From positions 32,001 through 96,000 of the IMG/VR virus record IMGVR_UViG_3300032334_001019: DNA of 64,000 nt; one strand, given 5' to 3'. The position numbers were made by a program, and so were the translations under genes. The notes under the pieces are model-generated. The model was not told the DNA's origin and searched no databases. It saw only the letters and a list, made by a program, of their open reading frames with translations. This stretch comes from a virus. This document shows, in pieces, positions 1 through 64,000 of the stretch (positions within the stretch are counted from its first letter, which is position 1; each line of letters begins with the position of its first letter).

Positions 1-250
1 TCTTGCAATAATGGCAATAGAAGGTTTTTGTAAAGCAAATAATATAAAATTAGTATATTCAACTTGGCATGGTTTAACTACACACTTTCTTGCAAGATTA
101 AAATTAGAAAACTTTATTACATTATGGGATGTTCATAATTTACTTATTGAGCCAAACTTATTTTTCTTTACTGATCTTCAAAACGATGGACATTGGGCAG
201 AAAAACATCACAAAAGATTTGCTGAAATTGTTTTGGAAAAGATTAAATGA
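1..250 (+). CDS. C-terminal part of an SGNH-like hypothetical protein (5' truncated by window edge)
   Basis: Ends ...DLQNDGHWAEKHH.., resembling the RDGHPG end of the 17931-18971 protein; overlaps the next start. Confidence 0.5.
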   Translation, partial: LAIMAIEGFCKANNIKLVYSTWHGLTTHFLARLKLENFITLWDVHNLLIEPNLFFFTDLQNDGHWAEKHHKRFAEIVLEKIK

Positions 251-1680
251 TAATACTTGGTATAAATGAAACAACACATGATGCATCTGTGTCTTTAATT
301 AAAGATGGAGAAGTTTTGTTTGCTGGACACGCTGAAAGATATAGTAAGCAAAAAAATGATTGGTTTACAAACAAAGAATTAATTAAAGATGCATTGCAGT
401 ATGGCTATCCAGATAAGATTGCCTACTATGAAAAGCCTTTACTTAAAAAACTTAGAGTAAAGACTAAAGGTGGGTTTGGTGGAGACAGACCTTGGTTTGA
501 GTCTACAGAACTTGGAGATTTGCCAAGAAAAAACTTTACACACCACTACTCCCATGCAGCAGCAGGATACTACACCAGTGCCTATAATGAAGCATGTATT
601 ATAGTTCTTGATGCAATAGGTGAATTTACTACATCATCAATCTGGGTTGGTGAAGGAAATAAGATTAAACAAAAGTATCGACAAAACTACCCAATAAGTT
701 TTGGTCTTTTTTATTCTGCATTTACACAACTGATTGGTCTTATGCCAAACCAAGAAGAATATATAATGATGGGTATGGCTGCGTATGGAGACCCAAATAA
801 ATATTTAAAAAAGGTTGTTGATTATTTCCCATCTATTATGTCTCAGAAATATAACTTTCATAAAGGAATTAATGATTGGGGCTGGATTGAATCAGAGCAA
901 GATAGGTTTGATATTGCAGCAGCAGTACAGGCAGTTTATCAAAGCAGACTCATTGAGTTTGCAACAACAGCAAAAGCAATAACTGGAAAAAAGAATCTTG
1001 TATTTATGGGTGGATGTGCACTAAACTCTTCTGCAAATACAGCACTATGGAAAATTTTTGACAGCATCTGGATTATGCCAAACCCTGGTGATGCTGGAAG
1101 TTCTTTGGGTGCAGCAGCAGGACTTTATGGAAAACACCTTAACTGGAAATCTCCATATCTTGGATATGATCTTGGCGGAGAGTATCCGATTGATAAAATA
1201 ATTGAGGGGCTAAAGAAAGATAAAATCGTAGCAGTGGCAACTGGTAAAGCAGAGTATGGTCCAAGAGCATTGGGTAACAGAAGCATTCTTGCTGATCCAC
1301 GAGATCCAGATATTAAAGACAAAGTAAACCTAATTAAACAAAGAGAACTCTTTAGACCATTTGCCCCAGTGGTAATGGCAGAGCATGCCTCCAAGTGGTT
1401 TGATATGGACTTTGAAAGCCCATATATGCAGTATACTGTTAAGTGCTTACAGCCACACAAGATTCCTTCTGTAGTACATGAAGATGGAACATCTAGAGTT
1501 CAAACTGTTACAAAAGAGCAACATCCAGGTCTTTGGAGAGTTTTAAATAAGTTTTACTTAGAGACTGGCGTTCCAATTCTTCTTAATACTAGTTTAAATA
1601 TTAAGGGTCAACCACTACTTAATGATGAGACTGACATTATTAAATGGGAAAAAGAATACAACTTTACAATTTGCAGGTAA
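247..1680 (+). CDS. NodU/CmcH-family O-carbamoyltransferase
   Basis: Motifs HDAS, ERYS, HHYSHAA, MGMAAYG, GGCALN, GDAG, EYGPRALGNRS, RELFRPFAP, DGTSRVQTV, LNTSLN. Confidence 0.95.
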   Translation: MIILGINETTHDASVSLIKDGEVLFAGHAERYSKQKNDWFTNKELIKDALQYGYPDKIAYYEKPLLKKLRVKTKGGFGGDRPWFESTELGDLPRKNFTHHYSHAAAGYYTSAYNEACIIVLDAIGEFTTSSIWVGEGNKIKQKYRQNYPISFGLFYSAFTQLIGLMPNQEEYIMMGMAAYGDPNKYLKKVVDYFPSIMSQKYNFHKGINDWGWIESEQDRFDIAAAVQAVYQSRLIEFATTAKAITGKKNLVFMGGCALNSSANTALWKIFDSIWIMPNPGDAGSSLGAAAGLYGKHLNWKSPYLGYDLGGEYPIDKIIEGLKKDKIVAVATGKAEYGPRALGNRSILADPRDPDIKDKVNLIKQRELFRPFAPVVMAEHASKWFDMDFESPYMQYTVKCLQPHKIPSVVHEDGTSRVQTVTKEQHPGLWRVLNKFYLETGVPILLNTSLNIKGQPLLNDETDIIKWEKEYNFTICR

Positions 1681-1716
1681 AGTGCTATAATAGATACATA
1701 TAAAAGGAGGCCAAAA

Positions 1717-2358
1717 ATGGCAGCAAAAGGTAGTGTAGAAGCAATCATTGAGGTTGCAAAGAATGAAGTGGGCACAATAGAAGGCCCAAAGGATAATGAA
1801 ACAAAATACGGTGCATGGATCAAGGTTAACTTTCAACCTTGGTGTCAGTCATTTGTTTCTTGGTCAGCATTTACTGCGGGAGTAAAATCATTCCCAAAGA
1901 CAGCATCAACAGTTGCAGCAGCAGATTGGTTTAAGAAGGCTGAGCGTTGGTCAGATGCTCGTAACGATGACCCACAGCCAGGAGACTGGATCTATTTTGA
2001 TTTCCCAGATGATGGTGTAAATCGTATTTCACATGTTGGTCTTTGCATTAAGAACAATGGTGACGGAACAATCCAAGTTATTGAAGGAAATACTTCAGGA
2101 ACTGCTAAAGGAGATCAGCGCAATGGCGGAATGTGTGTTGAAAAAACTCGTGGCTATGTAAAGAATAACAAGAAGAAGTTGCTTAACGCTGTGGTTGGTT
2201 GGGGTCGTCCAGTTTATACTGGTGAAGAAAATGCTCCACTACTAAACAAGATTGCAGCATCTGCTACTTCAGCACCAGCAAAGACAACAACTATACCTGC
2301 TGCTAAGAAGACCGCAAAGAAATCTTCTGGTGGAGGAAAAGGGGCAGCAGCGCTATAA
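1717..2358 (+). CDS. CHAP-domain peptidoglycan hydrolase (endolysin-like) with Lys/Ala-rich tail
   Basis: PWCQSFVSW, PQPGDWIYF, HVGL, IEGNT CHAP motifs; SD AGGAGG. Confidence 0.85.
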   Translation: MAAKGSVEAIIEVAKNEVGTIEGPKDNETKYGAWIKVNFQPWCQSFVSWSAFTAGVKSFPKTASTVAAADWFKKAERWSDARNDDPQPGDWIYFDFPDDGVNRISHVGLCIKNNGDGTIQVIEGNTSGTAKGDQRNGGMCVEKTRGYVKNNKKKLLNAVVGWGRPVYTGEENAPLLNKIAASATSAPAKTTTIPAAKKTAKKSSGGGKGAAAL

Positions 2359-2558
2359 TGGAATCTACTAAGAGAACATTACTAAAAACAGCAAGTTGGG
2401 AAACATTTCATCTTGTTGGAGTTGCTGGAGTAATTTATTTGTTCACTGGAGAATGGGAGTATGCATCACTTGGTGCATTACTTTACATTGGATGGGAAGC
2501 ACTTGGATACTTTATTCATGAAAGAGTTTGGGCTAAATTTGGAAAAGGAGTAAAATAA
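2358..2558 (+). CDS. DUF2061-like small membrane protein
   Basis: RTLLKTASW...YFIHERVW signature. Confidence 0.75.
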   Translation: MESTKRTLLKTASWETFHLVGVAGVIYLFTGEWEYASLGALLYIGWEALGYFIHERVWAKFGKGVK

Positions 2559-2665
2559 TGCGTATTAAAATTATTAAGTTTGTTGTTAAAGCACTTGGAT
2601 ATGACTGGGGCGGAGATAATCTAAAACTTCCTTATTGGACAGTAAAAGAAAAGAAGAAGAAGTAG
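2558..2665 (+). CDS. small hypothetical protein (35 aa, not in ORF track)
   Basis: TAATG/TAGTG coupling to both neighbours; SD GGAG; MRIKIIKFVVKALGYDWGGDNLKLPYWTVKEKKKK. Confidence 0.55.
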   Translation: MRIKIIKFVVKALGYDWGGDNLKLPYWTVKEKKKK

Positions 2666-2850
2666 TGGCTCTTTACGAATATCATTGTAGCACTTGTGTT
2701 GATAATTTTATTAAAGAAAGACCAATAGCATCAGATGATCCAGGTTACAAATGTGAGACTTGCAATACTGATTTAACTCGTGTATACTCTAATGTAGGAG
2801 CAGTTTTTAACGGTACTGGATTTTATTCCACTGACAATAGAAAGAAGTAG
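2665..2850 (+). CDS. FmdB-family zinc ribbon regulatory protein
   Basis: GTG start; YEYHCSTC...CETC...FNGTGFYSTD. Confidence 0.85.
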   Translation: MALYEYHCSTCVDNFIKERPIASDDPGYKCETCNTDLTRVYSNVGAVFNGTGFYSTDNRKK

Positions 2851-2858
2851 AGTATACT

Positions 2859-3116
2859 ATGAGTATTATGATTGACACACCTTCAGAAGTTAAGAACTGG
2901 GTACTCAAGGCAACTGATAGATGCGATTCATGTGCAGCAGAAGCCTTGGTGCAGGTTACTGGACTAAATGGAGAACTTCTTTTTTGTGGTCATCACTATA
3001 ACAAGATTATGAATAATCAAGAAGGATACAAGAAAATGATGTCGTTTATGATTACATTAATTGATGAACGAGATAAACTGATTGAGAACAAAGCAAAGGA
3101 AGAGCCACACGCATGA
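2859..3116 (+). CDS. small actinobacterial-type Cys/His protein
   Basis: DRCDSCAAEA...GELLFCGHH pattern. Confidence 0.65.
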   Translation: MSIMIDTPSEVKNWVLKATDRCDSCAAEALVQVTGLNGELLFCGHHYNKIMNNQEGYKKMMSFMITLIDERDKLIENKAKEEPHA

Positions 3117-3874
3117 TTATTCAGATTATTGGGCTTCCAGGTTCTGGCAAGACAGAACTGGCGAAGGCCCTAAAGGAACGCATTAACGCTATTCATCTTA
3201 ATGCAGATGAGGTTAGAGCAACAGTCAATTCTGATCTAGGTTTTACAATAGAAGATAGACTTGAGCAGGCCCGTCGCATGGGTGAGATGGCAAGAATAAT
3301 TGCAAAGCAGGGGGTTGCTCCTGTTATTGTAGACTTTGTTTGTCCAACAGAATTAACTCGTGCAGCATTTGGTAAGCCAGACATCCTTGTATTTATGGAC
3401 ACACTTGCTGAGGGTAGATTTGAAGATACTAATAAGATGTTTGAACGACCAACAGAGTTTGATGTATCTTTTATTAGTCACAATTTAGATGCAGAAGCAA
3501 AGGCATCCCACATCATTTCAAAGTTTGGTCTACATGATTGGTCTGCACCTACAACCCTAATGCTTGGTAGGTACCAGCCATGGCACGAAGGTCATCACGC
3601 CCTTTACAAAGAGGCGGGTAAGAGAACTGACCAAGTACTGCTTGGAGTCCGTAATACCTACAACACAAGCGAAAAGGACCCACTTAGGTTTGATCAGGTA
3701 AAAGAATATATTGCCAAGGATGAATTTATGGATGGTGCATTGGTATTAAGACTACCTAATATTACCAACATTGTTTATGGTCGTGATGTAGGATATAAGA
3801 TTGAGCAAGTAGATTTAGGTGCTGATATACATGCTATTTCTGCTACACAAAAGCGCAAAGAAATGGGCATCTAA
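3113..3874 (+). CDS. adenylyl-sulfate (APS) kinase-like domain fused to a cytidylyltransferase-like (HxGH) domain
   Basis: GLPGSGKT P-loop, LNADEVR, DLGFT..DRLEQARR; C-terminal GRYQPWHEGH and ISATQKR. Confidence 0.8.
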   Translation: MIIQIIGLPGSGKTELAKALKERINAIHLNADEVRATVNSDLGFTIEDRLEQARRMGEMARIIAKQGVAPVIVDFVCPTELTRAAFGKPDILVFMDTLAEGRFEDTNKMFERPTEFDVSFISHNLDAEAKASHIISKFGLHDWSAPTTLMLGRYQPWHEGHHALYKEAGKRTDQVLLGVRNTYNTSEKDPLRFDQVKEYIAKDEFMDGALVLRLPNITNIVYGRDVGYKIEQVDLGADIHAISATQKRKEMGI

Positions 3875-3962
3875 ATGTTAGAAAATGGTATTGCAGTTGT
3901 TGTTTCACTTATAGTTGCTTCTATTGCTGTTTACTTTGTTGACAAAAAGTGGGGTGGATCTG

Positions 3963-4166
3963 ATGACAGTAACCAAGGCTAGATCATTTATTAAAGCATT
4001 GAGTTATCGTATATGGGGAACATTGTCATCATTTGTTGTTGCCTATATCTTAACAGGAGATGCAACTCTTTCAAGTGCTATTGCTTTTTGGGAAACGGTA
4101 GTTAAAGTATTTATCTATTACGCACATGAGCGTGGGTGGAATTATATTCAGTGGGGTAGAAAGTAA
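3963..4166 (+). CDS. DUF2061-like small membrane protein
   Basis: RSFIKALSYR...YYAHERGW. Confidence 0.75.
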   Translation: MTVTKARSFIKALSYRIWGTLSSFVVAYILTGDATLSSAIAFWETVVKVFIYYAHERGWNYIQWGRK

Positions 4167-4191
4167 CAAAAGGTTACTGTATAATGTAATA

Positions 4192-5724
4192 ATGAAAAAA
4201 GTTGTTATTGTCGGTGGTGGTACTGCTGGGTGGCTTACCGCTTTGGCTGCACAACAGAGATATCCTAATGAAGATATAACTGTCGTAGAGAGCACAGAGG
4301 TAGGAATTCTTGGTGCTGGAGAGGGATCTGTTCCAGATTTACTTTTTTTCTTAAATAGACTGGGAATCAAGGTCTCAGATTTAATAAAAGAAACTGGTGC
4401 TACAATTAAATCTGGTATTCTGTTTAGGAATTGGGCAAGCGATGGCAGTCAGTACTTCCATAGTTTTAAAAAAAATGAAGAACTAACAGTTAACAAGTCT
4501 TTAAAGTTAAACGAGATAGATCAGACTTTTTCAGATATGCCAGTAGATGAACTTATAGCAATGCTTGAATATAAAAGAGATTCTAGCAAAATTGATGCGA
4601 TGGCTATTAAAAAAAATAATGTTCCTTTTGTAAAGAAAGAGGAAAAGAATACAAAAAGTTTTAAAGATTTTGATCTATACAATAGGTTTTCAGTACATTT
4701 TGATGCAAGACTGTTTGCAATTTTTTTATCAAAAGTAGGAATTTCTCGTGGAATTAAAGTTGTAGATGCTAAAGTAAAAAATTTTGTTACAGATGAAAAT
4801 AACAATATCATTAAAGTTGATTTTGATAACTCAAATTCAATTGAATGTGATTTTATTTTTGATTGTTCTGGATTTTATAGGCTTATAACTGGTAAACATT
4901 ATAATGCTGAATGGATTAGTTTTTCTAAACACCTGCCTGCAAAAAAAGCAATACCATTCTTCTTAGACATTGACAAAGAATCTATAGAGCCATACACTGA
5001 CTCAGTTGCTATGGATTATGGCTGGATGTGGAAGATTCCACTACAGCATCGTTATGGTTGTGGATATGTTTTTGACTCAGATTTTATTACAGAGGATCAA
5101 GCAAAAGAAGAAGTAGAAAAATTATTGGGGAAAAAGATTATTTCACCCAAAACATTTAGTTTTAATCCAGGTCACTATGAAAAGATATGGAATAAAAATA
5201 GTATAGGAATTGGACTTTCTTCTGGATTTGTTGAACCTCTTGAGGCAACATCAATTATGCAAACTGTTCATACTTTAGCCACAGTCTTTTCACCTTTAAA
5301 AGATATTTTTAAAATGGAGGAGTCGCATGTAAAATTGGTTAATGATGTTTATAAAAAAGACTGTAATGAAATTTTAAATGTAATATATTTACATTATATG
5401 ACAGATAAAACAAATACTGATTTTTGGAAAAATTTTACAACTAATAATGAGATGCCAGAATCGCTAAAAAAAGATATAGAAAAGGTAAAAAATTACACTC
5501 ATGAGGAAAATCCAAATAATTTTTTTAAATCCAGAAGTTACTACACAATTATAGATGGCAATAATATTATGGATCGATCATCATTAACTAAACTGTATGA
5601 TGAAAAACTAAAAGATTACCATGATACAATTAAAAAAGAGAATGAACTAAAAATAAAAGAGTCTGAAAATTTTATAAGTCATTCAGATTTTATTAGATAT
5701 CTTGGGGGATTAAGTGAGAATTAA
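4192..5724 (+). CDS. flavin-dependent tryptophan halogenase family protein
   Basis: GGGTAGW, GAGEGS, ATIKSGI, FDCSGF, GWMWKIPL (WxWxIP), FVEPLEATSI; TATAAT just upstream (leaderless). Confidence 0.9.
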   Translation: MKKVVIVGGGTAGWLTALAAQQRYPNEDITVVESTEVGILGAGEGSVPDLLFFLNRLGIKVSDLIKETGATIKSGILFRNWASDGSQYFHSFKKNEELTVNKSLKLNEIDQTFSDMPVDELIAMLEYKRDSSKIDAMAIKKNNVPFVKKEEKNTKSFKDFDLYNRFSVHFDARLFAIFLSKVGISRGIKVVDAKVKNFVTDENNNIIKVDFDNSNSIECDFIFDCSGFYRLITGKHYNAEWISFSKHLPAKKAIPFFLDIDKESIEPYTDSVAMDYGWMWKIPLQHRYGCGYVFDSDFITEDQAKEEVEKLLGKKIISPKTFSFNPGHYEKIWNKNSIGIGLSSGFVEPLEATSIMQTVHTLATVFSPLKDIFKMEESHVKLVNDVYKKDCNEILNVIYLHYMTDKTNTDFWKNFTTNNEMPESLKKDIEKVKNYTHEENPNNFFKSRSYYTIIDGNNIMDRSSLTKLYDEKLKDYHDTIKKENELKIKESENFISHSDFIRYLGGLSEN

Positions 5725-5995
5725 GGTAATATTGACAGTATTAAAGAAAATGTCAGACAAGTCTTATTGGACATTACCAAACTTTGTTGAGTTTGTAGCA
5801 TTTATGACAAAGGTTGTTATTATTGTTCCAGGACTATTGTTTGGTCTTCAGTGGTGGTGGTTATATATTTTTGCATTAGCATCCAGCATATCACTGATAT
5901 GGACATCAACTGTAAAAACTCTCCCAACAATAATAATATTCAATATGATCTGGACTTTACTGGCAGCAACTGCTATAATTAAGTATTGGGTCTAA
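5714..5995 (+). CDS. small membrane protein
   Basis: Three hydrophobic segments. Confidence 0.6.
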   Translation: MRIKVILTVLKKMSDKSYWTLPNFVEFVAFMTKVVIIVPGLLFGLQWWWLYIFALASSISLIWTSTVKTLPTIIIFNMIWTLLAATAIIKYWV

Positions 5996-6005
5996 GGGGG
6001 CTTGT

Positions 6006-6413
6006 ATGTATGAGTACTATGTAAGAAAAGTAGAGAATGTAGTAGATGGAGATACCATCGATGTTCTTATTGATTTAGGGTTTGATATTTTGTTTGCATC
6101 TCGTGTAAGATTGGCTGGTATTGATACCCCTGAGTCTCGCACAAAGGATCTTGCTGAGAAGGCACTTGGCCTAGAAGCCAAGGAATATCTAAAGAAGCAT
6201 CTTAAGGATGCTAAGTCTGTTGTTATTAAGACTGAAAAGATGGACTCATCTGAGAAGTATGGTCGCATTTTGGGCTGGGTATATGTAGATGGAAACACCG
6301 TATCTCTTAATGACATGATGATCAATGATGGTTATGCTTGGGGATACCTAGGTGATACTAAGGTTAAGGACTTCGATGCTCTTGCAAAGGCTAGAAAGAA
6401 GTCTGGTAAGTGA
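6006..6413 (+). CDS. thermonuclease (SNase family)
   Basis: VVDGDTID, VRLAGIDTPE, KYGRILG. Confidence 0.92.
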   Translation: MYEYYVRKVENVVDGDTIDVLIDLGFDILFASRVRLAGIDTPESRTKDLAEKALGLEAKEYLKKHLKDAKSVVIKTEKMDSSEKYGRILGWVYVDGNTVSLNDMMINDGYAWGYLGDTKVKDFDALAKARKKSGK

Positions 6414-6751
6414 CACCAGAAGAAAGCGACATCATTGATAATTTAATACTTACTGGAGCACTGGAGCCGTGTGGTATTGATATTGAAAGTGGTGAAATGT
6501 TGTACAACTTTACAGATAAGTTGAAGCAGGTAGATCCGCTACTTCATGATGAATTTCAAAGATACTTTACATCAGAGACAATGGCTTTGTGGGAGCATGG
6601 TTTTATTGAGATGGATGTCACATTAGATCATCCAGTAGTCTCACTCACACAAAAGGCTTTTGATTCAGCAGAGGTTTTAAAACTTGATAAAAATCATCAA
6701 TACACACTAAAGGAAATCATAAGAATTATACTTGAGGATAATAAAAATTAG
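6410..6751 (+). CDS. hypothetical protein
   Basis: ORF coupled by GTGA overlap. Confidence 0.65.
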   Translation: MTPEESDIIDNLILTGALEPCGIDIESGEMLYNFTDKLKQVDPLLHDEFQRYFTSETMALWEHGFIEMDVTLDHPVVSLTQKAFDSAEVLKLDKNHQYTLKEIIRIILEDNKN

Positions 6752-6753
6752 CA

Positions 6754-7179
6754 ATGGAATATTTTCTTGGTTCATTAACTACACTATTAATCATTGGGTT
6801 GGTTTCATATATAATAAAACCATCTAACATTGTAAGTGATATGCCGAAACTAAGATATAGTCAAAGCCATATATTTGAATTAGTCAAACCAATACTTCCA
6901 CCAATAAAAAGTTTACCAGGGAAAAAGAAAATTTATCAATCTACTAAGCATGAAGAAAAAACAAGGATCAAGGTTATAATATTGGATAAGAAAGCCTATT
7001 GGGTAAAAGACAATCTATTTTATGTGGCGGATATTGATGGGCAAGGAATCGATAAAGACAATGCACGAGTAGTTGACACGATACATATGGATAAGGTACA
7101 ATTAGATAAGATGCTTTTTATAATGGATCAACTAAGAGATGGGAAAGTAAATGATAATGGGGATTCAAGGGACCAGTAG
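6754..7179 (+). CDS. hypothetical protein with N-terminal membrane anchor
   Basis: N-terminal hydrophobic helix; operon spacing. Confidence 0.65.
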   Translation: MEYFLGSLTTLLIIGLVSYIIKPSNIVSDMPKLRYSQSHIFELVKPILPPIKSLPGKKKIYQSTKHEEKTRIKVIILDKKAYWVKDNLFYVADIDGQGIDKDNARVVDTIHMDKVQLDKMLFIMDQLRDGKVNDNGDSRDQ

Positions 7180-7501
7180 TTTTAATGACTACCAGGTTTT
7201 TCTTAGAGCCATGGGTGTAGCAATGTCTTCTTTGCAAAGCGAAGACCCATACTTTTATATTTATTCTGCTGGCCCAGCAAATGTTAACTCTATGGTTTCA
7301 GAGTTTGTAAACCTTTCTGAGCGTGGCATGAAGTCTCGTGGAAAAAAGATTAAGATGTATAAGGTTGCACCAAGTTGGATTTCAGAGAATATGAAAGATG
7401 TTAACTACTTTGCATTTTTAAGCAATGAGAAAGAACATGTTTCAAAATTAGTAAGTGAAGCAGAACTAAGTAATGTCGACTTCGGCATTTTCCGATACTA
7501 A
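7151..7501 (+). CDS. hypothetical protein
   Basis: Operon-spaced ORF. Confidence 0.6.
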   Translation: MIMGIQGTSSFNDYQVFLRAMGVAMSSLQSEDPYFYIYSAGPANVNSMVSEFVNLSERGMKSRGKKIKMYKVAPSWISENMKDVNYFAFLSNEKEHVSKLVSEAELSNVDFGIFRY

Positions 7502-7514
7502 CAGAAAGAATAAA

Positions 7515-7724
7515 ATGCAAATTAAATCATTAGAGCAAATGGAAAAAATTGTTTCAAGCAACAAGTCCTTGCATTGGGATGGATGGACAGTAGTAAATTC
7601 TTATCCTTCTGAAAAGGGCAGAACATCATCACAGGGAGCATTTGTCAGTGGCAAGTGGCACCTACAGCGTCGTTTTGTGCCTTCTCAGTTTGGATGGGAG
7701 ATACCAGATAAGTTTGCAGGTTAA
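7515..7724 (+). CDS. hypothetical protein
   Basis: SD-like GAAAG then ATG; MQIKSLEQME... Confidence 0.6.
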   Translation: MQIKSLEQMEKIVSSNKSLHWDGWTVVNSYPSEKGRTSSQGAFVSGKWHLQRRFVPSQFGWEIPDKFAG

Positions 7725-7725
7725 T

Positions 7726-8013
7726 ATGCCTAAACATGAATGGAAAGATGATGCTTTATGTTTAGAGTATGATACGAACTTATTCTTTGATAAGTATGAA
7801 GAAGATGAACTTCTTCGTCCAGCCATAGATAAACTTTGCTCTAGTTGCTCAGTTGCAAAGATGTGCTTTGCTGTTGGAGTTTCTCAAAAAGAGTGGGGTA
7901 TCTGGGGTGGAGTATATTTAGAAAATGGACAGATATCTAAAGAATTTTCAAAGCATAAGGCTAAGTCTGATTGGGCTAATACTTGGCAATACTTAACTAT
8001 GGAGTCTGAATAG
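7726..8013 (+). CDS. whiB: WhiB-family Fe-S transcription factor
   Basis: W...ALC...LFF...CSSC.....C...WGIWGG: four Cys plus G[IV]WGG. Confidence 0.9.
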   Translation: MPKHEWKDDALCLEYDTNLFFDKYEEDELLRPAIDKLCSSCSVAKMCFAVGVSQKEWGIWGGVYLENGQISKEFSKHKAKSDWANTWQYLTMESE

Positions 8014-8970
8014 ATGTTGGCGCTTGGTGAAGAAAATAAATTTCTTGTTTATGATGGTGTTTATAAAATATCATATAATCGTGGATATTCTTCGCCACCA
8101 ATAATAGAGCAAGCAGTCTCTAGTGATACTGGATATGTGTTTGATAAAGATGAGCCAAAGTGTGTTGTTAGGTTGTCTCAAAGATACTATCACACATTTA
8201 TGCAGACGCTTGGAATAATACTGCAAGAATTTAACAAAAATAAAGATACTCATTTTTTTATAATAATAGAAAGTCCTTCTCATTTGTTATTAGAAAATCA
8301 TATTTTATTTTTTATAAATACTCTAAAAAGTCAGGATATAAAGTATACCTTGTTAGATCTTGGACATTATAAACTTCAAGGTCATAGTTTTTTAATAAAA
8401 GATTTTTATTATTATGATTATCCTCAACTAACAGATACATTTGTAACTAATTTATACAATGTTTCCAAAAAATATCACTTTGAAGGTGAGCCTTTTAGAA
8501 AAGTTTATTGTAGTAGAAAAAAAACAAAATATCAAACTGGATCAGCAATTTATGGGAACAGGGATCCAAAAACTTTGCCAATAAAGGATGATTCAGAAAG
8601 GCTTTCTGGTGAGTTAGAACTTGAAAACTATTTATTATCTAAAGGTTTTGAAGTTATTTGCCCAGAAGATTTTGACAATTTTGAAGATCAAATAAGATAC
8701 TTTAGTTCAATAAAAACTTTGGTATCTCCAACTGGTGCAGGACTAACAAGCATGTGTTTTATGAAAGAAGGATCACAGTTGGTCGAACTCACTATACCAA
8801 TGTTAGTTCAGGGAAGTATATCTCTTCATAATCACTATTCGTCAATGGCCTGGGCTAAAAAGTTAGTATATTTTTCCATACCCTCAATGAGGTCTGCCAA
8901 AGAAGTAATTGATACAATTGAAAATAATTCAATACTTTTAAGTTTAATTTCTGAGGGGAGTGAGCAATGA
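8014..8970 (+). CDS. glycosyltransferase family 61 (DUF563-like)
   Basis: YYH, KVYCSR, GFEVICPE..FEDQIRYF...GAGLTSMCFM. Confidence 0.8.
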   Translation: MLALGEENKFLVYDGVYKISYNRGYSSPPIIEQAVSSDTGYVFDKDEPKCVVRLSQRYYHTFMQTLGIILQEFNKNKDTHFFIIIESPSHLLLENHILFFINTLKSQDIKYTLLDLGHYKLQGHSFLIKDFYYYDYPQLTDTFVTNLYNVSKKYHFEGEPFRKVYCSRKKTKYQTGSAIYGNRDPKTLPIKDDSERLSGELELENYLLSKGFEVICPEDFDNFEDQIRYFSSIKTLVSPTGAGLTSMCFMKEGSQLVELTIPMLVQGSISLHNHYSSMAWAKKLVYFSIPSMRSAKEVIDTIENNSILLSLISEGSEQ

Positions 8971-9914
8971 GATACCATGACACATACCAAGATATATTAT
9001 TTTATAAAGATGAAATGATATTTAATGGCCAGCCACCGAATCAATACAAACTTGAGTTGTTAGAGTTTAAGGATTACGATGGTCCAGTTAATTCATCATT
9101 TTTAGAAGATGAACAAAAGTTTTTTATTCATTTACACCCTACATTTTTTCATTTACTGTTAGAGGATTTTGGATCTATTTTATCAATGATGAGAAAATAT
9201 CCAGGAAGACACTTTGTTTTATCTGTTTCTGATATGCTGATGTCTAGTGAATCCTTAAAAGGAATGTTGGATTTGTTATTAGAAGTGCTTACGGAGAACC
9301 AAGTAAAATACTCAGTTATATCGACCACACATCAAGGTCCGATAAGGATTAATCTTTTTTATTATCACCCTTCAAGGTTTATGGACAAAGAAGGCGTTGA
9401 TGCAATCTATGGTGTTTTTAGCAAAAAATTTAACACTGTATCAATTCCTGCAGAGAAAAAGGTATACCTAAGTCGATCTAAGGTTATGGAAAAAAATCCA
9501 GAGGGTCTTTTTAAGGGACAACCTTTAGATAAGTTTTCCTTTACAGATGATATAAGATTATATAATGAACACTTGCTTGTAGATTTCTTTTCTTCTTGTG
9601 GATTTGATATTGTTGTGCCAGAAGATTTTGAAACATTTGAGGAGCAAATTAAGTTTTTCAGTTCAGTAAAAACTTTGGTATCTACAACGGGGGCTGGTCT
9701 TTCAAATATGGTATTTATGAAGCCAGGAACAACTGTGATTGAATTAACAACATCTCTTATAGCCGCTGGAAGAGAAGATGTTCATACACACTATCAAAGT
9801 CTTGCGTATGCAATGGATCAAACATACATCTCTTTACCAGTAATGAGAAATTCTTACAAAGCATTGGAGATTATTAAAAAATCAGAAGGGCTTATGAAGA
9901 TAGTAAATGAGTAA
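8967..9914 (+). CDS. glycosyltransferase family 61 (DUF563-like), paralog of the upstream gene
   Basis: FFHLLLE, KVYLSR, FEEQIKFF...GAGLSNMVFMKPGTTVIEL. Confidence 0.82.
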   Translation: MRYHDTYQDILFYKDEMIFNGQPPNQYKLELLEFKDYDGPVNSSFLEDEQKFFIHLHPTFFHLLLEDFGSILSMMRKYPGRHFVLSVSDMLMSSESLKGMLDLLLEVLTENQVKYSVISTTHQGPIRINLFYYHPSRFMDKEGVDAIYGVFSKKFNTVSIPAEKKVYLSRSKVMEKNPEGLFKGQPLDKFSFTDDIRLYNEHLLVDFFSSCGFDIVVPEDFETFEEQIKFFSSVKTLVSTTGAGLSNMVFMKPGTTVIELTTSLIAAGREDVHTHYQSLAYAMDQTYISLPVMRNSYKALEIIKKSEGLMKIVNE

Positions 9915-11271
9915 ATTAATTGTTTTTGATTTAGATGGAGTACTTGTAGATAGCAAGACAATACATTTTGATTCACTAAATAATGCCCTTGCTGCTTTGG
10001 ATGAAAAGTATATTATTACACCAGAGGAGCAAACAAGTACGTACGAAGGCTTGCCAACAAAATCAAAATTATTATTACTTGCAAAAAATAAAGGGCTTCC
10101 AGAAAGTTGCTTTGATAGTATTTGGAACATGAAACAAGAAATAACAAGCATGATGTTTTCTAATATTGGAGAAGATAAAGAATTAATTGATCTTCTTAAA
10201 ATTATTAAAACCAATAATATTAATATAGCGGTAGCAAGTAATAGTATTAAAAAGACAATACTTGAATGCTTAGAAGGACTAGGTATTATAGATTTAATAG
10301 ACCATGTTGTAAGCAATGAGGATGTAAAAAATCCTAAACCTCATCCAGAGATGTATTGGAAGGCCATGTCATACTTTGGAGTGATTGCAGATGAGACTGT
10401 TATTTTTGAAGATAGCATAGTTGGAAGAATAGCAGCAATAGATAGCAATGCTACCCTTATTAAAGTTAAAGATAGAGCAGACCTAACCATGGATAAAGTT
10501 CAAAAGGCTGTTACCATGTTACTAAGTAACAAGGGGTCTTGGAAGGAGTCTAACTTGAATGTTTTAATACCCATGGCAGGGGCTGGAAGCCGTTTTGCAG
10601 AGGCTGGATACTCTTTCCCTAAGCCACTTATAGATGTCAATGATAAACCGATGATACAGGCTGTTGTGGACAATTTAGCAATTGATGCTACATATACATA
10701 TATTGTGCAAAAATCTCATTTTGAAAAATATAATCTTGGGTATCTTCTAAATGCAATTACTCCTAATTGCAATATTGTGCAGGTAGATGGAGTAACAGAG
10801 GGCGCAGCGGTAACATGCCTACTGGCTAAAGAATTTATCAATACAGAAGATCCTCTTGTAATGGCAAACTCTGACCAGATAGTTGATTGGAATAGCAGAG
10901 AGTTCTTATATGAAATGCATAGTAAGAACGCTGATGGTGGTATTGCTACCTTTAAATCTACCCACCCAAAATGGTCATATGCTAAAGTAAATGAATTAGG
11001 ATTAGTAACTGAGGTTGCTGAAAAGAAACCAATTAGCGATGATGCAACTGTTGGTATTTATTATTGGAAGCATGGTTCAGATTTTGTAAAGTATGCAGAG
11101 CAGATGATTAATAAAGATATTAGGGTTAATGGTGAGTTTTATACATGCCCTGTTTTTAATGAGGCTATTCAAGATGATAAAAGAATTTATACAGCAACAG
11201 TTAAAAAAATGTGGGGAATAGGAACTCCAGAAGATTTAAACAACTACTTATACAGGAGCAATAATGATTAA
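9907..11271 (+). CDS. HAD phosphatase fused to sugar nucleotidyltransferase
   Basis: FDLDGVLVDS, KPHPE, FEDS; then IPMAGAGSRF, PKPLIDV, GTPEDL. Confidence 0.88.
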   Translation: MSKLIVFDLDGVLVDSKTIHFDSLNNALAALDEKYIITPEEQTSTYEGLPTKSKLLLLAKNKGLPESCFDSIWNMKQEITSMMFSNIGEDKELIDLLKIIKTNNINIAVASNSIKKTILECLEGLGIIDLIDHVVSNEDVKNPKPHPEMYWKAMSYFGVIADETVIFEDSIVGRIAAIDSNATLIKVKDRADLTMDKVQKAVTMLLSNKGSWKESNLNVLIPMAGAGSRFAEAGYSFPKPLIDVNDKPMIQAVVDNLAIDATYTYIVQKSHFEKYNLGYLLNAITPNCNIVQVDGVTEGAAVTCLLAKEFINTEDPLVMANSDQIVDWNSREFLYEMHSKNADGGIATFKSTHPKWSYAKVNELGLVTEVAEKKPISDDATVGIYYWKHGSDFVKYAEQMINKDIRVNGEFYTCPVFNEAIQDDKRIYTATVKKMWGIGTPEDLNNYLYRSNND

Positions 11272-11698
11272 GATAGCACATAGAGGAAATATTAATGGTC
11301 CAAAACCAGAATTAGAAAATAATCCAGACTACTTATATGATGCAATTAATGCTGGTTTTGATGTAGAAGTAGATATATGGTCTGTAGATGGAATTTTGTA
11401 TCTTGGTCATGACACACCTCATTACAAGGTTGATGATTCTTTTGTAATTTCTATTTTGCCATATGCTTGGTTTCATTGTAAGAATCTAGAAGTATTAGAT
11501 AGATTTATAAGTATTAAGCCAATCATTAGGTTTTTTTGGCACCAAGAAGATGATTACACACTTACTAGTAATGGTTTTATATGGACTTATCCTGGTAAAA
11601 ATATAACAAAGAACAGCATCGTAGTACATTTAGAAAAGTTTGATAAAGACAACTTTAATGTTAAGCCATTTGCTATTTGTAGTGATTTTCTGATATAA
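11264..11698 (+). CDS. glycerophosphodiester phosphodiesterase/PLC-like protein
   Basis: IAHRGN, EN, DVEVDIW, LGHD, ICSD. Confidence 0.75.
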   Translation: MIKIAHRGNINGPKPELENNPDYLYDAINAGFDVEVDIWSVDGILYLGHDTPHYKVDDSFVISILPYAWFHCKNLEVLDRFISIKPIIRFFWHQEDDYTLTSNGFIWTYPGKNITKNSIVVHLEKFDKDNFNVKPFAICSDFLI

Positions 11699-11723
11699 TA
11701 GAATATAGAGAAAATAGGTAATT

Positions 11724-11939
11724 ATGTGGTCATGGATTCTTGCTGTAATAGGTGTTTCTGGAATATTCTTAGTTGGTCGTAAAACAATATGGGGATGGTT
11801 AATTCTTTGTGTTAATGAATGTTTATGGATTGCTTATGCCCTTGCAACAAAACAATATGGTTTTATAGCAATGGCTGTTGCCTATGCTGCAGTGTACATT
11901 AAATCATTTATTCATTGGAGGAAAGATGAGAAAATCTAA
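11724..11939 (+). CDS. small PnuC/PQ-loop-like membrane protein
   Basis: Three TM segments, Trp-rich. Confidence 0.5.
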   Translation: MWSWILAVIGVSGIFLVGRKTIWGWLILCVNECLWIAYALATKQYGFIAMAVAYAAVYIKSFIHWRKDEKI

Positions 11940-12096
11940 AGAGTTTGACGAACTAGATAAATCAATTACACTAGTTGTAAAAACAAAATGTCCACAAAAG
12001 TGGTTACTTATCGACAGGGAAACTGGTAATGTTTTTGAAGGAAACAGCGACGGAGCATGGGATAGATTAGATCCAGTTAAAAGAGAGCGAATGTAG
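11926..12096 (+). CDS. hypothetical protein
   Basis: MRKSKEF...TKCPQKWLLIDRETG; SD GGAGG. Confidence 0.6.
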   Translation: MRKSKEFDELDKSITLVVKTKCPQKWLLIDRETGNVFEGNSDGAWDRLDPVKRERM

Positions 12097-12332
12097 TGTA
12101 TACTGATAAAATGAAGATGGCATTTCATTCAATAAAGCCACCTAAAAATTTTATACTACAACTTATAGATCACGATAATTTTATAACAGTAAAGGCAAGT
12201 GAAAAACAATTTATGAGATTGTCTGGTGAAGAAAGACGAGAAGCAGTTGAATATATGATTCGTGTAAAAAAAGCACTTGAAGATAACGGAGCAATTGTTT
12301 TATTAGTTAGAGAAGGTGGTAAAGAACTATGA
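12096..12332 (+). CDS. hypothetical protein
   Basis: Coupled ORF. Confidence 0.6.
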   Translation: MYTDKMKMAFHSIKPPKNFILQLIDHDNFITVKASEKQFMRLSGEERREAVEYMIRVKKALEDNGAIVLLVREGGKEL

Positions 12333-12751
12333 TAGAGTTTATATCTTTTGTTTTATTTGTATCACTATTTGCTTTGCTTGTGGCCATGTTTGTTAAATCT
12401 AAAATAAATAATTTTAAGTTAGTGCAAATTAACCTACAACTTGCTATAGAAAAAGCAGAACTATTTAAAAAACTTGAACAATCTTTAAATAAAGAATCAG
12501 ACGTACCAATAACACAAACTGAAGGATTTGTTAACTTTATATCACAGTCTCGTGACTGGGCATTTGACTACATTGAAACAGTTCAGGTTGGTATAGATAA
12601 TTTTGTAAGGGATGCAGGCCCTTCAATTGAGTACTTTGATAAGTATGGGGATGTAATCTGGACCCCACTAACTGAGGGTATGGAAAAGATTTCTGCAGCG
12701 TATAAGGACCTAAAGGTATTGATACCAGAAGACTATGGTAAACTAGACTAA
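12329..12751 (+). CDS. hypothetical membrane-anchored protein
   Basis: N-terminal TM then coiled coil. Confidence 0.6.
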   Translation: MIEFISFVLFVSLFALLVAMFVKSKINNFKLVQINLQLAIEKAELFKKLEQSLNKESDVPITQTEGFVNFISQSRDWAFDYIETVQVGIDNFVRDAGPSIEYFDKYGDVIWTPLTEGMEKISAAYKDLKVLIPEDYGKLD

Positions 12752-12911
12752 TGATAAGATTTAAGTCCAGCCAAGATCTAGAGTATGATGCATTTTATTC
12801 ATGCCATGTTCTTGGATGTGAACTTGAAGCAGAAAAAATATATTCTACTGAATCAAAAATTGTAGATGTATGTTCAAACCATTACAAAGAATTATTAGAT
12901 AGGGACTATCA

Positions 12912-13070
12912 ATGAAAGATATAATTTTATCAACACTAACAGGTTTTGGATGTGGCATAGTATTTGCTGCATTCAAATTGCCAGTACCAGCACCACCAGT
13001 TTTTGCGGGAGTCGCAGGAATTATTGGTTTATGGATTGGTTTTACAGTACTAACAAACTTCATATCCTAG
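12912..13070 (+). CDS. XapX-domain small membrane protein (not in ORF track)
   Basis: MKDIILSTLTGFGCGIVFAAFKLPVPAPPVFAGVAGIIGLWIG; the LPVPAPP..AG..GI.G pattern. Confidence 0.7.
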   Translation: MKDIILSTLTGFGCGIVFAAFKLPVPAPPVFAGVAGIIGLWIGFTVLTNFIS

Positions 13071-13080
13071 GAGGAAAATT

Positions 13081-13377
13081 ATGAATGAACAAATTAAAGC
13101 AGCACTAGCATCATACGGTAGATCAGTAGTTGGAGCAGTTACAGCAATGTATGCTGCAGGAATTACAGATCCAGAAACTTTGGTGTACTCACTACTTGGT
13201 GCAGTTGTACCAGTAGTATTGAGAGCAGCAAATCCTAATGACAAGGCGTTTGGAAAGATGCCTGCAGTAGAAGATATTGATGTAGCACTAAAGACTGCTA
13301 AGGTAGTTAAGAAGACTGCAAAGAAGGCTCCTGCAAAGAAGTCTTCAGGTGGCGGAGCATCTAATAAGGCTCTATAG
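13081..13377 (+). CDS. holin-like membrane protein with Lys/Ala-rich tail
   Basis: ASYGRS, two hydrophobic segments, LRAANPNDKAFG; SD AGGAGG. Confidence 0.55.
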   Translation: MNEQIKAALASYGRSVVGAVTAMYAAGITDPETLVYSLLGAVVPVVLRAANPNDKAFGKMPAVEDIDVALKTAKVVKKTAKKAPAKKSSGGGASNKAL

Positions 13378-13390
13378 TATAAAAGAATTA

Positions 13391-13413
13391 GGGGGCCTTT
13401 CGGCCCCCTTTTT
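13391..13413. terminator. intrinsic terminator between convergent genes
   Basis: GGGGGCC-TTTC-GGCCCCC followed by a T run. Confidence 0.85.
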
Positions 13414-13423
13414 CTATTTTAGG

Positions 13424-14080
13424 TTAATTTCTTAAAAAGTATTTAAATTCTGGTTCATATGGAAAGTCTATGCTATCAAGTCTAGCAGTTCTTTCTTCTT
13501 CTGTTATCTCACAACCAAAACAAACCATTGTATATCTTGTATTACCAGCAGTTACCTTGTGTATTTGATGCTGATATGAGTATGCAGATGGGAACAATAG
13601 AAAGTCTCCAGCCTTTGGCTTAATCTTTACTCCAAAATGAACAAACTCTAGTTCTCCGCCTTCATAGTCATCATTAGGATAGTAAACCATAGAAACTGTT
13701 CTAGGTGTTCCATAAGAATCATCTGGATGCATAGAGAAAAACTCATTATGCTCAAACTTTGTAATTCTAAATGCTTCACGAGTAATTGGTGCAATATCCC
13801 ACATCTGACAATATGAGTCTACTATCTCCTCAAAGGCATCAGCAATTTCATCACTCTGATAAATCCATGTCGTGCTTGCCTTCTTGCCAATTTCTTCATC
13901 ATAATAGTCTTCTCTTTGGAACTTACCTTCTGCTTCAAGTCTACGCATTAGGTCCATTCCACCTGGAAATGTATTGTGGTAAATATGAATTCCTGGCGCT
14001 GGTGAGTCAAAATTAAATTCATTTCCTTTACGGCTGCGTGTAATTCCACGGGCCTTGAGTTCTAGTTTTTGCTTGTCCAT
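13424..14080 (-). CDS. 2OG-Fe(II) oxygenase, prolyl-4-hydroxylase-like
   Basis: HPD, YYPNDDYEGGELEF, PKAGDFLLFPS, H...V..G.RY. Confidence 0.88.
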   Translation of the reverse strand: MDKQKLELKARGITRSRKGNEFNFDSPAPGIHIYHNTFPGGMDLMRRLEAEGKFQREDYYDEEIGKKASTTWIYQSDEIADAFEEIVDSYCQMWDIAPITREAFRITKFEHNEFFSMHPDDSYGTPRTVSMVYYPNDDYEGGELEFVHFGVKIKPKAGDFLLFPSAYSYQHQIHKVTAGNTRYTMVCFGCEITEEERTARLDSIDFPYEPEFKYFLRN

Positions 14081-14182
14081 GCTTCTCCTTAGTGACTTTA
14101 CAAGTATACCATAATCTGGTATAATCATTATACCTGCCCATATGGGGGGTAAATTAACTTATTCGCTTGAAAGGGGAATAAT

Positions 14183-14587
14183 ATGGTAAAAACAGCACTG
14201 GATCTTTTTAATGATCCATTTTTTAATACCTTCTCAAATTTTCAGAAGGTAACAACAACAACAAACTATCCACCTTATAACCAGATTAAATTAAATGATA
14301 CAGAGTATATTCTTTCATTTGCTTTGGCTGGTTTTTCTAAGGATGATGTCTCAGTATCGCTAGACAATCGCAAACTTACAATCAGGGGCGAGAAGCAGGA
14401 TGCTGAGTTGCCAGAGGGTGCAGAGTATCTACATAAGGGCATTGCTGCTCGTAAGTTCACGGATATCTTTACCCTTCCTGAGTTTATAGAAGTTGTTGGG
14501 GCTGAATTTAAGGACGGTATCTTAGATATCAGACTTGAAAAGCAGATCCCAGAAGATAAACTACCAAAGACCATTGAAATTAGGTAG
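14183..14587 (+). CDS. small heat shock protein Hsp20
   Basis: YPPYN, ALAGF, YLHKGIAARKF, DGILDI. Confidence 0.93.
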   Translation: MVKTALDLFNDPFFNTFSNFQKVTTTTNYPPYNQIKLNDTEYILSFALAGFSKDDVSVSLDNRKLTIRGEKQDAELPEGAEYLHKGIAARKFTDIFTLPEFIEVVGAEFKDGILDIRLEKQIPEDKLPKTIEIR

Positions 14588-14599
14588 TATAATAAACTA

Positions 14600-14704
14600 T
14601 TCCGTCATGATACATGCAGTTGCTTTATAAGCGACCTTATTGCTGAGTACGGAGAAACCCTGGATCGCTACCTGGGAAGACCTGAGTAAGTCTGTAAACT
14701 GCTC
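14600..14704 (+). ncRNA. putative structured small RNA ending in the pseudoknot motif
   Basis: TATAAT at 14588; nested stems TCCGT/ACGGA and GTTGCTT/AAGCGAC, hairpin CCCTGG/CCTGGG, then AGAC-CTGAGTAA-GTCT-GTAAAC-TGCTC. Confidence 0.5.
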
Positions 14705-14727
14705 TTTATCATGCTATAATGGTAGTT

Positions 14728-15177
14728 ATGGAAGAATTAATTAATCTACTAAAGGTGCTGCTTGCAGATAATATTACTCTCAAGTTAAAGGCTCATGGCT
14801 ATCACTGGAATGTAGAAGGTGATGATTTTCTTCAGTACCACGAACTTTTTGAAAATATTTATACAGATTATGATGAAGCAACAGATACCTATGCTGAATG
14901 GCTTCGTAAATTAGATACATATGCACCATTTAAACTATCAAGATTTATTCAACTTAATGAAGTTGGAGAACCTGATGTTACTTCAGATCCAATGATGATG
15001 TCTGCAGATCTGCTTATGGCTAATGACATGGTTCTTGCTAAGTTAGTAGATGCTTGCGATATGGCAACATCAAACAAACAACACGCACTTGCAAACTTTT
15101 TTGCAGAGCGTATGGATCAACATCAAAGATGGCACTGGATGTTATCTGTTTCAATTAAAACAGTAGGAGAAGAATAA
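14728..15177 (+). CDS. dps: Dps/ferritin-like DNA protection protein
   Basis: KAHGYHWNVEG..F..YHELFE, D..AE.LR, H.R..WML. Confidence 0.9.
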   Translation: MEELINLLKVLLADNITLKLKAHGYHWNVEGDDFLQYHELFENIYTDYDEATDTYAEWLRKLDTYAPFKLSRFIQLNEVGEPDVTSDPMMMSADLLMANDMVLAKLVDACDMATSNKQHALANFFAERMDQHQRWHWMLSVSIKTVGEE

Positions 15178-16055
15178 TGCCATATCATGTAGGAGCAAAA
15201 GGTTCAAACGGTTGTTCTGGATATCCAGTAGTAAGTGATGCTGGAAAAGTAGCGGGATGTCATACAACAGAAGCAGAGGCAGTAAATCAAATGCAAGCAT
15301 TATATGCAAATGTGCCAGATGCAAAAAAGGGTGAAGCATCTATTGAAACATCAGGTAATCCTGAGAACCCATCAGAATCAATTAATCCAACTGTTGGAAT
15401 GAGAAAGCCCGCAGTAATGCCAGGTGGAAAGAAAAAGAAAAAGTATCGTGCTGCTAAAGCAATTGATGCTACAACAATCTTAAAAGATATGGTTGCAGAA
15501 GGTGACTTTGTTATTGTTTCGTGTGAAGATGAAACACATGTTGGTATTGTTCAGTATGTAATGACTGAAGGAATGTTTGGAATTGCCACATCTGACTATG
15601 CTATTGAAGCATCAGCAGAAAACCCAGCAGTTCTTGTTCGTACCCTTGAACTTGAAGAAGATGAGGGTATTTGGGAAGAATCAGAATATTTAGTAGGAGC
15701 AGAAGCAAAGATGGTTACTAAGATTGAGCCACTGGCATTAGAAATAGAAGTAGTATCTAATGGTTATCAGGATTGCGGATGTCCTACATGCGAAGCACTT
15801 AATGTAGACTGTGAAAACTGTCCAGTATGTTCTCCAATACCTGCAACTGATTCTGAAGTTGAGATGGCAATGTATGACTCATCTATTGGTAAGGCTGATC
15901 CTTGCTGGGATGGTTATGTACAGCGTGGAATGAAGGAACAGGGTGGAAAAATGGTTCCAAACTGTGTTCCAGTTGAAAAAACAGAGTCAATTTTTGCGGG
16001 ACTTGGTAAAGATTATACAAAATCAACCACAAATACATATAGAGTTGAAGAGTAA
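15177..16055 (+). CDS. acidic hypothetical phage protein with Cys cluster
   Basis: GCH...A..Q..AL, CGCPTC..CENCPVC, PCWDGY..G.K....VPNCVP motif typical of phage proteins. Confidence 0.6.
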   Translation: MPYHVGAKGSNGCSGYPVVSDAGKVAGCHTTEAEAVNQMQALYANVPDAKKGEASIETSGNPENPSESINPTVGMRKPAVMPGGKKKKKYRAAKAIDATTILKDMVAEGDFVIVSCEDETHVGIVQYVMTEGMFGIATSDYAIEASAENPAVLVRTLELEEDEGIWEESEYLVGAEAKMVTKIEPLALEIEVVSNGYQDCGCPTCEALNVDCENCPVCSPIPATDSEVEMAMYDSSIGKADPCWDGYVQRGMKEQGGKMVPNCVPVEKTESIFAGLGKDYTKSTTNTYRVEE

Positions 16056-16070
16056 TTTAGTAATAGTTTT

Positions 16071-16745
16071 ATGAAAAGAGTAGCGCTACTCTATTCTGGA
16101 GAAATAAGAAATATCCTTGATTGCTTTAATAATCATTATGATAATATAATCTTACCAAACAAAGATGAGTATGAGTTTGATATATATTTTCATCTTTGGA
16201 TTACACCATGGGAAACCAATGATCTTCGTACTAGAGTGTTACAAACATTAAGACCATTAGCATATGAGTTTGAACCATACATAGAATTTAAAAATGATAT
16301 TGTACCAGATCCAAGGTTTCCACATCCAGTTCAAAATTTTTACTCAATGTTTTATGGTATGAATAAAGTAAATAAACTAAAAGAAAAAATAGAGCATGAT
16401 CAAAACAAAAAATATGATTTAGTCTTTAGAATGAGAACTGATTTATTTTTTCTTAGATCAATAGGAAAACTAAGCGACTATGATAATACTAGAATTCATA
16501 TACAGGAAGATTGGGCACACCTAGAGTACGGAGTCAATGATCAGTTTGCCTTCGGTCCATCGGAGGATATGTCAAAGTTTATATCTGTCTACGAAAACTT
16601 AGACGAACTATATAAGATGGGCTGTGCCATAAATCCAGAATGCCTGATGGGTTTTAACGCTCAGAATGTACATAACCTTAAAATTGAACGGCATAAGTGG
16701 AAGTTTTGGCTATTTAGACATATCCTATGGAACATAAGTAAGTAG
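16071..16745 (+). CDS. putative glycosyltransferase-like protein
   Basis: VALLYSGEIR, DIYFHLW, SMFYG, YDLVFRMRTD, NDQFAFG. Confidence 0.55.
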   Translation: MKRVALLYSGEIRNILDCFNNHYDNIILPNKDEYEFDIYFHLWITPWETNDLRTRVLQTLRPLAYEFEPYIEFKNDIVPDPRFPHPVQNFYSMFYGMNKVNKLKEKIEHDQNKKYDLVFRMRTDLFFLRSIGKLSDYDNTRIHIQEDWAHLEYGVNDQFAFGPSEDMSKFISVYENLDELYKMGCAINPECLMGFNAQNVHNLKIERHKWKFWLFRHILWNISK

Positions 16746-16894
16746 TGTATAATAGATAAATGCCTAAAAAGAAATCATATGCATTTAATCCAATGCAGAT
16801 AAAAGATGGATGGATTGTAAGACTGTACAAAGACGGACGCATAAAGTCTAAGATAGAAAAATATACGCCAAAGGCTCCTAAAAAGAGTTAGCCC

Positions 16895-17149
16895 ATGAAA
16901 GAAATTCTGCACTTTACGGCAGATTGGTGCATGCCATGCAAAAGGTTAAAGCCTATATTAGATGAAATACTTTTAGATTATCCTGATATAAAGTACAACA
17001 GTATAGATGTAGATTCAAACATTGGTATTACAAATGACTATAATGTTCAAAGTGTTCCAACACTGATAATTTTAGTTGATGGTGGTATACATAAAAGACA
17101 CCGTGGAGTTGCAACTAAAGAAGAGTTAATTAAGTTTATTAGTGAATAA
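16895..17149 (+). CDS. thioredoxin
   Basis: FTADWCMPCK, VQSVPTL. Confidence 0.9.
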   Translation: MKEILHFTADWCMPCKRLKPILDEILLDYPDIKYNSIDVDSNIGITNDYNVQSVPTLIILVDGGIHKRHRGVATKEELIKFISE

Positions 17150-17870
17150 CTATACAACAGTTACCATCTATTCTGTCATTAGATAGTAGGTAATCTTTTA
17201 AGTCGCCAAGATTTTTTCTAATAATAAGTTCATCTTGTCTTGTCAGATTATAACAAAGGGTACTCTGTTTATGTTTTCCAAAAGCATTTATTACTTCATC
17301 TAAAAATAAAAATATATGATCACTAAAGTCTGCCTTTTGGTTAGGCAATAGATTTCTTTGCTTATTCATAATATAAAAAACCATTGGTATATCATTATTT
17401 TTAATTTTATTTAAATGATTTATTCTATCCTGTTTGTCATGTGAAAGAAACCCCTCAAATGAAAACCTATTCATGCAGCCAGCAACAGATACTGCAGCCA
17501 TAATAGCAGAAGGTCCAGGAGTTGATGTTATCTCTACTCTTCCATCCTCTATAATTCTTTTTACTATTTGTTCCCCTGGGTCTGCAATACCAGGCATCCC
17601 CTCATCTGAAATAATAAAAATATCATTGCCACTTACAAGTAAATCAATTATGCGATCATACTCTTTTGCTTCTTTGTCATTTCCTTCTTCATATGCAATA
17701 TCTATAAGTTCTGCACTACACTCAACACTTATTCTACTGCAAAAATCTTTAAACAATAAGGGATTTTCAACTGCTATATATTTAGCAGTTTTAATTGCTT
17801 GAATAGTTGTAAAAGAAATATCATCAATGTTTCCAATTGGAGATCCAATAAGGTAAAGTTTGCCAAACAT
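17139..17870 (-). CDS. rsmI: RsmI-like tetrapyrrole-fold methyltransferase (16S rRNA C1402 2'-O-methyltransferase homolog)
   Basis: GKLYLIGSPIGNIDDIS, ISDEGMPGIADPG, PGPSA, FSFEGFL. Confidence 0.8.
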   Translation of the reverse strand: MFGKLYLIGSPIGNIDDISFTTIQAIKTAKYIAVENPLLFKDFCSRISVECSAELIDIAYEEGNDKEAKEYDRIIDLLVSGNDIFIISDEGMPGIADPGEQIVKRIIEDGRVEITSTPGPSAIMAAVSVAGCMNRFSFEGFLSHDKQDRINHLNKIKNNDIPMVFYIMNKQRNLLPNQKADFSDHIFLFLDEVINAFGKHKQSTLCYNLTRQDELIIRKNLGDLKDYLLSNDRIDGNCCIVIH

Positions 17871-17930
17871 TAGTAAATAAAACCTCTTACCTTATTAATC
17901 TTTTTAAGAGCCTTTTTTACTCTACGTTTT

Positions 17931-18971
17931 TTAAGTAGATTTTTTATGAATTTCATTTATAATCCCCCTCTCTTTAATTGCTTTTAAAAAATCTTCTGCC
18001 CAACATAGGTTAGTTAAATATCCTGGATGACCATCTCTTGCATAAAGATCTGCTTCTTTAAATTTTCCATCTGGCCTATGCCTTGCAATAAACTCTTCAG
18101 TTGCTTCGTTAATTCTAAAGAATGTATCTTCAAATAATTTACTATTCTCTACATTAATAGCGTTTGCATCATCCCACATTGTCCAAATAATTTTTATATC
18201 ACTTGCTTTGCAAAATTCAATAAATGAAAACCATGCAGTTGCCCAAACTGGAAAGATTTGTCGTTCTTCATACAAGGTTGGATATGGACTTAGATCTAGT
18301 GATGTAAAAGGATCTCCACTACCCCTTGTTTCTCTATTTTCTTTAATTATTTTATCTTGATTTGTTCTATCTGATGCATATGGAAACTGCTGAGTGTATC
18401 TCCATTGATTTTCTGATTCTATCCAGTAATAATTTCTTAATATATTTGGATGATTTATTAAAAGCACATCTGGTTTTGCATATTCTTTACAATATTTAAA
18501 AACAGCAGACATAATCTTTTGCCAACCATAACCACCCTTACCTAAACTAAAAAATCCAGAAAGATTATAGTCTTTTGAAAGTTCATCGTAAACAATCTTT
18601 GTCCAAACATTGTCTATTTTTGAGCCAACACCTTCTGTGTTTGAACATCCAGCAAATAAAATATGTAATCCGTCATGATCTTTTTTAAAGTGTTCTGATC
18701 TAAACCAATCTGAGTTGTATTTGTAACCAACAGCCCAATCTTTTCTTTGAGGATTAACATTTTCAGGCGGGATAGGATCTAATATATGATAATTACTTTC
18801 ATCAAGTTTATAGTTAAATGCTTTGTATAAAAAGGCAGTCTCTGACTCTGTTTTATCAACTACTGGGTCAGCCCAAGTTTTATCAAATTCAGCAATCTTC
18901 ATTGTTCTTAGAGCGTCTATGCTTAATTTTAATTCTTCAGCGAGTTCTCTTGTTTGATCGTAATCGCTCAT
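17931..18971 (-). CDS. SGNH/GDSL-like hypothetical protein
   Basis: FRSEHF, ILFAGCSNTEGVG, LGKGG, C-terminal RDGHPG. Confidence 0.55.
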   Translation of the reverse strand: MSDYDQTRELAEELKLSIDALRTMKIAEFDKTWADPVVDKTESETAFLYKAFNYKLDESNYHILDPIPPENVNPQRKDWAVGYKYNSDWFRSEHFKKDHDGLHILFAGCSNTEGVGSKIDNVWTKIVYDELSKDYNLSGFFSLGKGGYGWQKIMSAVFKYCKEYAKPDVLLINHPNILRNYYWIESENQWRYTQQFPYASDRTNQDKIIKENRETRGSGDPFTSLDLSPYPTLYEERQIFPVWATAWFSFIEFCKASDIKIIWTMWDDANAINVENSKLFEDTFFRINEATEEFIARHRPDGKFKEADLYARDGHPGYLTNLCWAEDFLKAIKERGIINEIHKKST

Positions 18972-18972
18972 T

Positions 18973-19671
18973 TCAGTAAGCCTTTCTAAGATAAATATCA
19001 TAAAAACCTAGATTATGTAATGCAAGTGCATCAACTACCCAGTTTGTATTAATAGATAAGAATTCATTTACTGTTTGAAATGTACCATATCCAATATCTT
19101 CAATTATACCATCGTAGATAAGGTAATCATTTAGCCCAATGCGACCACCAACATTAACTAAATTAGAAGAGTCTTGTAAAACCTTTCTTGTAAGAAATCT
19201 ATCATTTGAAACATCGATGTAAATAAAGTCATATTTATTATTTAATGTCGACAATATGTTTGCTGCATCACCCTTCATAGTAGCAACCTTTGGATGATAA
19301 CTAAACTTGTCAATGATATAAGTTTGGTGAGTTTCTGGTGTATACAAAAGTTCATGCTTAAATCCATCACATTGGCATGAGCCAAACTTTCTCCATGACC
19401 AGCACTTAAGGTCTTGGTTATAAAGGTCTACCAATACGGCTTCTGAGGCTTCTGAGGCGTCTATAAACATCTGTGCTGAGTATCCCCAAGCAACTCCTAC
19501 CTCCAAGTACCTTATGCCTTTAGGAAGGCTTTTAGCATACTCTTCTCTTGATGAAAAGATTCTTGCTTCATTTAATTGCTCTTGAGATATTTTTGGTGAG
19601 TCTTCAATTTCATCATCATTTACATATCTTATTTCATCATAATTAGACGAACGCACTGGTTTTTTAGGCAT
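18973..19671 (-). CDS. class I SAM-dependent methyltransferase
   Basis: YLEVGVAWGYSA, YDFIYID, GGRIGLNDY. Confidence 0.85.
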   Translation of the reverse strand: MPKKPVRSSNYDEIRYVNDDEIEDSPKISQEQLNEARIFSSREEYAKSLPKGIRYLEVGVAWGYSAQMFIDASEASEAVLVDLYNQDLKCWSWRKFGSCQCDGFKHELLYTPETHQTYIIDKFSYHPKVATMKGDAANILSTLNNKYDFIYIDVSNDRFLTRKVLQDSSNLVNVGGRIGLNDYLIYDGIIEDIGYGTFQTVNEFLSINTNWVVDALALHNLGFYDIYLRKAY

Positions 19672-20368
19672 TTAGTCTGCGTTCCTGGCTATCAATAATA
19701 GTTTTATTTGCAGAATAAAATAGTTCAATTGCCTCATCTAGTCTGGTATGAGACTCAACCAATTGCTTTATTTCATAATAAATCTCTGGTTTTTCATCTA
19801 CTGGTAATGGGTTGTTGAATGCAGGATGGCCCTTGTCATGTTGATTAATTACCCTCCGTGCCTCATCCATTAAATCTTGCAACATGTCATTACTTAATTT
19901 TCTATATGGCAAATTAAAATTAGACATAACATAGTCAACAACAAAGTTAGGGTTAGAAGTCATCTGATCAAATGTAAAAGCAAAAAGATTATCTATATTT
20001 TTAATGGTTGATCCAGACCATCTCCTGTACACATCAAACTGATCGTCGACAAGTCTTTCTAGTGATGGAAGATTGTTATATTCGTGTGGCATTGGTATTC
20101 CAGATGCAACAGTATTTCCAATACCTCCCATTGTTTTGGTAACAATAGATGGAATTATGTCAACTGGATTTCTTAAAACGGTTGTTTGCACAATATCTTT
20201 AAACTCACCCAATAAAATTACTGGGGCATTGGTTCTAATAATAAACCTATCTTCTATCTCGCCCATAGAGATTGATCTATCAAAGTCAACTGATTTAAGA
20301 AGAAGATATTGTAACCAGGTGTGGCCAGACCTTGGTGATGCATTAATTAAAACTCTTATGTCTTTCAT
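19664..20368 (-). CDS. sulfotransferase-family protein
   Basis: ASPRSGHTWL (5'-PSB loop) and VLRNPVD...S (3'-PB). Confidence 0.7.
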   Translation of the reverse strand: MKDIRVLINASPRSGHTWLQYLLLKSVDFDRSISMGEIEDRFIIRTNAPVILLGEFKDIVQTTVLRNPVDIIPSIVTKTMGGIGNTVASGIPMPHEYNNLPSLERLVDDQFDVYRRWSGSTIKNIDNLFAFTFDQMTSNPNFVVDYVMSNFNLPYRKLSNDMLQDLMDEARRVINQHDKGHPAFNNPLPVDEKPEIYYEIKQLVESHTRLDEAIELFYSANKTIIDSQERRLNA

Positions 20369-20589
20369 TAACCAATCCTTGAGTGTGATCCATCACAAAA
20401 TGGTGCTCTTGCACTTTGCCCACAAACACAGGACTTTTTCTTCTTTAAATTATCTAACTTTACTGTAATCTGTTCATTTGTTTGCAACACATTGACTAAA
20501 TAGTTTTCTTCATTAATGCTTAAAACTTCTACTGCTTTACCGCTGTATCCTTCAAGGTCTACAACTATTGCATAATCATTTATATTCAT
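20368..20589 (-). CDS. CDGSH iron-sulfur domain protein
   Basis: CVCGQSARAPFCDGSH. Confidence 0.85.
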   Translation of the reverse strand: MNINDYAIVVDLEGYSGKAVEVLSINEENYLVNVLQTNEQITVKLDNLKKKKSCVCGQSARAPFCDGSHSRIG

Positions 20590-20612
20590 AATACTCCTTT
20601 TAACTATTATAG

Positions 20613-20685
20613 CACCCCTGGCAGGAATCGAACCTGCGACGCATGGCTTAGAAGTCCATCGTTCTGTCCACTGAACTACAGAGGT
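20613..20685 (-). tRNA. tRNA-Arg(UCU)
   Basis: Acceptor ACCTCTG/CAGGGGT; anticodon loop CTTCTAA; GGTTCGATTCC T-arm; CCA not encoded. Confidence 0.9.
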
Positions 20686-20689
20686 ATTG

Positions 20690-20762
20690 CATCTCCAACG
20701 GAATTCGAATCCGTGTTGCTGCCGTGAAAGGGCAGAGTCCTAGGCCACTAGACGATGAAGAC
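20690..20762 (-). tRNA. tRNA-Glu(UUC)
   Basis: GTCTTCA/TGGAGAT acceptor; TCGTCTAGTGGCCTAGGAC; CTGCC-CTTTCAC-GGCAG. Confidence 0.9.
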
Positions 20763-20766
20763 ATAG

Positions 20767-20840
20767 TACATCTGGAAGGACTTGAACCTTCGGCTCTCCG
20801 CATATAAGGCGGGTACTCTAACCAACTGAGTTACAGATGT
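20767..20840 (-). tRNA. tRNA-Ile(UAU)
   Basis: ACATCTG/CAGATGT acceptor, discriminator A; CCGC-CTTATAT-GCGG; GGTTCAAGTCC. Confidence 0.85.
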
Positions 20841-20844
20841 GTAG

Positions 20845-20919
20845 TACACCAGGTAGGACTTGAACCTACGAATAGCCGAATTATGAGTTCGGTGCCTTAA
20901 CCAACTTGGCTACTGGTGC
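20845..20919 (-). tRNA. tRNA with CAU anticodon (Met or lysidine-type Ile2)
   Basis: GCACCAG/CTGGTGT acceptor; CCGAA-CTCATAA-TTCGG. Confidence 0.88.
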
Positions 20920-21266
20920 TAGTCCTTAAGATACTAGTATACCAAGTAGCATACCAATTGTAAAGCAAAGAATACCAACAGTCCAGTGATAGTAGGTTTT
21001 CATGTGTTCTTTAATAATCTGATCTTTAATTTCTGTTTTAATTTTTTTTACTTCTTCTGTCATTTTTACACCATATCTTATAGTCGCTCATAGTCTGGTG
21101 ATTATCCCAGTACTCAATGTTTTCTTTGTCCATCTTACAGGTAGGGCAGATCATTGTCTATGCCGTTTCTTATTGCCAAACTTAGACTTAACTTCAGCCT
21201 TAGCCTGATCAACAATAGCCTTCGTAATGTCTTCAACACTAAACTCTTGATCAAACTCTGCTTCAT

Positions 21267-21566
21267 TCATTCTGATTCCTTAATATGATTTAGTTTAGTA
21301 TTGTAATAATTAGTAGAGGAACCGTGTTTCATTTTTCTTAACTTCTTCCACACTGCAAACCTAAGACCAAGTTTTGTATAGGCAAGTCCACCCCTACCCA
21401 TTCTAGTATAATAAACTTCATTGTAGCGATTAGATAGTTCTTGATTGAATTGTTGAACTTCCCAAAACATAGCATGTTTGCCATATCGCCAGTCTTTCTC
21501 AATCTTTACCCTGATTAACTCTTCAGGTGGTTCAATTTGTGAATATGTTTCTTTACGTTTTTTCAT
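21267..21566 (-). CDS. hypothetical protein
   Basis: Coupled ORF in minus-strand block. Confidence 0.55.
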   Translation of the reverse strand: MKKRKETYSQIEPPEELIRVKIEKDWRYGKHAMFWEVQQFNQELSNRYNEVYYTRMGRGGLAYTKLGLRFAVWKKLRKMKHGSSTNYYNTKLNHIKESE

Positions 21567-21757
21567 GGGCGTGCAGTCCTTTCAAGGTAGTCAATCACAT
21601 CACAATCTATATCACAAAGATCAAGGGAGATGATATCTGCCACAATATCTGATCTAATTGAATTCATTATTGCTCTGCTCATTTGCTCCTCAATATCTAA
21701 TTCAAGGTTAACATACTTAACCCAGGGTTTGCGTAATGTATATGGTCCTATTTTCAT
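21563..21757 (-). CDS. hypothetical protein
   Basis: Leaderless-type TGATATGAT upstream. Confidence 0.5.
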   Translation of the reverse strand: MKIGPYTLRKPWVKYVNLELDIEEQMSRAIMNSIRSDIVADIISLDLCDIDCDVIDYLERTARP

Positions 21758-21772
21758 ATATATATCATATCA

Positions 21773-22204
21773 CTAAGAACCTTGTTCACGCAAGTCTAAA
21801 GTCTTAATACTTTCAATACATGTTGTAACAGCCTTAGCCCAATTCTTAGCCCCTGGATATTTCATGTTGGAAGTTACGCTACGATTGGCATGCTTGTACC
21901 AAGTAATAATTAAACCATTTTTCTTGTACACAAAGTTTGGTGCACAACCATCTGGATGAGGACCTTCATACTCTCCCCATCCTGAATCACACCAGCAATA
22001 AGGACGCATCTCAAACACATCATTAATAAATTCTGGATCACCAGAGTTTGATGTTAGAAGGTTTGCATATCCGTATTTACCGTGAGAATACCCACGGTAT
22101 TCAGCAATAACTTCTGCAATTAAGTTAAGACCTTCAGTAGCCCAAAAACCATCATAAGTTTGTGACGGAGTATTACTAAGTAGCATTTGTCCTAATTCCA
22201 TTAC
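21773..22204 (-). CDS. hypothetical phage protein
   Basis: MELGQM..., FEMRPYCWC, PNF...ITWYKH. Confidence 0.65.
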   Translation of the reverse strand, partial: VMELGQMLLSNTPSQTYDGFWATEGLNLIAEVIAEYRGYSHGKYGYANLLTSNSGDPEFINDVFEMRPYCWCDSGWGEYEGPHPDGCAPNFVYKKNGLIITWYKHANRSVTSNMKYPGAKNWAKAVTTCIESIKTLDLREQGS

Positions 22205-22404
22205 CATCCTCCAAGGCATTCGTTGCGTGTGTGAAATAATCTAATCTTTGTCATAATTTTGCGGGATGGAGCATAAAGCATCTCATTACAAGCACACTTA
22301 TAAGACCATTCACCAGTAAAGAAATCATGCACATAACCTTTGGCATTAGCGTATTTCTTAGATACAAAGGTTTGAAATGGGTCAGGTATTTCCATATTGA
22401 TCAT
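22201..22404 (-). CDS. hypothetical Cys/His protein
   Basis: IPDPF...KCAC...HTRNEC. Confidence 0.55.
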   Translation of the reverse strand: MINMEIPDPFQTFVSKKYANAKGYVHDFFTGEWSYKCACNEMLYAPSRKIMTKIRLFHTRNECLGGW

Positions 22405-22422
22405 ATACTAAGTATACTTTAG

Positions 22423-23133
22423 TTATGGCTGTTTGTCAACATTAGATCTTTTAAATATATTAAGTTTAATTCTTTTCTTTTCATGCTTACCAATAACCTC
22501 ACCCTTGTGATTTAGTGCATCCCTGTATCTATCTGTCCATTTACCCTGTGCTGCAACTGCTTCAAATGCTTTACCAGATTCCATCAATTCGTCATAATAT
22601 GATTGAGGTAAATCTTTATCTGATAATTCTAATTCTGTAAGTTCTAGTTCTGTTAGTGATATTGGCATTATAGATCCTATTGGAGTACCTGCTGGAATTG
22701 TAATAATAGTATCTGGTCTTGTAACTTTATAAACAATTGGCAATGGACCTTTATATACTGAAGTACTCAATATTGCTGTAAATGCTTGTATTCCATCGAT
22801 GAACTGATTTGGAACTGGCATTGTTAATAAACTTACATTCTCTTCAGACTCAAATGTAAGTCCAGAATTTAAACTAATACTCTGATTTGCCCTGTTGGTG
22901 TTTGCATATTGATGACCAGACAAAATCTCAACTTGAGTATTATGACTATGCCAGATAAAAGTAATATCTTCATTAAAAGAAAATGTCCAACCTAAAAAAT
23001 TTGCCAAGGTAACAGGAAAACACCTATAAGCATGATGATCCCAACTAGCATCCATCCAATCACGCTTAACTCCAAGCACATCGAAATTAACATCATAGTT
23101 ATCTCGTTTGTATACTTTTATTTTATTTGTCAT
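22423..23133 (-). CDS. DUF6065-like (dUTPase-like fold) protein
   Basis: KRDWMD...HAYRCFPVTLAN.LGW, IPAGTPI..IMPI. Confidence 0.65.
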   Translation of the reverse strand: MTNKIKVYKRDNYDVNFDVLGVKRDWMDASWDHHAYRCFPVTLANFLGWTFSFNEDITFIWHSHNTQVEILSGHQYANTNRANQSISLNSGLTFESEENVSLLTMPVPNQFIDGIQAFTAILSTSVYKGPLPIVYKVTRPDTIITIPAGTPIGSIMPISLTELELTELELSDKDLPQSYYDELMESGKAFEAVAAQGKWTDRYRDALNHKGEVIGKHEKKRIKLNIFKRSNVDKQP

Positions 23134-23643
23134 GAGGATTGATAGTTTGTTAAATGTTTCTTGCATACGCCAACAACAGAATAGTCTGCAAGATCATTGT
23201 ATAGTGCATCATTGTTGCAATAGTGACATCTTTCTGGTGGTCTGTTTTCAATCATAATTTAATTATATCACAGACTACTTTGTAGACAAATGATGCCCTT
23301 TTGTATATTCACACTTAGTACACTTAGAAATAACAAAAGATCCCCTTATGTATAACTGAATATCATGTTTGCAATCAGGCACGGTAGTTTCTCACTACTG
23401 CAGCAGCAAGCATACGCATGCCTAAAGCATTAAGTTGAGAATTATCTTCGCCAAGTGGTATAGATTCAATGGCCTTTGCAAGTTCTTCTCTTAGTGTAAT
23501 TTCATCTAGACTCATATTCTACCCCTTATTATCCTTTTGTGGAACCCAAATAAGTTTTCCATCTTTGTATTCTCTTTCATATCCTAAAGCCTTCCAGTCC
23601 ATCTGCATAATCTTAGGTTCTTTTGGCATGTCAGACTCCAATC

Positions 23644-24195
23644 TTATATTATAATTTTCTTTTCTAAAAGTTTATTGTATTCATAATAACATAAATCAGT
23701 ATTAAAGTCAACCAAACTTATTGTTTTATATTCCTTAAGATTCTGGCTTGATCCTAAATACTTTTCACCATTAAACTTTTTATAATCTTCAATGGTAAAT
23801 TCAAGATTGTCTTCTATTTTTATGTTTAGGTAATCCATAAAATTATTAATTACTAAACTAGAATCATTGACTAAATCATTAAAATCAATAACATAATCTG
23901 CATGTTCATACAAAAATTTATAAAAAAGTATATAGTTTGATAGAACATGATTTATAAAATCTTTGTTAACATCTTGACCATAACTTGATTGCACTGCTAA
24001 AATTGACATAGCAGTTTCTTTTGGGTCTCTGACTATTGTAATAATTTGTTTTGTTTTGTTCATATCTTTATAAAACAAATCTAATATTGTATGAGAGCCT
24101 TCGATTCTGATACCAGTTTTTTGATAAAACAATTGATGAAAATAGTGTGATCCACTTCTTGGATATGTTAATAGATATGGAGGATTGCTATGCAT
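23644..24195 (-). CDS. sulfotransferase-family protein
   Basis: TYPRSGSHY, SH, IVRDPKE..MS. Confidence 0.75.
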   Translation of the reverse strand: MHSNPPYLLTYPRSGSHYFHQLFYQKTGIRIEGSHTILDLFYKDMNKTKQIITIVRDPKETAMSILAVQSSYGQDVNKDFINHVLSNYILFYKFLYEHADYVIDFNDLVNDSSLVINNFMDYLNIKIEDNLEFTIEDYKKFNGEKYLGSSQNLKEYKTISLVDFNTDLCYYEYNKLLEKKIII

Positions 24196-24197
24196 TT

Positions 24198-24743
24198 TTA
24201 AACTATAACTTTCTTTTCTAAAAGTTTATTGTATTCATAATAACATAATCCAATATTAAAATTATCTAGTTTTATTTCATTATATGAATCAAATTTTTTG
24301 CTTGATTGTATCCATCTCTCACCATTAAATTTTTTATAATCTTCAATAATAAAATTTGAATCTTTGTTATATTCTATATTTAAAAAATTTAATATTTTAT
24401 TAACTATGGTATCTGGATATTTAATTAAATCGTTATAATCTATCACATAGTCTGCATGATTATACAAACATTGATAAAGTAAGGCATAGTTTGATATGGT
24501 ATGACGAATAGAGTCGTCATGAACCTCTGTACCCTGTTCTTTTTGCATTGTCAAAAGAGATCGTATGCTTTCTTCTGGATTTCTTGCTATTGTAATAATA
24601 GTTTTTGTTTTTATTTTATTTTTATCAAAAACATCTCCAATTGTGTGAGATCTTTTAAAGCGATACCCTATTTTTGCATAAACTAAATGTTCAAAATAGT
24701 GAGAACCACTTCTTGGGTATGTCAATAAGTGTGGAACCATCAA
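24198..24743 (-). CDS. sulfotransferase-family protein (tandem paralog)
   Basis: TYPRSGSHY, SH, IARNPEESIRS. Confidence 0.75.
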   Translation of the reverse strand: MMVPHLLTYPRSGSHYFEHLVYAKIGYRFKRSHTIGDVFDKNKIKTKTIITIARNPEESIRSLLTMQKEQGTEVHDDSIRHTISNYALLYQCLYNHADYVIDYNDLIKYPDTIVNKILNFLNIEYNKDSNFIIEDYKKFNGERWIQSSKKFDSYNEIKLDNFNIGLCYYEYNKLLEKKVIV

Positions 24744-24885
24744 GCACCTATTGAAGGCATGGTTTGTTCGCAGGGACAGATGATAGACTCAGGTAACTCA
24801 TGAACCTCAGTCTCAATAGATATAATTGTTGCACAATCTGGACATTTATAAATAGTTTTCATGTTTTAAGTATATCAGATTAAAA

Positions 24886-25686
24886 CTATGCAGTCAACTC
24901 TTTAATTACAGAAAATATACCAGATAGATCCTTTTGATCTGTAACTATAATGAAATCATCTATATTGAAATCTTTAGATATCTGTTTAATTTGATTAATA
25001 ACTTCTTCGTGAGTGCCTTTGATAGTATGATTGGGTTTAATTGTATACTGGTATTGATTATATTCGACGGTATCTAGGCTTTGACCTTCTTTAAGTACTA
25101 GTGGATCAATTATTAGTATTAGTTTAGTATTCGTAATCTTGTCAAGTATATGCTCATTAAGCATATATTCTCCTACAATCAGGTAGTCTGCATAGTTATT
25201 TGCTATTCTTATGGTGGTATCAGATGAGCCAACTACACATAACTTTGCATCAAAGTCAAACTCTTTCATTAAATAAACAAACTTTTCCATCCAAGGCTCA
25301 GTTAATGCAACTCTTTTTTCATGATCATCTAGTATGGATGGATCTCCTGGATATGCTTGAATTACCATATTTTCTCTATTTTCATCATATCTGCCAGCAA
25401 CTAGGTTAAGATCTAGTCTTTTATGAGCAAAATTGTTAACTGACTTAAATATTTTTGCAGCATATTCTGGTGTAATACCATAGGCAGGCAGTGCAAGCAT
25501 CATCTTAATCTTTTTGGTTGCATTAAGCATTGGAAACAAATGAATTGAAAAATCTATACCTCTTGGGCCATAAGGAAGTAATATGGATGTTATGTTTGAA
25601 TTTTCCATATCTTTAGCCATGCGGATAAGTCCATCACCCTCTACTGGCCAACCCACACGATGCATCCAGTGAAATTTTATGCTCAT
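24886..25686 (-). CDS. luciferase-like (LLM) flavin monooxygenase, truncated/divergent
   Basis: MKFHWM, ILLPY, TKKIKMMLAL, RLDLNLVAG, VVGSS. Confidence 0.65.
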   Translation of the reverse strand: MSIKFHWMHRVGWPVEGDGLIRMAKDMENSNITSILLPYGPRGIDFSIHLFPMLNATKKIKMMLALPAYGITPEYAAKIFKSVNNFAHKRLDLNLVAGRYDENRENMVIQAYPGDPSILDDHEKRVALTEPWMEKFVYLMKEFDFDAKLCVVGSSDTTIRIANNYADYLIVGEYMLNEHILDKITNTKLILIIDPLVLKEGQSLDTVEYNQYQYTIKPNHTIKGTHEEVINQIKQISKDFNIDDFIIVTDQKDLSGIFSVIKELTA

Positions 25687-25774
25687 TATTAAATTATACC
25701 TGATTTAAAGTTCGGCGGAAAATAGAAGTAACAAACCATCTTATGCCCTACACGGGCGGTATTGGTTAATATAT

Positions 25775-26272
25775 CTACACAAGCCTACGAGATAGTAATA
25801 GATTATATGCCTCATATGCCTTAGATAAGTCATAGCCATCTAAATGGTTTTGACCATACAACTCTGAAGTAGTACTTGATACTAAATAAACCTCATCAGG
25901 CCTATCAATCATAGAGTCTTCATATGTATGGTCAATGACTGGTTTGTTTAATATATAGGATATTGAGTCTATAACTGCATCTGGGTTTTTTATCAGGGTA
26001 TCGTAATCAATAACAGCATTAGCCCTAGTATATAACAAACCATATAGTGCCGTATATTTATCTATCTCTGCCTGTATGCCTATATCCTGATGATAATGTG
26101 ATGACATAGTTATGAAAGACTGAAGTGTATCTTTAGGGTTTCTTGCTATAGTAAAGACAAAGCCATCTGCATCATCTATCAGGTGTGAGCCATCTATCCT
26201 AGTATCTAACTTTTGTACAATCAATGCTCTTAAGTAATGTGAGCCAGATCTAGGATAGGTAATTATGATCAT
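25775..26272 (-). CDS. sulfotransferase-family protein
   Basis: TYPRSGSHYL, IARNPKDTLQS. Confidence 0.75.
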   Translation of the reverse strand: MIIITYPRSGSHYLRALIVQKLDTRIDGSHLIDDADGFVFTIARNPKDTLQSFITMSSHYHQDIGIQAEIDKYTALYGLLYTRANAVIDYDTLIKNPDAVIDSISYILNKPVIDHTYEDSMIDRPDEVYLVSSTTSELYGQNHLDGYDLSKAYEAYNLLLSRRLV

Positions 26273-26315
26273 ATATTTAGTATAACATATGGCTCAAAGT
26301 TTATATCCCCTGGCT

Positions 26316-26498
26316 TTAGTCACAGGATACACAGTAATATGGAGCACGAAGGTGATCTGGAGCAATAAATGATGGTTTGCCACATCTTACACATACTGCT
26401 CTGACTAAACCATTGTCTTCCATCTCAAATCTAAATGATCTTGTGTAGTATACCCTTGTGGCATACCAGGTGAAGGCTATAGCGATTATTGTTATCAT
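26316..26498 (-). CDS. small membrane-anchored zinc-finger protein
   Basis: N-terminal TM; CVRC...CVSC. Confidence 0.5.
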   Translation of the reverse strand: MITIIAIAFTWYATRVYYTRSFRFEMEDNGLVRAVCVRCGKPSFIAPDHLRAPYYCVSCD

Positions 26499-26880
26499 TT
26501 TACTCCTCAAAACTCATTTGTGATGACCAAAAGTCATTATTGTCTGTTTCAATTTCATCTACAACGACATGACAATTAGAACAAGTTACCTTGCCATCTA
26601 AGTCAATTTCATAGTAATGTCTACAGTCCATAACTCTATAGTACCACATCAAGGTTAACAGATATCCACAGGTTAGCAGTTATGAGTATAGCCACAATCA
26701 GGACATTTCTCTCCTGGATTTGCTACACAATCATCACACCAATCTGGAGCATCCTTCCAAGATTTACCTAAAGAATCATATTCTGGTTTGTCCATGTGTC
26801 TAGTATATCAAAAGATATTGTAATTTGATAGTGGATTTGTCGATAAATCATCTTACTGATGATATTTCTAGATAGGGTAG

Positions 26881-26910
26881 AAGTGGAGTAAAGTGGAGGA
26901 TAGTGGAGTA
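26881..26910. repeat. 3 x 10-bp tandem repeat
   Basis: AAGTGGAGTA AAGTGGAGGA TAGTGGAGTA. Confidence 0.8.
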
Positions 26911-27199
26911 CTGAGCATTTATTTGAAGGCGCCGTAATTTCCACAACGGCCAAACCACCTATCTTTCAAACCACCATATCCCTCATATACCACATATGGG
27001 GAATATTGTCAAACCTTCGTAATATTGTTTGGGCATTATATACCCTGAAACAGGGTTTGTCAAGCCCCAAACCACATATATTTGTATAATGTATTGTCGA
27101 CAAATCTCCAAATATCAGAGAAAAATTAAATAAAAATATATAAAGGTTTGATAAATATTTAAATATCAGGATAAAAGGTTTGATATCGTAATATAGGGG

Positions 27200-27436
27200 T
27201 TATTCTGTATCAGAGTTGGCTTGTTTGTATACCTTGCCTAGTTCCCGCCCAATTTTGCGGGGGTTGAGAACCTCTGGATCTACGCCTGATAAATCGGCGG
27301 GGGTAAAAGAGAAGAAACGATTAACAATAGGAACATACTTAGTAACAGATACAAAACCATTCCATAGGTTATCACTGAATGCTTGATATTGTTTTGGATC
27401 TTGCTTAGCATAGTCTGCAAAATGTGATCTTCCCAT
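27200..27436 (-). CDS. hypothetical protein (leaderless)
   Basis: TGATATAAT 7 nt before ATG. Confidence 0.55.
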   Translation of the reverse strand: MGRSHFADYAKQDPKQYQAFSDNLWNGFVSVTKYVPIVNRFFSFTPADLSGVDPEVLNPRKIGRELGKVYKQANSDTE

Positions 27437-27653
27437 ATAAGAATTATATCATGGTTTGACAAACAAGGTTTTATATGATAAAAGGTTTGGTACGGGGAAA
27501 AGAATTTGTCTTTCGTAATCTGGTTTGGGGAAAATAATTGTTTGATCGTAATATGGTTTGATATGAATGTTTGGTATGTCCGATATGTCCGAATTCACGT
27601 GGCGATTTTCTGGCAGCACAAAGCAGGGGCGCAAGGCCCCCACCTGTGACTGA

Positions 27654-27950
27654 TTATTCTATTGTGTTTTTCTTGATGTGTGACTCTGCCAAGAGAGCAG
27701 GAAGTGTGATTTCATCAAATGATTCAATCTCTTCCTCTGTAAGTTCGATAGCCTGAATAAACATCTCAAACGATTCAACAATGTATTGCTCACCTAGTGG
27801 TGAGATTTCTTTTACTAAACCTTCAGCAACATAGTATGCCAATGGCAATCCAATGTCGTTATACTCAATGAAGTTACTAAAATCCTCATCGTCCCTGAAG
27901 TTAATCCACAGTTCTCCTAAGATCCCTGCCTTGTCTGCCAAATCTACCAT
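27654..27950 (-). CDS. hypothetical protein
   Basis: ILGELW...F.EYNDIGLPLAY. Confidence 0.65.
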   Translation of the reverse strand: MVDLADKAGILGELWINFRDDEDFSNFIEYNDIGLPLAYYVAEGLVKEISPLGEQYIVESFEMFIQAIELTEEEIESFDEITLPALLAESHIKKNTIE

Positions 27951-28177
27951 ACTGGTCTCCCTGTCTTTATCTCTTGCATAAGTTTATCATACTCCTCCCC
28001 CGCTGTCAAGGCAACAACCTCAAAGCGGTCATAGACAATCTTAGGCAGGTTTCTAACTAAATAATAACCAACTCGTTCTAGGTCAATAGAAAAGTCCTCT
28101 GTCATCAACTTGCCAATACGCTCTGCTTGTCGTGTTTCTTTGTTTGCACCATTAAGACTAGTAAGCCTTCTAGACAT
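27944..28177 (-). CDS. hypothetical protein
   Basis: SD GAGGAG. Confidence 0.6.
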   Translation of the reverse strand: MSRRLTSLNGANKETRQAERIGKLMTEDFSIDLERVGYYLVRNLPKIVYDRFEVVALTAGEEYDKLMQEIKTGRPVW

Positions 28178-28260
28178 AGTTCTCCTCTCTATTCATTGTA
28201 CCAAAAAAGTATTGGGGGCGCAAGGTGGCAGGCCCCACGCCCCCTATAGGTAAGGGAGAC

Positions 28261-28623
28261 CTAGGCCCCTACCTCCGCAGCAACAGGTGCATAGGCTAAG
28301 ACAAATACATCCCAGCCAACGGCATTGCCCTGTTCATCAATAACAGTATGATTAATCAAGTCAACAATCACAGTGGTCTCGCCCAAATCATAGTTGGTTC
28401 CAGTGATGGAGTAAATTCCAAAGCCGTGCTCATCCAGAACAGAATCTTGAATAAGATAACTAATCATCATACGGGTGGCATATGATGGATCAGTCCACCT
28501 AGGCTTAGCATGCTCCAGGGCCATGGCAATATCACGACGCCAGCCAGTCTCACCCCAATGGCTGTACAAAACAACTGCAGATGACAGTTCGTCCTTAAAA
28601 ACAAAGTTAATCCGTGCTCCCAT
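28261..28623 (-). CDS. hypothetical phage early protein
   Basis: MGARINF...LYSHWG...RWTDPSYATR. Confidence 0.65.
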   Translation of the reverse strand: MGARINFVFKDELSSAVVLYSHWGETGWRRDIAMALEHAKPRWTDPSYATRMMISYLIQDSVLDEHGFGIYSITGTNYDLGETTVIVDLINHTVIDEQGNAVGWDVFVLAYAPVAAEVGA

Positions 28624-28768
28624 TAGTTTTCTTCCTTCCAAGATACAATTGATAGTTGACTTAAAATTTCATTGCAAAGGTCAGCCTCATTATCTGATTC
28701 AGCCTCATAACTAAATGTCATGTAATCACCTGTTGGTTCAAAGATGATTTCTACTTTATATTCGTTCA

Positions 28769-29224
28769 TTAGATTGCTCCTAGGTCTCTTAGTTCTTCAA
28801 TACTAGCACAGCCTGCACATTTTTGCAACTCCTCAAACTTTTCAAAATGTAGAGTTGCTTGCTCGTCATCCCATATCATCTCACAATTTGGGCATTCGTA
28901 AGATGGTTCGATAACCGATACCTGATAATCCTTGCTTTCATCCCAAGGTACCTCAGTAACAAAATAGCCAATCCTATTAACAATGCAGCGACCATTAATA
29001 ACATAGGTACCCCCATCATCTCCGTCAATGTATGTCCAAGTATATAATGGGTCAGCGTCAGAAACATACTGTACTTCATCACCGTAGGTCTCAAACATAA
29101 TGCCACCTTCGCCATTGTCAAATGAAGCATTTTCATCTAGATGATTGGTGATAGGCTTGTAGGTCTCTAGCCATTCATCAAAGTCTATCTCTATAAGTTC
29201 GTTAGGCAAAGTACTTCTCCTCAA
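28769..29224 (-). CDS. hypothetical phage protein
   Basis: YKPITNHL...MFETYG...VNRIGYFVTEVPW; C-terminal CxxC pairs; start uncertain. Confidence 0.65.
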   Translation of the reverse strand: MRRSTLPNELIEIDFDEWLETYKPITNHLDENASFDNGEGGIMFETYGDEVQYVSDADPLYTWTYIDGDDGGTYVINGRCIVNRIGYFVTEVPWDESKDYQVSVIEPSYECPNCEMIWDDEQATLHFEKFEELQKCAGCASIEELRDLGAI

Positions 29225-29441
29225 TGTTTTTGCGGTCTATAGATAAATTATAGGTCATGCAGTATGCACTTGTCAAGGCTTCCATATACCCTTCCAAAAA
29301 TCTATCAGCATTGCCTTCCATGGCGTACTCGCACTCCAGCATTTCTTGCTTTAGCCACCCATGCATGAGGTCAATCAGAGGTATAGAGATGTCCTCTAAT
29401 GGTTTAGTTAAATATTCGGGGATGAATGGATACTTACTCAT
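29202..29441 (-). CDS. hypothetical protein
   Basis: ORF in early block. Confidence 0.55.
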   Translation of the reverse strand: MSKYPFIPEYLTKPLEDISIPLIDLMHGWLKQEMLECEYAMEGNADRFLEGYMEALTSAYCMTYNLSIDRKNIEEKYFA

Positions 29442-29586
29442 TGATTACTTCAATCAGATGTTTAACAGCATAGATTTGTCCCTCGATATCTACCACATGG
29501 ATAGAGGCTGGGTTTTCTTCAAGGTCTTGTTCAAGACTTATAAGGTGCAGGTTTAGATACTCTTTAAATGTTTTTAGGTCCATATA

Positions 29587-29826
29587 TTAATTATAAGGGT
29601 TGGTGTTGATTTTTACAAGTTTTGCTGGTGTGACCTTCATCACAGGCTCATCGTCAGGTGTTGGATCTTCATCCACATGTGTAACAGTAGTATTCCATTT
29701 GCTTAATAGGATTACATGTGATGTAGCATGGCAAATACAGGCGGGATCAATCTGAGGATTAACAGATGCGCTAATCTCTATAAGAGCATCACAATCAGTA
29801 CAAAGATAACTATACTTAGTCCACAT
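29587..29826 (-). CDS. small zinc-ribbon protein
   Basis: YLCTDCDALIE...CIC; SD AAGGAG. Confidence 0.6.
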   Translation of the reverse strand: MWTKYSYLCTDCDALIEISASVNPQIDPACICHATSHVILLSKWNTTVTHVDEDPTPDDEPVMKVTPAKLVKINTNPYN

Positions 29827-30350
29827 ATTAGTCTCCTTGATTAACTAGATAAGCACGAACTTCTTCCAGGGCATCAATAGCCTGTTCACATACTACAATC
29901 ATATCTTCTCTAGTCATTAGTCAAAATACCCTTCTGCCCATAGACCCTGGAGGAATGCATAGGTCTTAGCCAAACCATCAGAAACAGTTTCATCTGTTGT
30001 GTAATCATGAGCGGTACCAACTGAGTTAATCATTTCATCTAACTCTATTTTAGTATATCCTAGCATTATTCAACATACCCCACAATCATTTGCATAGCCT
30101 GGTGTAGGAAGCAATCGCAATCCCCACCATTCATATTTTCCATTAGTTCAAAGTGTGAGAAGTTATCCTCGTAGATAGCGGTAAGTAGTTCATCTATTGT
30201 GTATGGTTTATAGGTCGTTGTCATAGATTAATTCTACCCTAGACTGGGGAAAAATGCAAGTCATCTTAAAGTTTTTATATAAGAAATTTCATTGTCCGAA
30301 ATGTCCGTTTTTCACGTCCCGCATTTTTATGCATATCAGTGAATAAAAAT

Positions 30351-30378
30351 TGAGCAGTTTATTCTCATGCTCAGGAGA
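30351..30378 (-). ncRNA. pseudoknot motif copy
   Basis: TCTC-CTGAGCAT-GAGA-ATAAAC-TGCTCA. Confidence 0.7.
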
Positions 30379-30386
30379 TTTTTTAT

Positions 30387-31403
30387 TTATGCAATCTGCA
30401 AAGTGCTTTGCACAATTTTGAGCAAACGATTTTTCTCTGCGTTAATTGCAGGGTCAAATCCGCTTGCACTTGCAAGGATAGATTCGTTAGAACCACCACG
30501 AGCAGAACGATACCAATCTAAACGCTCTGTGAGCGCATTGAAAGCGCCCCATGCGTTACCAGCAATCATTCCGTTAAACTCGCCTGTGTAGATGTCGTTA
30601 ATAACATCGACCTTGTTTTCCCACTTCTTGAACGCACCCTTAGAGTCTTTTTCAGGCTTAGGGTATGCAGCAAGAATGATGTCGTTGAATTGCTTAGCAT
30701 TGACTTCTGTTTCAATCATAGCCTTAGCCATGAGGTCAAAAGAATCCATGTACTTATGAGCCATGCCTAATGTCTCACGAGCAACTTGTACCTTGCCAGC
30801 AGCAGTTTGCGTGTGGCGAATCTTGAAAGATTGCTTGATGCCATTCTTACGCTTAGTAGTGTTAAGTGCAAGATTGAGGGTGTTAGCGCACACAACACGA
30901 ACAGGTGTTATGCTTGCTTGAATAGCGATTGAGCCATCGTGTGATGTGTTGATTAGAAGATAAGTCTTTACCTTATCTGCTACACCGTTAGGGTCAAGAA
31001 CTGTTTCACGCTCTAGTGCTAAAGCGCCAAATACTACACGACCACCCTTGATTGAGCCAGCGGTCTCCCAACGACCTCCGCCGTCAAGAATGTTATCACC
31101 AAATGAAAATAAATCTTCATTCTGCATAACATGATAACGCTCACCTACGACACCTAAAATGTCTGTCTGTGAATTATCTGTAGGGTTAGTACGCAAAACA
31201 TACTGGTATGTCTTGTCGCTTGTTAAATGTGATGGGGTTTCCAAATCTTCCAGACGAACATTCCAACCATTGAGGTTTGCAGCCTCTAGCATTTCTGCTG
31301 TTGTTTTTTCTTCTGTAAATACGGTACCCAATCCATGCCAAGCGGGTTCACGAAATGATGCGAATGAAGCCTTACCATTTTGTGTTTCGATTTCATGTGC
31401 CAT
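30387..31403 (-). CDS. DUF932/DUF945-family phage protein
   Basis: MAHEIE, REPAWHGLG, ETAGSIKGG, NTSHDGS, TPVRVVCANTL, IRHT; SD AAGGAG. Confidence 0.9.
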   Translation of the reverse strand: MAHEIETQNGKASFASFREPAWHGLGTVFTEEKTTAEMLEAANLNGWNVRLEDLETPSHLTSDKTYQYVLRTNPTDNSQTDILGVVGERYHVMQNEDLFSFGDNILDGGGRWETAGSIKGGRVVFGALALERETVLDPNGVADKVKTYLLINTSHDGSIAIQASITPVRVVCANTLNLALNTTKRKNGIKQSFKIRHTQTAAGKVQVARETLGMAHKYMDSFDLMAKAMIETEVNAKQFNDIILAAYPKPEKDSKGAFKKWENKVDVINDIYTGEFNGMIAGNAWGAFNALTERLDWYRSARGGSNESILASASGFDPAINAEKNRLLKIVQSTLQIA

Positions 31404-31434
31404 GAGTTTACTCCTTTGTTGTTGTTGAGATTTA

Positions 31435-31463
31435 AGTATAACAGGATGGGCTGACAAATGCAA
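31435..31463 (-). promoter_or_regulatory. promoter TTGCAT-17-TATACT with TGTCAG box
   Basis: Direct reading; upstream of DUF932 gene. Confidence 0.75.
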
Positions 31464-31569
31464 ATCGGGATAGTTAAACATGGGCAATTTGGACATGGGA
31501 AAAGTTTGACTGATCATAACGGCGTGTCGACTTGACAGGGGACGTGGCAAAATTTTGCAGGGATTGAAG

Positions 31570-31597
31570 GAGCAGTTTTAAAACATGCTTAGGTTTT
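31570..31597 (-). ncRNA. pseudoknot motif copy
   Basis: AAAAC-CTAAGCAT-GTTTT-AAAAC-TGCTC. Confidence 0.7.
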
Positions 31598-31612
31598 ATT
31601 AGTAGCCCCCTA

Positions 31613-32026
31613 CTAAATATCGATACGGTCAACACTGGATGATAAATAAGTTACACCCTGTGGTTCTGATACAGAATCAAAATCAATGTCATGAATTAAA
31701 TTCATTGCTGATTCTTCATCTCGTGCATTGACTGTAATTGAATATTGAACTGTAACTTCTAGTTCAAATTCTTTTGATAATTCAAATCCGCAAATATCTG
31801 CAATTGATTGAGCAGTGTCTTCATCAATGGTACCAAATTCCATTGCTTCCAAGGTCCACTCTTGCATTTCGCTACGCATACGGGAGCGCTCTGCAGCCTC
31901 GCCATATGAGCGCTGAGTTACTGTTTGAATGTGCTCTTCAAGTTGCTTGATACGCTCATCCTTTTGTGCAATTTGAGATTGAAGAAAATCTATTGTTGTG
32001 TTTGGTATTACTGTTGTTTGGTCCAT
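31613..32026 (-). CDS. hypothetical coiled-coil protein
   Basis: ORF with own promoter. Confidence 0.7.
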   Translation of the reverse strand: MDQTTVIPNTTIDFLQSQIAQKDERIKQLEEHIQTVTQRSYGEAAERSRMRSEMQEWTLEAMEFGTIDEDTAQSIADICGFELSKEFELEVTVQYSITVNARDEESAMNLIHDIDFDSVSEPQGVTYLSSSVDRIDI

Positions 32027-32058
32027 GGGGGCCTTTTTCTGTTAGTTTGTTTAATTTA

Positions 32059-32088
32059 ATTGTACAGGTGCCCACTGACAAATGTCAA
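32059..32088 (-). promoter_or_regulatory. promoter TTGACA-18-TACAAT with TGTCAG box
   Basis: Direct reading. Confidence 0.75.
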
Positions 32089-32101
32089 GGACCCTTGCGG
32101 G

Positions 32102-32128
32102 AAGCAGTTTAGCGACATACTTAGGTCG
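32102..32128 (-). ncRNA. pseudoknot motif copy
   Basis: CGAC-CTAAGTAT-GTCG-CTAAAC-TGCTT. Confidence 0.7.
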
Positions 32129-32137
32129 TTTATTTAA

Positions 32138-32560
32138 TTAGAGATAACGAGCAACCGCTTGATAAGTTGATGTGGAAACTACTTCCTCATCTGTCATCTT
32201 GAGGATACGAATTGCATTAAGCATTTCCTCTTTTTGCTCATTGTATGTGTGAGCGTGCATAACTGTAAAGTCACGCTGAGGCTCTTTAGGCAAATCCTTT
32301 TCTGCAACTGTTAGGTCATAGTCAATGTTTAGTGTATTGTTCCATGAACGATAGTTGGTGCGGAAGTTTTCTGCCTTCTTGATGTTAGCAATAGCATAGT
32401 CAGAAATCTCTTTCTGCCAAGCCTTACGAGCCTTCTCATACTTTGCTTCGTTTGCTTCTTGTGATGAGTAATCTGACTCTAGTTTTGCTAGTGCAGTTTC
32501 TAGTGCCTTGATTACCTTTGGTGTTGCGATTTTAACTGAGATTGCTTTTCCTCTTGCCAT
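32138..32560 (-). CDS. hypothetical protein
   Basis: ISVKIAT.KVIKALE...AIRILKMTDEEVVSTSTY. Confidence 0.7.
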   Translation of the reverse strand: MARGKAISVKIATPKVIKALETALAKLESDYSSQEANEAKYEKARKAWQKEISDYAIANIKKAENFRTNYRSWNNTLNIDYDLTVAEKDLPKEPQRDFTVMHAHTYNEQKEEMLNAIRILKMTDEEVVSTSTYQAVARYL

Positions 32561-32595
32561 GTGTTAGGTCTCTTTCTGTTAGTTGGGGGGTGAGG

Positions 32596-32624
32596 TAAGC
32601 AGTTTGTATTCATGCTCAGGAATA
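32596..32624 (-). ncRNA. pseudoknot motif copy
   Basis: TATTC-CTGAGCAT-GAATA-CAAAC-TGCTTA. Confidence 0.7.
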
Positions 32625-32630
32625 AGATAA

Positions 32631-32798
32631 TTACTGCTTAGGTGTCCAAGTGGTATAACGAGTCATACCATTAACATCTAACTTTACACGAACATTACCA
32701 TTTGCTTGTGGGTCAATGGCAAGGATTGTGCCTGTAACCTTTGACTTCTGTGAAGTGTATAGGTCGCCTACCTTGTATGTATTTGTTGCTACTGACAT
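32631..32798 (-). CDS. small SH3-like hypothetical protein
   Basis: YKVGDLYTSQKSKVTGTI; SD AAGGAG. Confidence 0.65.
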   Translation of the reverse strand: MSVATNTYKVGDLYTSQKSKVTGTILAIDPQANGNVRVKLDVNGMTRYTTWTPKQ

Positions 32799-32829
32799 TG
32801 TGTTTCTCCTTTTGTTTGTTGATAATCCA

Positions 32830-32858
32830 AGTATAACATTTCCTACTGACATTTTCAA
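32830..32858 (-). promoter_or_regulatory. promoter TTGAAA-17-TATACT with TGTCAG box
   Basis: Direct reading. Confidence 0.75.
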
Positions 32859-33116
32859 GCCAGCCAAGAAAAATCTCACATCTTGGACTACGGGGGTTAT
32901 TTTTTTCATACCTTAATTGTAGCAAGAAAATGTCAAAAATACAAATCCAAGCCCCAACAAGCGGTGTGAGAAAAATCACATCTTAAAGCGGTGTGTCAAT
33001 TTGACAAATGACTGGTCAGCGACGTGGCCCTTTTTCAAGGGGATACTAAGATCCAGATGCACCAAGCATATTAGAAAGAATAACAATAAGAATTAAGATC
33101 ATGAATAACTGTTTCA

Positions 33117-33359
33117 TTACTCTTCGTCTTCAATAAATACATAGAGTGGAATTAAATCAGTATAAGCAAATTGAATAACTTCTTTTTCACCAAACTCATT
33201 TTCTGTTTGAACATCATAGTTATCTCCTGTTGAGTCTGACTCAATAAATACAACCTCAACAATGTCATCACCAATCTTAACTAAATCACCAAGCATTAAC
33301 TGGTCTGGTGTTAAAGTATCTGCGTGGATTAATTCCATAGCATTCATTGTAGCATTCAT
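33117..33359 (-). CDS. hypothetical protein
   Basis: SD GAGG. Confidence 0.6.
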   Translation of the reverse strand: MNATMNAMELIHADTLTPDQLMLGDLVKIGDDIVEVVFIESDSTGDNYDVQTENEFGEKEVIQFAYTDLIPLYVFIEDEE

Positions 33360-33466
33360 TTTATTCCTCAATTCTGTTTTTGTATTTAAGTTTACGAGTG
33401 TATTTCTTTTTATTACGGACAGGGGTAGCCGCATTACTACGGCGTAACTCCTGTATTCGATTAACC

Positions 33467-33775
33467 TTACTCTTCATTACAGATACAATCTTCACAGTCA
33501 CAACTCCAATCATGAGGCAACCATGCATCTAGGTGGTGTTGCTCAATGATAGCCCATGCTGGTGCAGTATCTTTGCCTCTGTAAGATACGCCTTCAGGCA
33601 TCTCAATCTCACGATTAAAGTCCTCGTCATAGGCTGCATCAATAGCATCAATACAAGGCTGAACCATGCTTAGTGGTACTGGAGGATAGTGATTACCTCT
33701 AAGGTGCATGCCAATAGCACTCTCAAGTGATAGATCAATGTTTTCTGCTAAGTCTAGTGCTGTATTCATTCCCAT
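33467..33775 (-). CDS. hypothetical phage protein
   Basis: HLRGNHYPPVP...CIDAI...IIEQHHLDAW. Confidence 0.7.
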   Translation of the reverse strand: MGMNTALDLAENIDLSLESAIGMHLRGNHYPPVPLSMVQPCIDAIDAAYDEDFNREIEMPEGVSYRGKDTAPAWAIIEQHHLDAWLPHDWSCDCEDCICNEE

Positions 33776-34002
33776 TATCGTGTTACCACCATTCCTGTTG
33801 TGTAGAGGGTCTTTGTATGCATCTTACCTGAAGGCTCTGACAAGTTAATTGTTGCGTATTCTTTAGCATCTCCACTATCAACAAACTGCTGAAAAGTTTC
33901 AACGGCACTTAATGCATCTGAGTAGCGACCAACCCAAGTAGGGGTAGGGGCTGAGTCATAGGTACAAGTTACTGAGTATAGGTATTCATTCATTTTATGC
34001 AT
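33775..34002 (-). CDS. hypothetical protein
   Basis: Coupled ORF. Confidence 0.6.
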   Translation of the reverse strand: MHKMNEYLYSVTCTYDSAPTPTWVGRYSDALSAVETFQQFVDSGDAKEYATINLSEPSGKMHTKTLYTTGMVVTR

Positions 34003-34174
34003 TCTCCAATGTGTATTCGTTCATTTCGTTACTAGCATACCATTCGGTGTATTCGTTGTAAAGCGACACACCCAATGAACACTCACAAAATTCTGTGTCG
34101 TATTCACCATGTCCATTACCAAAGAATAGGACACCCTCATCATAGCATTCCATGCAATTCCAATTATTCATTAT

Positions 34175-34384
34175 TTATTCTCCTGTCTTTACGGCAACTG
34201 TTGCCCAAAAATTTTTAATTCCACGAGTGGGGGATACTTCAATGGCATACGCCTCAAAGTTTTCACCATACCAAACACCATCACGCTTTTCTGCGTATAG
34301 GATAGTGCCTTCATCATGGCGAGAGTGTGAGCGATAGTATTTTCCCTCTAAGAGGCTTTCTATTGTATAAGGTTTTGCTGACAT
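34175..34384 (-). CDS. hypothetical protein
   Basis: Follows a TGTCAG-box promoter. Confidence 0.6.
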   Translation of the reverse strand: MSAKPYTIESLLEGKYYRSHSRHDEGTILYAEKRDGVWYGENFEAYAIEVSPTRGIKNFWATVAVKTGE

Positions 34385-34428
34385 GAGCAACCTGCTTTCT
34401 TTTTGTTTAATTACTTTATTACTCTGTA

Positions 34429-34457
34429 ATCCTATCATTTTCTACTGACAAATACAA
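34429..34457 (-). promoter_or_regulatory. promoter TTGTAT-17-TAGGAT with TGTCAG box
   Basis: Direct reading. Confidence 0.7.
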
Positions 34458-34586
34458 GACGACACGCCATAAATCTTAAAAAGTGAGACGCTGGAGAATG
34501 TGAGAAAAATCACACACACTTAAAGTTATACACACCCTGTGGACGACACGCCCGACTGCGGGACGTCAAATTTTAGTTGAAAGTTA

Positions 34587-34614
34587 AAGCAGTTTTAAAT
34601 CGTGCTTAGGATCT
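34587..34614 (-). ncRNA. pseudoknot motif copy
   Basis: AGATC-CTAAGCAC-GATTT-AAAAC-TGCTT. Confidence 0.7.
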
Positions 34615-34634
34615 CCCCTTAGCCTGGCTCCAGA

Positions 34635-34817
34635 CTAAACTAATTCATTTTCTTTAACGCAAGCGTTCCAAAATCTTGTTTCATCAAATCTTGGATTATC
34701 TGCACTAAACCATTCGCTAAATTCAAAAACTAAATCATTAAAAGAATGTGAATCCATTCTGTTGATAAATTGGTTTAGAATGTTTGCAGTTTCTACATAG
34801 TCTTTGCGTGTCATCAT
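34635..34817 (-). CDS. hypothetical phage protein
   Basis: MTRKDYV...DNPRFD..RF..AC. Confidence 0.7.
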   Translation of the reverse strand: MMTRKDYVETANILNQFINRMDSHSFNDLVFEFSEWFSADNPRFDETRFWNACVKENELV

Positions 34818-34819
34818 GA

Positions 34820-35080
34820 TTACTCACCATCCAATTTTAAGAATGCGTAGGACCCACCCTCGTTGATGTGTTCTAATTGTGCAAGGACCTCATCACGAGT
34901 TGTATTTTCTGTAATTGTAAGCAACTCGTCAATCATGCCTTTGTTCATGTTAATAAACATTCCTTCAGGTAGGTTAATTACTTGAGGATAGACAACTGAT
35001 TCAATTTCTACATGAGAAACAAAATCAAATCCTTTATGTGTAAAAGGAAATAGTGCAAAGCGTGTTGTTGTGTTAGTCAT
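34820..35080 (-). CDS. hypothetical protein
   Basis: Coupled ORF. Confidence 0.6.
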   Translation of the reverse strand: MTNTTTRFALFPFTHKGFDFVSHVEIESVVYPQVINLPEGMFINMNKGMIDELLTITENTTRDEVLAQLEHINEGGSYAFLKLDGE

Positions 35081-35274
35081 TAGAGTGTAGCCTTTCCTCG
35101 TAGTGTGCCAGTAATTCCTAGAGTGTCGCAAGCGACTTTAACAGATACACCAACAGGCAAAGTCTGAGGGTATTGTGAAATAAATTGAGCAACCGCACCC
35201 TTGCTAGGGAGTGAGATAGATTTTACTGAACCTGAAAAAGTTTCTAGTTTTACAGTGTATGACATGGATGTCAT
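35080..35274 (-). CDS. hypothetical protein
   Basis: SD GAAAGG; follows a TGTCAG promoter. Confidence 0.6.
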   Translation of the reverse strand: MTSMSYTVKLETFSGSVKSISLPSKGAVAQFISQYPQTLPVGVSVKVACDTLGITGTLRGKATL

Positions 35275-36210
35275 CCTTTCGTTTAAGTGATAAGACTATC
35301 TTATCTTAGGGGGCTGACAAATTGGGCACTTATTTGCTTAGGCTCACTGTGATTTGCATCACATTTATTTGCTAAGGCTCATGCTTATTTATCTTTATTT
35401 AATTGTTATAGTAGCAATACTAGCAGAGAAATGTCAAAAAGTCAAGTCCAAACACGGCGTGTCGCTTGTGATTCGTATCACATTTTACCTGAGAGTAGTC
35501 TGAGAGGCGACGTCGATTTTTTTTGCAGTATTTACAAATTACTTTGTGAATACAAAAAACCAAAAACAATAAATGCAATCATTACAACGAGCATTATTTA
35601 TTCTCCTCATCTTCAAAATCCAAAACTGCTTGATGGTATGCAACGGGGTCTAATTGTTTTAGAATTTGCGAAGGATAAAAGTTTAAGTAACCAATCTGCA
35701 CTACTGGATAAACTAAATCCATGAACTGATCAAATCTATCTTGTAAATCTTGATCCATTACTTATCCTCCAAAACTTCCAAAATTGTTTTTAGTTGTTCT
35801 TCATTTAACAAAACCTGAGCACAACCCCAAAGATAAGCAAGGTAAGTATCTCCACGATTTTCTTTTGCAAGGTTAGTTACCTCTTGTACTAATTCTGTTT
35901 TCATTATGCAATTTCCATTTCATTATAGTCGATAACCTCAAAGTCAATTTGACTTTCAAGGGGCATAGCCTTTAGCCATGATAGTGCAGAGTCAAAATCC
36001 TCTGCTTCAACAGTTACGAATAAATCAAAATTAAAAATAGCCATTTTGTTTATTCTCCTTTCTTGTATAAAAAATCCCAAGCCTTACGGCATAACACGAT
36101 AGAGTTGCAATTATCGCAACAGATAACCCCATGAGGGTTTAACTCGAAATCATAGATGTCTACCATAGTGGTAGTTGCGCCACATACAGAGCGCATAGGT
36201 GCAAAGGTGC

Positions 36211-36393
36211 TCATTTAGAAACCTTCCAATCTGTCCACATAGGGAACTGTTCAGGGTCACTATCATAGTAGTAACGCTCTACATTGTTTTCACAATCCAT
36301 GCAGAAAGTGTATTGTGTATCTAGTACCTCAGAGATAGCAGATAGCATAGGGTTATGCTCTACGCATACTATTGTTTTTTCTAGTGTTATCAT
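36211..36393 (-). CDS. small Cys/His protein
   Basis: CVEH...FCMDCE; SD GAAAGG. Confidence 0.55.
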   Translation of the reverse strand: MITLEKTIVCVEHNPMLSAISEVLDTQYTFCMDCENNVERYYYDSDPEQFPMWTDWKVSK

Positions 36394-36695
36394 TTTGACA
36401 ACCTTTCTTTTATTTATGCTAGTAAGTCTAGCATGGGGGTCTGACAAATAAGCCCTACTTGTGAGGGTGTTTAGTGTGATACTAGTCACACTTATGGAAC
36501 TCTAGGTAGAACCTATCGTTACAGTTTGGACAGAGAGCATACTCTGACTCTGGAGATTTTGTCTCCCAAATTCTGTTAGTCATTTTGACCTAACCTTTCT
36601 AATCAAGAACCTTTCTTGATTTTCTTTATACTAGTAGTATAACAGGCACCACTGACAAATTAGCCTGTTTTTCGGGCGTGTCGGGAAAGTATTTT

Positions 36696-36826
36696 TGTGA
36701 TAAGGGTCACATTAGTTATCCACAATGAATGGTCTGACCTGTGGATAACTCCACGTGGCGTGTGATCTAAAACACATTATGTATACGGCGTGTCGTGTTG
36801 ACTTTTGAGGTATGGTGTGCTAGAAT
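36696..36826. promoter_or_regulatory. divergent control region: CRP boxes, inverted DnaA-box pair, GGCGTGTC and rightward promoter
   Basis: TGTGA-N6-TCACA 36696; TTATCCACA 36716; TGTGGATAA 36740; TTGACT-17-TAGAAT 36798-36826. Confidence 0.75.
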
Positions 36827-36874
36827 ACTAGTATTAGAAAGTTAGAGAAGGTCTCTAAACTAGAAAGGACTAGA

Positions 36875-37000
36875 ATGTTAGTCAATAAATGTAAGGTCTG
36901 CCAATGGCAGACACCAGAAGGGCAAGACTATTTCTGCCCTGTCTGTTCAGACGCTGAAAAGCGTGTCTTTGTTCGCCTAGAGCAAGATGTGTGGGTGTGA
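36875..37000 (+). CDS. small zinc-finger protein (41 aa, not in ORF track)
   Basis: SD GAAAGG; CKVC...CPVC. Confidence 0.55.
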   Translation: MLVNKCKVCQWQTPEGQDYFCPVCSDAEKRVFVRLEQDVWV

Positions 37001-37141
37001 CCAACACCACACGCTAAAGGCTTGACTTTTGGCATGGTATCTGATAAGATACTCCTATACAATTAAATAGAAATCCTAGTGAGCCCCTAGAAATAGGGCA
37101 AATAACCTAGGTCAGCAAAACTACTAAAGAAAGGTGTTCAC

Positions 37142-37288
37142 ATGAATACACTAGAAAGAATACAAGCAGAGCAAGCAGAGCGTCGCCTTGCTCAACGAAT
37201 TAAGGATAAGGCTATTGTTGAGGCTATGTTCTCCAATAACTCTCGCCCCCTAAATAACGAGTACCTACTAGCGAAAGAAGAAAACTAA
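37142..37288 (+). CDS. small hypothetical protein (48 aa)
   Basis: SD GAAAGG; promoter TTGACT-17-TAAGAT at 37022-37050. Confidence 0.55.
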   Translation: MNTLERIQAEQAERRLAQRIKDKAIVEAMFSNNSRPLNNEYLLAKEEN

Positions 37289-37397
37289 TTGCTATCTGCT
37301 ATGTATGCACATACCTGCGAGTCATGCGGTGACACAGGGTTAATTATCTTTGATGAAAACAATACACACATTGACCCTTGCAAGTGCGAGGGTATAA

Positions 37398-37820
37398 ATG
37401 AATAAGCGTTGCAATGTATGCGAATCCCTTATACATACTAAGACTACAGATAGAGCATTATGGTTTTGTGAGGATTGCCATTCTACATTTAAGTATCAAA
37501 GTGACAGATACAAGATAGCCAAGCAAAAGTTCACACAACTAACTAAGTTAGAGCGAGGCTGTGAGGCTGAGGGTGGTTGTGACTATACACAACAAGGACA
37601 AATGCTAAGTCATTACATGTTTGACTATGACCACATGAATCCTAAGATTAAAACTGCTGATGTGTCTGCTATGTGCGTCAATGGTAAGTGGTCATTTGAT
37701 GACATTAAAAAAGAGATTGCTCAATGTCGTGTATTGTGCAAGATGCACCACGCACTAGTAACAGAAAAGCAATGGCTAGACCGCAAAAAGTCAAAGGTGG
37801 GTGTACTAGTAAACGCTTAG
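37398..37820 (+). CDS. HNH-family endonuclease
   Basis: FDYDHMNP...EIAQCRVLCKMHH; N-terminal CxxC pairs. Confidence 0.7.
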   Translation: MNKRCNVCESLIHTKTTDRALWFCEDCHSTFKYQSDRYKIAKQKFTQLTKLERGCEAEGGCDYTQQGQMLSHYMFDYDHMNPKIKTADVSAMCVNGKWSFDDIKKEIAQCRVLCKMHHALVTEKQWLDRKKSKVGVLVNA

Positions 37821-37840
37821 TGGGTAGTAGTAGCATGAAG

Positions 37841-37883
37841 GTAGTGAGATTATGTGCTCACTATCTTTTTTGTTTTTTGTTTT
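37841..37883 (+). terminator. intrinsic terminator
   Basis: GTAGTGAG/CTCACTAT stem and long T runs. Confidence 0.7.
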
Positions 37884-38402
37884 ATAAATCATGTATCATA
37901 CATCTGGACAAAATATTCAGATTTTAGGCAAATTGGGTTTTACAAATTTTTTCAGATTTGCCAGGAATACGATATAATTATTATATGTCAGAAACTGTAG
38001 AAAACATTCTATATCCAGAAAACCTCGCTCTAAAAATATTTTCAGATTTTTGTTGCAACGGATGTTCATGCAAAACTGAAAAAGATCATCAATTAGATTG
38101 ATTTTCTGCAGAGATACGATCTCTCCAATATTGCTCAGTTAGCATACGCATGTTTGCGATATCTTCGTATTTTTCCTGGGTAGACTCATTAAGATCTTCT
38201 AAGTCACAGTTCATTAAGTATTGACGTAAATCCATTTTCTTACTCCTTATTGTTTTTAAATTTTGGCATCGGACGATATATCTCATGTATATCTAAATAA
38301 TGGACTATCGTCTGATGTGTAACATTACACTCTTCTGCTATTTGTTTGGCAGGTTTGCGTTGCGTAACATATTGGTCATATAACCAATTTTTGTCACGGT
38401 AT

Positions 38403-38588
38403 TTAGCCAATGACGCCATTATTCTTTAATATATCATACAACATTCCATTAACAAAGTCTAACTGTGTACGACCTGATGTGATAAATTCCTCTATCTGAC
38501 TTTCAGGGATTCCAGATTGCTGAGCGCCTTGACGATTCATATTATCAATTGCATCTGACATTAACTTTACTACTTCATCTCTATACAT
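38403..38588 (-). CDS. hypothetical protein
   Basis: Operon-spaced ORF. Confidence 0.6.
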   Translation of the reverse strand: MYRDEVVKLMSDAIDNMNRQGAQQSGIPESQIEEFITSGRTQLDFVNGMLYDILKNNGVIG

Positions 38589-38592
38589 TCTT

Positions 38593-38796
38593 TCACCATT
38601 TCTCTATTGGACATTTAGCCTGTTTTAAAGTTGACTTTAATTTCATAAAGCAACCACACTTTTTACATTTTGCAAGTCGTTTGTTAAACCACTCACACTC
38701 ATTACAGATTTTTAGGCGGGATTCAATGAGTTCACGATCTGATCTTGGCTGATTAGGATCAAATAAGTCACCAAAGGTAACATCACTCATTTCCAA
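38593..38796 (-). CDS. small Cys-rich protein (DUF6171-like)
   Basis: RLKICNEC...CKKCGCFMKLK......CPIEKW. Confidence 0.7.
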   Translation of the reverse strand: MEMSDVTFGDLFDPNQPRSDRELIESRLKICNECEWFNKRLAKCKKCGCFMKLKSTLKQAKCPIEKW

Positions 38797-39557
38797 TCCA
38801 CTTCCTGATCATATGTAACCGAATACTCCCCACCATATACTTCTGCATATGACATGATATCTCTATTATACCTTAAAACCGTATTGATACCAACTTTGTC
38901 AGCCATAAACTTCATACCCTTGGTCATAGGTAGGAATTCTACTGATCGTGTCTCTAAACCCTCATTGAGGGCTTCTAAATACCGTTTCTTTCCAAACCTC
39001 TTAGATGTTATAGACTGGTTTGGATATATCTCTCTTAGTGCATCATCTTTGTTTATTTCTTCTTCCCCGCTATTTATAATATAATCAACTGCCAAATGAG
39101 GCATACGTACTGCCCAATTTCGCATGTTATCGCTGTAAGAATTCATATTGCGTAGTGTTGAATCAGCGTATGCCATGCGTTCTAGGTCATATGGGGTCAA
39201 TAGAACCTCTGTTGCGAACGAAATTAAAAACGCCGTGGCGAAAGGGAACTTGTCGGTATAGGTTGTCACGCCGAACTCTACATTGGGATTAAAAGATCTA
39301 TGCGACATAAAATCTCCTATTAGGCGCATGTGGTTTCCTATCGAAACATAATTAGGATGATTCATATCGCAATCAACGAACAAGCAGTCATCTATTGTCA
39401 CATCTTCGGAAAGACATAAAACATTTTTATCGTATGTGCCGACGACTTTAGAACCGTTATATCGATTTAGTAACTCGGCGCAAAGTAGTCCATCCATATC
39501 TGGCGAGATGATAAGATTTGTTGAATGCTCTAGTGTCTTAAGAATTGCCGACTTCAC
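38787..39557 (-). CDS. DHH-like phosphoesterase
   Basis: ISPDMDG, FVDCD, GNH, ADS. Confidence 0.55.
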   Translation of the reverse strand: MKSAILKTLEHSTNLIISPDMDGLLCAELLNRYNGSKVVGTYDKNVLCLSEDVTIDDCLFVDCDMNHPNYVSIGNHMRLIGDFMSHRSFNPNVEFGVTTYTDKFPFATAFLISFATEVLLTPYDLERMAYADSTLRNMNSYSDNMRNWAVRMPHLAVDYIINSGEEEINKDDALREIYPNQSITSKRFGKKRYLEALNEGLETRSVEFLPMTKGMKFMADKVGINTVLRYNRDIMSYAEVYGGEYSVTYDQEVDWK

Positions 39558-40243
39558 TGCTGCGCCTTAAAATATTCATACAGTTCAATATCAAGTTGAT
39601 TGATATCTTCAATTTGATTCTTATATTTATCATATAACTCTTGGCTAATTTTTTGCGAGGAATTTACATGGGTTTCAATATCATCTGGTATATTCATATC
39701 AAGTATAGAGAATACCTTGGTATATAATTCTGTGTCAGAATATTGAAGCACTTGAATGTTGTTATTTGATAAATGTTCGATAACATCTTGTGCGTTAGTC
39801 TTATAGTCAACAAGGTTCCACCCCTTAAGAATCATCTCTCTCTGGTTATGAACATATCTGTTATACTTTTCAAGATTAAGAAATCCTGAGAAAAACTTAG
39901 AATGTTGATTTGACAGGTTTTTTCTAGTAATCTCATTATTTAAGAAAAGTGTAAAAGCATGGTCTATTGGCATGTGTGAATAAAAAACAGAAGCCATACC
40001 TTTTATATAACTAAATGTTCTTTCAACTGGATCTCTCATAATAGTAAATGTTTTATCAGCAAATTTTACTGGTGTATTAGAATAATGACCAGCGATGTAG
40101 TCAGCCTGTTCTAAACTATCAAGTGATATTGGATATTTATGTCCTGCTACTATATTTGAGTCTGGCTTTTGTTCCCGCAAATTTTGAACTATAAAAGTTC
40201 CAGATGTGCGTGGAACATGCATATAGTAAACACACTGTTTCAT
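39554..40243 (-). CDS. sulfotransferase family 2 protein
   Basis: YMHVPRTSGT, GHY, TIMRDPVERTFS, NQLDIELYE. Confidence 0.8.
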   Translation of the reverse strand: MKQCVYYMHVPRTSGTFIVQNLREQKPDSNIVAGHKYPISLDSLEQADYIAGHYSNTPVKFADKTFTIMRDPVERTFSYIKGMASVFYSHMPIDHAFTLFLNNEITRKNLSNQHSKFFSGFLNLEKYNRYVHNQREMILKGWNLVDYKTNAQDVIEHLSNNNIQVLQYSDTELYTKVFSILDMNIPDDIETHVNSSQKISQELYDKYKNQIEDINQLDIELYEYFKAQQ

Positions 40244-40276
40244 TTTTTAAAAAACTCCCCTTATAATAATCTAGTT

Positions 40277-40528
40277 ATGAATATCCAAGACTGGGCTTCC
40301 CTAATCGTAGCAATACTTACAATTGTATCATCAATAGCCTTTGCGATAAAGTGGTTGGTAAAACATTATCTCAGTGAACTTAAAACCAATGGTGGATCAA
40401 GTGTCAAGGATCAAATCAACAGGCTAGAAGTGCGAGCCAATGAAGCAGATGTAAAAATAAAAGATATGGATCGTAAATTAGATCACATGTATGATATTCT
40501 AATTGAGTATATCTCTAAATCTAAATAA
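40277..40528 (+). CDS. small membrane protein (holin-like/coiled coil)
   Basis: One TM, ELKTNGGSSVKD, coiled coil. Confidence 0.6.
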   Translation: MNIQDWASLIVAILTIVSSIAFAIKWLVKHYLSELKTNGGSSVKDQINRLEVRANEADVKIKDMDRKLDHMYDILIEYISKSK

Positions 40529-40721
40529 TTACTATATATATAATATATAAATATATAAACCACTAAAAGATAGTTCTTTTTTCTTATATATATTTAAGTA
40601 TACACCATCTCTTTTCTGATGACTTATTACATAATAGACAAAACGGACATAATAGACAATAACAATTTGATAACTTTAAATTTCAATGTCCAAATTATAC
40701 TGATATGATATACTTTAATCT

Positions 40722-40776
40722 GACTAGTACTCTGGTTTGTCTTTCATACCCACCAGCCTGAGTACTAGTCTTTTTT
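40722..40776 (+). terminator. long hairpin terminator or small RNA
   Basis: 11-bp stem GACTAGTACTC/GAGTACTAGTC followed by T6. Confidence 0.65.
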
Positions 40777-40793
40777 CATGGTATAATCTCAAT

Positions 40794-41174
40794 ATGAATC
40801 TTTGTGGTCCTGAAGTATTTGGAGCAGATCCTGCTCGTATCAAATGGCAAATCGTTAGAGGAGATACCTCACCTCTTAGAGTTGAATTTTTACAGGATGA
40901 TGAAATAACATATTTTGATACATCTGATTGGACATATGAGGCTACTTCTTATGATCCTCAGTCTGATGTTCTTGATTCCCTGGAAGTTACTGCTTCAAAT
41001 GGTTATGTTGATATTATGGCTCCAGCATCTATTACCCAGTATTGGGGTACTGGATATAAGTCAGTTGTAACAGAATTAACTTTTGACCTCCAAGTAACTA
41101 TTGATAATGATACTATTTGGACACCACTGATTGGAACTATCTCTGTACTTGGAGATATTACAGGTAGTCTATAA
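40794..41174 (+). CDS. baseplate/adaptor-like Ig-fold structural protein
   Basis: IVRGDT...FDLQV....WT...GTI.V..DIT; paralogous to 43848 and 49377. Confidence 0.6.
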   Translation: MNLCGPEVFGADPARIKWQIVRGDTSPLRVEFLQDDEITYFDTSDWTYEATSYDPQSDVLDSLEVTASNGYVDIMAPASITQYWGTGYKSVVTELTFDLQVTIDNDTIWTPLIGTISVLGDITGSL

Positions 41175-41260
41175 TGGCAGTAGTAAAAGTTACAACTCCA
41201 AGACCTGATTTGCCATCAGTAATTAGAATTAAAAATAAAACCTTTAAGGTAGGTAAATAA

Positions 41261-41536
41261 ATGACAACACATGCACTAACACAACTGAGTAACACAACTG
41301 CTACTCGTTTAACTCCAAATGGAGTACACTCTGGTATGGATGTAACTTTACAAAATGTAAATGCAGAAGCATATATCTATATTGGTGGAGAAGATGTAAA
41401 TTCAGAAAATTATGGATATAGAATTTCTCCTAACAATGCTTGGTCTGTAGAACTACCTGGCCAAGATGCACTATATGCAATTTCAGATACTAATGGTGCA
41501 TATATTGCAATCTTACAGATGGGGCTTGAAAACTAA
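41261..41536 (+). CDS. small structural protein
   Basis: Beta-rich; in tail module. Confidence 0.55.
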   Translation: MTTHALTQLSNTTATRLTPNGVHSGMDVTLQNVNAEAYIYIGGEDVNSENYGYRISPNNAWSVELPGQDALYAISDTNGAYIAILQMGLEN

Positions 41537-43056
41537 TGTCACGATTTACACAACCAGGTGGTGGAAGCGGATCTGGTACTCCAGGACCACAAGGACCACA
41601 AGGTCCACAGGGAGAACCTGGAGATGCTGGTGCACAAGGTGCTGCTGGAGATCCATTTGGTATTTACTATTTAGGAAATTACAATTCAGAGTCTGGATAT
41701 CTTCCAAACATTGCAGTAGTTAGAGGATCAGATGGACAACTATATCTTGCAAAAGCAAGTGGACAACTTGGTGATCCAGTTTATTATGAAGTTAATGGAC
41801 AATGGGAAGTATGGATTCCTAAAGGTGCAGATGGGGCAAATGGAGCATCTTCATATTTTCTTGGTACATGGAATAGTGTAGATGAATTTCTTGCAGTATA
41901 TCAAGGTGGTCCAATAGGATTAGCAGTAGGAGATTGGTGGGCTTTTGTAAAGGATAATGAAAACCCAAATAAAATTTATGTAGTTCGTGAAAACCCTGCT
42001 TCTTTAACTGGATGGGTAATTGATGATAACGAACATTTTGTCTTGCCTCAAGGACCAGCAGGTGAAAATGGAGCAAGCCCCTTTACTCTTGTAGGTGCAT
42101 ACGATAATGGTGTTTCATATAACTTAGGAATTGCTGTTTATTATAATGGCGGAACATATGTAAGAACTGGTAATCCACTTAATCCTGGATACCCTCCAAC
42201 AGTAGGCTCTGTAAATGCATCATGGACACCTCTTGCAGAAAAGGGGTATGATGGAAGCCAACTTAATTATTGGGATGGAACTGGCACACCTTTAAATCCA
42301 GCAGAAGATGGTTTCTTAATTATTGACGGTGTTGTTACTGGATTAGGACGGGGGCTATTAGTATCTGCTTCAGATAAAATTACAATAAATGCAAACAACG
42401 GTGAATTTTTAAATGATTCAAATGTTTCATCAAATCAGATTGCAACTATTGGAGATTTGCCAAACCTTTCATCATACGAAGGAGATATTCTTCCATCACA
42501 AGACAACCAATATGTTTTAGGTAATTCAGAAAATAGATGGAAGTCTATATCTATTGGTGAAGGAACTATTTATATTACTGACGCTACCCTGGGAACAGAA
42601 GTAGGGTTAACTATTGATGATGGTATTTTCTTTATTGACGGAATTGCACAAGCACAATTGCCTGATGTTAAAATTACAAACTTAACTTTTGCCGATAACC
42701 ACACTCAAACACACTCCTCAGATATTCTTCTCATCAGTCACCAAGATGGTAATCAGACACCATTTGAGACTGTTGATCTAACAAAACAAATTTTGGTAAT
42801 GAGTGACGGAACATGGACACTGCCAGATGGTGCAGAAGGACAGATCATGTATTTTGTTCAAGGAAACGGCGGGAGTGCTGAAGATTCATATCTTAATGTT
42901 GCACACTTAAAATACAATAATAATGGACTAGCAACACAAATGAATAATGGTGTATGGTCTCCATTTAATTATGAATCTGGACATGCACAAAGCCCAATGT
43001 GCACAGCAATATTTACTGATGGATATTGGTCATTTAGTAATGGAAGAAAACGATAG
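41536..43056 (+). CDS. collagen-repeat tail fibre protein
   Basis: GPQGPQGPQGEPG; G.ILP...Y.LG....RW. Confidence 0.7.
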   Translation: MSRFTQPGGGSGSGTPGPQGPQGPQGEPGDAGAQGAAGDPFGIYYLGNYNSESGYLPNIAVVRGSDGQLYLAKASGQLGDPVYYEVNGQWEVWIPKGADGANGASSYFLGTWNSVDEFLAVYQGGPIGLAVGDWWAFVKDNENPNKIYVVRENPASLTGWVIDDNEHFVLPQGPAGENGASPFTLVGAYDNGVSYNLGIAVYYNGGTYVRTGNPLNPGYPPTVGSVNASWTPLAEKGYDGSQLNYWDGTGTPLNPAEDGFLIIDGVVTGLGRGLLVSASDKITINANNGEFLNDSNVSSNQIATIGDLPNLSSYEGDILPSQDNQYVLGNSENRWKSISIGEGTIYITDATLGTEVGLTIDDGIFFIDGIAQAQLPDVKITNLTFADNHTQTHSSDILLISHQDGNQTPFETVDLTKQILVMSDGTWTLPDGAEGQIMYFVQGNGGSAEDSYLNVAHLKYNNNGLATQMNNGVWSPFNYESGHAQSPMCTAIFTDGYWSFSNGRKR

Positions 43057-43111
43057 AATTAACTGGTCTGGCGGAAACTGGTAATTTAAAATACAATGAG
43101 ATAATGTCGTT

Positions 43112-43840
43112 ATGGCTACTTCTAAATCTATGGATTTCCCTGGTGCAAAAAAATCTAGTTATGCTGCACAAGTAGAGCAAAGCCAAGCATCTACATATCA
43201 AGAAAACACTCTTTCATTCCTTCCAGTGCCAGGCCCAGTAGGACCACAGGGGCCTGCAGGTAGAGACGGCAAAGATGGAAAGCAAGGACCTGAAGGTCCA
43301 GAAGGAAAACAGGGTCCTAAAGGTTTACAGGGTCCAGCAGGAAAAGATGGCCTAAGTTCTCTATCATCTTCAGGACAGCAAGCAGGATGGGCTTCATATC
43401 ATAATAAGTCTCAAAAAGCATTTAAACTTGGAATTTCAGAAGGAGATGATGGGTGGGCAACAGTATTCATTATTTCTGATGATTCATCAAATGAAAAATT
43501 TTTACCTAAAGGCTGCACATCCTTATGGAATGATAATTCAAGATCTTTTAACTTTAAAGGTTTGGAAATCGGTGCACAAGTATTCATTACATATAGTTTT
43601 GAGTTGACTACATATAGTAGTAATACTGAAACATGGATTAGGACATATTCACCTAATAGTGACTTAGATGTTGCTCAATTTATAGGTTCTATGAAATATC
43701 AGCATACATACCCAATAACAGTTACTCAGCAAATATTCATAGAAAACCAAAAAATCTGGGGTAACGGGGCAATTCCTCAAATTAGAACAGATTATGATGC
43801 ATCAGTAATTCTTAAATCTGTATATGTCAGCGTGGTATAA
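43112..43840 (+). CDS. collagen-repeat structural protein
   Basis: Extended Gly-X-Y stretch. Confidence 0.75.
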
Positions 43841-43847
43841 TAAAAGC

Positions 43848-44234
43848 ATGGCATTTCCAGGAGAATTAAATATCAATTATTATAAGGGTGATACTTATGA
43901 GTTTAATGTATTCCCAAGAAAAACAGACGGAACCAGTTTTGACCTTACTGGATTTATAAATGCAACATTTAAGATTGCTACAACTCGTGGCTCAGCAGGT
44001 GTAACAGCAGGACAAATTACTGGTTCTGCAAAAATATCAGATGATAAAAAACATATTGCTTGTGCTATTACACCAGCAAATGGTGATTTAATGAATGCTG
44101 GCACAACATATGTTTATGATATACAGGCATATTTGCCAACACCAGGTTCTTATAATAAAGTAATTACTTTTATAACTGGATCTATTTCAGTTACAGATGA
44201 TGTAACGCAAGGGTATGGAGATGCATCGGCGTGA
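43848..44234 (+). CDS. baseplate/adaptor-like structural protein
   Basis: YYKGDT, FDLTG, YVYDIQ, GSISVTDDVT. Confidence 0.6.
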   Translation: MAFPGELNINYYKGDTYEFNVFPRKTDGTSFDLTGFINATFKIATTRGSAGVTAGQITGSAKISDDKKHIACAITPANGDLMNAGTTYVYDIQAYLPTPGSYNKVITFITGSISVTDDVTQGYGDASA

Positions 44235-44827
44235 CAGATGTATTTGTATCCAGTGATTCATTAACAGTTATTGGCGGAACAGCGTCAGTAGATGTCAATG
44301 TAGATTACGGTCCACAAGGAGACAGAGGAAGTTCTTTTTTTGTTGGTTATGGAAATCCAAATTCAATTACACACACATCTTCATTACAAGTTTTAGACAT
44401 ATACATAAATGTTCAATCAACAGATGATGATTATTTGGTTATGTATCAATATCAACTTTCAGATGGAATTTTATCTTGGATTTCTATTGGTAAACTACTT
44501 ACAGATCAATTTAGTTCAAATCGTCAGTTAAGATTTGTAAATGGAGTTACAGAAAATTCAGTAGATTTTAATGTTGCAAATATTGTTCCAATGTCCATTT
44601 TGTCTAGTCTTACAAAAAATAACTTTAATGTTCAGTGTACATTTGTATCTGATAACCCAGTAGCAGCATCTACAGTAGTTGGTGATATTTATATAGATTC
44701 TTTAACTGGTAATACATATCTTCCAGTAGATATAAATGCTGCTGAATACTCAGAAGGGAATTGGGTTCCGCTGCACACTGGATCATCTCCATTGTCTAAC
44801 GTACATTTTTTTGTTACGGTGGTATAA
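44231..44827 (+). CDS. structural protein
   Basis: GPQGDRGS, G.P; tail module context. Confidence 0.6.
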   Translation: MTDVFVSSDSLTVIGGTASVDVNVDYGPQGDRGSSFFVGYGNPNSITHTSSLQVLDIYINVQSTDDDYLVMYQYQLSDGILSWISIGKLLTDQFSSNRQLRFVNGVTENSVDFNVANIVPMSILSSLTKNNFNVQCTFVSDNPVAASTVVGDIYIDSLTGNTYLPVDINAAEYSEGNWVPLHTGSSPLSNVHFFVTVV

Positions 44828-44845
44828 TCCTAATGGTGATATATT

Positions 44846-45298
44846 ATGGCTTCTGAATACATTGATGATACTGAAACTGGCACTGGGATATACCCAACAA
44901 AAATACCAGGGTACGAAGATGCTGCAGATATTCAAGAAGCATTAAAAATATATCACTATGGAACAACAACGATTCCACAAACAACAGGGGCAGTAGATTC
45001 AAAATCTGTTGCAGGACATTTATTATCATTAAGACAAGATCTTAATACAGAGATTGCAAGAGGAATTGGGTCTCAGATATCTAACTCAGCACCAGTATCT
45101 CCTGAAGATGGTTTTATTTGGGTAGATGCAGATACAGATGTTCCAGGTGTTGCAACATATTCAACTGCTGTGTATACAAATATTGCACCAACTACTGGAT
45201 TAACAAATGGGATAATCTGGGTAGAAAAAGGTTCTAGTCCATTAAAAATGTATGTATATAACAGCGATACATCTGCATGGGATGAGATTGGTGCATAA
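44846..45298 (+). CDS. structural protein
   Basis: AP...G.IWV repeats typical of fibres. Confidence 0.6.
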   Translation: MASEYIDDTETGTGIYPTKIPGYEDAADIQEALKIYHYGTTTIPQTTGAVDSKSVAGHLLSLRQDLNTEIARGIGSQISNSAPVSPEDGFIWVDADTDVPGVATYSTAVYTNIAPTTGLTNGIIWVEKGSSPLKMYVYNSDTSAWDEIGA

Positions 45299-47421
45299 TG
45301 ACAACATTTAGCAGCACTCCAAAACCAGCATATATTTATGATGAGGCATCTGATACTTGGTATCTTGTTAGTGGAATAGTAAATACTGCATATCCATATA
45401 CATGGACAGCGCCCAACACATTTGATGCTGTATTAACAGCAAAGGCTGGTGTTAATAATTTTGCAACATTAGCAGATAGAGATACTGCACTTGGACTAAC
45501 ACCAAGTAGTGGAGTTGTTTGTTTTGTTAGAGCAGATAATAGTTTAAACTCAATTAATCAATTACAGTATTTTGATGGCTCAAAATGGAAAACAATTCAT
45601 GATGCAACATTTGTTGATAAGTCATCAAACTATGTTATACAAAAGCATGATGTTAATAAAACAATTAAAGTTGGATCACCATCTGATTCGTCAAGCGGTA
45701 CAATAACTATAACTATTCCAAATAACTCAACTCAATCATTTGAAATTGGAAATAAAATTAATGTTGTTAGATATACTCCAAAACAAGTTTCTATTGTTCA
45801 AGGTTCTGGTGTAACAGTTTTTAGTAAATATAGTTCATTAGATATTGTTCCACAATTTGGAATGGTTGTACTTACAAAAATTGATACTAATTCTTGGTTG
45901 GTTACTGGAGATTTAGTTGGATCTATTCCATCAACACCAACTCCAACTCCAACTGCTACTCCTACCCCTACACCTACTCCTACAACTCCACCACCAATTA
46001 CAGATCCACCAATTACTCCAACACCTACCCCAACACCACCAATTACAGATCCACCAGTAACCCCAACACCTACTCCAACAGTAACCCCAACGCCTACTCC
46101 AACAGTAACTCCAACGCCTACGCCGACACCTACTCCTACACCTACGCCAGATAATAAATATTATTATACATATTGCTATGGTGGTCAGACTTATAATGGA
46201 AATTCAAGCGTTCTTAATTGTGCAGAAATTGAAGCCAACCTTGGAGAAGGATCAACCAGTTTTGCTTGTCAACAAGGATCTGCACCAACACCTGCAGTTT
46301 GTAGCGTAACACCAACGCCTACTCCAACAGCAACACCAATTCCAACTTGGTATTTCTGCTGTAGTAATGGCGCAGGTGGATCTGTATCTGCAGCAAATGC
46401 TGGAATAGCAGCAGGATTAGCAAGTACATGGTGTGCTAATGAAGAACCTGGAAATACTTTATCTGGTGGAGTTTATTCAACACCACAAAGTTGTAATTCT
46501 ATAACTCCTACACCAACACCGACTTCTACACCAACACCTACACCTTTAGATTGTTCTGACGCTGGATTCTTAAATCAAGCAGATTGTTTAGCATGTGGAT
46601 ATACCTATACAGGTGGAACTTGTTATGATACACCAAACCCTAGTGCAACACCTAATCCAACACCTACACCAACACCTACTCCTTTAAATTGTTCTGATGC
46701 TTCATTCTTAAACCAAGCAGACTGTTTGGCATGTGGTTACACTTACACAGGTGGAACTTGTTATGATACACCAAATTTCACTCCTACACCAACACCAACT
46801 GCAAGCCCTAGCCCTACCCCTTCTCCAACTCCTTCACCAAGCCCTAGCCCTACTCCAACACCAACTCCTACACCTACTCAAAACTGTACACCAATTTATC
46901 AAGGTATTGAAAATAGACAGTGCAATGGAAACTCAACACCAGTTGCAATTTATTTAAATCCATGTACTGGAGTTTATACTTGGAATTGCCCACCAGTAAC
47001 TCCTACCCCTACACCTACACAACCACCAGTAACACCAACACCTACACCTACACAACCACCAGTTACCCCTACACCTACACCAACACAGCCACCAGCAACA
47101 CCAACACCAACACCAAGTTGTAGTCCAAATCAAGGTAATTCTTGTTTAGGTCCTGATGGATGTGCTGGAACAATTGGATGTAATGGAATTTGTTCATGTA
47201 ATCCATCTCCATTTAGCGTCTTTAGTTTCTCACCATTTAGCGTATTTGGTTTCTCACCATTTAGCGCAGCCTTCTCAGTCTTTGGTTTCTCACCATTTGG
47301 CGCAGCCTTCTCAGTCTTTGGTTTCTCACCATTTAGTGCTGCATTTGGCGTATTTGGTTTCTCACCATTTAGCGCAACATTCTCAGTCTTTGGATTTGCA
47401 CCATTTACTGCACCAGACTAA
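45298..47421 (+). CDS. tail fibre-like protein with Thr-Pro linkers, Cys modules and C-terminal Phe-rich FSPF repeats
   Basis: Fibre-type N-terminus, (TP)n tracts, duplicated CSDA.FLNQADCLACGYTYTGGTCYD module, FSVFGFSPF repeats. Confidence 0.75.
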   Translation: MTTFSSTPKPAYIYDEASDTWYLVSGIVNTAYPYTWTAPNTFDAVLTAKAGVNNFATLADRDTALGLTPSSGVVCFVRADNSLNSINQLQYFDGSKWKTIHDATFVDKSSNYVIQKHDVNKTIKVGSPSDSSSGTITITIPNNSTQSFEIGNKINVVRYTPKQVSIVQGSGVTVFSKYSSLDIVPQFGMVVLTKIDTNSWLVTGDLVGSIPSTPTPTPTATPTPTPTPTTPPPITDPPITPTPTPTPPITDPPVTPTPTPTVTPTPTPTVTPTPTPTPTPTPTPDNKYYYTYCYGGQTYNGNSSVLNCAEIEANLGEGSTSFACQQGSAPTPAVCSVTPTPTPTATPIPTWYFCCSNGAGGSVSAANAGIAAGLASTWCANEEPGNTLSGGVYSTPQSCNSITPTPTPTSTPTPTPLDCSDAGFLNQADCLACGYTYTGGTCYDTPNPSATPNPTPTPTPTPLNCSDASFLNQADCLACGYTYTGGTCYDTPNFTPTPTPTASPSPTPSPTPSPSPSPTPTPTPTPTQNCTPIYQGIENRQCNGNSTPVAIYLNPCTGVYTWNCPPVTPTPTPTQPPVTPTPTPTQPPVTPTPTPTQPPATPTPTPSCSPNQGNSCLGPDGCAGTIGCNGICSCNPSPFSVFSFSPFSVFGFSPFSAAFSVFGFSPFGAAFSVFGFSPFSAAFGVFGFSPFSATFSVFGFAPFTAPD

Positions 47422-47442
47422 TCATTATGATATACTTTTAAG

Positions 47443-48651
47443 ATGTCAGAAATTGATAAAAAAGAAGAAGATCTTAGACAAGTTAGACCATGGGATTTTT
47501 TTAATCCAAATACTGAATATGCAACAAAAGAAGTTCAGTCTGCAAGATTTGATATTTGTAAATCTTGTCCAGAATTAATTAAACTAACATCGCAATGTAA
47601 AAAATGTGGTTGTGTCATGAGATTAAAAACTAAGTTAGCACTTGCAACATGTCCTATAGGTAAATGGGGTACTGCAGAAAAATTAACTCCAGAATTAATA
47701 CAAGAAGACTCAGTATCTAGAATATTTATTAATATACCTTCATATAAAGATCCAGAAATTTGGCTAACAGTAGAAAACTTTATTAAAAATGCTAAATATC
47801 CAGAAAGAGTTTTTTTTGGCATTACATTACAATCTAATAATATTTATCAAGATAGAATTCAGTCATTTGAATATAATAATGTTAGTCTAGATGCTATTGA
47901 ACCTGGATCAATTGTAGGCTGTCAGCCAGCCAGAAAAAATTCTCATAAATTTTATAGAAATGAAGAATATTATTTAAATATGGATTCACACATGAGGTCT
48001 ATAAAAAACTGGGATGTAGAAATAATTAGAGAATACGAATTTAATAAAGAACATTATGGTGTATCAATATTTACTGCCTATGCCCCACCTTATGATTTAT
48101 TGCCAGATGGAACAGATGATATTAATCCAGATATAAGTTCAAACCCTACATTTTTTATGTCTGAATCAAACATATCTAATTTTTATAAAAATTTAGTTCC
48201 ACAGTTTACATCTCAATATACCAATCCTGGACACAATGTATTATCTCCATATATTTCTGGACATTTTTTCTTTACAGAAAAACAAGTAATTGAAAGGGTT
48301 CCATTTATGTCTGAGATAACATTTACAGAAGAGGAACCCTTAATGGCTTTAAGATTTTTTACTGCTGGATTTAATCTTGTAACACCTAGTAAGGTTTTTG
48401 TATATCATAGATATGGAAGAGGTGGAAGAAGCCTATTTTGGGAAGATTTTCCAGAAAAGTTTTTCCCAGAAGATGAAAAATCTAGAAACTATTTTAGAGA
48501 ATTAGTTACAACAAATAAAATAGACCCAGTAAGTGGTCTTTTTACAGAAAGATCACTAGAAGATTATGAGAAGTATTCTGGTATAAGTTTTTCAACAGCA
48601 ACCCTTCATGAGGGAGTAAAGTCTGGACTTCCTTCTGGTTCTTTCAAATAA
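47443..48651 (+). CDS. GT60/Skp1-type (hydroxyproline) GlcNAc transferase fused to an N-terminal Cys-rich domain
   Basis: IFINIPSYKDPE, PERVFFG, GCQPAR, YYLNMDSHMR..NWD, EE..MALR..TAG..L..P....YH.Y. Confidence 0.75.
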   Translation: MSEIDKKEEDLRQVRPWDFFNPNTEYATKEVQSARFDICKSCPELIKLTSQCKKCGCVMRLKTKLALATCPIGKWGTAEKLTPELIQEDSVSRIFINIPSYKDPEIWLTVENFIKNAKYPERVFFGITLQSNNIYQDRIQSFEYNNVSLDAIEPGSIVGCQPARKNSHKFYRNEEYYLNMDSHMRSIKNWDVEIIREYEFNKEHYGVSIFTAYAPPYDLLPDGTDDINPDISSNPTFFMSESNISNFYKNLVPQFTSQYTNPGHNVLSPYISGHFFFTEKQVIERVPFMSEITFTEEEPLMALRFFTAGFNLVTPSKVFVYHRYGRGGRSLFWEDFPEKFFPEDEKSRNYFRELVTTNKIDPVSGLFTERSLEDYEKYSGISFSTATLHEGVKSGLPSGSFK

Positions 48652-48655
48652 AAAA

Positions 48656-48684
48656 GGGCCAGGTATATAACCTGACCCAATTTT
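48656..48684. terminator. bidirectional terminator
   Basis: A run-GGGCCAGGT...ACCTGACCC-T run between convergent genes. Confidence 0.7.
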
Positions 48685-48693
48685 ATATAATTT

Positions 48694-49245
48694 TTATGAT
48701 GGGAATTGTGTCATTAAATTTTTTGTTTTTGGCGTAATACCGTGCCAAGATGACCAATCTTTTCCACCGTTACTCATATGATATGCAATTTGAGCATTTA
48801 AAACTGGATTGAATAATTCAGCATTAGAAGAGAGTTCAAACTTATCTCTTCTATCTGGACCAAGAATTCCTAGCATGTTAATTTGAAAAAGTCCAAAAGA
48901 TGAGTCTCCAGTGCTTGCATTTCCGTTAAATGCTAGAGGTCTTCCTCCAGATTCTTTTTTAGCAACAGCCCAGGCCTCAATAAGGTCCTTTCCTTTAAAT
49001 CCAACTAAAGATAATAAACTTTTTAACTCTAGATCAGTTAGAGAAACCTTATTTGAAAAACTCTCCAACATTTTCTCTTTAGAAACCAAAAAAACCTCTT
49101 TCGAGGTAGTTTGCGATGTCTGAGCCTGTTCGGGACTCAAATTATTAATAGTATTAGCGTTAGCAGCATTAGAAAAAACACTGATAAGTGCTACGGTACT
49201 GAGTATGCTAATGATCTCTTTGTTTCTTTCGATAAATTTAATCAT
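48694..49245 (-). CDS. secreted lysozyme-like transglycosylase (SLT)
   Basis: Signal peptide ending ANA; AVAKKESGG, DSSFGLFQINM, LFNPVLNA, GGKDWSSW; promoter TTGACT..TATACT and SD AAGGAGG. Confidence 0.85.
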   Translation of the reverse strand: MIKFIERNKEIISILSTVALISVFSNAANANTINNLSPEQAQTSQTTSKEVFLVSKEKMLESFSNKVSLTDLELKSLLSLVGFKGKDLIEAWAVAKKESGGRPLAFNGNASTGDSSFGLFQINMLGILGPDRRDKFELSSNAELFNPVLNAQIAYHMSNGGKDWSSWHGITPKTKNLMTQFPS

Positions 49246-49376
49246 AGTTTCCTCCTTAGAAAACAATAACACCCTGGTAGGTGTCTACTGATAAGTATAA
49301 CATGTTTTTGTCTCAAAAGTCAAATATTGTAACATTTTTTATAAAATAATTTATTCAAACATGGTATAATAATTAA

Positions 49377-49787
49377 ATGGCTACGCTCAGAGGGTCTCAA
49401 TCATCATATGATATTGGAAACAAACCACCAACAGTTATTTGGACAGTTGTTCGTGGTGATACATCTGGTTTTAAAGTTTATGTTACAGATGATGCTCAAG
49501 TTCCTTTAATTTTAAAGGGTGATGAGTCTGAATGGGATATTGCCATGAAGATTAAAAGACCAAACTCAACACCTGGAGTTATTACTGATGATGCAGTTAC
49601 AATTATGGCATTGCATCCAAGAGCAGATGAAGATGATCTAGTTGGTGAATTTACGGTTTGGCTTACAGCAGAAGAATCTAATGTCTTACAGACAGGAGAC
49701 ATCTTTGATATTCAGGTTAGCGACCCAACAAGAGTCTGGACAGTTTGCCAGGGTAGCATGAAGATTCTTGAAGATGTAACAGATTAA
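49377..49787 (+). CDS. baseplate/adaptor-like structural protein
   Basis: VVRGDT...FDIQV....WTV..G....EDVT. Confidence 0.6.
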   Translation: MATLRGSQSSYDIGNKPPTVIWTVVRGDTSGFKVYVTDDAQVPLILKGDESEWDIAMKIKRPNSTPGVITDDAVTIMALHPRADEDDLVGEFTVWLTAEESNVLQTGDIFDIQVSDPTRVWTVCQGSMKILEDVTD

Positions 49788-50011
49788 TGGCAACAGCAAT
49801 ACTACTAGATAACTTAAACGGTAAAACTAAAAAAATATTCCCAATTGATTATTCATTAATTGAAATTAAAGGTTCAAATCAAAAAGTTATTATAAATGAT
49901 GTTTTACCTTTTAGAGTTAGGTTTACAGCAATACAAATTGAAGGAATTGGTTTGGGTAATACCCCAGCAATTCCATTGCAGGTTATTGGATATAGCAACT
50001 ATATTCTTTAA
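49787..50011 (+). CDS. small structural protein
   Basis: Coupled ORF. Confidence 0.55.
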   Translation: MATAILLDNLNGKTKKIFPIDYSLIEIKGSNQKVIINDVLPFRVRFTAIQIEGIGLGNTPAIPLQVIGYSNYIL

Positions 50012-50046
50012 TAATATTATTTAAAAAGAGGGGTTATAATTACCAC

Positions 50047-50493
50047 ATGGCTAAAATATCAGTTCCAGGAGTAAAAAGTCTATTTCAAACAGGTGATAGA
50101 CCAACTCAAGAAAATTATGTAGATTTAATTGATACCCTTGTTGCTCAATCAACAGATTTGGGATCAGCAGGTAATAATGAAAATACAATCAATGGTATTG
50201 AGAATGTAACTGTAGTTGATAATTTTGACGCCACAGTTTGGCGTATGGTTAAGTACATTGTTTCAATATCAAAGACCTCTGCAGGGGACAACAAGTTCTA
50301 TGCAACCGAACTAACAATTCTCGTTGACGGTACAGATGTATCAGTTAGCGAATATGGCACAATCGACAACGATGGGAATATTGGCACCATTAGCGTCTCT
50401 CGCACTGGAAATACCGTGGCTTTAACAGTCACTCCAGATCCTGCGATCAAGCCAGTCACTGTACGATTTGCTCGTATGGGACTTAAGGCATAA
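50047..50493 (+). CDS. structural protein
   Basis: FQTGDRPTQENYVDLID; C-terminal domain similar to that of the 50510 protein. Confidence 0.65.
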   Translation: MAKISVPGVKSLFQTGDRPTQENYVDLIDTLVAQSTDLGSAGNNENTINGIENVTVVDNFDATVWRMVKYIVSISKTSAGDNKFYATELTILVDGTDVSVSEYGTIDNDGNIGTISVSRTGNTVALTVTPDPAIKPVTVRFARMGLKA

Positions 50494-50509
50494 TAAAAGG
50501 AGATAAAAA

Positions 50510-52318
50510 ATGGCAACAGTAAATAAAGACTTTAAGATTAAGAGTGGCCTTATTGTTGAGGGTACAACAGGTACAATCAACGGTTACGATATTCTTACAA
50601 AGAAAACAGCAGACCAAAACTATATTATTGGTCTTATTGGTGGATCAGCATCATCAGATGCTACACCAGATACAGTAGTACTTCGTGATGGAGATGCAAA
50701 CTTTGCTGCAAACGAAATTACAGCAAATCTTTTTGTTGGAGATCTTGATGGCCAGGCTGCAACAGTTGATAGCCTTTCAGGTCATACAACAACAGAAATC
50801 TCAGAAGGTTCAAACCTTTACTTCACAAACCAAAGAGCACTTGATGCAACTAATGCTGCATATGATCCAGCAGGTTCTGCAGCAGATGCTCAGGATGCAG
50901 CAGAAACTTATGCAGAGGGTTTAATCTCTACAGAAGTTACAAACCGCAACTCAGCAATCTCAACTGCAAAGGGTGAAGCAATTTCTTCTGCTAATTCATA
51001 CACAGATGGAGAAATCACAGACGCACTTACAACTGCACAAGGCTATGCTACAACAGCACAGGGCAATGCAGAAGATTATGCAGAGGGACTTATTTCAACA
51101 GAAGTAACAAACAGAAATTCAGCAATCACAACAGCAATTGATTCAGAAGTTACAGCACGTAACTCAGCAATTGCTACTGCTAAGGGTGAGGCAATTTATT
51201 CTGCTAACTCATACACAGACAGTGAAATTGCTTCTCTTGTAGGTACAGCACCAGATATTCTTGATACTCTTGGAGAATTGGCAACAGCACTTCAGGAAAA
51301 CCCAGATATTATCTCTGATCTTCAGGATATTGCAGCAGGAAAGCAAGATTCATTTACAGCAGGTGACGGACTTACATTTAATGGTACAAGCCTTGATGTA
51401 GAACTAGATCCAACAAGTGGTCTTTCACTTGCAACAGGAATGCTTGCAGTTGATACAAACATAATTGCTACAACAGTTTATGCTGACGGAGTTGCTTCAG
51501 ATGCACTTGATAGTGCAGAAGATTACACAAACTCTGCAATCTCAACAGAGGTTTCAAACCGTAACTCTGCTATCTCTGATGCAATCTCAACTGAAGTTAC
51601 AAATCGTAACTCAGCAATCTCAGATGCAATCTCAACAGAGGTTTCAAACCGCAATGGTGCAATCTCAGATGCGATTTCAACAGAAGTTTCAGATCGTAAC
51701 TCTGCAATCACATCAGCAGTAAATGCACTTACAACATCTGATATCGAAGAGGGAACAAACCTTTACTTCACAGATGGTCGTGCTAAGACTTCAGCAGCAG
51801 ATCTTTTGACTGGTGCAACTCTTACAAATATCACAATCACAGGTTCAGGTTCAGGACTTACTATCACCGCAGAAAACGGTGTAGCAGATTCTACAACTGA
51901 TGATCTTGATGAGGGTACAACAAACAAATACTTTACAGCACAAAGAGCAGTAGATGCCCTTGAAGCAGTTGTTCCAAACTTTACAGCAGTTGAGTTAAAC
52001 TCAGTTGCTAAGCAGGTTGCAGCAACAACATCAGTTCCAGTAGCAGGAATCTCAACAGGATATGCATGGGCTAAGGCTGACTACCGTTCAGCAGAGTTCC
52101 TTGTAAAGGTTGCTTATGGAACACATACAGAAATCTCAAAGGTACTTGTTACACTTGACACTTCTGATAATATCGCAATCACTGAGTATGGCATTGTTGG
52201 AACAAATGGTTCAGCATCATCAGTTTCAGCAGGAATCTCAGGAAACGATGTACAACTTCAGGTAACAACAGTTAATAACAACTCAACAGTTACTGTAGTT
52301 GGAACATTGCTTGCTTAA
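50510..52318 (+). CDS. long fibre protein with 15-aa coiled-coil repeats
   Basis: KDFKIKSGL, EG.NLYFT..RA, AP..LDTL.ELA.AL, (AISTEVSNRNSAISD)n. Confidence 0.75.
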   Translation: MATVNKDFKIKSGLIVEGTTGTINGYDILTKKTADQNYIIGLIGGSASSDATPDTVVLRDGDANFAANEITANLFVGDLDGQAATVDSLSGHTTTEISEGSNLYFTNQRALDATNAAYDPAGSAADAQDAAETYAEGLISTEVTNRNSAISTAKGEAISSANSYTDGEITDALTTAQGYATTAQGNAEDYAEGLISTEVTNRNSAITTAIDSEVTARNSAIATAKGEAIYSANSYTDSEIASLVGTAPDILDTLGELATALQENPDIISDLQDIAAGKQDSFTAGDGLTFNGTSLDVELDPTSGLSLATGMLAVDTNIIATTVYADGVASDALDSAEDYTNSAISTEVSNRNSAISDAISTEVTNRNSAISDAISTEVSNRNGAISDAISTEVSDRNSAITSAVNALTTSDIEEGTNLYFTDGRAKTSAADLLTGATLTNITITGSGSGLTITAENGVADSTTDDLDEGTTNKYFTAQRAVDALEAVVPNFTAVELNSVAKQVAATTSVPVAGISTGYAWAKADYRSAEFLVKVAYGTHTEISKVLVTLDTSDNIAITEYGIVGTNGSASSVSAGISGNDVQLQVTTVNNNSTVTVVGTLLA

Positions 52319-52353
52319 TAAAAAATAAAAATAGTTGGAAGAAGGAGTAGTAA

Positions 52354-52803
52354 ATGGCAACAGTCGATAAAGACTTCAAGGTAAAGAATGGATTAGTCGT
52401 TGCAAACGGCGGTACATTTGGAGATGCAGTAACAGTAGGAGCACCAACTCTTGCTGATCATGCAGCAACTAAGGAGTATGTTGATTCAAGATCTATGGCT
52501 GTAGGTAATACTGCTCCTTCTTCACCAACTAATGGAACACAATGGTTAGATACTCTAACAAATAGAGTTAACTTTTACTATAATGGTGATTGGTATACAC
52601 AGGCAACTATTGATGATACCTTGACATTACCACAGCACATTCACGATACAGCAATTGATGGAACTGGTTTCATAGTATCTCAGTTCTATGAAGGTGGATC
52701 ATTTAATAGTCCACAAGGAACAGGTTTAGATGCTGGTGGACCAGGTACAACAACTTGGACATCAGTATTTGATGGCGGTACAGCAGTAGATAACTTCAAT
52801 TAA
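52354..52803 (+). CDS. short fibre/structural protein
   Basis: KDFKVKNGL, HAATKEYVD, APSSPTNG..W. Confidence 0.65.
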   Translation: MATVDKDFKVKNGLVVANGGTFGDAVTVGAPTLADHAATKEYVDSRSMAVGNTAPSSPTNGTQWLDTLTNRVNFYYNGDWYTQATIDDTLTLPQHIHDTAIDGTGFIVSQFYEGGSFNSPQGTGLDAGGPGTTTWTSVFDGGTAVDNFN

Positions 52804-52860
52804 AAACTGATGTTATAATAAGATAAGTTAATGGGCAGCCCCCATAAAAGGAGAATATAA

Positions 52861-55488
52861 ATGGCAACAAGAATGCAACAGCGCAGAGGAACTGCACAGC
52901 AATGGTTAGATGCAGACCCAGTTTTAGCAGCAGGAGAAATTGGATTTGAGACAGACACTAATGAGTTCCGTATTGGCGATGGTGTTAACGTTTGGTCAGA
53001 CCTATCTCCTTTCAAGAATTTAGAAGACCTTGGTGGATCACTTGACGATTATGTCACAGTTGCATCAAAGGGTCAAGTTAATGGTGTAGCACCACTTGGT
53101 TCAAATGGTCAGATCCCAATCGCATTTTTAGCAGATCTAATTGATGAAGCACCTGAAGCACTAAATACACTTGGAGAAATTGCAGATCTTTTGACTACAG
53201 TTCAGTCAAGTGTTTCATCTTCAGTTGCAGCACACTCTGGAGACACAACAAATGTTCACGGAATTGCAGATACAGCAAATCTTGCGTATCAAGCAGACAT
53301 AACTACACACAATACTGACACAACAAATGTACACGGTATTGCAAATACAGCAGATCTTGCAACAAAGACATATGCAGATTCAGCAGTATCAACACATAAT
53401 TCAGATACAACATCTGTTCATGGCATTTCAAACACTGCAGATCTAGCATTACAGGATGATGTAACTGGTGCAGTATCAGCACACAATGATGAAACAGAAA
53501 ATGTTCATGGAATTGCTGACACATCACTTCTAATAACAACAACTGCAATGGCAAGTGCAATTACAACACACAATGATGATACTACATCTGTTCATGGTAT
53601 TGCAGACACTACAGCACTTGCTACAAAGACTTATGCAGATGGCAAGGCTTCTGACGCTCAAACAGCAGCAATCTCAGCAGCAGCAACAGCAGCAGATGGC
53701 AAGGTTTCAGACCATAATGCTGATACTACATCTGTTCACGGTATTGCAGACACTACGGCACTTGCTACAAAAACATATGCTGACGGAGCAGTTTCAACTG
53801 CAGTATCAGCACTAACAAAATCTTCAGTAGGTCTAGGAAATGTAGATAACACTTCAGATGCATCTAAGCCAGTTTCAACCGCTACTCAAACAGCACTTGA
53901 TCTAAAGGCACCACTTGCAAACCCAACATTTACAGGAACTGTTTCAGGTATTACAAAGTCAATGGTTGGTCTTGCAAATGTAACTAATACAGCAGATGCT
54001 GACAAGCCAGTTTCATCTGCTACCCAGACAGCACTTGACCTTAAGGCTAACCTTGCAGGTCCAACATTTACAGGAACAGTAACACTTCCTGCAAATACAA
54101 TTACAAATTCAATGATGGCTGATGATTCTGTAGATACTGCAGAAATCAAAAATTCAGCAGTTACAAACGCTAAACTAGCAGGTTCGATTGGATGGGACAA
54201 GTTGTCAGTTTCTTCAACAGTTTCATCAACAGAACTTGGATATGTTGATGGCGTAACATCAGCAATTCAGACACAGTTGGATTCTAAACTACCACTTGCT
54301 GGTGGAACAATGACTGGAGCACTTACACTTTCAGGTGCACCAACATCAGATCTTCATGCAGCAACAAAGTTGTATGTTGATAACGTAACTGCTGGAATTA
54401 ACTTCCATGAATCAGTTCACGCAGCATCAACTACAAACCTTGCAACAATTTATGCAAACGGAACATCTGGAGTAGGGGCAACTCTTACAGCAAATACAAA
54501 CCGTGCATTTGCAACTCTTGATGGAGAATCTGTTACTCTTGGACAGAGAGTTCTTATTAAGGATCAAACAGACGCAAAGCAAAACGGTATTTATACATTA
54601 ACAACAGTAGGTTCAGTATCTGCTCCATGGGTATTAACTCGTGCAACAGATGCAGATAATAACCCAACTGGAGAACTAAAGGCTGGAGACTTCTGTTTAG
54701 TAATTAATGGAACTGTAAATGCTGGTTATGGATATATTAATAACTCAACAGCAAATCCAATCGTAATTGGAACTGATAACATTACTTACACAGCATTTAG
54801 TGCTGGCAAGACAGTAACTGCAGGCTCTGGTCTTACAGAGTCTACACCAGGAACACTTGATATTGCAACTGGTGGAGTTACATCAGCAATGATCGCTGAT
54901 GGAACAATCGTAGATGCAGATATCAATGCTTCAGCAGCAATTGCTAAGACAAAGATTTCTGGAACAGCGATCACTGCAGCAGATTCAGGTACAGTTACAT
55001 CAGCAATGATTGCAGATGGAACAATTGTAGATGGAGACATTAATGCTTCAGCAGCAATTGCACAGTCTAAGATCTCAGGCCTAACATCAGCACTTTCTGC
55101 TAAGGCACCAGTTGATGCACCAACATTTACTAACCTAGTAACAGTTGCAGCATCTGGTGTAGCATTTACAGATGGTACACAGACAAAGGCTGGCGTTCCT
55201 TCTATCACATCATTTGCAACAGCAATTTCTTCTAGTGCAACTCTTGCTTCTGGTCAACAGGACAAGTTCGTTCCACTAACTGGAGGAGTTCAGATCACAT
55301 TGCCTGCAACTGGTTATTCAACTGGTCAATCAATTGATTTCTACCAAGAATCAGGTACAGGAGCATCATTTGCTTCAACTAACGGCGTTGTTGGAACACC
55401 AGGTTTAAAGTTTAGAACTACAAACTCAGTTGTAACAGCAATGAAGACTTCTGCAGGATGGTTGGTCTTTGGAGACCTATCACTATAA
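52861..55488 (+). CDS. tail fibre protein with Mtd-like N-terminal domain, His repeats and phage-tail repeats
   Basis: QRRGT...W....PVLAAGEIGFETDT...IGDG...W..L; 6 x H..DTT.VHGI; VGLGNVDNTSD.SKPVS. Confidence 0.85.
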   Translation: MATRMQQRRGTAQQWLDADPVLAAGEIGFETDTNEFRIGDGVNVWSDLSPFKNLEDLGGSLDDYVTVASKGQVNGVAPLGSNGQIPIAFLADLIDEAPEALNTLGEIADLLTTVQSSVSSSVAAHSGDTTNVHGIADTANLAYQADITTHNTDTTNVHGIANTADLATKTYADSAVSTHNSDTTSVHGISNTADLALQDDVTGAVSAHNDETENVHGIADTSLLITTTAMASAITTHNDDTTSVHGIADTTALATKTYADGKASDAQTAAISAAATAADGKVSDHNADTTSVHGIADTTALATKTYADGAVSTAVSALTKSSVGLGNVDNTSDASKPVSTATQTALDLKAPLANPTFTGTVSGITKSMVGLANVTNTADADKPVSSATQTALDLKANLAGPTFTGTVTLPANTITNSMMADDSVDTAEIKNSAVTNAKLAGSIGWDKLSVSSTVSSTELGYVDGVTSAIQTQLDSKLPLAGGTMTGALTLSGAPTSDLHAATKLYVDNVTAGINFHESVHAASTTNLATIYANGTSGVGATLTANTNRAFATLDGESVTLGQRVLIKDQTDAKQNGIYTLTTVGSVSAPWVLTRATDADNNPTGELKAGDFCLVINGTVNAGYGYINNSTANPIVIGTDNITYTAFSAGKTVTAGSGLTESTPGTLDIATGGVTSAMIADGTIVDADINASAAIAKTKISGTAITAADSGTVTSAMIADGTIVDGDINASAAIAQSKISGLTSALSAKAPVDAPTFTNLVTVAASGVAFTDGTQTKAGVPSITSFATAISSSATLASGQQDKFVPLTGGVQITLPATGYSTGQSIDFYQESGTGASFASTNGVVGTPGLKFRTTNSVVTAMKTSAGWLVFGDLSL

Positions 55489-55511
55489 TACGAAATTAAA
55501 GGAGATTAATA

Positions 55512-56660
55512 ATGTCAAAACAAGCAGGTAGAATGAGCCAAGGTGCAAATGATTTCTTGGCTCCATACGCACCAACAATAGGAACAGCAACAGATGTCGG
55601 AACAGCACGTCCATATAATAATGGAGCAGCAACCGTAACATTTACTGCAACAGGTCCAAATACAGCGGACTCATTCACAGTTTATGCTGTTGAAGATCCT
55701 ACAAAGACTGCTACTGGCGCATCATCTCCTTTAACAGTAACAGGTCTAGCATCTGCAACAAATTATACATTTAAGGTATATGGTACAAATACTGCAGGTG
55801 GTCGTGGTTCTGATTCTTCAGCATCTAACCAAATTACAGCAACAACAGTTCCTGCTGCACCAACAATTGGCACAGCAACAGATGTTGGAACGGGCCGTGC
55901 ATATAATAATGGTGCAGCAACTGTTACAGCAACTGCAGGAGCAACTGGTGGAAAAGCAATCACTGGATATACTGCACTTTCTAGCGCAGCACAAACAGGA
56001 ACTGCTGCAACTAGCCCAGTAACTGTTGGAGGTTTAGCATCATCAACTGGTTACACTTTTACAGTTAAGGCAACAAATGCTAATGGTGATTCAGCGTATT
56101 CTTCAGCATCAAACTCTATAACAGCAACTACAGTTCCAGAAACTGTTGGCACACCTGGTGTAACAACCGCTGCAGTTGGTGGTTCAGCAGCACAGGGTGC
56201 AGCAAATACTGCAAATGATACAGTTTCATGGTCAGCACCAGCAAATGGTGGAAAAGCAATTGATCTGTATTATTGGACATGTTCAGACGGCAAATCAGGA
56301 AGCACTGCATCTACATCTATAGTTGTAGGACAAGAATCAAATACAGCACAGACATATAGTGTTTATGCACACAACCCTAATGGAAATGGTGGCACTGGAA
56401 CATCTGCATCAATTACATCAGCGTTCTCATTTACACCATTCTCAGTGTTCTCATTTTCACCATTTGGTGTGTTCTCGTTTTCACCGTTTGGTGTTTTCTC
56501 GTTCTCACCATTCGGATTCTCTCCATTTGGATTCTCGCCATTTGGATTCTCACCATTTGGTGTATTCGGATTCTCACCATTCTCAGCAGCGTTTGGTGTA
56601 TTTGGATTCTCACCATTTGGTGCATCGTTTGGCTTTGCACCATTCTCAGCATGGACATAA
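55512..56660 (+). CDS. fibronectin type III repeat virion protein with C-terminal Phe-rich FSPF repeats
   Basis: P.APTIGTAT, SP.TV.GL....YTF.V..TN..G; C-terminal FSPFG repeats. Confidence 0.8.
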   Translation: MSKQAGRMSQGANDFLAPYAPTIGTATDVGTARPYNNGAATVTFTATGPNTADSFTVYAVEDPTKTATGASSPLTVTGLASATNYTFKVYGTNTAGGRGSDSSASNQITATTVPAAPTIGTATDVGTGRAYNNGAATVTATAGATGGKAITGYTALSSAAQTGTAATSPVTVGGLASSTGYTFTVKATNANGDSAYSSASNSITATTVPETVGTPGVTTAAVGGSAAQGAANTANDTVSWSAPANGGKAIDLYYWTCSDGKSGSTASTSIVVGQESNTAQTYSVYAHNPNGNGGTGTSASITSAFSFTPFSVFSFSPFGVFSFSPFGVFSFSPFGFSPFGFSPFGFSPFGVFGFSPFSAAFGVFGFSPFGASFGFAPFSAWT

Positions 56661-56676
56661 AAATAAAATAAAGATT

Positions 56677-56708
56677 GGCCCTCCTGAAATACGGAGGGCT
56701 ATTTCTTT
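56677..56708 (+). terminator. intrinsic terminator
   Basis: GGCCCTCC/GGAGGGCT stem followed by ATTTCTTT. Confidence 0.75.
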
Positions 56709-56743
56709 ATGGTATACTTTTATTATAGTAGATAGGACTTAAA

Positions 56744-57403
56744 ATGCAATATAGCATGAATATACCACCAAGTGTGAGCAAGTCAACACAGCCACACAGA
56801 TTCTTTGAAAGATTTTTAAATAATGATCTTCAAGAATTAACAGTAGAACTTCAAGATAGATATCAAAAAATCCAGGAAGCAAAAGTTGCTGGTGTTACAC
56901 CAGTAGGAGAAAATGAATTTTGGAAGCAGTCTAATAGTGTTTCTACTATGAAGTGGAGACAGTATAATGTTTTTCAGTTTCACTCATCTGGACTCTATAA
57001 TCTTTATTCATCAATCTCTGATATGGTTAAAGAAGCATGTCAGTATTATGGTTTAGATTTTAATGAACAGCAATATATGGTTCAGGGTTGGTTCAATATT
57101 AACTATACAAAATCTGGTAAGTTAGATTGGCATGACCATGGCCCAGAAGGTGCACCAAACTTTCACGGATACTATTGTGTAAGTGCAGAACCTTCTACAA
57201 CACATTATCGTGTTTTTGATAAGAATGTTGAAAATAATAACTTAAACAACCGTGCAATTTTGTCTGAAATGGGCCATCCACATGCTCAAGCAGACTGGGA
57301 CTGGGAAGGTCCAAGAATTACAGTTGCATATGATGTAATTCCATTGAAAGATTTAAAGAAATTTGCAATGGATCAAGAACAGCATTGGATACCACTAATA
57401 TGA
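56744..57403 (+). CDS. putative 2OG-Fe(II) oxygenase
   Basis: GWFNIN, WHDH, HGYYCV, HPH, RITVAYD. Confidence 0.65.
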   Translation: MQYSMNIPPSVSKSTQPHRFFERFLNNDLQELTVELQDRYQKIQEAKVAGVTPVGENEFWKQSNSVSTMKWRQYNVFQFHSSGLYNLYSSISDMVKEACQYYGLDFNEQQYMVQGWFNINYTKSGKLDWHDHGPEGAPNFHGYYCVSAEPSTTHYRVFDKNVENNNLNNRAILSEMGHPHAQADWDWEGPRITVAYDVIPLKDLKKFAMDQEQHWIPLI

Positions 57404-58038
57404 GCGAAAAGAAAGCACACAGATTTTATTTTAGACATTTAGAAAATGATTTAGAAGAACTTAGTCAGTATTTAACACAAAAACAAGAAGAACTTTTAAA
57501 CGGAACATGGCTAAATATAGATAAAGAGATTTTATCTGAATACAATAAGTATAATGGACCAACCACACAACTTGGTTCACTATACAACATCTTTAATCTT
57601 GATGTACCAAGCATAGTTAATCTAAAGTCTGCAATTAGAGATGCAGTAAAAGATGCTTGTGATTACTACGAGTTAGATTTTGAGGCATTGGATTATATGA
57701 TTCATGGATGGTTTAATCTTGACTATAAGACTGAGGGTGACAATGGTGTTAACCCAGTAAAGAATGAAGTCTTCATGCATGACCATATGGGTGGAGAAGG
57801 TGCACCAGTTTTCCATGGCTACTACTGTGTAAATGCAGAACCATCAATAACATACTATAAGATTGACGGCAAGCATCTGCATGAAAACCATAATCAAAAT
57901 AATAAACTAATTGTTTCAGAAACTGGTCATCCACATGGAAGAGATGATTGGTATGAAGATAAGCCAAGAATCACTATTGCATATGATATCTCTCCTTTAG
58001 AAAGAGATGGCAAAGGCGAAAAGTGGATAAAGTTATAA
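57400..58038 (+). CDS. putative 2OG-Fe(II) oxygenase, paralog of the upstream gene
   Basis: GWFN, MHDH, HGYYCV, HPH, RITIAYD. Confidence 0.65.
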   Translation: MSEKKAHRFYFRHLENDLEELSQYLTQKQEELLNGTWLNIDKEILSEYNKYNGPTTQLGSLYNIFNLDVPSIVNLKSAIRDAVKDACDYYELDFEALDYMIHGWFNLDYKTEGDNGVNPVKNEVFMHDHMGGEGAPVFHGYYCVNAEPSITYYKIDGKHLHENHNQNNKLIVSETGHPHGRDDWYEDKPRITIAYDISPLERDGKGEKWIKL

Positions 58039-58166
58039 AGAAGTTGGTTTGCAAAGTTATTGGGCATTCTATTAATATTCAAGAGTGCCCAGTAACTGGT
58101 GCAAAGTTGTCACAGTGTAATAGATGTTCTCCAATTACACATTCATCTAATATGTCTTTTAGATAA
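58023..58166 (+). CDS. small Cys/His protein (not in ORF track)
   Basis: KLVCKVIGH...CP......CNRC. Confidence 0.45.
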   Translation: MDKVIKKLVCKVIGHSINIQECPVTGAKLSQCNRCSPITHSSNMSFR

Positions 58167-58253
58167 CTCTACAGTTTACATTGAGGTAGAGTTTTACTTT
58201 TTCAAAAACTCTGCTATACTTAACACTATTCCGTTTTTGAAAGGACGATACAC

Positions 58254-60287
58254 ATGTCAGATTTTTTTAGTTTTAGACTTCCAGAAGATTTTGTAGAAAA
58301 GTACAAGAATACAGAAAGCCCATTTGGATTTAAAGATGCAGCAGAAAATTCACTTGGAGAGATTACTTTTATTCGTACATATTCTCGGATGAAGGAAGAT
58401 GGAACTAAGGAAAGATGGCACGAAGTATGTCGTCGTGTAATTGAAGGTATGTATTCAGTTCAAAAGAATCATGCTAAAGAAAACCGTCTTCCATGGAATG
58501 ACTATAAGGCTCAGAAGTCAGCACAAGAAGCATTCCAAAGAATGTTTGAGTTGAAGTGGACCCCACCAGGACGAGGTATGTGGGCATTTGGAACTCCTAT
58601 GACTATGGAGAAAAAGAACTCAGCAGCACTGCAAAACTGTGCAATGGTTTCTACAAAGGACCTTGACAAGAATGATCCAGGAGCATTATTTGCTTGGGTT
58701 ATGGATGCACTTATGCTTGGCATTGGTGTAGGGTTTGATACAGTTGGACAGGATAAGAATTTTTCAATCTATGCCCCAACAGAACCAGAACAGGTGTTTG
58801 AAATCCCAGATACCCGTGAAGGATGGGTAGAATCAGTTAGACTTTTAATCAACTCTTACCTAAGACCAAACCAGAGCATTCAGAAGTTTAACTATGATTT
58901 GATTAGACCTCTTGGAGCACCTATTAAGGGCTTTGGAGGCGTTGCATCAGGACCTGCACCTCTTATCAAGTTGCACGACCAGATAGACCGTGTAATCGGC
59001 TCCAGAGGCGGGGAAACACTAGATTCTCGTGCCATCGTAGACTTAGTAAACCTTATTGGTACATGCGTTGTATCAGGCAATGTACGTAGGTCAGCAACAC
59101 TTGCTTTAGGTAACGCTGGTGATGATACATTTATGAATTTAAAGAACTCAGAAATGTTCCCAGAGCGCAACTCGTTTGATCCAGAAAATCCAGGTTGGGC
59201 TTGGATGTCAAACAATTCTATTTCAGCAGAAGTAGGAACAAAGTACGAAGATTATGTAGATTTAATTACAGAAAACGGAGAACCAGGTTTTATTTGGCTT
59301 GATGTTGCTCGTAATTATGGACGACTAAAGGATGCGCCAGACGGTAAGGATTATCGTGTGATGGGATTTAACCCATGTGCGGAGCAGCCATTGGAATCAT
59401 ATGAATTGTGTACACTTGTAGAAGTGCACTTGAATCGTCATGAATCTAAGGAAGACTTCCTGCGTACCCTGAAGTTTGCATACCTTTATGGAAAGACTGT
59501 AACTCTTGTTCCAACACACTGGCCACAAACAAACGGTATCATGCAACGCAACCGTCGTATTGGTACATCACTAACAGGTATTGCGTCATTTGCAGATCAA
59601 AAGGGTTTGCCAATTGTTCGTGAGTGGATGGACGAAGGATACAACAAGATCCGTCACTATGACCACCAGTATTCAGAATGGCTTTGTGTTCGTGAATCAA
59701 TTCGTGTAACAACAGTTAAACCATCAGGATCAGTTTCAATTCTTTCTGGTGCAACTCCTGGAGTTCACTGGGGTCCTGGAGGAAACTTCTTCCTTCGTGC
59801 AGTTAGATTTGGAAACACAGATCCAATGATGCACTTGTTTAAAGCAGCAGGGTACACAATTGAAGATGACGTAGTATCAGCAAATACATCAGTAGTTTAC
59901 TTCCCAATTAAATCAGGCCATCCAAGATCTGAAAAAGATGTAACATTGTTTGAAAAAATTGCACTTGCTGCAACTGCTCAAAAGTATTGGTCTGATAACG
60001 GTGTTTCTGTAACGCTTTCTTTTGACAAGGAAACAGAATCAAAGCATGTTGTTCCAGCACTTCATATGTACGAAGGACAACTAAAGGCAGTATCATTCCT
60101 TCCAATGGGAAATACAGTTTATCCACAACAGCCATATACTCAGATTACTGAAGAAGAGTATAATAGTTATGTTGGAAAGTTGAAGCACATTGACTTTGGA
60201 GCAATTTACGACGGTGTGGACAATCTAGAAGCACAAGGTGAAGCATATTGCACAACTGATTATTGTGAAATTAAGATAGGAAAGTAA
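58254..60287 (+). CDS. nrdJ: class II (adenosylcobalamin-dependent) ribonucleotide reductase
   Basis: RTYSR, PPGRG, NC, GNVRRSA, NPCAE, TTVKPSG, C-terminal CTTDYC. Confidence 0.93.
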   Translation: MSDFFSFRLPEDFVEKYKNTESPFGFKDAAENSLGEITFIRTYSRMKEDGTKERWHEVCRRVIEGMYSVQKNHAKENRLPWNDYKAQKSAQEAFQRMFELKWTPPGRGMWAFGTPMTMEKKNSAALQNCAMVSTKDLDKNDPGALFAWVMDALMLGIGVGFDTVGQDKNFSIYAPTEPEQVFEIPDTREGWVESVRLLINSYLRPNQSIQKFNYDLIRPLGAPIKGFGGVASGPAPLIKLHDQIDRVIGSRGGETLDSRAIVDLVNLIGTCVVSGNVRRSATLALGNAGDDTFMNLKNSEMFPERNSFDPENPGWAWMSNNSISAEVGTKYEDYVDLITENGEPGFIWLDVARNYGRLKDAPDGKDYRVMGFNPCAEQPLESYELCTLVEVHLNRHESKEDFLRTLKFAYLYGKTVTLVPTHWPQTNGIMQRNRRIGTSLTGIASFADQKGLPIVREWMDEGYNKIRHYDHQYSEWLCVRESIRVTTVKPSGSVSILSGATPGVHWGPGGNFFLRAVRFGNTDPMMHLFKAAGYTIEDDVVSANTSVVYFPIKSGHPRSEKDVTLFEKIALAATAQKYWSDNGVSVTLSFDKETESKHVVPALHMYEGQLKAVSFLPMGNTVYPQQPYTQITEEEYNSYVGKLKHIDFGAIYDGVDNLEAQGEAYCTTDYCEIKIGK

Positions 60288-60892
60288 TGAATATAGTAGA
60301 AGGTTTTATTGATAAAGATGATCTAAAAGTTGTACAAGATTATCTTAGTACAATTGTTTTTCACACAAAAGAAGAACATGTCCCTCTTCATGATAATCTA
60401 TTTGATAATGGTGCACCTTTCGATATTCATACTCGTGGAGAGATGCCAGATCATATCCTAGAAGTTTTTTCAAAGTATTCAAAGGGTTACTATAATTTAG
60501 TTCAATCAGAGAATACAGATGAATACCATCCAGCAATGTTTTCAAAACACTACATTGCAAGATATAAGCCAGGATCTTCAGATCAACCACATCACAATGA
60601 GCATTCAAAGCCAGAAGGAACATATGTTTCATACATTGTTTGGCAGAACGCTAACTCTGGTGGAGAATTTATTTTTCCTAAATTAGAAAAAACATTTTTG
60701 GCAAACCCTGGAGATCTTATTTATTTTAAGGATACAGAAGAAAATATGCATGGTCTATCAGAAATTAAAGATGGGTTCTTATTTTTATCTGAGGCATGGA
60801 TGGGTAAAAAGGGTCAACTTTGGATGGAAAATAGAAGTACATATGAAGAGGTTCAGTGGGATGACTGGGAGATAAAAGGTTTTCATGAGTGA
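60287..60892 (+). CDS. 2OG-Fe(II) oxygenase-like protein (divergent)
   Basis: ARYKPG...PH, GGEFIFP, PGDLIYF, MHG. Confidence 0.65.
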   Translation: MNIVEGFIDKDDLKVVQDYLSTIVFHTKEEHVPLHDNLFDNGAPFDIHTRGEMPDHILEVFSKYSKGYYNLVQSENTDEYHPAMFSKHYIARYKPGSSDQPHHNEHSKPEGTYVSYIVWQNANSGGEFIFPKLEKTFLANPGDLIYFKDTEENMHGLSEIKDGFLFLSEAWMGKKGQLWMENRSTYEEVQWDDWEIKGFHE

Positions 60893-61394
60893 CAAGATTA
60901 AACTTGTAAAAGGTTTTATGGATGCTAAAGATGCAGAAATAATCTCATCATATGCTAAATCTGTAGATCACACTTTTACTGAGTTTGGTAATGGAGAAAA
61001 AGAGTTTACCTTTCATGCTTCTTTTGAAAATACAGATGTCTTAAATCTTTTAAATGATTATGGCAAGTTAGTTCTTGGCTTTGTTAATAACAATTACGAA
61101 GGACCATTTCCAGACTTTGATTCATCAAAAACACATATTGCTCGTTTCCAAGAGGGAGTGGGTATGCATGAGCACTTTGACTCAACAAAGCCAAATGATA
61201 TTGCAACACTCATATATTTAAATGACTCTTACGAGGGTGGAGATATATATTTCCCAGATCATGGTGTAAGCATAAAGCCAGAACCAGGAGATTTAGTTTG
61301 TTTTCCAGATACTCCAGATTTTGTGCATGGAGTTAGACCAATTACAAGTGGTATTAGATATACATCACCCCGTTGGTTTACACGCATAGTGTGA
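60885..61394 (+). CDS. 2OG-Fe(II) oxygenase, prolyl-4-hydroxylase-like
   Basis: HEHFD, YLNDSYEGGDIYF, PGDLVCFP, HGVRPITSGIRY. Confidence 0.88.
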   Translation: MSDKIKLVKGFMDAKDAEIISSYAKSVDHTFTEFGNGEKEFTFHASFENTDVLNLLNDYGKLVLGFVNNNYEGPFPDFDSSKTHIARFQEGVGMHEHFDSTKPNDIATLIYLNDSYEGGDIYFPDHGVSIKPEPGDLVCFPDTPDFVHGVRPITSGIRYTSPRWFTRIV

Positions 61395-61409
61395 TAAAAT
61401 AGACTTATA

Positions 61410-64000
61410 ATGTCTAGTCCATCAAATCTATATGCAGAAAAAATTTTCGCAGAACACCCCATTAGTCTTTGGGCACTAGACGATGCAGCAGACTATATAG
61501 ATTTATTAACTGATGCAAAAAGAGATTTTTCTCTTTGGTCAATTACTGGCGGTACATCTGAAATATTAGGACTCGCACAGTATGACCAACCATTTGTAGA
61601 TTCACCAGTTGTTAGGCTAGAGGGTGCAATACCATCATCAGAATCTGGACAGATTGTATTTGTAAGTTCAAACGTTCTAAATTTAAATACACTCAACGAT
61701 ACACTTGGAACATTCTCTATTGGATGTGTCGTAAACTCTGAGAGCGCATATTTGTCTAGTGTTGAAATTGGATATGAGTATGACAATCCAGTTGTTGGAG
61801 AAAACCCAATACAAGAGTTAAAAAGATTTAATGCATCGTTTAAGGATAGATGGTTTTTTATATCTCAAACAGTAGAAACACCAAATGTTAATGCAAACGT
61901 AAGAATAGTTTTAAAGATTAACTATATTGGTGGAGCAACAGAAACAGATAGTTATAGATTTTTGGTAAATGGCTTTACTTTTGGTCAGTGGTCTGAAGAG
62001 TTTAACGCATCATCTTTGGGAGTTCAAAAAGTATTAGTTCCAAGTTCAATTGCGTTGCCAACAACATATGGAATTGAAGCATCAGCATATGGTTTGCAAG
62101 AAAACAAGGGTTACTATTTATTATCAGACAATGCTCTTCTTGCAAAAAATACTGGAATACCATTGGTATATGGTGCATCTAATCTAACAAGGCTTTCGCC
62201 AAATAACAATCTGCCATCATTAATAATTCCTGGCTTAGGATTTCTTGGTGAAGATGGGCAGTATAAAGATTACACATTAGAGATGTGGCTAAGAGTAAAT
62301 TCAGATAGTTCAACATCAAAAAGAATTGTAGGACCAATAGGATCTACTGATGGGCTATACGTAAATGGTCCATTTCTAACATTAAAAATAAATAATAACA
62401 TTGGCTCTTATTATGTTGGAGAATGGGCACGACCAATGTTGATTCATATAAGAGTTTCAAATAACTATGCTTCATTATTGGTAAATGGTGAAGAGGTTAT
62501 ATCTTTAAATTATATTACTTCTGATTTGTCTTTTCCTTCAAGATTAAACAGTGATGGCAAAGATCAGGATTGGCTTGGCTTCTATGCTTACAATGATGTT
62601 ACTCCAGTTGAAGTAGACTGCGTTGCATTATATACATATCAGGTACCAATTGTCTTAGCAAAAAAGAGATTCGTATATGGTCAGGGTGTAGAGTTTCCAG
62701 AGGGTATAAATCAAGCATATAGTGGATCATCTGTTTATATTGATTATCCATTTGCAGATTATACAAATAACTATTCGTATCCGACTATAGGTAATTGGAA
62801 TCAGGCAACTATTGATAATCTTGTTGTTAAAAATAATACACTTACAACACCAGATTATTCTTTGCCATCCATAGTTTTGAGTAATGGAACTACTGAAGAT
62901 TTTTACTCAGATATGAAGCAATTAAATGAAGACTATACTGAGTCAGATACATTCTTATCTTTTAAAAATCTAGATGGTGGTCATTTAGTATTTGAAGACT
63001 TAAACTTTTTAAAACAAAACATTAAGTCTTTTTATGGATCATTCAAGTTTTTAGAAGAGCCTACATCACAACAAACATTATTGCGTTTAGAATCAGATAT
63101 AACATCAGACTATTTTGAAGTTGTAACTGATGGACTTTCAATAAAATATAATCTTAGTTACATGTCAAACATAGAAACACTTGCAACATTTTCATGGATG
63201 GGGATTGGAGAAATTTTTTCAGTTGGCATAGATATAGATAGAATGTGTGAATACTATGGTGGTTCAGTGTCATCATTTTTTGGTAACATAAATAGCCTCA
63301 AGTGTTATGTTGGCGGTATGTCAGATTTATCAGAAACCTTTCAGGGCAATATCTATAAGATTGGTTTTTGTACAGCAAGAAATCATCAAAAAATAAAAGA
63401 TTTGTTTAGTGAGCGTGGAGTTCCAATAGACTATGAAAGCGTATTTGATTCATATATGGAAACACCAGATGTTGACTACAACTCTACAGATGATTATTTT
63501 GGAACAAGTTCATATATTTGGGAAGAAATAATCGATGGCGGGTTTGAGACATCATTTGCATCAGACGGACTGCAGGCTCACACAGCAAGTTATACACTTG
63601 TACCACAACTATATTTTGATAACTATGCTTTAGATATTGATATTCATTCATATTGGGAAGACTATGTGCCAGTTACATATTTTGCACAGTATGTTGAGGA
63701 TGAGTTTGGTGATTTATCTTATGATGTAGATTTTATTCAGTTTAATATAAACTATCCATCACCTTCTAAAACAACAGATGATATATATGATGCATCTAAT
63801 TCTATGCTTAGATCTTATGTAAGTTTTCAATATGTTCAAAATGGAGCAAATCTTCCAGAAACTAACTTTACAAATATTGAGTTGCCATCAAGCAGTTTAA
63901 TTGTTTCTCCTCAGTCTGATTGGATGCAAACAAGGTATGAAGTTCTAAACAATAGCATTATATATATGCCAGATTCTGTAAGTAAGACTGACCTTGCTCT
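61410..64000 (+). CDS. large structural protein with LamG/concanavalin-like domains (3' truncated; absent from ORF track)
   Basis: ATG at 61410, MSSPSNLYAEKIFAEHPISLWALDD...YTLEMWL; frame appears open to window end. Confidence 0.7.
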   Translation, partial: MSSPSNLYAEKIFAEHPISLWALDDAADYIDLLTDAKRDFSLWSITGGTSEILGLAQYDQPFVDSPVVRLEGAIPSSESGQIVFVSSNVLNLNTLNDTLGTFSIGCVVNSESAYLSSVEIGYEYDNPVVGENPIQELKRFNASFKDRWFFISQTVETPNVNANVRIVLKINYIGGATETDSYRFLVNGFTFGQWSEEFNASSLGVQKVLVPSSIALPTTYGIEASAYGLQENKGYYLLSDNALLAKNTGIPLVYGASNLTRLSPNNNLPSLIIPGLGFLGEDGQYKDYTLEMWLRVNSDSSTSKRIVGPIGSTDGLYVNGPFLTLKINNNIGSYYVGEWARPMLIHIRVSNNYASLLVNGEEVISLNYITSDLSFPSRLNSDGKDQDWLGFYAYNDVTPVEVDCVALYTYQVPIVLAKKRFVYGQGVEFPEGINQAYSGSSVYIDYPFADYTNNYSYPTIGNWNQATIDNLVVKNNTLTTPDYSLPSIVLSNGTTEDFYSDMKQLNEDYTESDTFLSFKNLDGGHLVFEDLNFLKQNIKSFYGSFKFLEEPTSQQTLLRLESDITSDYFEVVTDGLSIKYNLSYMSNIETLATFSWMGIGEIFSVGIDIDRMCEYYGGSVSSFFGNINSLKCYVGGMSDLSETFQGNIYKIGFCTARNHQKIKDLFSERGVPIDYESVFDSYMETPDVDYNSTDDYFGTSSYIWEEIIDGGFETSFASDGLQAHTASYTLVPQLYFDNYALDIDIHSYWEDYVPVTYFAQYVEDEFGDLSYDVDFIQFNINYPSPSKTTDDIYDASNSMLRSYVSFQYVQNGANLPETNFTNIELPSSSLIVSPQSDWMQTRYEVLNNSIIYMPDSVSKTDLA

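Follow-up and report, generated by a model that had tools for sequence, protein, structure and literature searches.

A tiny, strongly conserved RNA pseudoknot at the ends of phage genes

A short RNA motif recurs after several genes of a 118,464-bp phage genome, which raises the question of what structure it forms, how widely that structure is conserved and what it might do for the transcripts that carry it. Within the 64,000-nt window analysed here (the whole stretch of DNA, to which all coordinates refer), six copies were located at the positions given by the first-pass annotation. As it had stated, stem 1 differs in each copy and yet is always paired, and the loop RAGYA pairs with the downstream UGCUY in five of the six copies, the exception being an A.C mismatch in the copy with core 31570-31593. 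The copies, their neighboring genes and a promoter-like site are as follows (core, the 24 nt from C7 to Y30 in the numbering of alignment A1; bits, covariance model score):

30352..30379, minus strand: pseudoknot copy 1, core 30352-30375; stem 1 UCUC/GAGA, loop CUGAGCAU, AUAAAC, UGCUC; 47.3 bits; stem 1 begins 8 nt past the stop codon of the DUF932 gene
31570..31597, minus strand: pseudoknot copy 2, core 31570-31593; stem 1 AAAAC/GUUUU, the A.C mismatch at 10:30; 42.7 bits; starts about 15 nt past the stop codon of ORF 31613-32026
32102..32128, minus strand: pseudoknot copy 3, core 32102-32125; stem 1 CGAC/GUCG; 39.3 bits; 9 nt past the stop of ORF 32138-32560; the -35 hexamer of the predicted promoter 32088-32059 follows after about 13 nt
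32597..32624, minus strand: pseudoknot copy 4, core 32597-32620; stem 1 UAUUC/GAAUA; 41.9 bits; intercistronic, between ORF 32631-32798 (stop codon 6 nt upstream) and ORF 32138-32560 (start codon 36 nt downstream)
34587..34614, minus strand: pseudoknot copy 5, core 34587-34610; stem 1 AGAUC/GAUUU (one G.U); 34.0 bits; starts 20 nt past the stop codon of ORF 34635-34817
14678..14704, plus strand: pseudoknot copy 6, core 14681-14704; stem 1 AGAC/GUCU; 40.0 bits; between the Hsp20-like gene (90 nt upstream) and the ferritin/Dps-like gene (14 nt downstream)
30387..31403, minus strand: DUF932-family gene, 338 aa (Pfam PF06067, E 1.8e-47), preceding copy 1
31613..32026, minus strand: 137-aa ORF without an assigned family, preceding copy 2
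32138..32560, minus strand: 140-aa ORF with no Pfam match, preceding copy 3
32631..32798, minus strand: 55-aa ORF with no Pfam match, preceding copy 4
34635..34817, minus strand: 60-aa ORF with no Pfam match, preceding copy 5
14183..14587, plus strand: Hsp20-like small heat-shock gene, 134 aa, named by the look of its translation, upstream of copy 6
14719..15177, plus strand: ferritin/Dps-like gene (Pfam PF00210, E 2.5e-17), downstream of copy 6
32059..32088, minus strand: predicted sigma-70-like promoter (TTGACA, 18-nt spacer, TACAAT; 11 of 12 positions, a consensus match only)

The consensus common to the six window copies is CC-U-RAGYA-H-G-N5-AAAC-UGCUY, with the RAGYA-to-AAAC spacing fixed at 7 nt in all of them, and the same six matches alone are recovered when two mismatches are allowed in the core pattern. 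The expectation by chance is 9e-6 exact matches from composition and 0.01 matches on average in 100 dinucleotide shuffles, none of which reaches six. The covariance model assigns the six copies 34-47 bits and the next best match 12.6 bits, and even a relaxed descriptor detects no seventh copy in the whole genome.

The minus-strand gaps of 8, 15, 9, 6 and 20 nt agree with the earlier description of five copies lying 6-20 nt after a stop codon in sense orientation. No hairpin followed by a T-run is present on the minus strand at any copy, as had also been reported, and the early region (29800-35000) contains no canonical terminator. Further promoter-like sites, again consensus matches only, lie at 32858-32830 and 31464-31435, giving the early region a layout of gene, pseudoknot and predicted promoter; the spacer between copy 4 and ORF 32138-32560 contains no promoter-like site. 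The proposal that copy 6 closes a stand-alone small RNA is not supported: the 90 nt upstream show no folding beyond that of shuffled sequences (z -0.95) and match no Rfam family.

Structurally, the motif is an H-type RNA pseudoknot of 27-30 nt. Stem 1 has 4-5 bp whose sequence is free, and C7-G16 invariably closes it; loop 1 consists of C8 (U9); in stem 2, R10-A11-G12-Y13 pairs with R27-C28-U29-Y30, and U9 often pairs with A31 as well; the junction comprises A14, H15 and the dinucleotide 25-26 (CU or AG); and loop 3, NN-AAA-C/A, should cross the minor groove of stem 1. Covariation establishes this fold. In 150 distinct copies, 91.5% of the cells pair, 5:18 and 6:17 in stem 1 are Watson-Crick in 100% of cases, each with four types of pair, and the covariation score is 0.453, compared with 0.157 in shuffles (0 of 500 reach 0.453) and at most 0.133 with the partners slid. 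Compensatory changes occur in stem 2 at 10:30 (GC 113, AU 25, GU 10, other 2; n = 150, p = 3e-18), at 11:29, where G11 accompanies C29 in 109 of 111 listed copies, and at 13:27, where U13 is found in 75 of 105 listed copies with A27 and in 35 of 150 with G27 (p = 2e-14). Both helices thus covary across hundreds of listed copies, which bears out the view of the motif as a selected pseudoknot RNA. Given the G.U and U.G pairs, the fold is strand-specific, since U13.G27, present in those 35 of 150 copies, turns into an A.C mismatch when the opposite strand is read.

Nested folding yields just -2.8 to -6.5 kcal/mol per copy, implying that the knot itself is what is conserved; with neither helix stable by itself, the knot and loop-helix contacts must hold the fold together, which would account for the invariance of unpaired bases. 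Across phyla, some 12 bases do not vary. The stated invariance of CU, AAAC and UGCU applies within the window but not across the family, in which UGCU varies with compensation and AAAC-U alternates with AAAA-G. Natural variants either carry whole hairpins inserted between the 5' strand of stem 2 and the 3' strand of stem 1 or have 2 nt added at the 5' end of loop 3, the remainder being kept in both cases.

Pattern scans, four over viral contigs and a fifth over prokaryote genomes, produced at least 112 loci each, in many phyla, and the carriers are phages and prophages of many bacterial groups. All counts from these scans are samples taken among the matches listed, in which many copies come from related phages and hence are not independent, and the ORF calls are crude (first start codon, minimum 50-100 aa). 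The 190 upstream ORFs of the listed copies (clustering limit 60 nt, which leaves window ORF 14183..14587 outside) form at least 126 unrelated clusters; together with the many phyla, this argues for a universal host machine or none rather than a phage-specific protein. The commonest upstream family among the matches listed is DUF932 (21 of 190 ORFs), and ORF 32138-32560 probably belongs to the second commonest (13 of 190 ORFs listed), judging by sequence likeness to three of its members. The motif likewise stands at the gene end in relatives of ORF 31613-32026 in four loci (L004, L041, L065 and L078), and it follows five 138-139-aa ORFs similar to the Hsp20-like gene (L034/L054/L082/L115/L116). 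No Rfam 15 family matches the motif, in agreement with the initial remark that it is not a recognised named family, no Rfam ribozyme or riboswitch family does so at E up to 10, and no description of it was found in the literature searched. It is therefore a tiny, strongly conserved gene-end phage RNA pseudoknot absent from the RNA catalogue searched.

The position bias relative to stop codons, for which the first-pass annotation had proposed a check, is pronounced and offers the best clue to the role of the motif. Among the matches listed, the upstream flanking open frame is on the same rather than the opposite strand by 251:47; the stop-to-motif gap shows an abrupt onset and its mode at 5 nt (69 of 544 listed copies), with 186 of 544 at 5-9 nt and only 8 closer, while about half of the 544 are more than 16 nt from any called stop codon. 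The stops preceding the motif are UAA-rich (124/33/18 for UAA/UAG/UGA, compared with 1669/617/945 at other ORF ends of the same loci, a background that includes spurious ORFs). Of 131 listed cases in intergenic gaps of 150-300 nt, 65 have the motif no further than 15 nt from the upstream stop and only 22 have it no further than 40 nt from the next start, indicating that it belongs to the preceding gene. The phrase 'at transcript 3' ends' is too narrow, as many copies are intercistronic: among listed copies with two same-strand neighbors, 104 of 464 are in gaps shorter than 80 nt, and in 100 of these 104 the motif ends no more than 40 nt from the next start codon. A tRNA gene begins 4-13 nt downstream of 17 listed copies, and none lies within 300 nt upstream of any. 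With a tRNA gene or the next cistron often directly following, the motif is not an obligate terminator, so that a signal that always stops transcription is unlikely. In Lactobacillales prophages, scaffold genes begin 50-67 nt after the motif, which in two unrelated head modules separates them from the minor-capsid gene, and the tie to the upstream stop is looser (gaps of -3, 30, 39 and 163 nt).

By architecture, the closest known relatives are the plant-virus coremin xrRNA and the luteovirus frameshift pseudoknots. Coremin (xrRNA-C) and its Watson-Crick variant (xrRNA-WCC) occur in beny-, cucumo- and other eukaryotic RNA viruses, and the reported coremin spacer is U13 U14 A15 A16 A17 C18 U19 A20 C21 (PMC6546385, PMC10520033, PMC10321173). 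Both RNAs have a short first hairpin (3-4 bp in coremin, 4-5 bp in the phage motif) with a C-G loop-closing pair, a loop that begins with a pyrimidine (C), a post-hairpin spacer of two tolerant bases, AAA and C-U-R-C, loop bases that pair with the 3' part of the spacer to form a small pseudoknot, and a frequent location just after a stop codon. The phage spacer is N N A A A C U G/A C, and its A27 subtype (at least 105 copies) has the same heptamer as coremin. In contrast, the 8-nt phage loop (CURAGYAH) does not fit YGAD or YGNNAD, stem 2 is a regular 4-6-bp Watson-Crick helix and the obligatory second hairpin of coremin is absent, which places the motif outside coremin; moreover, the motif is carried by DNA phages and prophages, whose bacterial hosts have no Xrn1.

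The luteovirus and polerovirus -1 frameshift knots (BWYV type) are compact H-type structures of about 28 nt, with 4-5 bp in stem 1, a first loop of 1-2 nt starting with C, a single junction nucleotide and an A-rich loop crossing the stem-1 minor groove, located 5-9 nt downstream of the ribosomal A-site codon. The phage motif shares the size, stem 1, loops, junction and 5-9-nt placement but has a longer stem 2 and different conserved bases; it does not belong to this group either. Its upstream codon is a stop at a true ORF end, and there is neither a slippery heptamer nor an overlapping downstream frame. Between the early genes of phage T7, RNase III sites are long imperfect duplexes that leave a protective 3' structure on processed messages. 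These would be functional analogues only: both are repeated intercistronic sense structures in a multi-promoter early region, whereas the 9-11 bp of the phage motif, divided between two short helices, are too short for RNase III. The preQ1-I riboswitch (RF00522) and other minimal H-type riboswitches resemble the motif in size (about 30-34 nt), H-type fold and an A-rich tail in the stem-1 groove, but the motif has no Rfam match at E up to 10 and follows genes instead of occupying 5' leaders, and the listed upstream genes show no link to queuosine genes or any one pathway.

Several functions have to be weighed against these data. An xrRNA-like barrier against 5'-to-3' machines (the exonuclease RNase J, RNase E in its 5'-end-dependent scanning mode, possibly Rho), whereby upstream decay would stall at the knot and the downstream cistron or tRNA would survive with the knot as a 5' cap, we consider unlikely. 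The architecture and several bases match coremin, which is reported to stall Xrn1 from the 5' side (PMC6546385, PMC10520033, PMC10321173), the short intercistronic copies end close to the next start, and the Lactobacillales motif precedes a scaffold gene, where higher downstream expression is needed. However, the long gaps tie the motif to the upstream stop (65 vs 22 of 131 listed), the second hairpin needed by coremin is missing, and four of the six window copies precede promoter-containing or long non-coding spacers, so that transcripts started there would lack the knot; furthermore, since RNase P trims tRNAs, one that starts 4-13 nt downstream does not depend on a 5' shield. Many beta- and gammaproteobacteria are not known to have RNase J, yet copies occur in MAGs labelled Polynucleobacter, Coxiellaceae and Gammaproteobacteria, such labels being weak evidence. 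Rather improbable is a ribosome-directed element, in which the knot would abut the mRNA entry channel of the terminating ribosome, insulating the translation of neighboring cistrons and stopping read-through or post-termination ribosomes from sliding on. The hard lower limit of the stop-to-knot gap and its 5-9-nt range, the spacing used by frameshift-stimulating pseudoknots, are compatible with this, as is the depletion of UGA, the leakiest stop codon, before the motif, but any structure that stays folded beside a translated ORF would show the same limit, and the stop-codon background includes spurious ORFs. Coremin is reported to stall scanning ribosomes and to promote -1 frameshifting (PMC10520033, PMC10321173). 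Nevertheless, about half of the listed copies lie more than 16 nt from any called stop, as does the plus-strand window copy at 90 nt. No bacterial mechanism requiring a ribosome barrier of this kind has, to our knowledge, been reported.

We see little chance that the motif is a non-canonical transcription terminator or pause signal, with the pseudoknot in place of a GC-rich hairpin. The gene, knot, promoter layout of the window without a predicted canonical terminator on the minus strand points that way, and the 10 nt following the knot are enriched in T (mean 3.7 vs 2.7 further on, among the matches listed), with at least 7 T in 34 of 273 listed copies and a T-run directly after stem 2 in window copy 1 and the Lactobacillus phage copies; yet most listed copies have no T-run, the helices are weak, the gaps below 80 nt and the adjoining tRNA genes leave no room for a promoter, and termination in the prophage head operons would cut off the scaffold and capsid genes. 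Slighter still is the chance of a processing site, whether as a self-cleaving ribozyme of very small size or as a pseudoknot that resembles a tRNA acceptor and is cut between U9 and R10 by RNase P. Phage-borne small ribozymes have a similar distribution (intergenic, sense, many phyla, several copies per genome), and unpaired bases that never vary point to an active site or a recognition site; however, 27-30 nt is below the size of any known natural ribozyme, and no Rfam ribozyme family was detected in 18 carrier loci. The likeness to a tRNA acceptor end (U before and G-C as the first stem-2 pair, with A following in 62% of listed viral copies) extends to ACC after the motif in 22 of 151 listed viral copies but in just 5 of 122 listed genome copies, and the A is more simply explained as a sixth stem-2 pair with U9. 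Least probable of all, and very much so, is a riboswitch-like or operator-like site at which a small ligand or conserved host protein would regulate the adjoining genes: the smallest riboswitches, such as preQ1-I, are similar in size, H-type shape and A-rich third loop, and the invariant bases would suit a binding site, whereas the motif follows genes that have no common function, lacks an expression platform (a terminator or sequestered ribosome-binding site) and matches no Rfam riboswitch family.

Of the functions initially proposed, a 3'-exonuclease block or processing boundary seems to fit the position data best, and we tentatively favor, as a possibility short of a probability, a protein-independent roadblock that delimits and protects mRNA ends, for which we infer both the nuclease block and its direction. 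Several observations weigh against it: the Lactobacillales position fits protection downstream as well as upstream; some 12 invariant bases are not obviously needed by a purely mechanical block; the sharp 5-nt limit is equally expected if the terminating ribosome is the target; and coremin, the experimentally studied look-alike, is reported to block 5'-to-3' enzymes and ribosomes (PMC10520033, PMC10321173). Under the roadblock model, the pseudoknot would be transcribed as part of phage mRNAs and form a compact mechanical obstacle, requiring no protein, at the shortest distance from the stop codon that a terminating ribosome permits (5 nt or more). Downstream of it, long phage transcripts would either end through later termination or be cut, whether by endonucleases acting on the G-poor single-stranded tail or, next to a tRNA, by RNase P; where the tRNA starts 4-13 nt on, the RNase P cut would leave the upstream message with a 3' end made up of the knot and a very short tail. 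The 3'-to-5' exonucleases would then trim back and stall at the knot, giving the upstream cistron a defined, protected 3' end and allowing the cistrons of a phage transcript to decay independently.

The first-pass annotation had placed a recurrent H-type pseudoknot RNA at six sites of the window, and a regular-expression search with the 24-nt pattern CC-U-R-A-G-Y-A-H-G-N5-AAAC-UGCU-Y indeed detected exactly six matches there:

30352-30375, minus strand, match to the 24-nt pattern
31570-31593, minus strand, match to the 24-nt pattern
32102-32125, minus strand, match to the 24-nt pattern
32597-32620, minus strand, match to the 24-nt pattern
34587-34610, minus strand, match to the 24-nt pattern
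14681-14704, plus strand, match to the 24-nt pattern

The number of matches in the window was still six with two mismatches permitted, the mean in 100 dinucleotide shuffles was 0.01 matches per window, and a seventh copy was absent from the whole 118,464-bp genome even under a relaxed descriptor with variable stem 2. This single contig encodes tail-fibre, ribonucleotide-reductase and auxiliary metabolic genes and is therefore assigned to a phage; the region 28001-36000 had no DNA-level match among GenBank phages. Stem 1 is unlike in every copy and yet paired in all six, and the loop-to-tail pairing is perfect in five of the six, with a single A.C in the copy at 31570, all of which agrees with the original description, as does the sense orientation of the five minus-strand copies, which begin 6-20 nt past stop codons. 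The stand-alone small RNA that had been proposed to end in the plus-strand copy did not hold up, the 90 nt before this copy folding at z -0.95. The plus-strand copy lies between an Hsp20-like and a Dps/ferritin-like gene. The word TAGTATAAT, located directly 3' of the Hsp20-like stop (14588-14600, plus strand), could be a -10 element; such a putative element could launch a transcript through this copy into the Dps-like gene and is all that speaks for a small RNA here.

A scan of viral contigs with the same pattern yielded at least 148 matches in at least 120 loci. Among the 148 viral matches listed, all have at least three consecutive pairs in stem 1 and 118 have at least four, with chance expectations of about 15% and 6%, respectively. 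In an alignment of 150 distinct copies, the pairs 5:18 and 6:17 are Watson-Crick in all 150, with four pair types each, and pair 4:19 is formed in 120; the loop-closing pair C7-G16 is constant in all 150, the search pattern having forced it, and the invariant columns in general are partly imposed by the search patterns. Given that the first pattern also fixed most of stem 2 (positions 10-13 with 27-30), further scans were run for altered 3' strands. In the 150-copy alignment, the pseudoknot pair 10:30 is GC in 113 copies, AU in 25, GU in 10 and another combination in 2. The covariation score is 0.453, as against 0.157 in shuffles (none of 500 reaching the observed value) and at most 0.133 for slid partners. 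Where position 29 is C, position 11 is G in 109 of the 111 matches listed, and 75 of the 105 listed copies with A27 carry U13, versus 35 of 150 with G27 (Fisher p = 2e-14). Three of the four core stem-2 pairs covary and the fourth, G12-C28, is constant; the conserved junction consists of A14 and positions 25-26.

Besides the main spacer type, NN-AAA-C-U-G-C, there are AAA-C-U-A-C (at least 105 copies) and AAA-A-G-G-C (at least 115 copies). In the last of these, the second main subtype, AAAA-G stands in place of AAAC-U; among its at least 115 good copies, A14 is A in 115 of 115 listed although this position had been left free, and pair 10:30 is never A.C. A covariance model restricted to stem 1 and run over 100 loci retrieved this subtype, variants in which loop 3 begins with two additional bases and, in two carrier loci (L064, 6625-6673; L070, 3081-3144), a whole hairpin inserted between the 5' strand of stem 2 and the 3' strand of stem 1. 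Nested folding is weak, at -2.8 to -6.5 kcal/mol, which argues that selection acts on the knot rather than on the hairpin. The U.G pair at 13:27, found in 35 of the 150 copies, would be A.C on the opposite strand, and thus the fold belongs to the motif strand. Because G.U pairs make the fold strand-specific, a DNA-level reading of the motif as a promoter or protein site was ruled out. The motif strand is also the one on which the flanking genes are read, at a ratio of about 5:1 (251 versus 47 upstream).

The motif is widespread. A scan of prokaryotes with one genome per species gave at least 126 matches in at least 118 loci, and 115 of the 126 listed form three or more pairs in stem 1. Record titles, in which MAG labels are weak evidence on the host, include Lachnospiraceae, Enterococcus, Lactobacillaceae, Bacteroidales, Saccharibacteria and other Patescibacteria, as well as Calothrix, Rhodobacteraceae, Brucella, Polynucleobacter, Akkermansia, Chloroflexi, Aminicenantes and more. 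Isolates and cultured phages that carry it include Mycobacterium phage Labelle (Patiencevirus), where the motif, at 56438-56471, lies 8 nt after gene 85, Cyanophage S-RIM4, with a copy 12 nt 3' of one ORF and 27 nt 5' of the next, Synechococcus phage S-EIVl, Paracoccus phages such as ParKuw1, phiAQ113 and related phages of Lactobacillus helveticus, and phages of L. johnsonii and L. gasseri; BLAST matches of a 34-nt query in Staphylococcus and Vibrio phages fall within annotated genes or cover the A-rich part only and are probably due to chance. Annotated neighbors are phage or mobile-element genes (DUF932, ArdA, minor capsid, scaffold). The densest arrays among the matches listed are six copies within 4 kb of a prokaryote MAG contig (L229, 254-3993) and three copies in 0.9 kb of another locus (L156). 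All these carrier counts are samples in which related phages give non-independent copies.

The annotation had not recognized the motif as a named family, and Rfam 15 likewise contains no model that matches it. At the gathering threshold, the whole window gave four tRNAs only, and 18 carrier loci (148 kb) gave eight tRNAs only. With E values up to 10, the region 30200-34800 produced four chance-level matches (16-19 bits), in which the models were of snoRNA and CRISPR families; a pair of them overlap the copy at 30352-30379, and no family repeats at another copy. The motif was not found described in the accessible literature on phage intergenic pseudoknots, ribozyme classes and exoribonuclease-resistant RNA, although supplementary motif lists (e.g., PMC8040213) could hold it; a 9-mer match in bioRxiv 10.1101/2024.06.23.600130 comes from the 3' end of a plant virus and is unrelated.

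To characterize the position of the motif relative to genes, we used 544 non-identical copies listed, pooled over all scans, with crude calling of ORFs of at least 60 aa. The distance from the nearest upstream same-strand stop to stem 1 shows an abrupt onset at 5 nt (69 of the 544 copies listed); the range 5-9 nt holds 186 copies and the range 5-16 nt holds 251, whereas 8 copies start nearer than 5 nt. In intergenic gaps of 150-300 nt, 65 of 131 listed copies are within 15 nt of the upstream stop versus 22 of 131 within 40 nt of the next start, and hence the motif is anchored to the preceding gene. Stops before the motif are rich in UAA and poor in UGA compared with the remaining ORF ends of these loci (p = 8e-8), a background that includes spurious ORFs. 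Of the 464 listed copies with same-strand neighbors on both sides, 104 sit in gaps shorter than 80 nt. Past the motif, either the next ORF opens with a start codon of its own after 15-36 nt or a tRNA gene follows: in 17 listed copies, a gene for a tRNA (Asp, Arg, Ser or Gly) begins 4-13 nt downstream, and no listed copy has a tRNA within 300 nt upstream. The neighboring genes are diverse, with 190 upstream ORFs in 126 clusters (the largest, DUF932, has 21 members) and 143 downstream ORFs in 108 clusters among the loci listed, which rules out a specific partner gene family on either side.

Downstream of the motif, the first 5 nt are poor in G and moderately rich in T. The base immediately 3' of the motif, with which U9 is able to pair, is A in 62% of the viral and 43% of the genome copies listed, and ACC directly follows 22 of 151 viral and 5 of 122 genome copies listed. 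The possibility that the knot is followed by a third conserved hairpin, or by a helix between ACC and GGU, was ruled out, the apparent GGU being the 5' end of the next tRNA. An RNase P substrate of the tRNA-like acceptor-pseudoknot kind would have coaxial helices in imitation of the acceptor and T arms and a 3' RCC(A) tail; the stacked arms of tRNA comprise 12 bp, compared with 9-11 bp in the phage motif.

In the early region of the window, the minus strand has the order gene, knot, promoter, with the following sigma-70-like sites detected by consensus match:

32858-32830, minus strand, sigma-70-like site
32088-32059, minus strand, sigma-70-like site (11/12 positions)
31464-31435, minus strand, sigma-70-like site

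The copy at 32597-32624 lies between two cistrons and has no promoter-like site. These three sites and another at about 34450-34420 (minus strand) have in common an extra (T)TGTCAG word directly after the -35 hexamer, which suggests a phage-specific promoter class or operator. Two identical 16-mers TGTGA-N6-TCACA (34499-34514 and 32965-32980, minus strand), a palindrome of the CRP/FNR type, occupy long spacers that run from a pseudoknot, or from the end of an operon, to the following promoter; a regulator of the early region may bind to them. The window and two related viral contigs (L004 and L106) have in common another conserved element, located 20-30 nt after the pseudoknot (about 34540-34565, minus strand, in the window), in which a short GC hairpin precedes GCGUGUCGU. 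The operon 34383-33060 ends with a strongly hydrophobic mini-ORF of 23 codons (33046-33117, minus strand) that overlaps the stop of the preceding gene (TAATG), and closes with a small hairpin, not a pseudoknot. No pseudoknot precedes the four-tRNA cluster at 20613-20919 (minus strand), unlike in several related contigs. Contigs of related phages from four metagenome runs, two of them labelled RNA-Seq but probably DNA, jump between places of the window, with breakpoints at or beside pseudoknot copies:

30353-30397, contig breakpoint
31571, contig breakpoint
32089-32103, contig breakpoint
32637, contig breakpoint
34543-34612, contig breakpoint

As a weak hint, the pseudoknot may lie at the borders of mosaic modules; alternatively, the alignment may simply have jumped from one copy to another at these joints.

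The best-studied look-alike of the motif is coremin (xrRNA-C), an Xrn1-stalling RNA of plant and other eukaryotic RNA viruses. According to the coremin papers (PMC6546385, PMC10520033, PMC10321173), its hairpin has 3-4 bp and a C-G (or U-A) loop-closing pair, its spacer is U13 U14 A15 A16 A17 C18 U19 A20 C21, in which the adenines are essential and 5'-end insertions are tolerated, and a loop-spacer pseudoknot is accompanied by an obligatory second hairpin directly after the spacer that is needed for Xrn1 resistance. The loop 1 consensus is given as YGAD (4 nt) or YGNNAD (6 nt) (PMC10520033), and coremin is described as stalling Xrn1 and scanning ribosomes and promoting -1 frameshifting (PMC10520033, PMC10321173). 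The phage motif shares the C-G closure, a C-initial loop and the tolerance of insertions; its NN-AAA-C-U-R-C spacer resembles that of coremin in sequence and, in the A27 subtype, AAA-C-U-A-C (at least 105 copies), reads identically. The phage loop, however, has 8 nt, C-U-R-A-G-Y-A-H, with U instead of G as the second base, and the second hairpin is absent: among the rows listed, about two thirds of the 273 copies, the next 30 nt contain no conserved hairpin, and many fold at 0 kcal/mol. Given this departure from the loop consensus and the lack of the second hairpin, the motif is not a member of the coremin class. The spacers are truly alike in sequence, a likeness that may or may not go back to common descent or an equivalent fold, and the phage motif may work like coremin.

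Taking the fold, strand and position rules of the knot as established, we infer from sequence, tentatively and at somewhat less than even confidence, that it would act as a roadblock independent of any protein, leaving the upstream cistron with a defined, protected 3' end. The 5-nt limit between stop and knot agrees with the reach of the ribosomal helicase. The knot would sit at the shortest distance from the stop codon at which it can stay folded beside a terminating ribosome, and the transcript would often be cut just downstream, at the 5' end of a tRNA. We favor the roadblock because the knot is tied to gene ends, is sited near the stop, is often followed by a cut site and is suitably built, being weak as a hairpin but constructed like compact triple-stranded knots known to resist unwinding. 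A dedicated phage protein is an unlikely partner since the upstream genes are so diverse, and a ligand- or protein-binding site is the least probable of the functions considered. The main rival has the opposite polarity, namely an xrRNA-like block to 5'-to-3' enzymes that would shield the downstream RNA; this is the action of coremin and would suit the position of the motif before scaffold genes in Lactobacillales prophages, but we consider it unlikely overall.

A barrier to ribosomes appears improbable. The geometry of the motif is that of luteovirus frameshift knots, but the phage motif follows a true stop codon; the preceding codon is the ORF's own stop and there is no slippery site, so that it does not qualify as a -1 frameshift signal. 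An obligate transcription terminator is very unlikely, considering the copies in gaps of less than 80 nt and those 4-13 nt before tRNA genes; a weak terminator or pause site is quite improbable. The motif is not an intrinsic (Rho-independent) terminator, which would need a stable GC-rich hairpin running directly into a U-run: no terminator-like site was found at the minus-strand copies, the nested fold is weak, and only 34 of 273 listed copies have seven or more T among the 10 nt that follow. In the window, a T-run follows the copy at 30352-30379 and none follows that at 32597-32624. A canonical terminator is absent from the minus-strand early region. A processing site, whether cleaved by the RNA itself or otherwise, is slightly less probable still; models of small self-cleaving ribozymes (hammerhead, twister, pistol, hatchet, HDV-like) had no match in the window, in 30200-34800 or in the 18 carrier loci.

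Whatever the mechanism, be it a roadblock, a ribozyme or a ribosome barrier, the motif represents a large RNA family that is as yet undescribed. Unrelated phages and prophages of Firmicutes, Actinobacteria, Cyanobacteria, Proteobacteria, Bacteroidota, Patescibacteria and other groups have retained its approximately 28 nt, some twelve of them invariant, and it must therefore interact with a universal part of RNA metabolism. Should it prove to be a roadblock to exonucleases or helicases, it would explain how adjoining phage cistrons have differing lifetimes without terminators or RNase III sites, would be a missing prokaryotic counterpart of viral xrRNAs, and would provide a tiny portable part to stabilize or insulate messages in synthetic operons. 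It is possible, although we regard it as rather doubtful, that the motif is the first RNA fold in the bacterial world to resist nucleases and helicases. With its 27-30 nt it would be a roadblock in need of no protein by which DNA phages of most bacterial phyla punctuate their operon transcripts, and it would have its core architecture (C-G-closed hairpin, NN-AAA-C-U-R-C spacer, loop-spacer knot) in common with the coremin xrRNA of eukaryotic RNA viruses. In that case, one minimal fold would have been reached, by descent or convergence, by viruses of both domains.

Follow-up and report, generated by a model that had tools for sequence, protein, structure and literature searches.

In trypanosomatids and Dictyostelium, mucin-type O-glycans on Thr are initiated by polypeptide alpha-GlcNAc-transferases of family GT60, which are Golgi membrane proteins there; the sugars on plant hydroxyproline (Hyp) are added by other glycosyltransferase (GT) families. 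In the Skp1 pathway of protists, as outlined in PMC11570480, hydroxylation by a prolyl hydroxylase comes first, and GNT1 adds its sugar to the resulting Hyp. Among phages, mycobacteriophages are described as decorating their own structural proteins with phage-encoded GTs (Freeman et al. 2023, as summarized in PMC12619734), the targets named in that summary (PMC12619734) being the C-termini of capsid and tail-tube subunits.

Here we consider a stretch of 64,000 nucleotides (the window) from a phage genome of 118,464 bp with 154 ORFs of 60 aa or more, in which the gene for a 707-aa fibre-like protein (45298..47421, + strand) is followed after a 21-nt spacer by the gene for a 402-aa GT60/PF11397 enzyme (47443..48651, +), both at the positions given in an initial annotation. 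We consider it fairly probable that the two form a substrate-enzyme cassette in which the linkers of the fibre become sugar-coated, with P4H-type oxygenases of the phage lineage acting on the same fibres. The source phage is uncultured and of lake type, and its host is a bacterium, judged by a WhiB gene probably an actinobacterium. Upstream of the pair, a 150-aa ORF without a family match (44846..45298, +) ends with a stop codon that overlaps the fibre start, and comparison of translations shows that in the related locus L014 the homologue of its product is built into the fibre protein as its N-terminal part. Downstream, the gene for an SLT_3 lysozyme-like protein (48694..49272, −) delimits the cassette; in close relatives, too, it follows the GT. 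At some distance, two GT61-family glycosyltransferases (8014-8970 and 8967-9914, +) and a beta-phosphoglucomutase-like HAD domain fused to a sugar-1-phosphate nucleotidyltransferase (9907-11271, +) are encoded by a group of possible glycan-building genes (8014..11271, +), which might perhaps contribute to the sugars of the fibre.

The proposed substrate stands apart in composition: Pro and Thr make up 33% of the fibre-like protein, the sole one of the 154 ORFs of the genome to exceed 25%. A globular N-terminal part (approximately residues 1-206) gives way to (Thr-Pro)n and related linkers alternating with small Cys-rich modules, and the C-terminus is an array of 12-residue Phe/Ser/Pro repeats (nt 47209-47407). 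Tandem Repeats Finder places the Thr-Pro (TP) arrays at 45932-46149, 46308-46346, 46504-46880 and 46990-47116, in good agreement with the TPTPTP tracts originally placed at about 45930-47115. A Pfam search with the fibre returned no family match; in PHROG, residues 108-206 hit minor tail proteins and virion structural proteins at their C-terminal ends (E 1.8e-10 and 4.5e-4).

The enzyme matches PF11397 (GlcNAc, the Gnt1/GT60 family) with 136.1 bits against a cut-off of 21 (E=2.6e-39), in two stretches spanning model positions 2-41 and 92-309 of 352, so that the family membership proposed from short motifs is borne out. The translation contains all three of those motifs, and in an alignment of 27 sequences their positions are invariant or nearly so (I94, F95, D103; D181, H183, R185, W190, D191; E298, R304, G309). 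Within the GT-A domain (residues ~91-402, nt 47713-48648, +), D181-x-H183, H322 and 15 further columns are invariant in 27/27 sequences, D181-S-H183 being the metal-binding DxH motif. The best PDB neighbours of the AlphaFold model (pLDDT 91.3) are almost all polypeptide GalNAc-transferases of family GT27 (E~1e-9, TM~0.5, identity 11-14%); a search by sequence found no solved GT60 chain in the structure data. The predicted fold is thus nearest to mucin-type polypeptide GalNAc-transferases and not to polysaccharide GT2 enzymes, and the enzyme, as a PF11397 member with a polypeptide-transferase-like fold, does not group with the generic GT2 polysaccharide enzymes that the initial annotation had named as the contrary case. 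Membership in GT27 itself was considered and rejected, because Pfam gives PF11397 and no GT27 or GT2 family, the identity is at the 11-14% level, and no lectin domain, of ricin type or other, was found by Pfam search in the 402 residues; going by the model, the GT resembles GT27 in fold without being a member of it. By eye, the phage GT looks soluble.

Ahead of the GT-A domain lies a six-Cys module (residues ~32-75, nt 47536-47667, +) that we call DUF6171-like: its score for DUF6171 (PF19668) is 19.9 bits, below the cut-off of 27, a stand-alone homologue in the phage record L148 scores 28.1 bits, above that cut-off, and phrog_13558 matches the module of the window's GT with E=1.4e-16. To our knowledge, no such module has been described for Gnt1.

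We compared 79 viral loci anchored on GT60, the best-scoring of at least 589 rather than a random sample, with 80 viral loci anchored on PF13640 oxygenases as controls. A Pro/Thr-rich ORF lies within 6 kb in 46/79 GT60 loci versus 5/80 controls, the latter not matched for lineage or genome region (Fisher p=3.6e-13); this enrichment, approximately ninefold by proportion with an odds ratio of 21, is stable under seven other thresholds. The co-occurrence of GT and Pro/Thr-rich fibres that the initial annotation had suggested looking for is therefore there, as a positional association. Of the 79 loci, 40 have the TP ORF upstream of the GT and on its strand (33 with it no more than 700 bp away); a downstream position occurs in 15, and in 3 the ORF lies on the opposite strand. 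Dereplicating the set (95% nucleotide identity) leaves 66 groups; the ORF is present in 37 and sits immediately upstream in 24. Where the GT is at least 47% identical to that of the window, a TP fibre lies upstream in 10/10 loci; since the close relatives come from a single phage lineage, features they share are not independent observations. The association nevertheless spans distant GT clades (~30% identity) and bacterial chromosomes, where 32/80 GT60 loci have Pro/Thr-rich ORFs; in a Sphingomonas example, a Pro/Thr-rich protein of ~1200 aa ends at the GT start. A scan of 185,579 species genomes of bacteria and archaea found 504 relatives of the GT; a family this common in bacteria makes the label "eukaryote-style", given to the pathway at first, misleading.

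These counts also bear on the notion that the linkers are plain unmodified spacers, of a kind common in fibres and secreted enzymes, and that the GT merely shares a swappable accessory region with fibre genes. Pro/Thr linkers do occur without a nearby GT60 in the 5/80 control loci, and 33/79 GT loci have no TP ORF by our criterion, as this notion would have it. The strength of the enrichment, the strong order and strand bias and the persistence of the association across distant clades and bacterial chromosomes argue against it, and so do the Thr-rich tracts found upstream in many of the 33 TP-negative loci; in several of these, poly-Thr with few Pro lies directly upstream of the GT (oxygenase-linked L023 and L051 included). 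We regard plain spacers as improbable.

The enzymatic partner expected for a hydroxylation step appears in the closer relatives of the GT. PF13640-type ORFs lie within 6 kb in 7/79 viral GT loci, directly before the GT in 6/7 (a GT-adjoining oxygenase is present in L014, L017-L019, L022 and L023). A purpose-built HMM detects the Cys module in 14/79 of the loci, and PF13640 is found within 6 kb in 7/14 loci with the module versus 0/65 without it (p=1.2e-6), or 5/11 versus 0/55 after dereplication. In L014, whose GT is 85% identical to the window's, the fibre is followed by an oxygenase, then by the Cys module and then by the GT; L017 shows this arrangement as well, and in 9/10 of the closest relatives PF13640 is present at some place in the record. 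A single phage ORF, L148:4765-6261, combines PF11397 (109.7 bits) with PF13640 (69.1 bits), and in three Rickettsiales/Alphaproteobacteria MAGs open frames of 2009, 2033 and 2319 aa, measured stop to stop, contain several PF11397 and two PF13640 domains each, two of them also an AhpC/TSA domain. Judged from gene order and domain content, the oxygenase-GT60 link is real but clade-limited, belonging to the Cys-module clade that includes the window's GT.

The GT-adjacent oxygenase of L017 retains HxD...H...R, and its model (pLDDT 86.6) comes structurally closest to Chlamydomonas P4H-1 (2jig, and 3gze, solved together with a (Ser-Pro)5 peptide). Among the three best matches is also Dictyostelium PhyA (6t8m), and chlorovirus PBCV-1 vCPH (5c5t) is fifth; Pseudomonas PPHD and PHD2 are also near. 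A different target for the GT has to be weighed here, either hydroxylated DNA bases, modified by a TET/JBP-like oxygenase plus GT, or host envelope glycans, for instance to block superinfection, with fibre adjacency being incidental. Part of the literature on freshwater actinophages does read their GTs as serving DNA protection or cell-wall modification (PMC10202952), and an oxygenase that this genome encodes beyond the window resembles Tet_JBP weakly, at 21.4 bits and so below the cut-off of 34.9. Yet the GT family and its nearest folds are polypeptide transferases, the L017 oxygenase model is nearest to prolyl hydroxylases with no TET/JBP entry among the matches listed, to rank 50, and the immediate upstream, same-strand position of Pro/Thr-rich genes in the 24 dereplicated viral groups recurs in bacteria. 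We therefore think a target other than the fibre very unlikely.

In the window itself the oxygenase side is less orderly. Five 2OG-Fe oxygenases had been counted in it initially. Two of these are PF13640 (P4H-type) 2OG-Fe(II) oxygenases, one at 13424..14128 (−) and one at 60885..61394 (+), the latter in an oxygenase block downstream of the fibre-gene cluster; in an alignment of 11 such oxygenases that includes both, H134, D136 and H187 of the HxD...H iron triad are invariant (11/11), and R197, the basic residue for 2OG binding, is kept in at least 90%. A third, at 60287..60892 (+), is a divergent 2OG oxygenase-fold protein with HxE replacing HxD, which has no Pfam match at E<=0.001 but reaches an hhalign probability of 95.8% to the oxygenase alignment and is 27% identical to 60885-61394 (E 5e-14). 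The remaining two, entered at 56744 and 57400, did not hold up by family match: the paralogous ORFs 56744-57403 and 57385-58038 (+), mutually 43% identical, have no match in Pfam, PHROG or NCBIfam, and the hhalign probability of the former to the oxygenase alignment is 15%. They stay candidate 2OG oxygenases, for which ESM-Atlas look-alike clusters (for 56744..58038) that carry PF13759 with a score of 0.96 provide a lead only. The whole genome has three PF13640 genes, none of which adjoins the GT, and no oxygenase of any kind was found next to the GT in the window. A clear orthologue of the relatives' fibre-adjacent oxygenase was not found in this genome; the best match, 13424-14128, is 27-40% identical to those enzymes (E 1e-17 to 1e-20) and on sequence similarity would be the best candidate for the fibre hydroxylase. 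Phage PF13640 oxygenases are generally located away from TP proteins (near them in 5/80 loci), and other substrates are conceivable for them, for example the two collagen-like proteins encoded at 41536-43840.

Taken across viruses, the same kind of count leads to a second way of modifying the fibre. Of the 30 long viral records (50 kb or more) that carry GT60, 27 lack a PF13640 match (three have one, two of them over the cut-off), and among those at least 90% complete PF13640 occurs in 1/5, with that match below the cut-off. Hydroxylation is therefore no general requirement, and as an acceptor Thr is just as simple. Many of the long records without PF13640 still pair the GT with TP proteins, so that GT60 evidently can serve TP proteins where there is no P4H, and this speaks for Thr being the general acceptor. 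Let us suppose, then, that the enzyme places its sugar directly on linker Thr (or Ser), as in mucin-type O-glycosylation, and that the oxygenases serve other targets or modify Pro independently. The rarity of PF13640 beside common TP proteins (4/5 of the nearly complete records lack it as well), Thr as the common denominator of the upstream proteins, poly-Thr tracts included, Ser/Thr-directed polypeptide GalNAc-transferases as the nearest solved folds, and the lack of an oxygenase beside the window's GT all fit such direct transfer, as does the glycosylation of mucin Thr by trypanosomatid GT60 members. Against it stand the oxygenases placed exactly between fibre and GT in the closest GT relatives, the GT60-PF13640 fusion ORFs in phage and bacteria, and the restriction of the oxygenase to the Cys-module clade, of which the window's GT is a member. 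We consider direct Thr glycosylation a serious possibility at about one chance in three, nearly as likely as a route through Hyp.

The scenario we propose builds on what the GT is by family and fold, on the make-up of the fibre, on the conserved adjacency of the genes, and on the link to oxygenases, fusions included, within one clade. The GT would be a soluble GT-A enzyme acting on polypeptides and encoded directly behind its substrate, the fibre. In the infected cell it might put a sugar, going by its family probably a HexNAc such as GlcNAc, on many linker sites of the fibre, generating a mucin- or extensin-like sugar-coated rod; as suggested initially, the phage might gain rigidity, protease resistance or receptor binding from it. 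In the lineage whose GT60 carries the Cys module or is encoded beside it, P4H-type 2OG-Fe(II) oxygenases would act on the same fibres. By analogy with the protist Skp1 pathway, conversion of Pro to Hyp followed by sugar addition on Hyp is the order we rank as most likely, at perhaps a little under an even chance. The initial proposal of a glycosylated-fibre pathway thus keeps its genuine GT60, its co-occurring TP fibres and, within the GT clade, its P4H link; an oxygenase beside the window's own GT, and PF13640 in the great majority of long GT60 records, are the parts that did not come with it.

How does this candidate system compare with those described? The mucin-type GT60 enzymes of trypanosomatids and Dictyostelium belong to the same family, use Thr/Pro-rich mucin-like repeats as acceptors and need no hydroxylase, which fits the 27/30 long viral records; unlike those Golgi membrane enzymes, the phage GT has a soluble appearance and its clade is tied to oxygenases. 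Animal and apicomplexan GT27 enzymes, the best structural neighbours, have the GT-A fold and the DxH-type metal site in common with it and act on Pro/Thr/Ser-rich mucin peptides, whereas the phage GT is a distant PF11397 protein without a detected lectin domain. In mycobacteriophages the sugars go to capsid and tail-tube subunits, at their C-termini, rather than to fibre linkers, and the summary in PMC12619734, in the part that describes them, mentions no link to GT60 or to a prolyl hydroxylase. The extensin-type Hyp-rich glycoproteins of plants and green algae come into view through Chlamydomonas P4H-1, the top match of the L017 oxygenase, which like the prolyl hydroxylase of the giant chlorovirus PBCV-1 acts on repetitive Pro-rich structural proteins; these systems belong to eukaryotes or to the viruses that infect them, whereas the present virus infects a bacterium.

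The Skp1 pathway (Dictyostelium PhyA or Toxoplasma PHYa, then Gnt1/GNT1 of GT60) resembles the phage candidate in the shared GT family, PF11397, in the P4H-type oxygenase, which adjacency and fusion link genetically to the clade of the window's GT, and in the place of PhyA (6t8m) in the top three for the L017 oxygenase. Its target is one proline in one cytoplasmic regulatory protein, that of the phage would be a virion-type fibre with hundreds of Thr-Pro positions; in the phage window, moreover, the oxygenase is not beside the GT, and the GT carries a six-Cys module. At most the chemistry, not the target, is shared. A broader picture, doubtful at present, is that freshwater tailed phages build Hyp-linked extensin- or mucin-like fibres by means of their own P4H and GT60 pair, with the help of the six-Cys module, and that a prokaryotic/viral pool is ancestral to eukaryotic cytoplasmic Hyp glycosylation, perhaps also to the mucin-type. 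If it is true, the two-step chemistry of these fibres is the same as the Skp1 chemistry of protists, and the GT60-P4H fusions of phages and Rickettsiales-like bacteria mark the prokaryotic/viral source pool of the eukaryotic pathway.

The gene pair at the centre of this analysis lies on the plus strand and is arranged as the initial annotation had described it: a fibre-like ORF of 707 aa (45298–47421), 33% of which is Pro and Thr, is followed after 21 nt by a 402-aa ORF (47443–48651) whose residues ~91–402 match PF11397, the Gnt1/GT60 glycosyltransferase (GT) family, with a score of 136.1 bits (cut-off 21). Among the 154 ORFs of the genome, the fibre is the sole one in which Pro and Thr together exceed 25%. 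It matched no Pfam family, and its N-terminus gave no match as a tblastn query; residues 108–206 resemble the C-termini of PHROG 'minor tail' (E 1.8e-10) and 'virion structural' (E 4.5e-4) families. Its middle is made up of (Thr-Pro)n and related linkers interleaved with small Cys-rich modules, at least five in number and including one near-identical pair, and at the C-terminus a 12-residue Phe/Ser/Pro repeat occurs in about six copies (47209–47407). The related fibres of two other viral loci (L014:285–3074 and L148:422–3151) have another short C-terminal repeat followed by a Hint/intein-like domain of the self-cleaving type. The fibre region also encodes two proteins with collagen-like Gly-X-Y repeats (41536–43056 and 43112–43840, the second matching Pfam Collagen), which would be alternative substrates for prolyl 4-hydroxylase (P4H)-type oxygenases of the PF13640 2OG-Fe(II) family.

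The three motifs by which the GT had been recognized can all be seen in the protein, and in a 27-sequence alignment they coincide with invariant columns, D181-x-H183 among them. Residues ~32–75 form a six-Cys module that matches phrog_13558 (E 1.4e-16) and, weakly, DUF6171 (19.9 bits, under the cut-off of 27). As a tblastn query, the protein hit only four jumbo Xanthomonas/Stenotrophomonas phages over the GT domain, at 24–25% identity, and eight further records by the Cys module alone; the 3.35-kb region as a whole had no nucleotide match in 50,697 GenBank phage records, and an NCBIfam search with this gene and the GT61 genes of the window returned nothing. Because PDB sequence searches with the GT alone, with a 27-sequence GT profile and with the L014 oxygenase gave nothing meaningful, we turned to structure comparison on predicted models. 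The AlphaFold model of the GT, built with an alignment (pLDDT 91.3), has as its closest PDB folds almost exclusively polypeptide GalNAc-transferases (human T1, T2, T4, T10 and T12, fly PGANT9 and Toxoplasma T3; E ~1e-9, TM ~0.5, 11–14% identity). These neighbours argue that the enzyme, as modelled, is a GT-A polypeptide-type transferase within GT60/PF11397, and against the grouping with generic GT2 polysaccharide enzymes that the initial annotation had named as a ground for refuting its proposal.

Whether related enzymes keep similar company had been proposed as a check, and in the phage loci examined many do. Scanning IMG/VR with the GT alignment identified at least 589 loci encoding relatives, of which the 79 best-scoring, not a random sample, were retained, each with flanks of up to 6 kb. 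We scored a locus as having a Thr/Pro-rich (TP) ORF when any stop-to-stop frame of 60 aa or more contained 30 consecutive residues with 8 or more Pro and a combined Pro, Thr and Ser count of 22 or more. Such an ORF was found in 46 of these 79, compared with 5 of 80 control viral loci anchored on relatives of one PF13640 oxygenase of this phage and not matched for lineage or genome region (Fisher p = 3.6e-13). The enrichment held under seven alternative thresholds based on Thr alone or Thr plus Pro (p from 1e-5 to 8e-13). In the best 79 of at least 589, the TP ORF lay upstream on the same strand in 40 loci, at no more than 700 bp from the GT in 33 of them; 15 loci had it downstream and 3 on the opposite strand. 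Merging loci with GT DNA more than 95% identical left 66 groups, 37 of them with a TP ORF, immediately upstream in 24. All 10 loci whose GT is at least 47% identical to that of the window have one. Many of the 33 loci that failed this definition carry Thr-rich, Pro-poorer tracts just upstream (L020, L021, L023, L024/25, L047/48, L051 and L081); the common denominator is therefore Thr-rich, usually also Pro-rich, low-complexity tracts. A parallel scan of bacterial genomes gave 504 GT relatives; TP ORFs occurred in 32 of the 80 loci kept, a count that high GC may inflate. Nine of these 32, of Sphingomonadales type, have a ~1200-aa protein ending at the GT start, and one of the nine was confirmed as a real protein by its Rv2525c-like domain. 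We consider it moderately probable that the fibre is the substrate of the GT.

We next looked for hydroxylases near the GT. An HMM built from the oxygenases of the genome and cluster members found a PF13640-type ORF no more than 6 kb from the GT in 7 of the 79 best-scoring loci: directly before the GT in L014, L017, L018, L019, L022 and L023, and after it, in six copies, in L051. In L014, whose GT is 85% identical to that of the window, the order is TP fibre with C-terminal Hint-like domain, oxygenase, Cys-module ORF, GT and SLT_3 lysozyme; in L017 it is TP fibre, 145-aa ORF, Cys-module ORF, oxygenase, GT and SLT_3. Of the best 79 of at least 589 loci, 14 have the Cys module, either fused or encoded by a small ORF of its own, namely all 10 close relatives plus L020, L021, L023 and L051. 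The oxygenases occur only together with it: 7 of the 14 loci with the module have one versus 0 of the 65 without (p = 1.2e-6), or 5 of 11 versus 0 of 55 after dereplication (p = 5e-5). Whole records of close relatives contain four PF13640 copies in L011, six each in L012 and L016, and one each in L015, L017 and L022; the 8.4-kb contig L013 has none. Among GT-bearing records of at least 50 kb, 3 of 30 have a PF13640 match (L016, L022 and one sub-threshold), and among those estimated to be at least 90% complete, 1 of 5, the same sub-threshold one. This scarcity in long records of the distant GT clade confines the link to the Cys-module clade, within which it is real. We rejected the broader notion that GT60 genes generally reside near prolyl hydroxylases, given the 7 of 79 best-scoring loci (of at least 589) and the 3 of 30 long records.

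The oxygenases themselves look like prolyl hydroxylases. In an alignment of the GT-adjacent copies with three from the genome, H134, D136 and H187 are kept in 11 of 11 and R197 is conserved in at least 90%. For the L017 oxygenase, a relative's enzyme and not one of the window, the predicted model (pLDDT 86.6) has among its best matches Chlamydomonas P4H-1, including a (Ser-Pro)5-peptide entry, Dictyostelium PhyA, the PBCV-1 prolyl hydroxylase, Pseudomonas PPHD, PHD2 and Bacillus anthracis P4H; among the matches listed to rank 50, all but two are prolyl hydroxylases and none is a TET/JBP or AlkB entry.

The two domains also occur fused. A single 498-aa ORF (L148:4765–6261) joins an N-terminal PF11397 domain (109.7 bits) to a C-terminal PF13640 domain (69.1 bits), and upstream of it lie a Pro-rich, Hint-capped fibre-like gene, another oxygenase and a DUF6171 ORF (28.1 bits, over the cut-off). 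The protein collection contains this fusion and a second, P0124, without the DxH motif. Three Rickettsiales/Alphaproteobacteria MAGs have single frames of 2009, 2033 and 2319 aa with several PF11397 and two PF13640 domains (L226:4276–10374, L233:3952–10908 and L247:4054–10080; these are stop-to-stop, and true starts may differ). The L247 and L233 frames also include an AhpC/TSA peroxiredoxin domain, which raises the question of a redox role for the six-Cys module of the phage enzymes. The GT60-PF13640 fusions show that both enzymes serve one pathway or act on one substrate; hydroxyproline (Hyp) as the acceptor is not thereby implied. Another protein of the collection, P0130 (593 aa), fuses a GT25 domain to a PF13640 oxygenase. 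The animal collagen hydroxylysine galactosyltransferases are GT25 enzymes, and P0130 is reminiscent of collagen hydroxylase-glycosyltransferase pairs.

In the window itself, the picture is less complete. Of the five 2OG oxygenases initially assigned to it, two were confirmed as PF13640 members (13424–14128, minus strand, and 60885–61394, plus strand), as was a copy outside the window (genome 30785–31447), and 60287–60892 is a divergent relative. The remaining two ORFs (56744–57403 and 57385–58038) found no support in Pfam, PHROGs or NCBIfam, nor, for the first, by profile comparison; a language-model resemblance to oxygenases persists for both, as a lead alone. None of the window oxygenases adjoins the GT. 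The best window match to the fibre-adjacent enzymes of L014, L017, L022 and L148 is 13424–14128, at only 27–40% identity. The copies at 56.7–61.4 kb lie 8–13 kb downstream of the GT; L011 and L012 have oxygenase blocks at a similar distance on the same side, and the block may be syntenic. Just before the window, a divergent PF11397-like gene (26.2 bits) directly precedes a pair of oxygenases, of which one matches PF13640 with 64.6 bits (G000:C1:29199–31447, that is, L008:9199–11447). We considered this second GT60-like gene (genome 29199–30071) as the true P4H partner and set it aside, as DxH is not kept (ADN there) and its activity is doubtful. Five oxygenase-anchored loci (L090, L091, L093, L098 and L099) likewise show a weak GT60-HMM match in a reading frame just upstream of the oxygenase.

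For the acceptor in the Cys-module clade, we would give Hyp somewhat short of an even chance. The precedent of Gnt1 (PMC11570480), the oxygenase placed between fibre and GT in the nearest relative of the window GT, the GT60-oxygenase fusions and the exclusive tie of oxygenases to Cys-module GTs all point that way, but the window has neither an adjacent nor a clearly orthologous oxygenase. That same gap favours direct transfer to Thr, as do the pairing of the oxygenase-free GT60 majority with TP proteins, the poly-Thr tracts found even in oxygenase-linked loci, and the Ser/Thr-directed nature of the structural neighbours; we regard Thr as only a little less likely than Hyp. Other targets, or no modification, we think unlikely. 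Overall, the initial interpretation is thus partly supported.

Other neighbours of the phage GT60 genes perhaps extend the pathway. The commonest, in 47 of the 79 best-scoring of at least 589 loci, combines a methyltransferase with an HtrL/YibB (PF09612) domain in one protein, and in four database relatives PF09612 is joined directly to PF11397; 10 of these 79 loci have GT25 genes. Both look like glycan-elaboration functions, fitting a protein-glycan pathway, and the PF09612 neighbours and fusions suggest a second, oxygenase-free type of fibre-glycan cassette. Tailoring enzymes are also encoded elsewhere in the window: those at 247–1680, 4126–5724 and 8014–11271 comprise a NodU-like carbamoyltransferase, a tryptophan-halogenase-family flavoenzyme, two GT61 glycosyltransferases and a sugar-1-phosphate nucleotidyltransferase fused to a beta-phosphoglucomutase-like HAD domain. 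An APS-kinase-like protein with a cytidylyltransferase-like tail and three short sulfotransferase-domain ORFs (3113–3874, 23644–24195, 24198–24743 and 25775–26272) could be a phage sulfation kit, providing PAPS supply and transferases, perhaps for glycans or proteins.

The record of 118,464 bp, of which the window is bases 32001–96000, has direct terminal repeats and was judged complete. With a GC content of ~36%, it includes genes for a portal, prohead protease, HK97-type capsid, DnaE-type polymerase, RecA and DnaB, and a 2780-aa ORF that we take, by its size alone, for a tape-measure-like protein. It encodes WhiB (7642–8013), an actinophage indicator according to a Nanopelagicales phage paper (PMC10202952). 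The source is probably an uncultured phage of siphovirus-like type, and its host probably a low-GC actinobacterium. Four tRNA genes (Arg-tct, Glu-ttc, Ile-tat and Met-cat) lie on the minus strand at 20612–20919, and the class II (B12-dependent) ribonucleotide reductase within the oxygenase block (58254–60287) is 62% identical to an 'Actinomycetia phage' enzyme and ~61% to that of mycobacteriophage Gaia.

If our reading is correct, many environmental phages, judging by the at least 589 IMG/VR loci encoding GT relatives, would sugar-coat exposed fibre linkers, with effects on protease resistance, stiffness, host recognition and antigenicity. It would give a concrete role to the 2OG oxygenases and glycosyltransferases, hundreds of them, that currently count as auxiliary metabolic genes in aquatic viromes. 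It would also mean that the bacterial world has a system for glycosylating polypeptides on Hyp or Thr that is related to the Skp1 pathway of protists and to mucin-type pathways, with a bearing on the origin of those pathways.

Very few systems are known in which phage enzymes glycosylate the virion; in mycobacteriophages, as described in PMC12619734, capsid and tail-tube C-termini are modified. Glycosylation of fibre linkers, or by GT60 enzymes or prolyl hydroxylases, has not been described so far as our searches reach: literature searches, whose coverage was without most subscription journals, did not turn up any description of a GT60/P4H fibre system in phages, and the sole match for GT60 together with phage came from a sponge-virome preprint, as a CAZy listing. 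The system considered here would be a variation on phage virion glycosylation and on the chemistry that pairs a P4H with GT60, both of them known. The family is not specific to eukaryotes, as the term eukaryote-style had implied, because 504 bacterial relatives exist. The phage system would work like the protist Skp1 pathway or like mucin-type initiation, with an enzyme of the same GT60/PF11397 family, but its candidate target, a fibre, differs from that of the Skp1 pathway.
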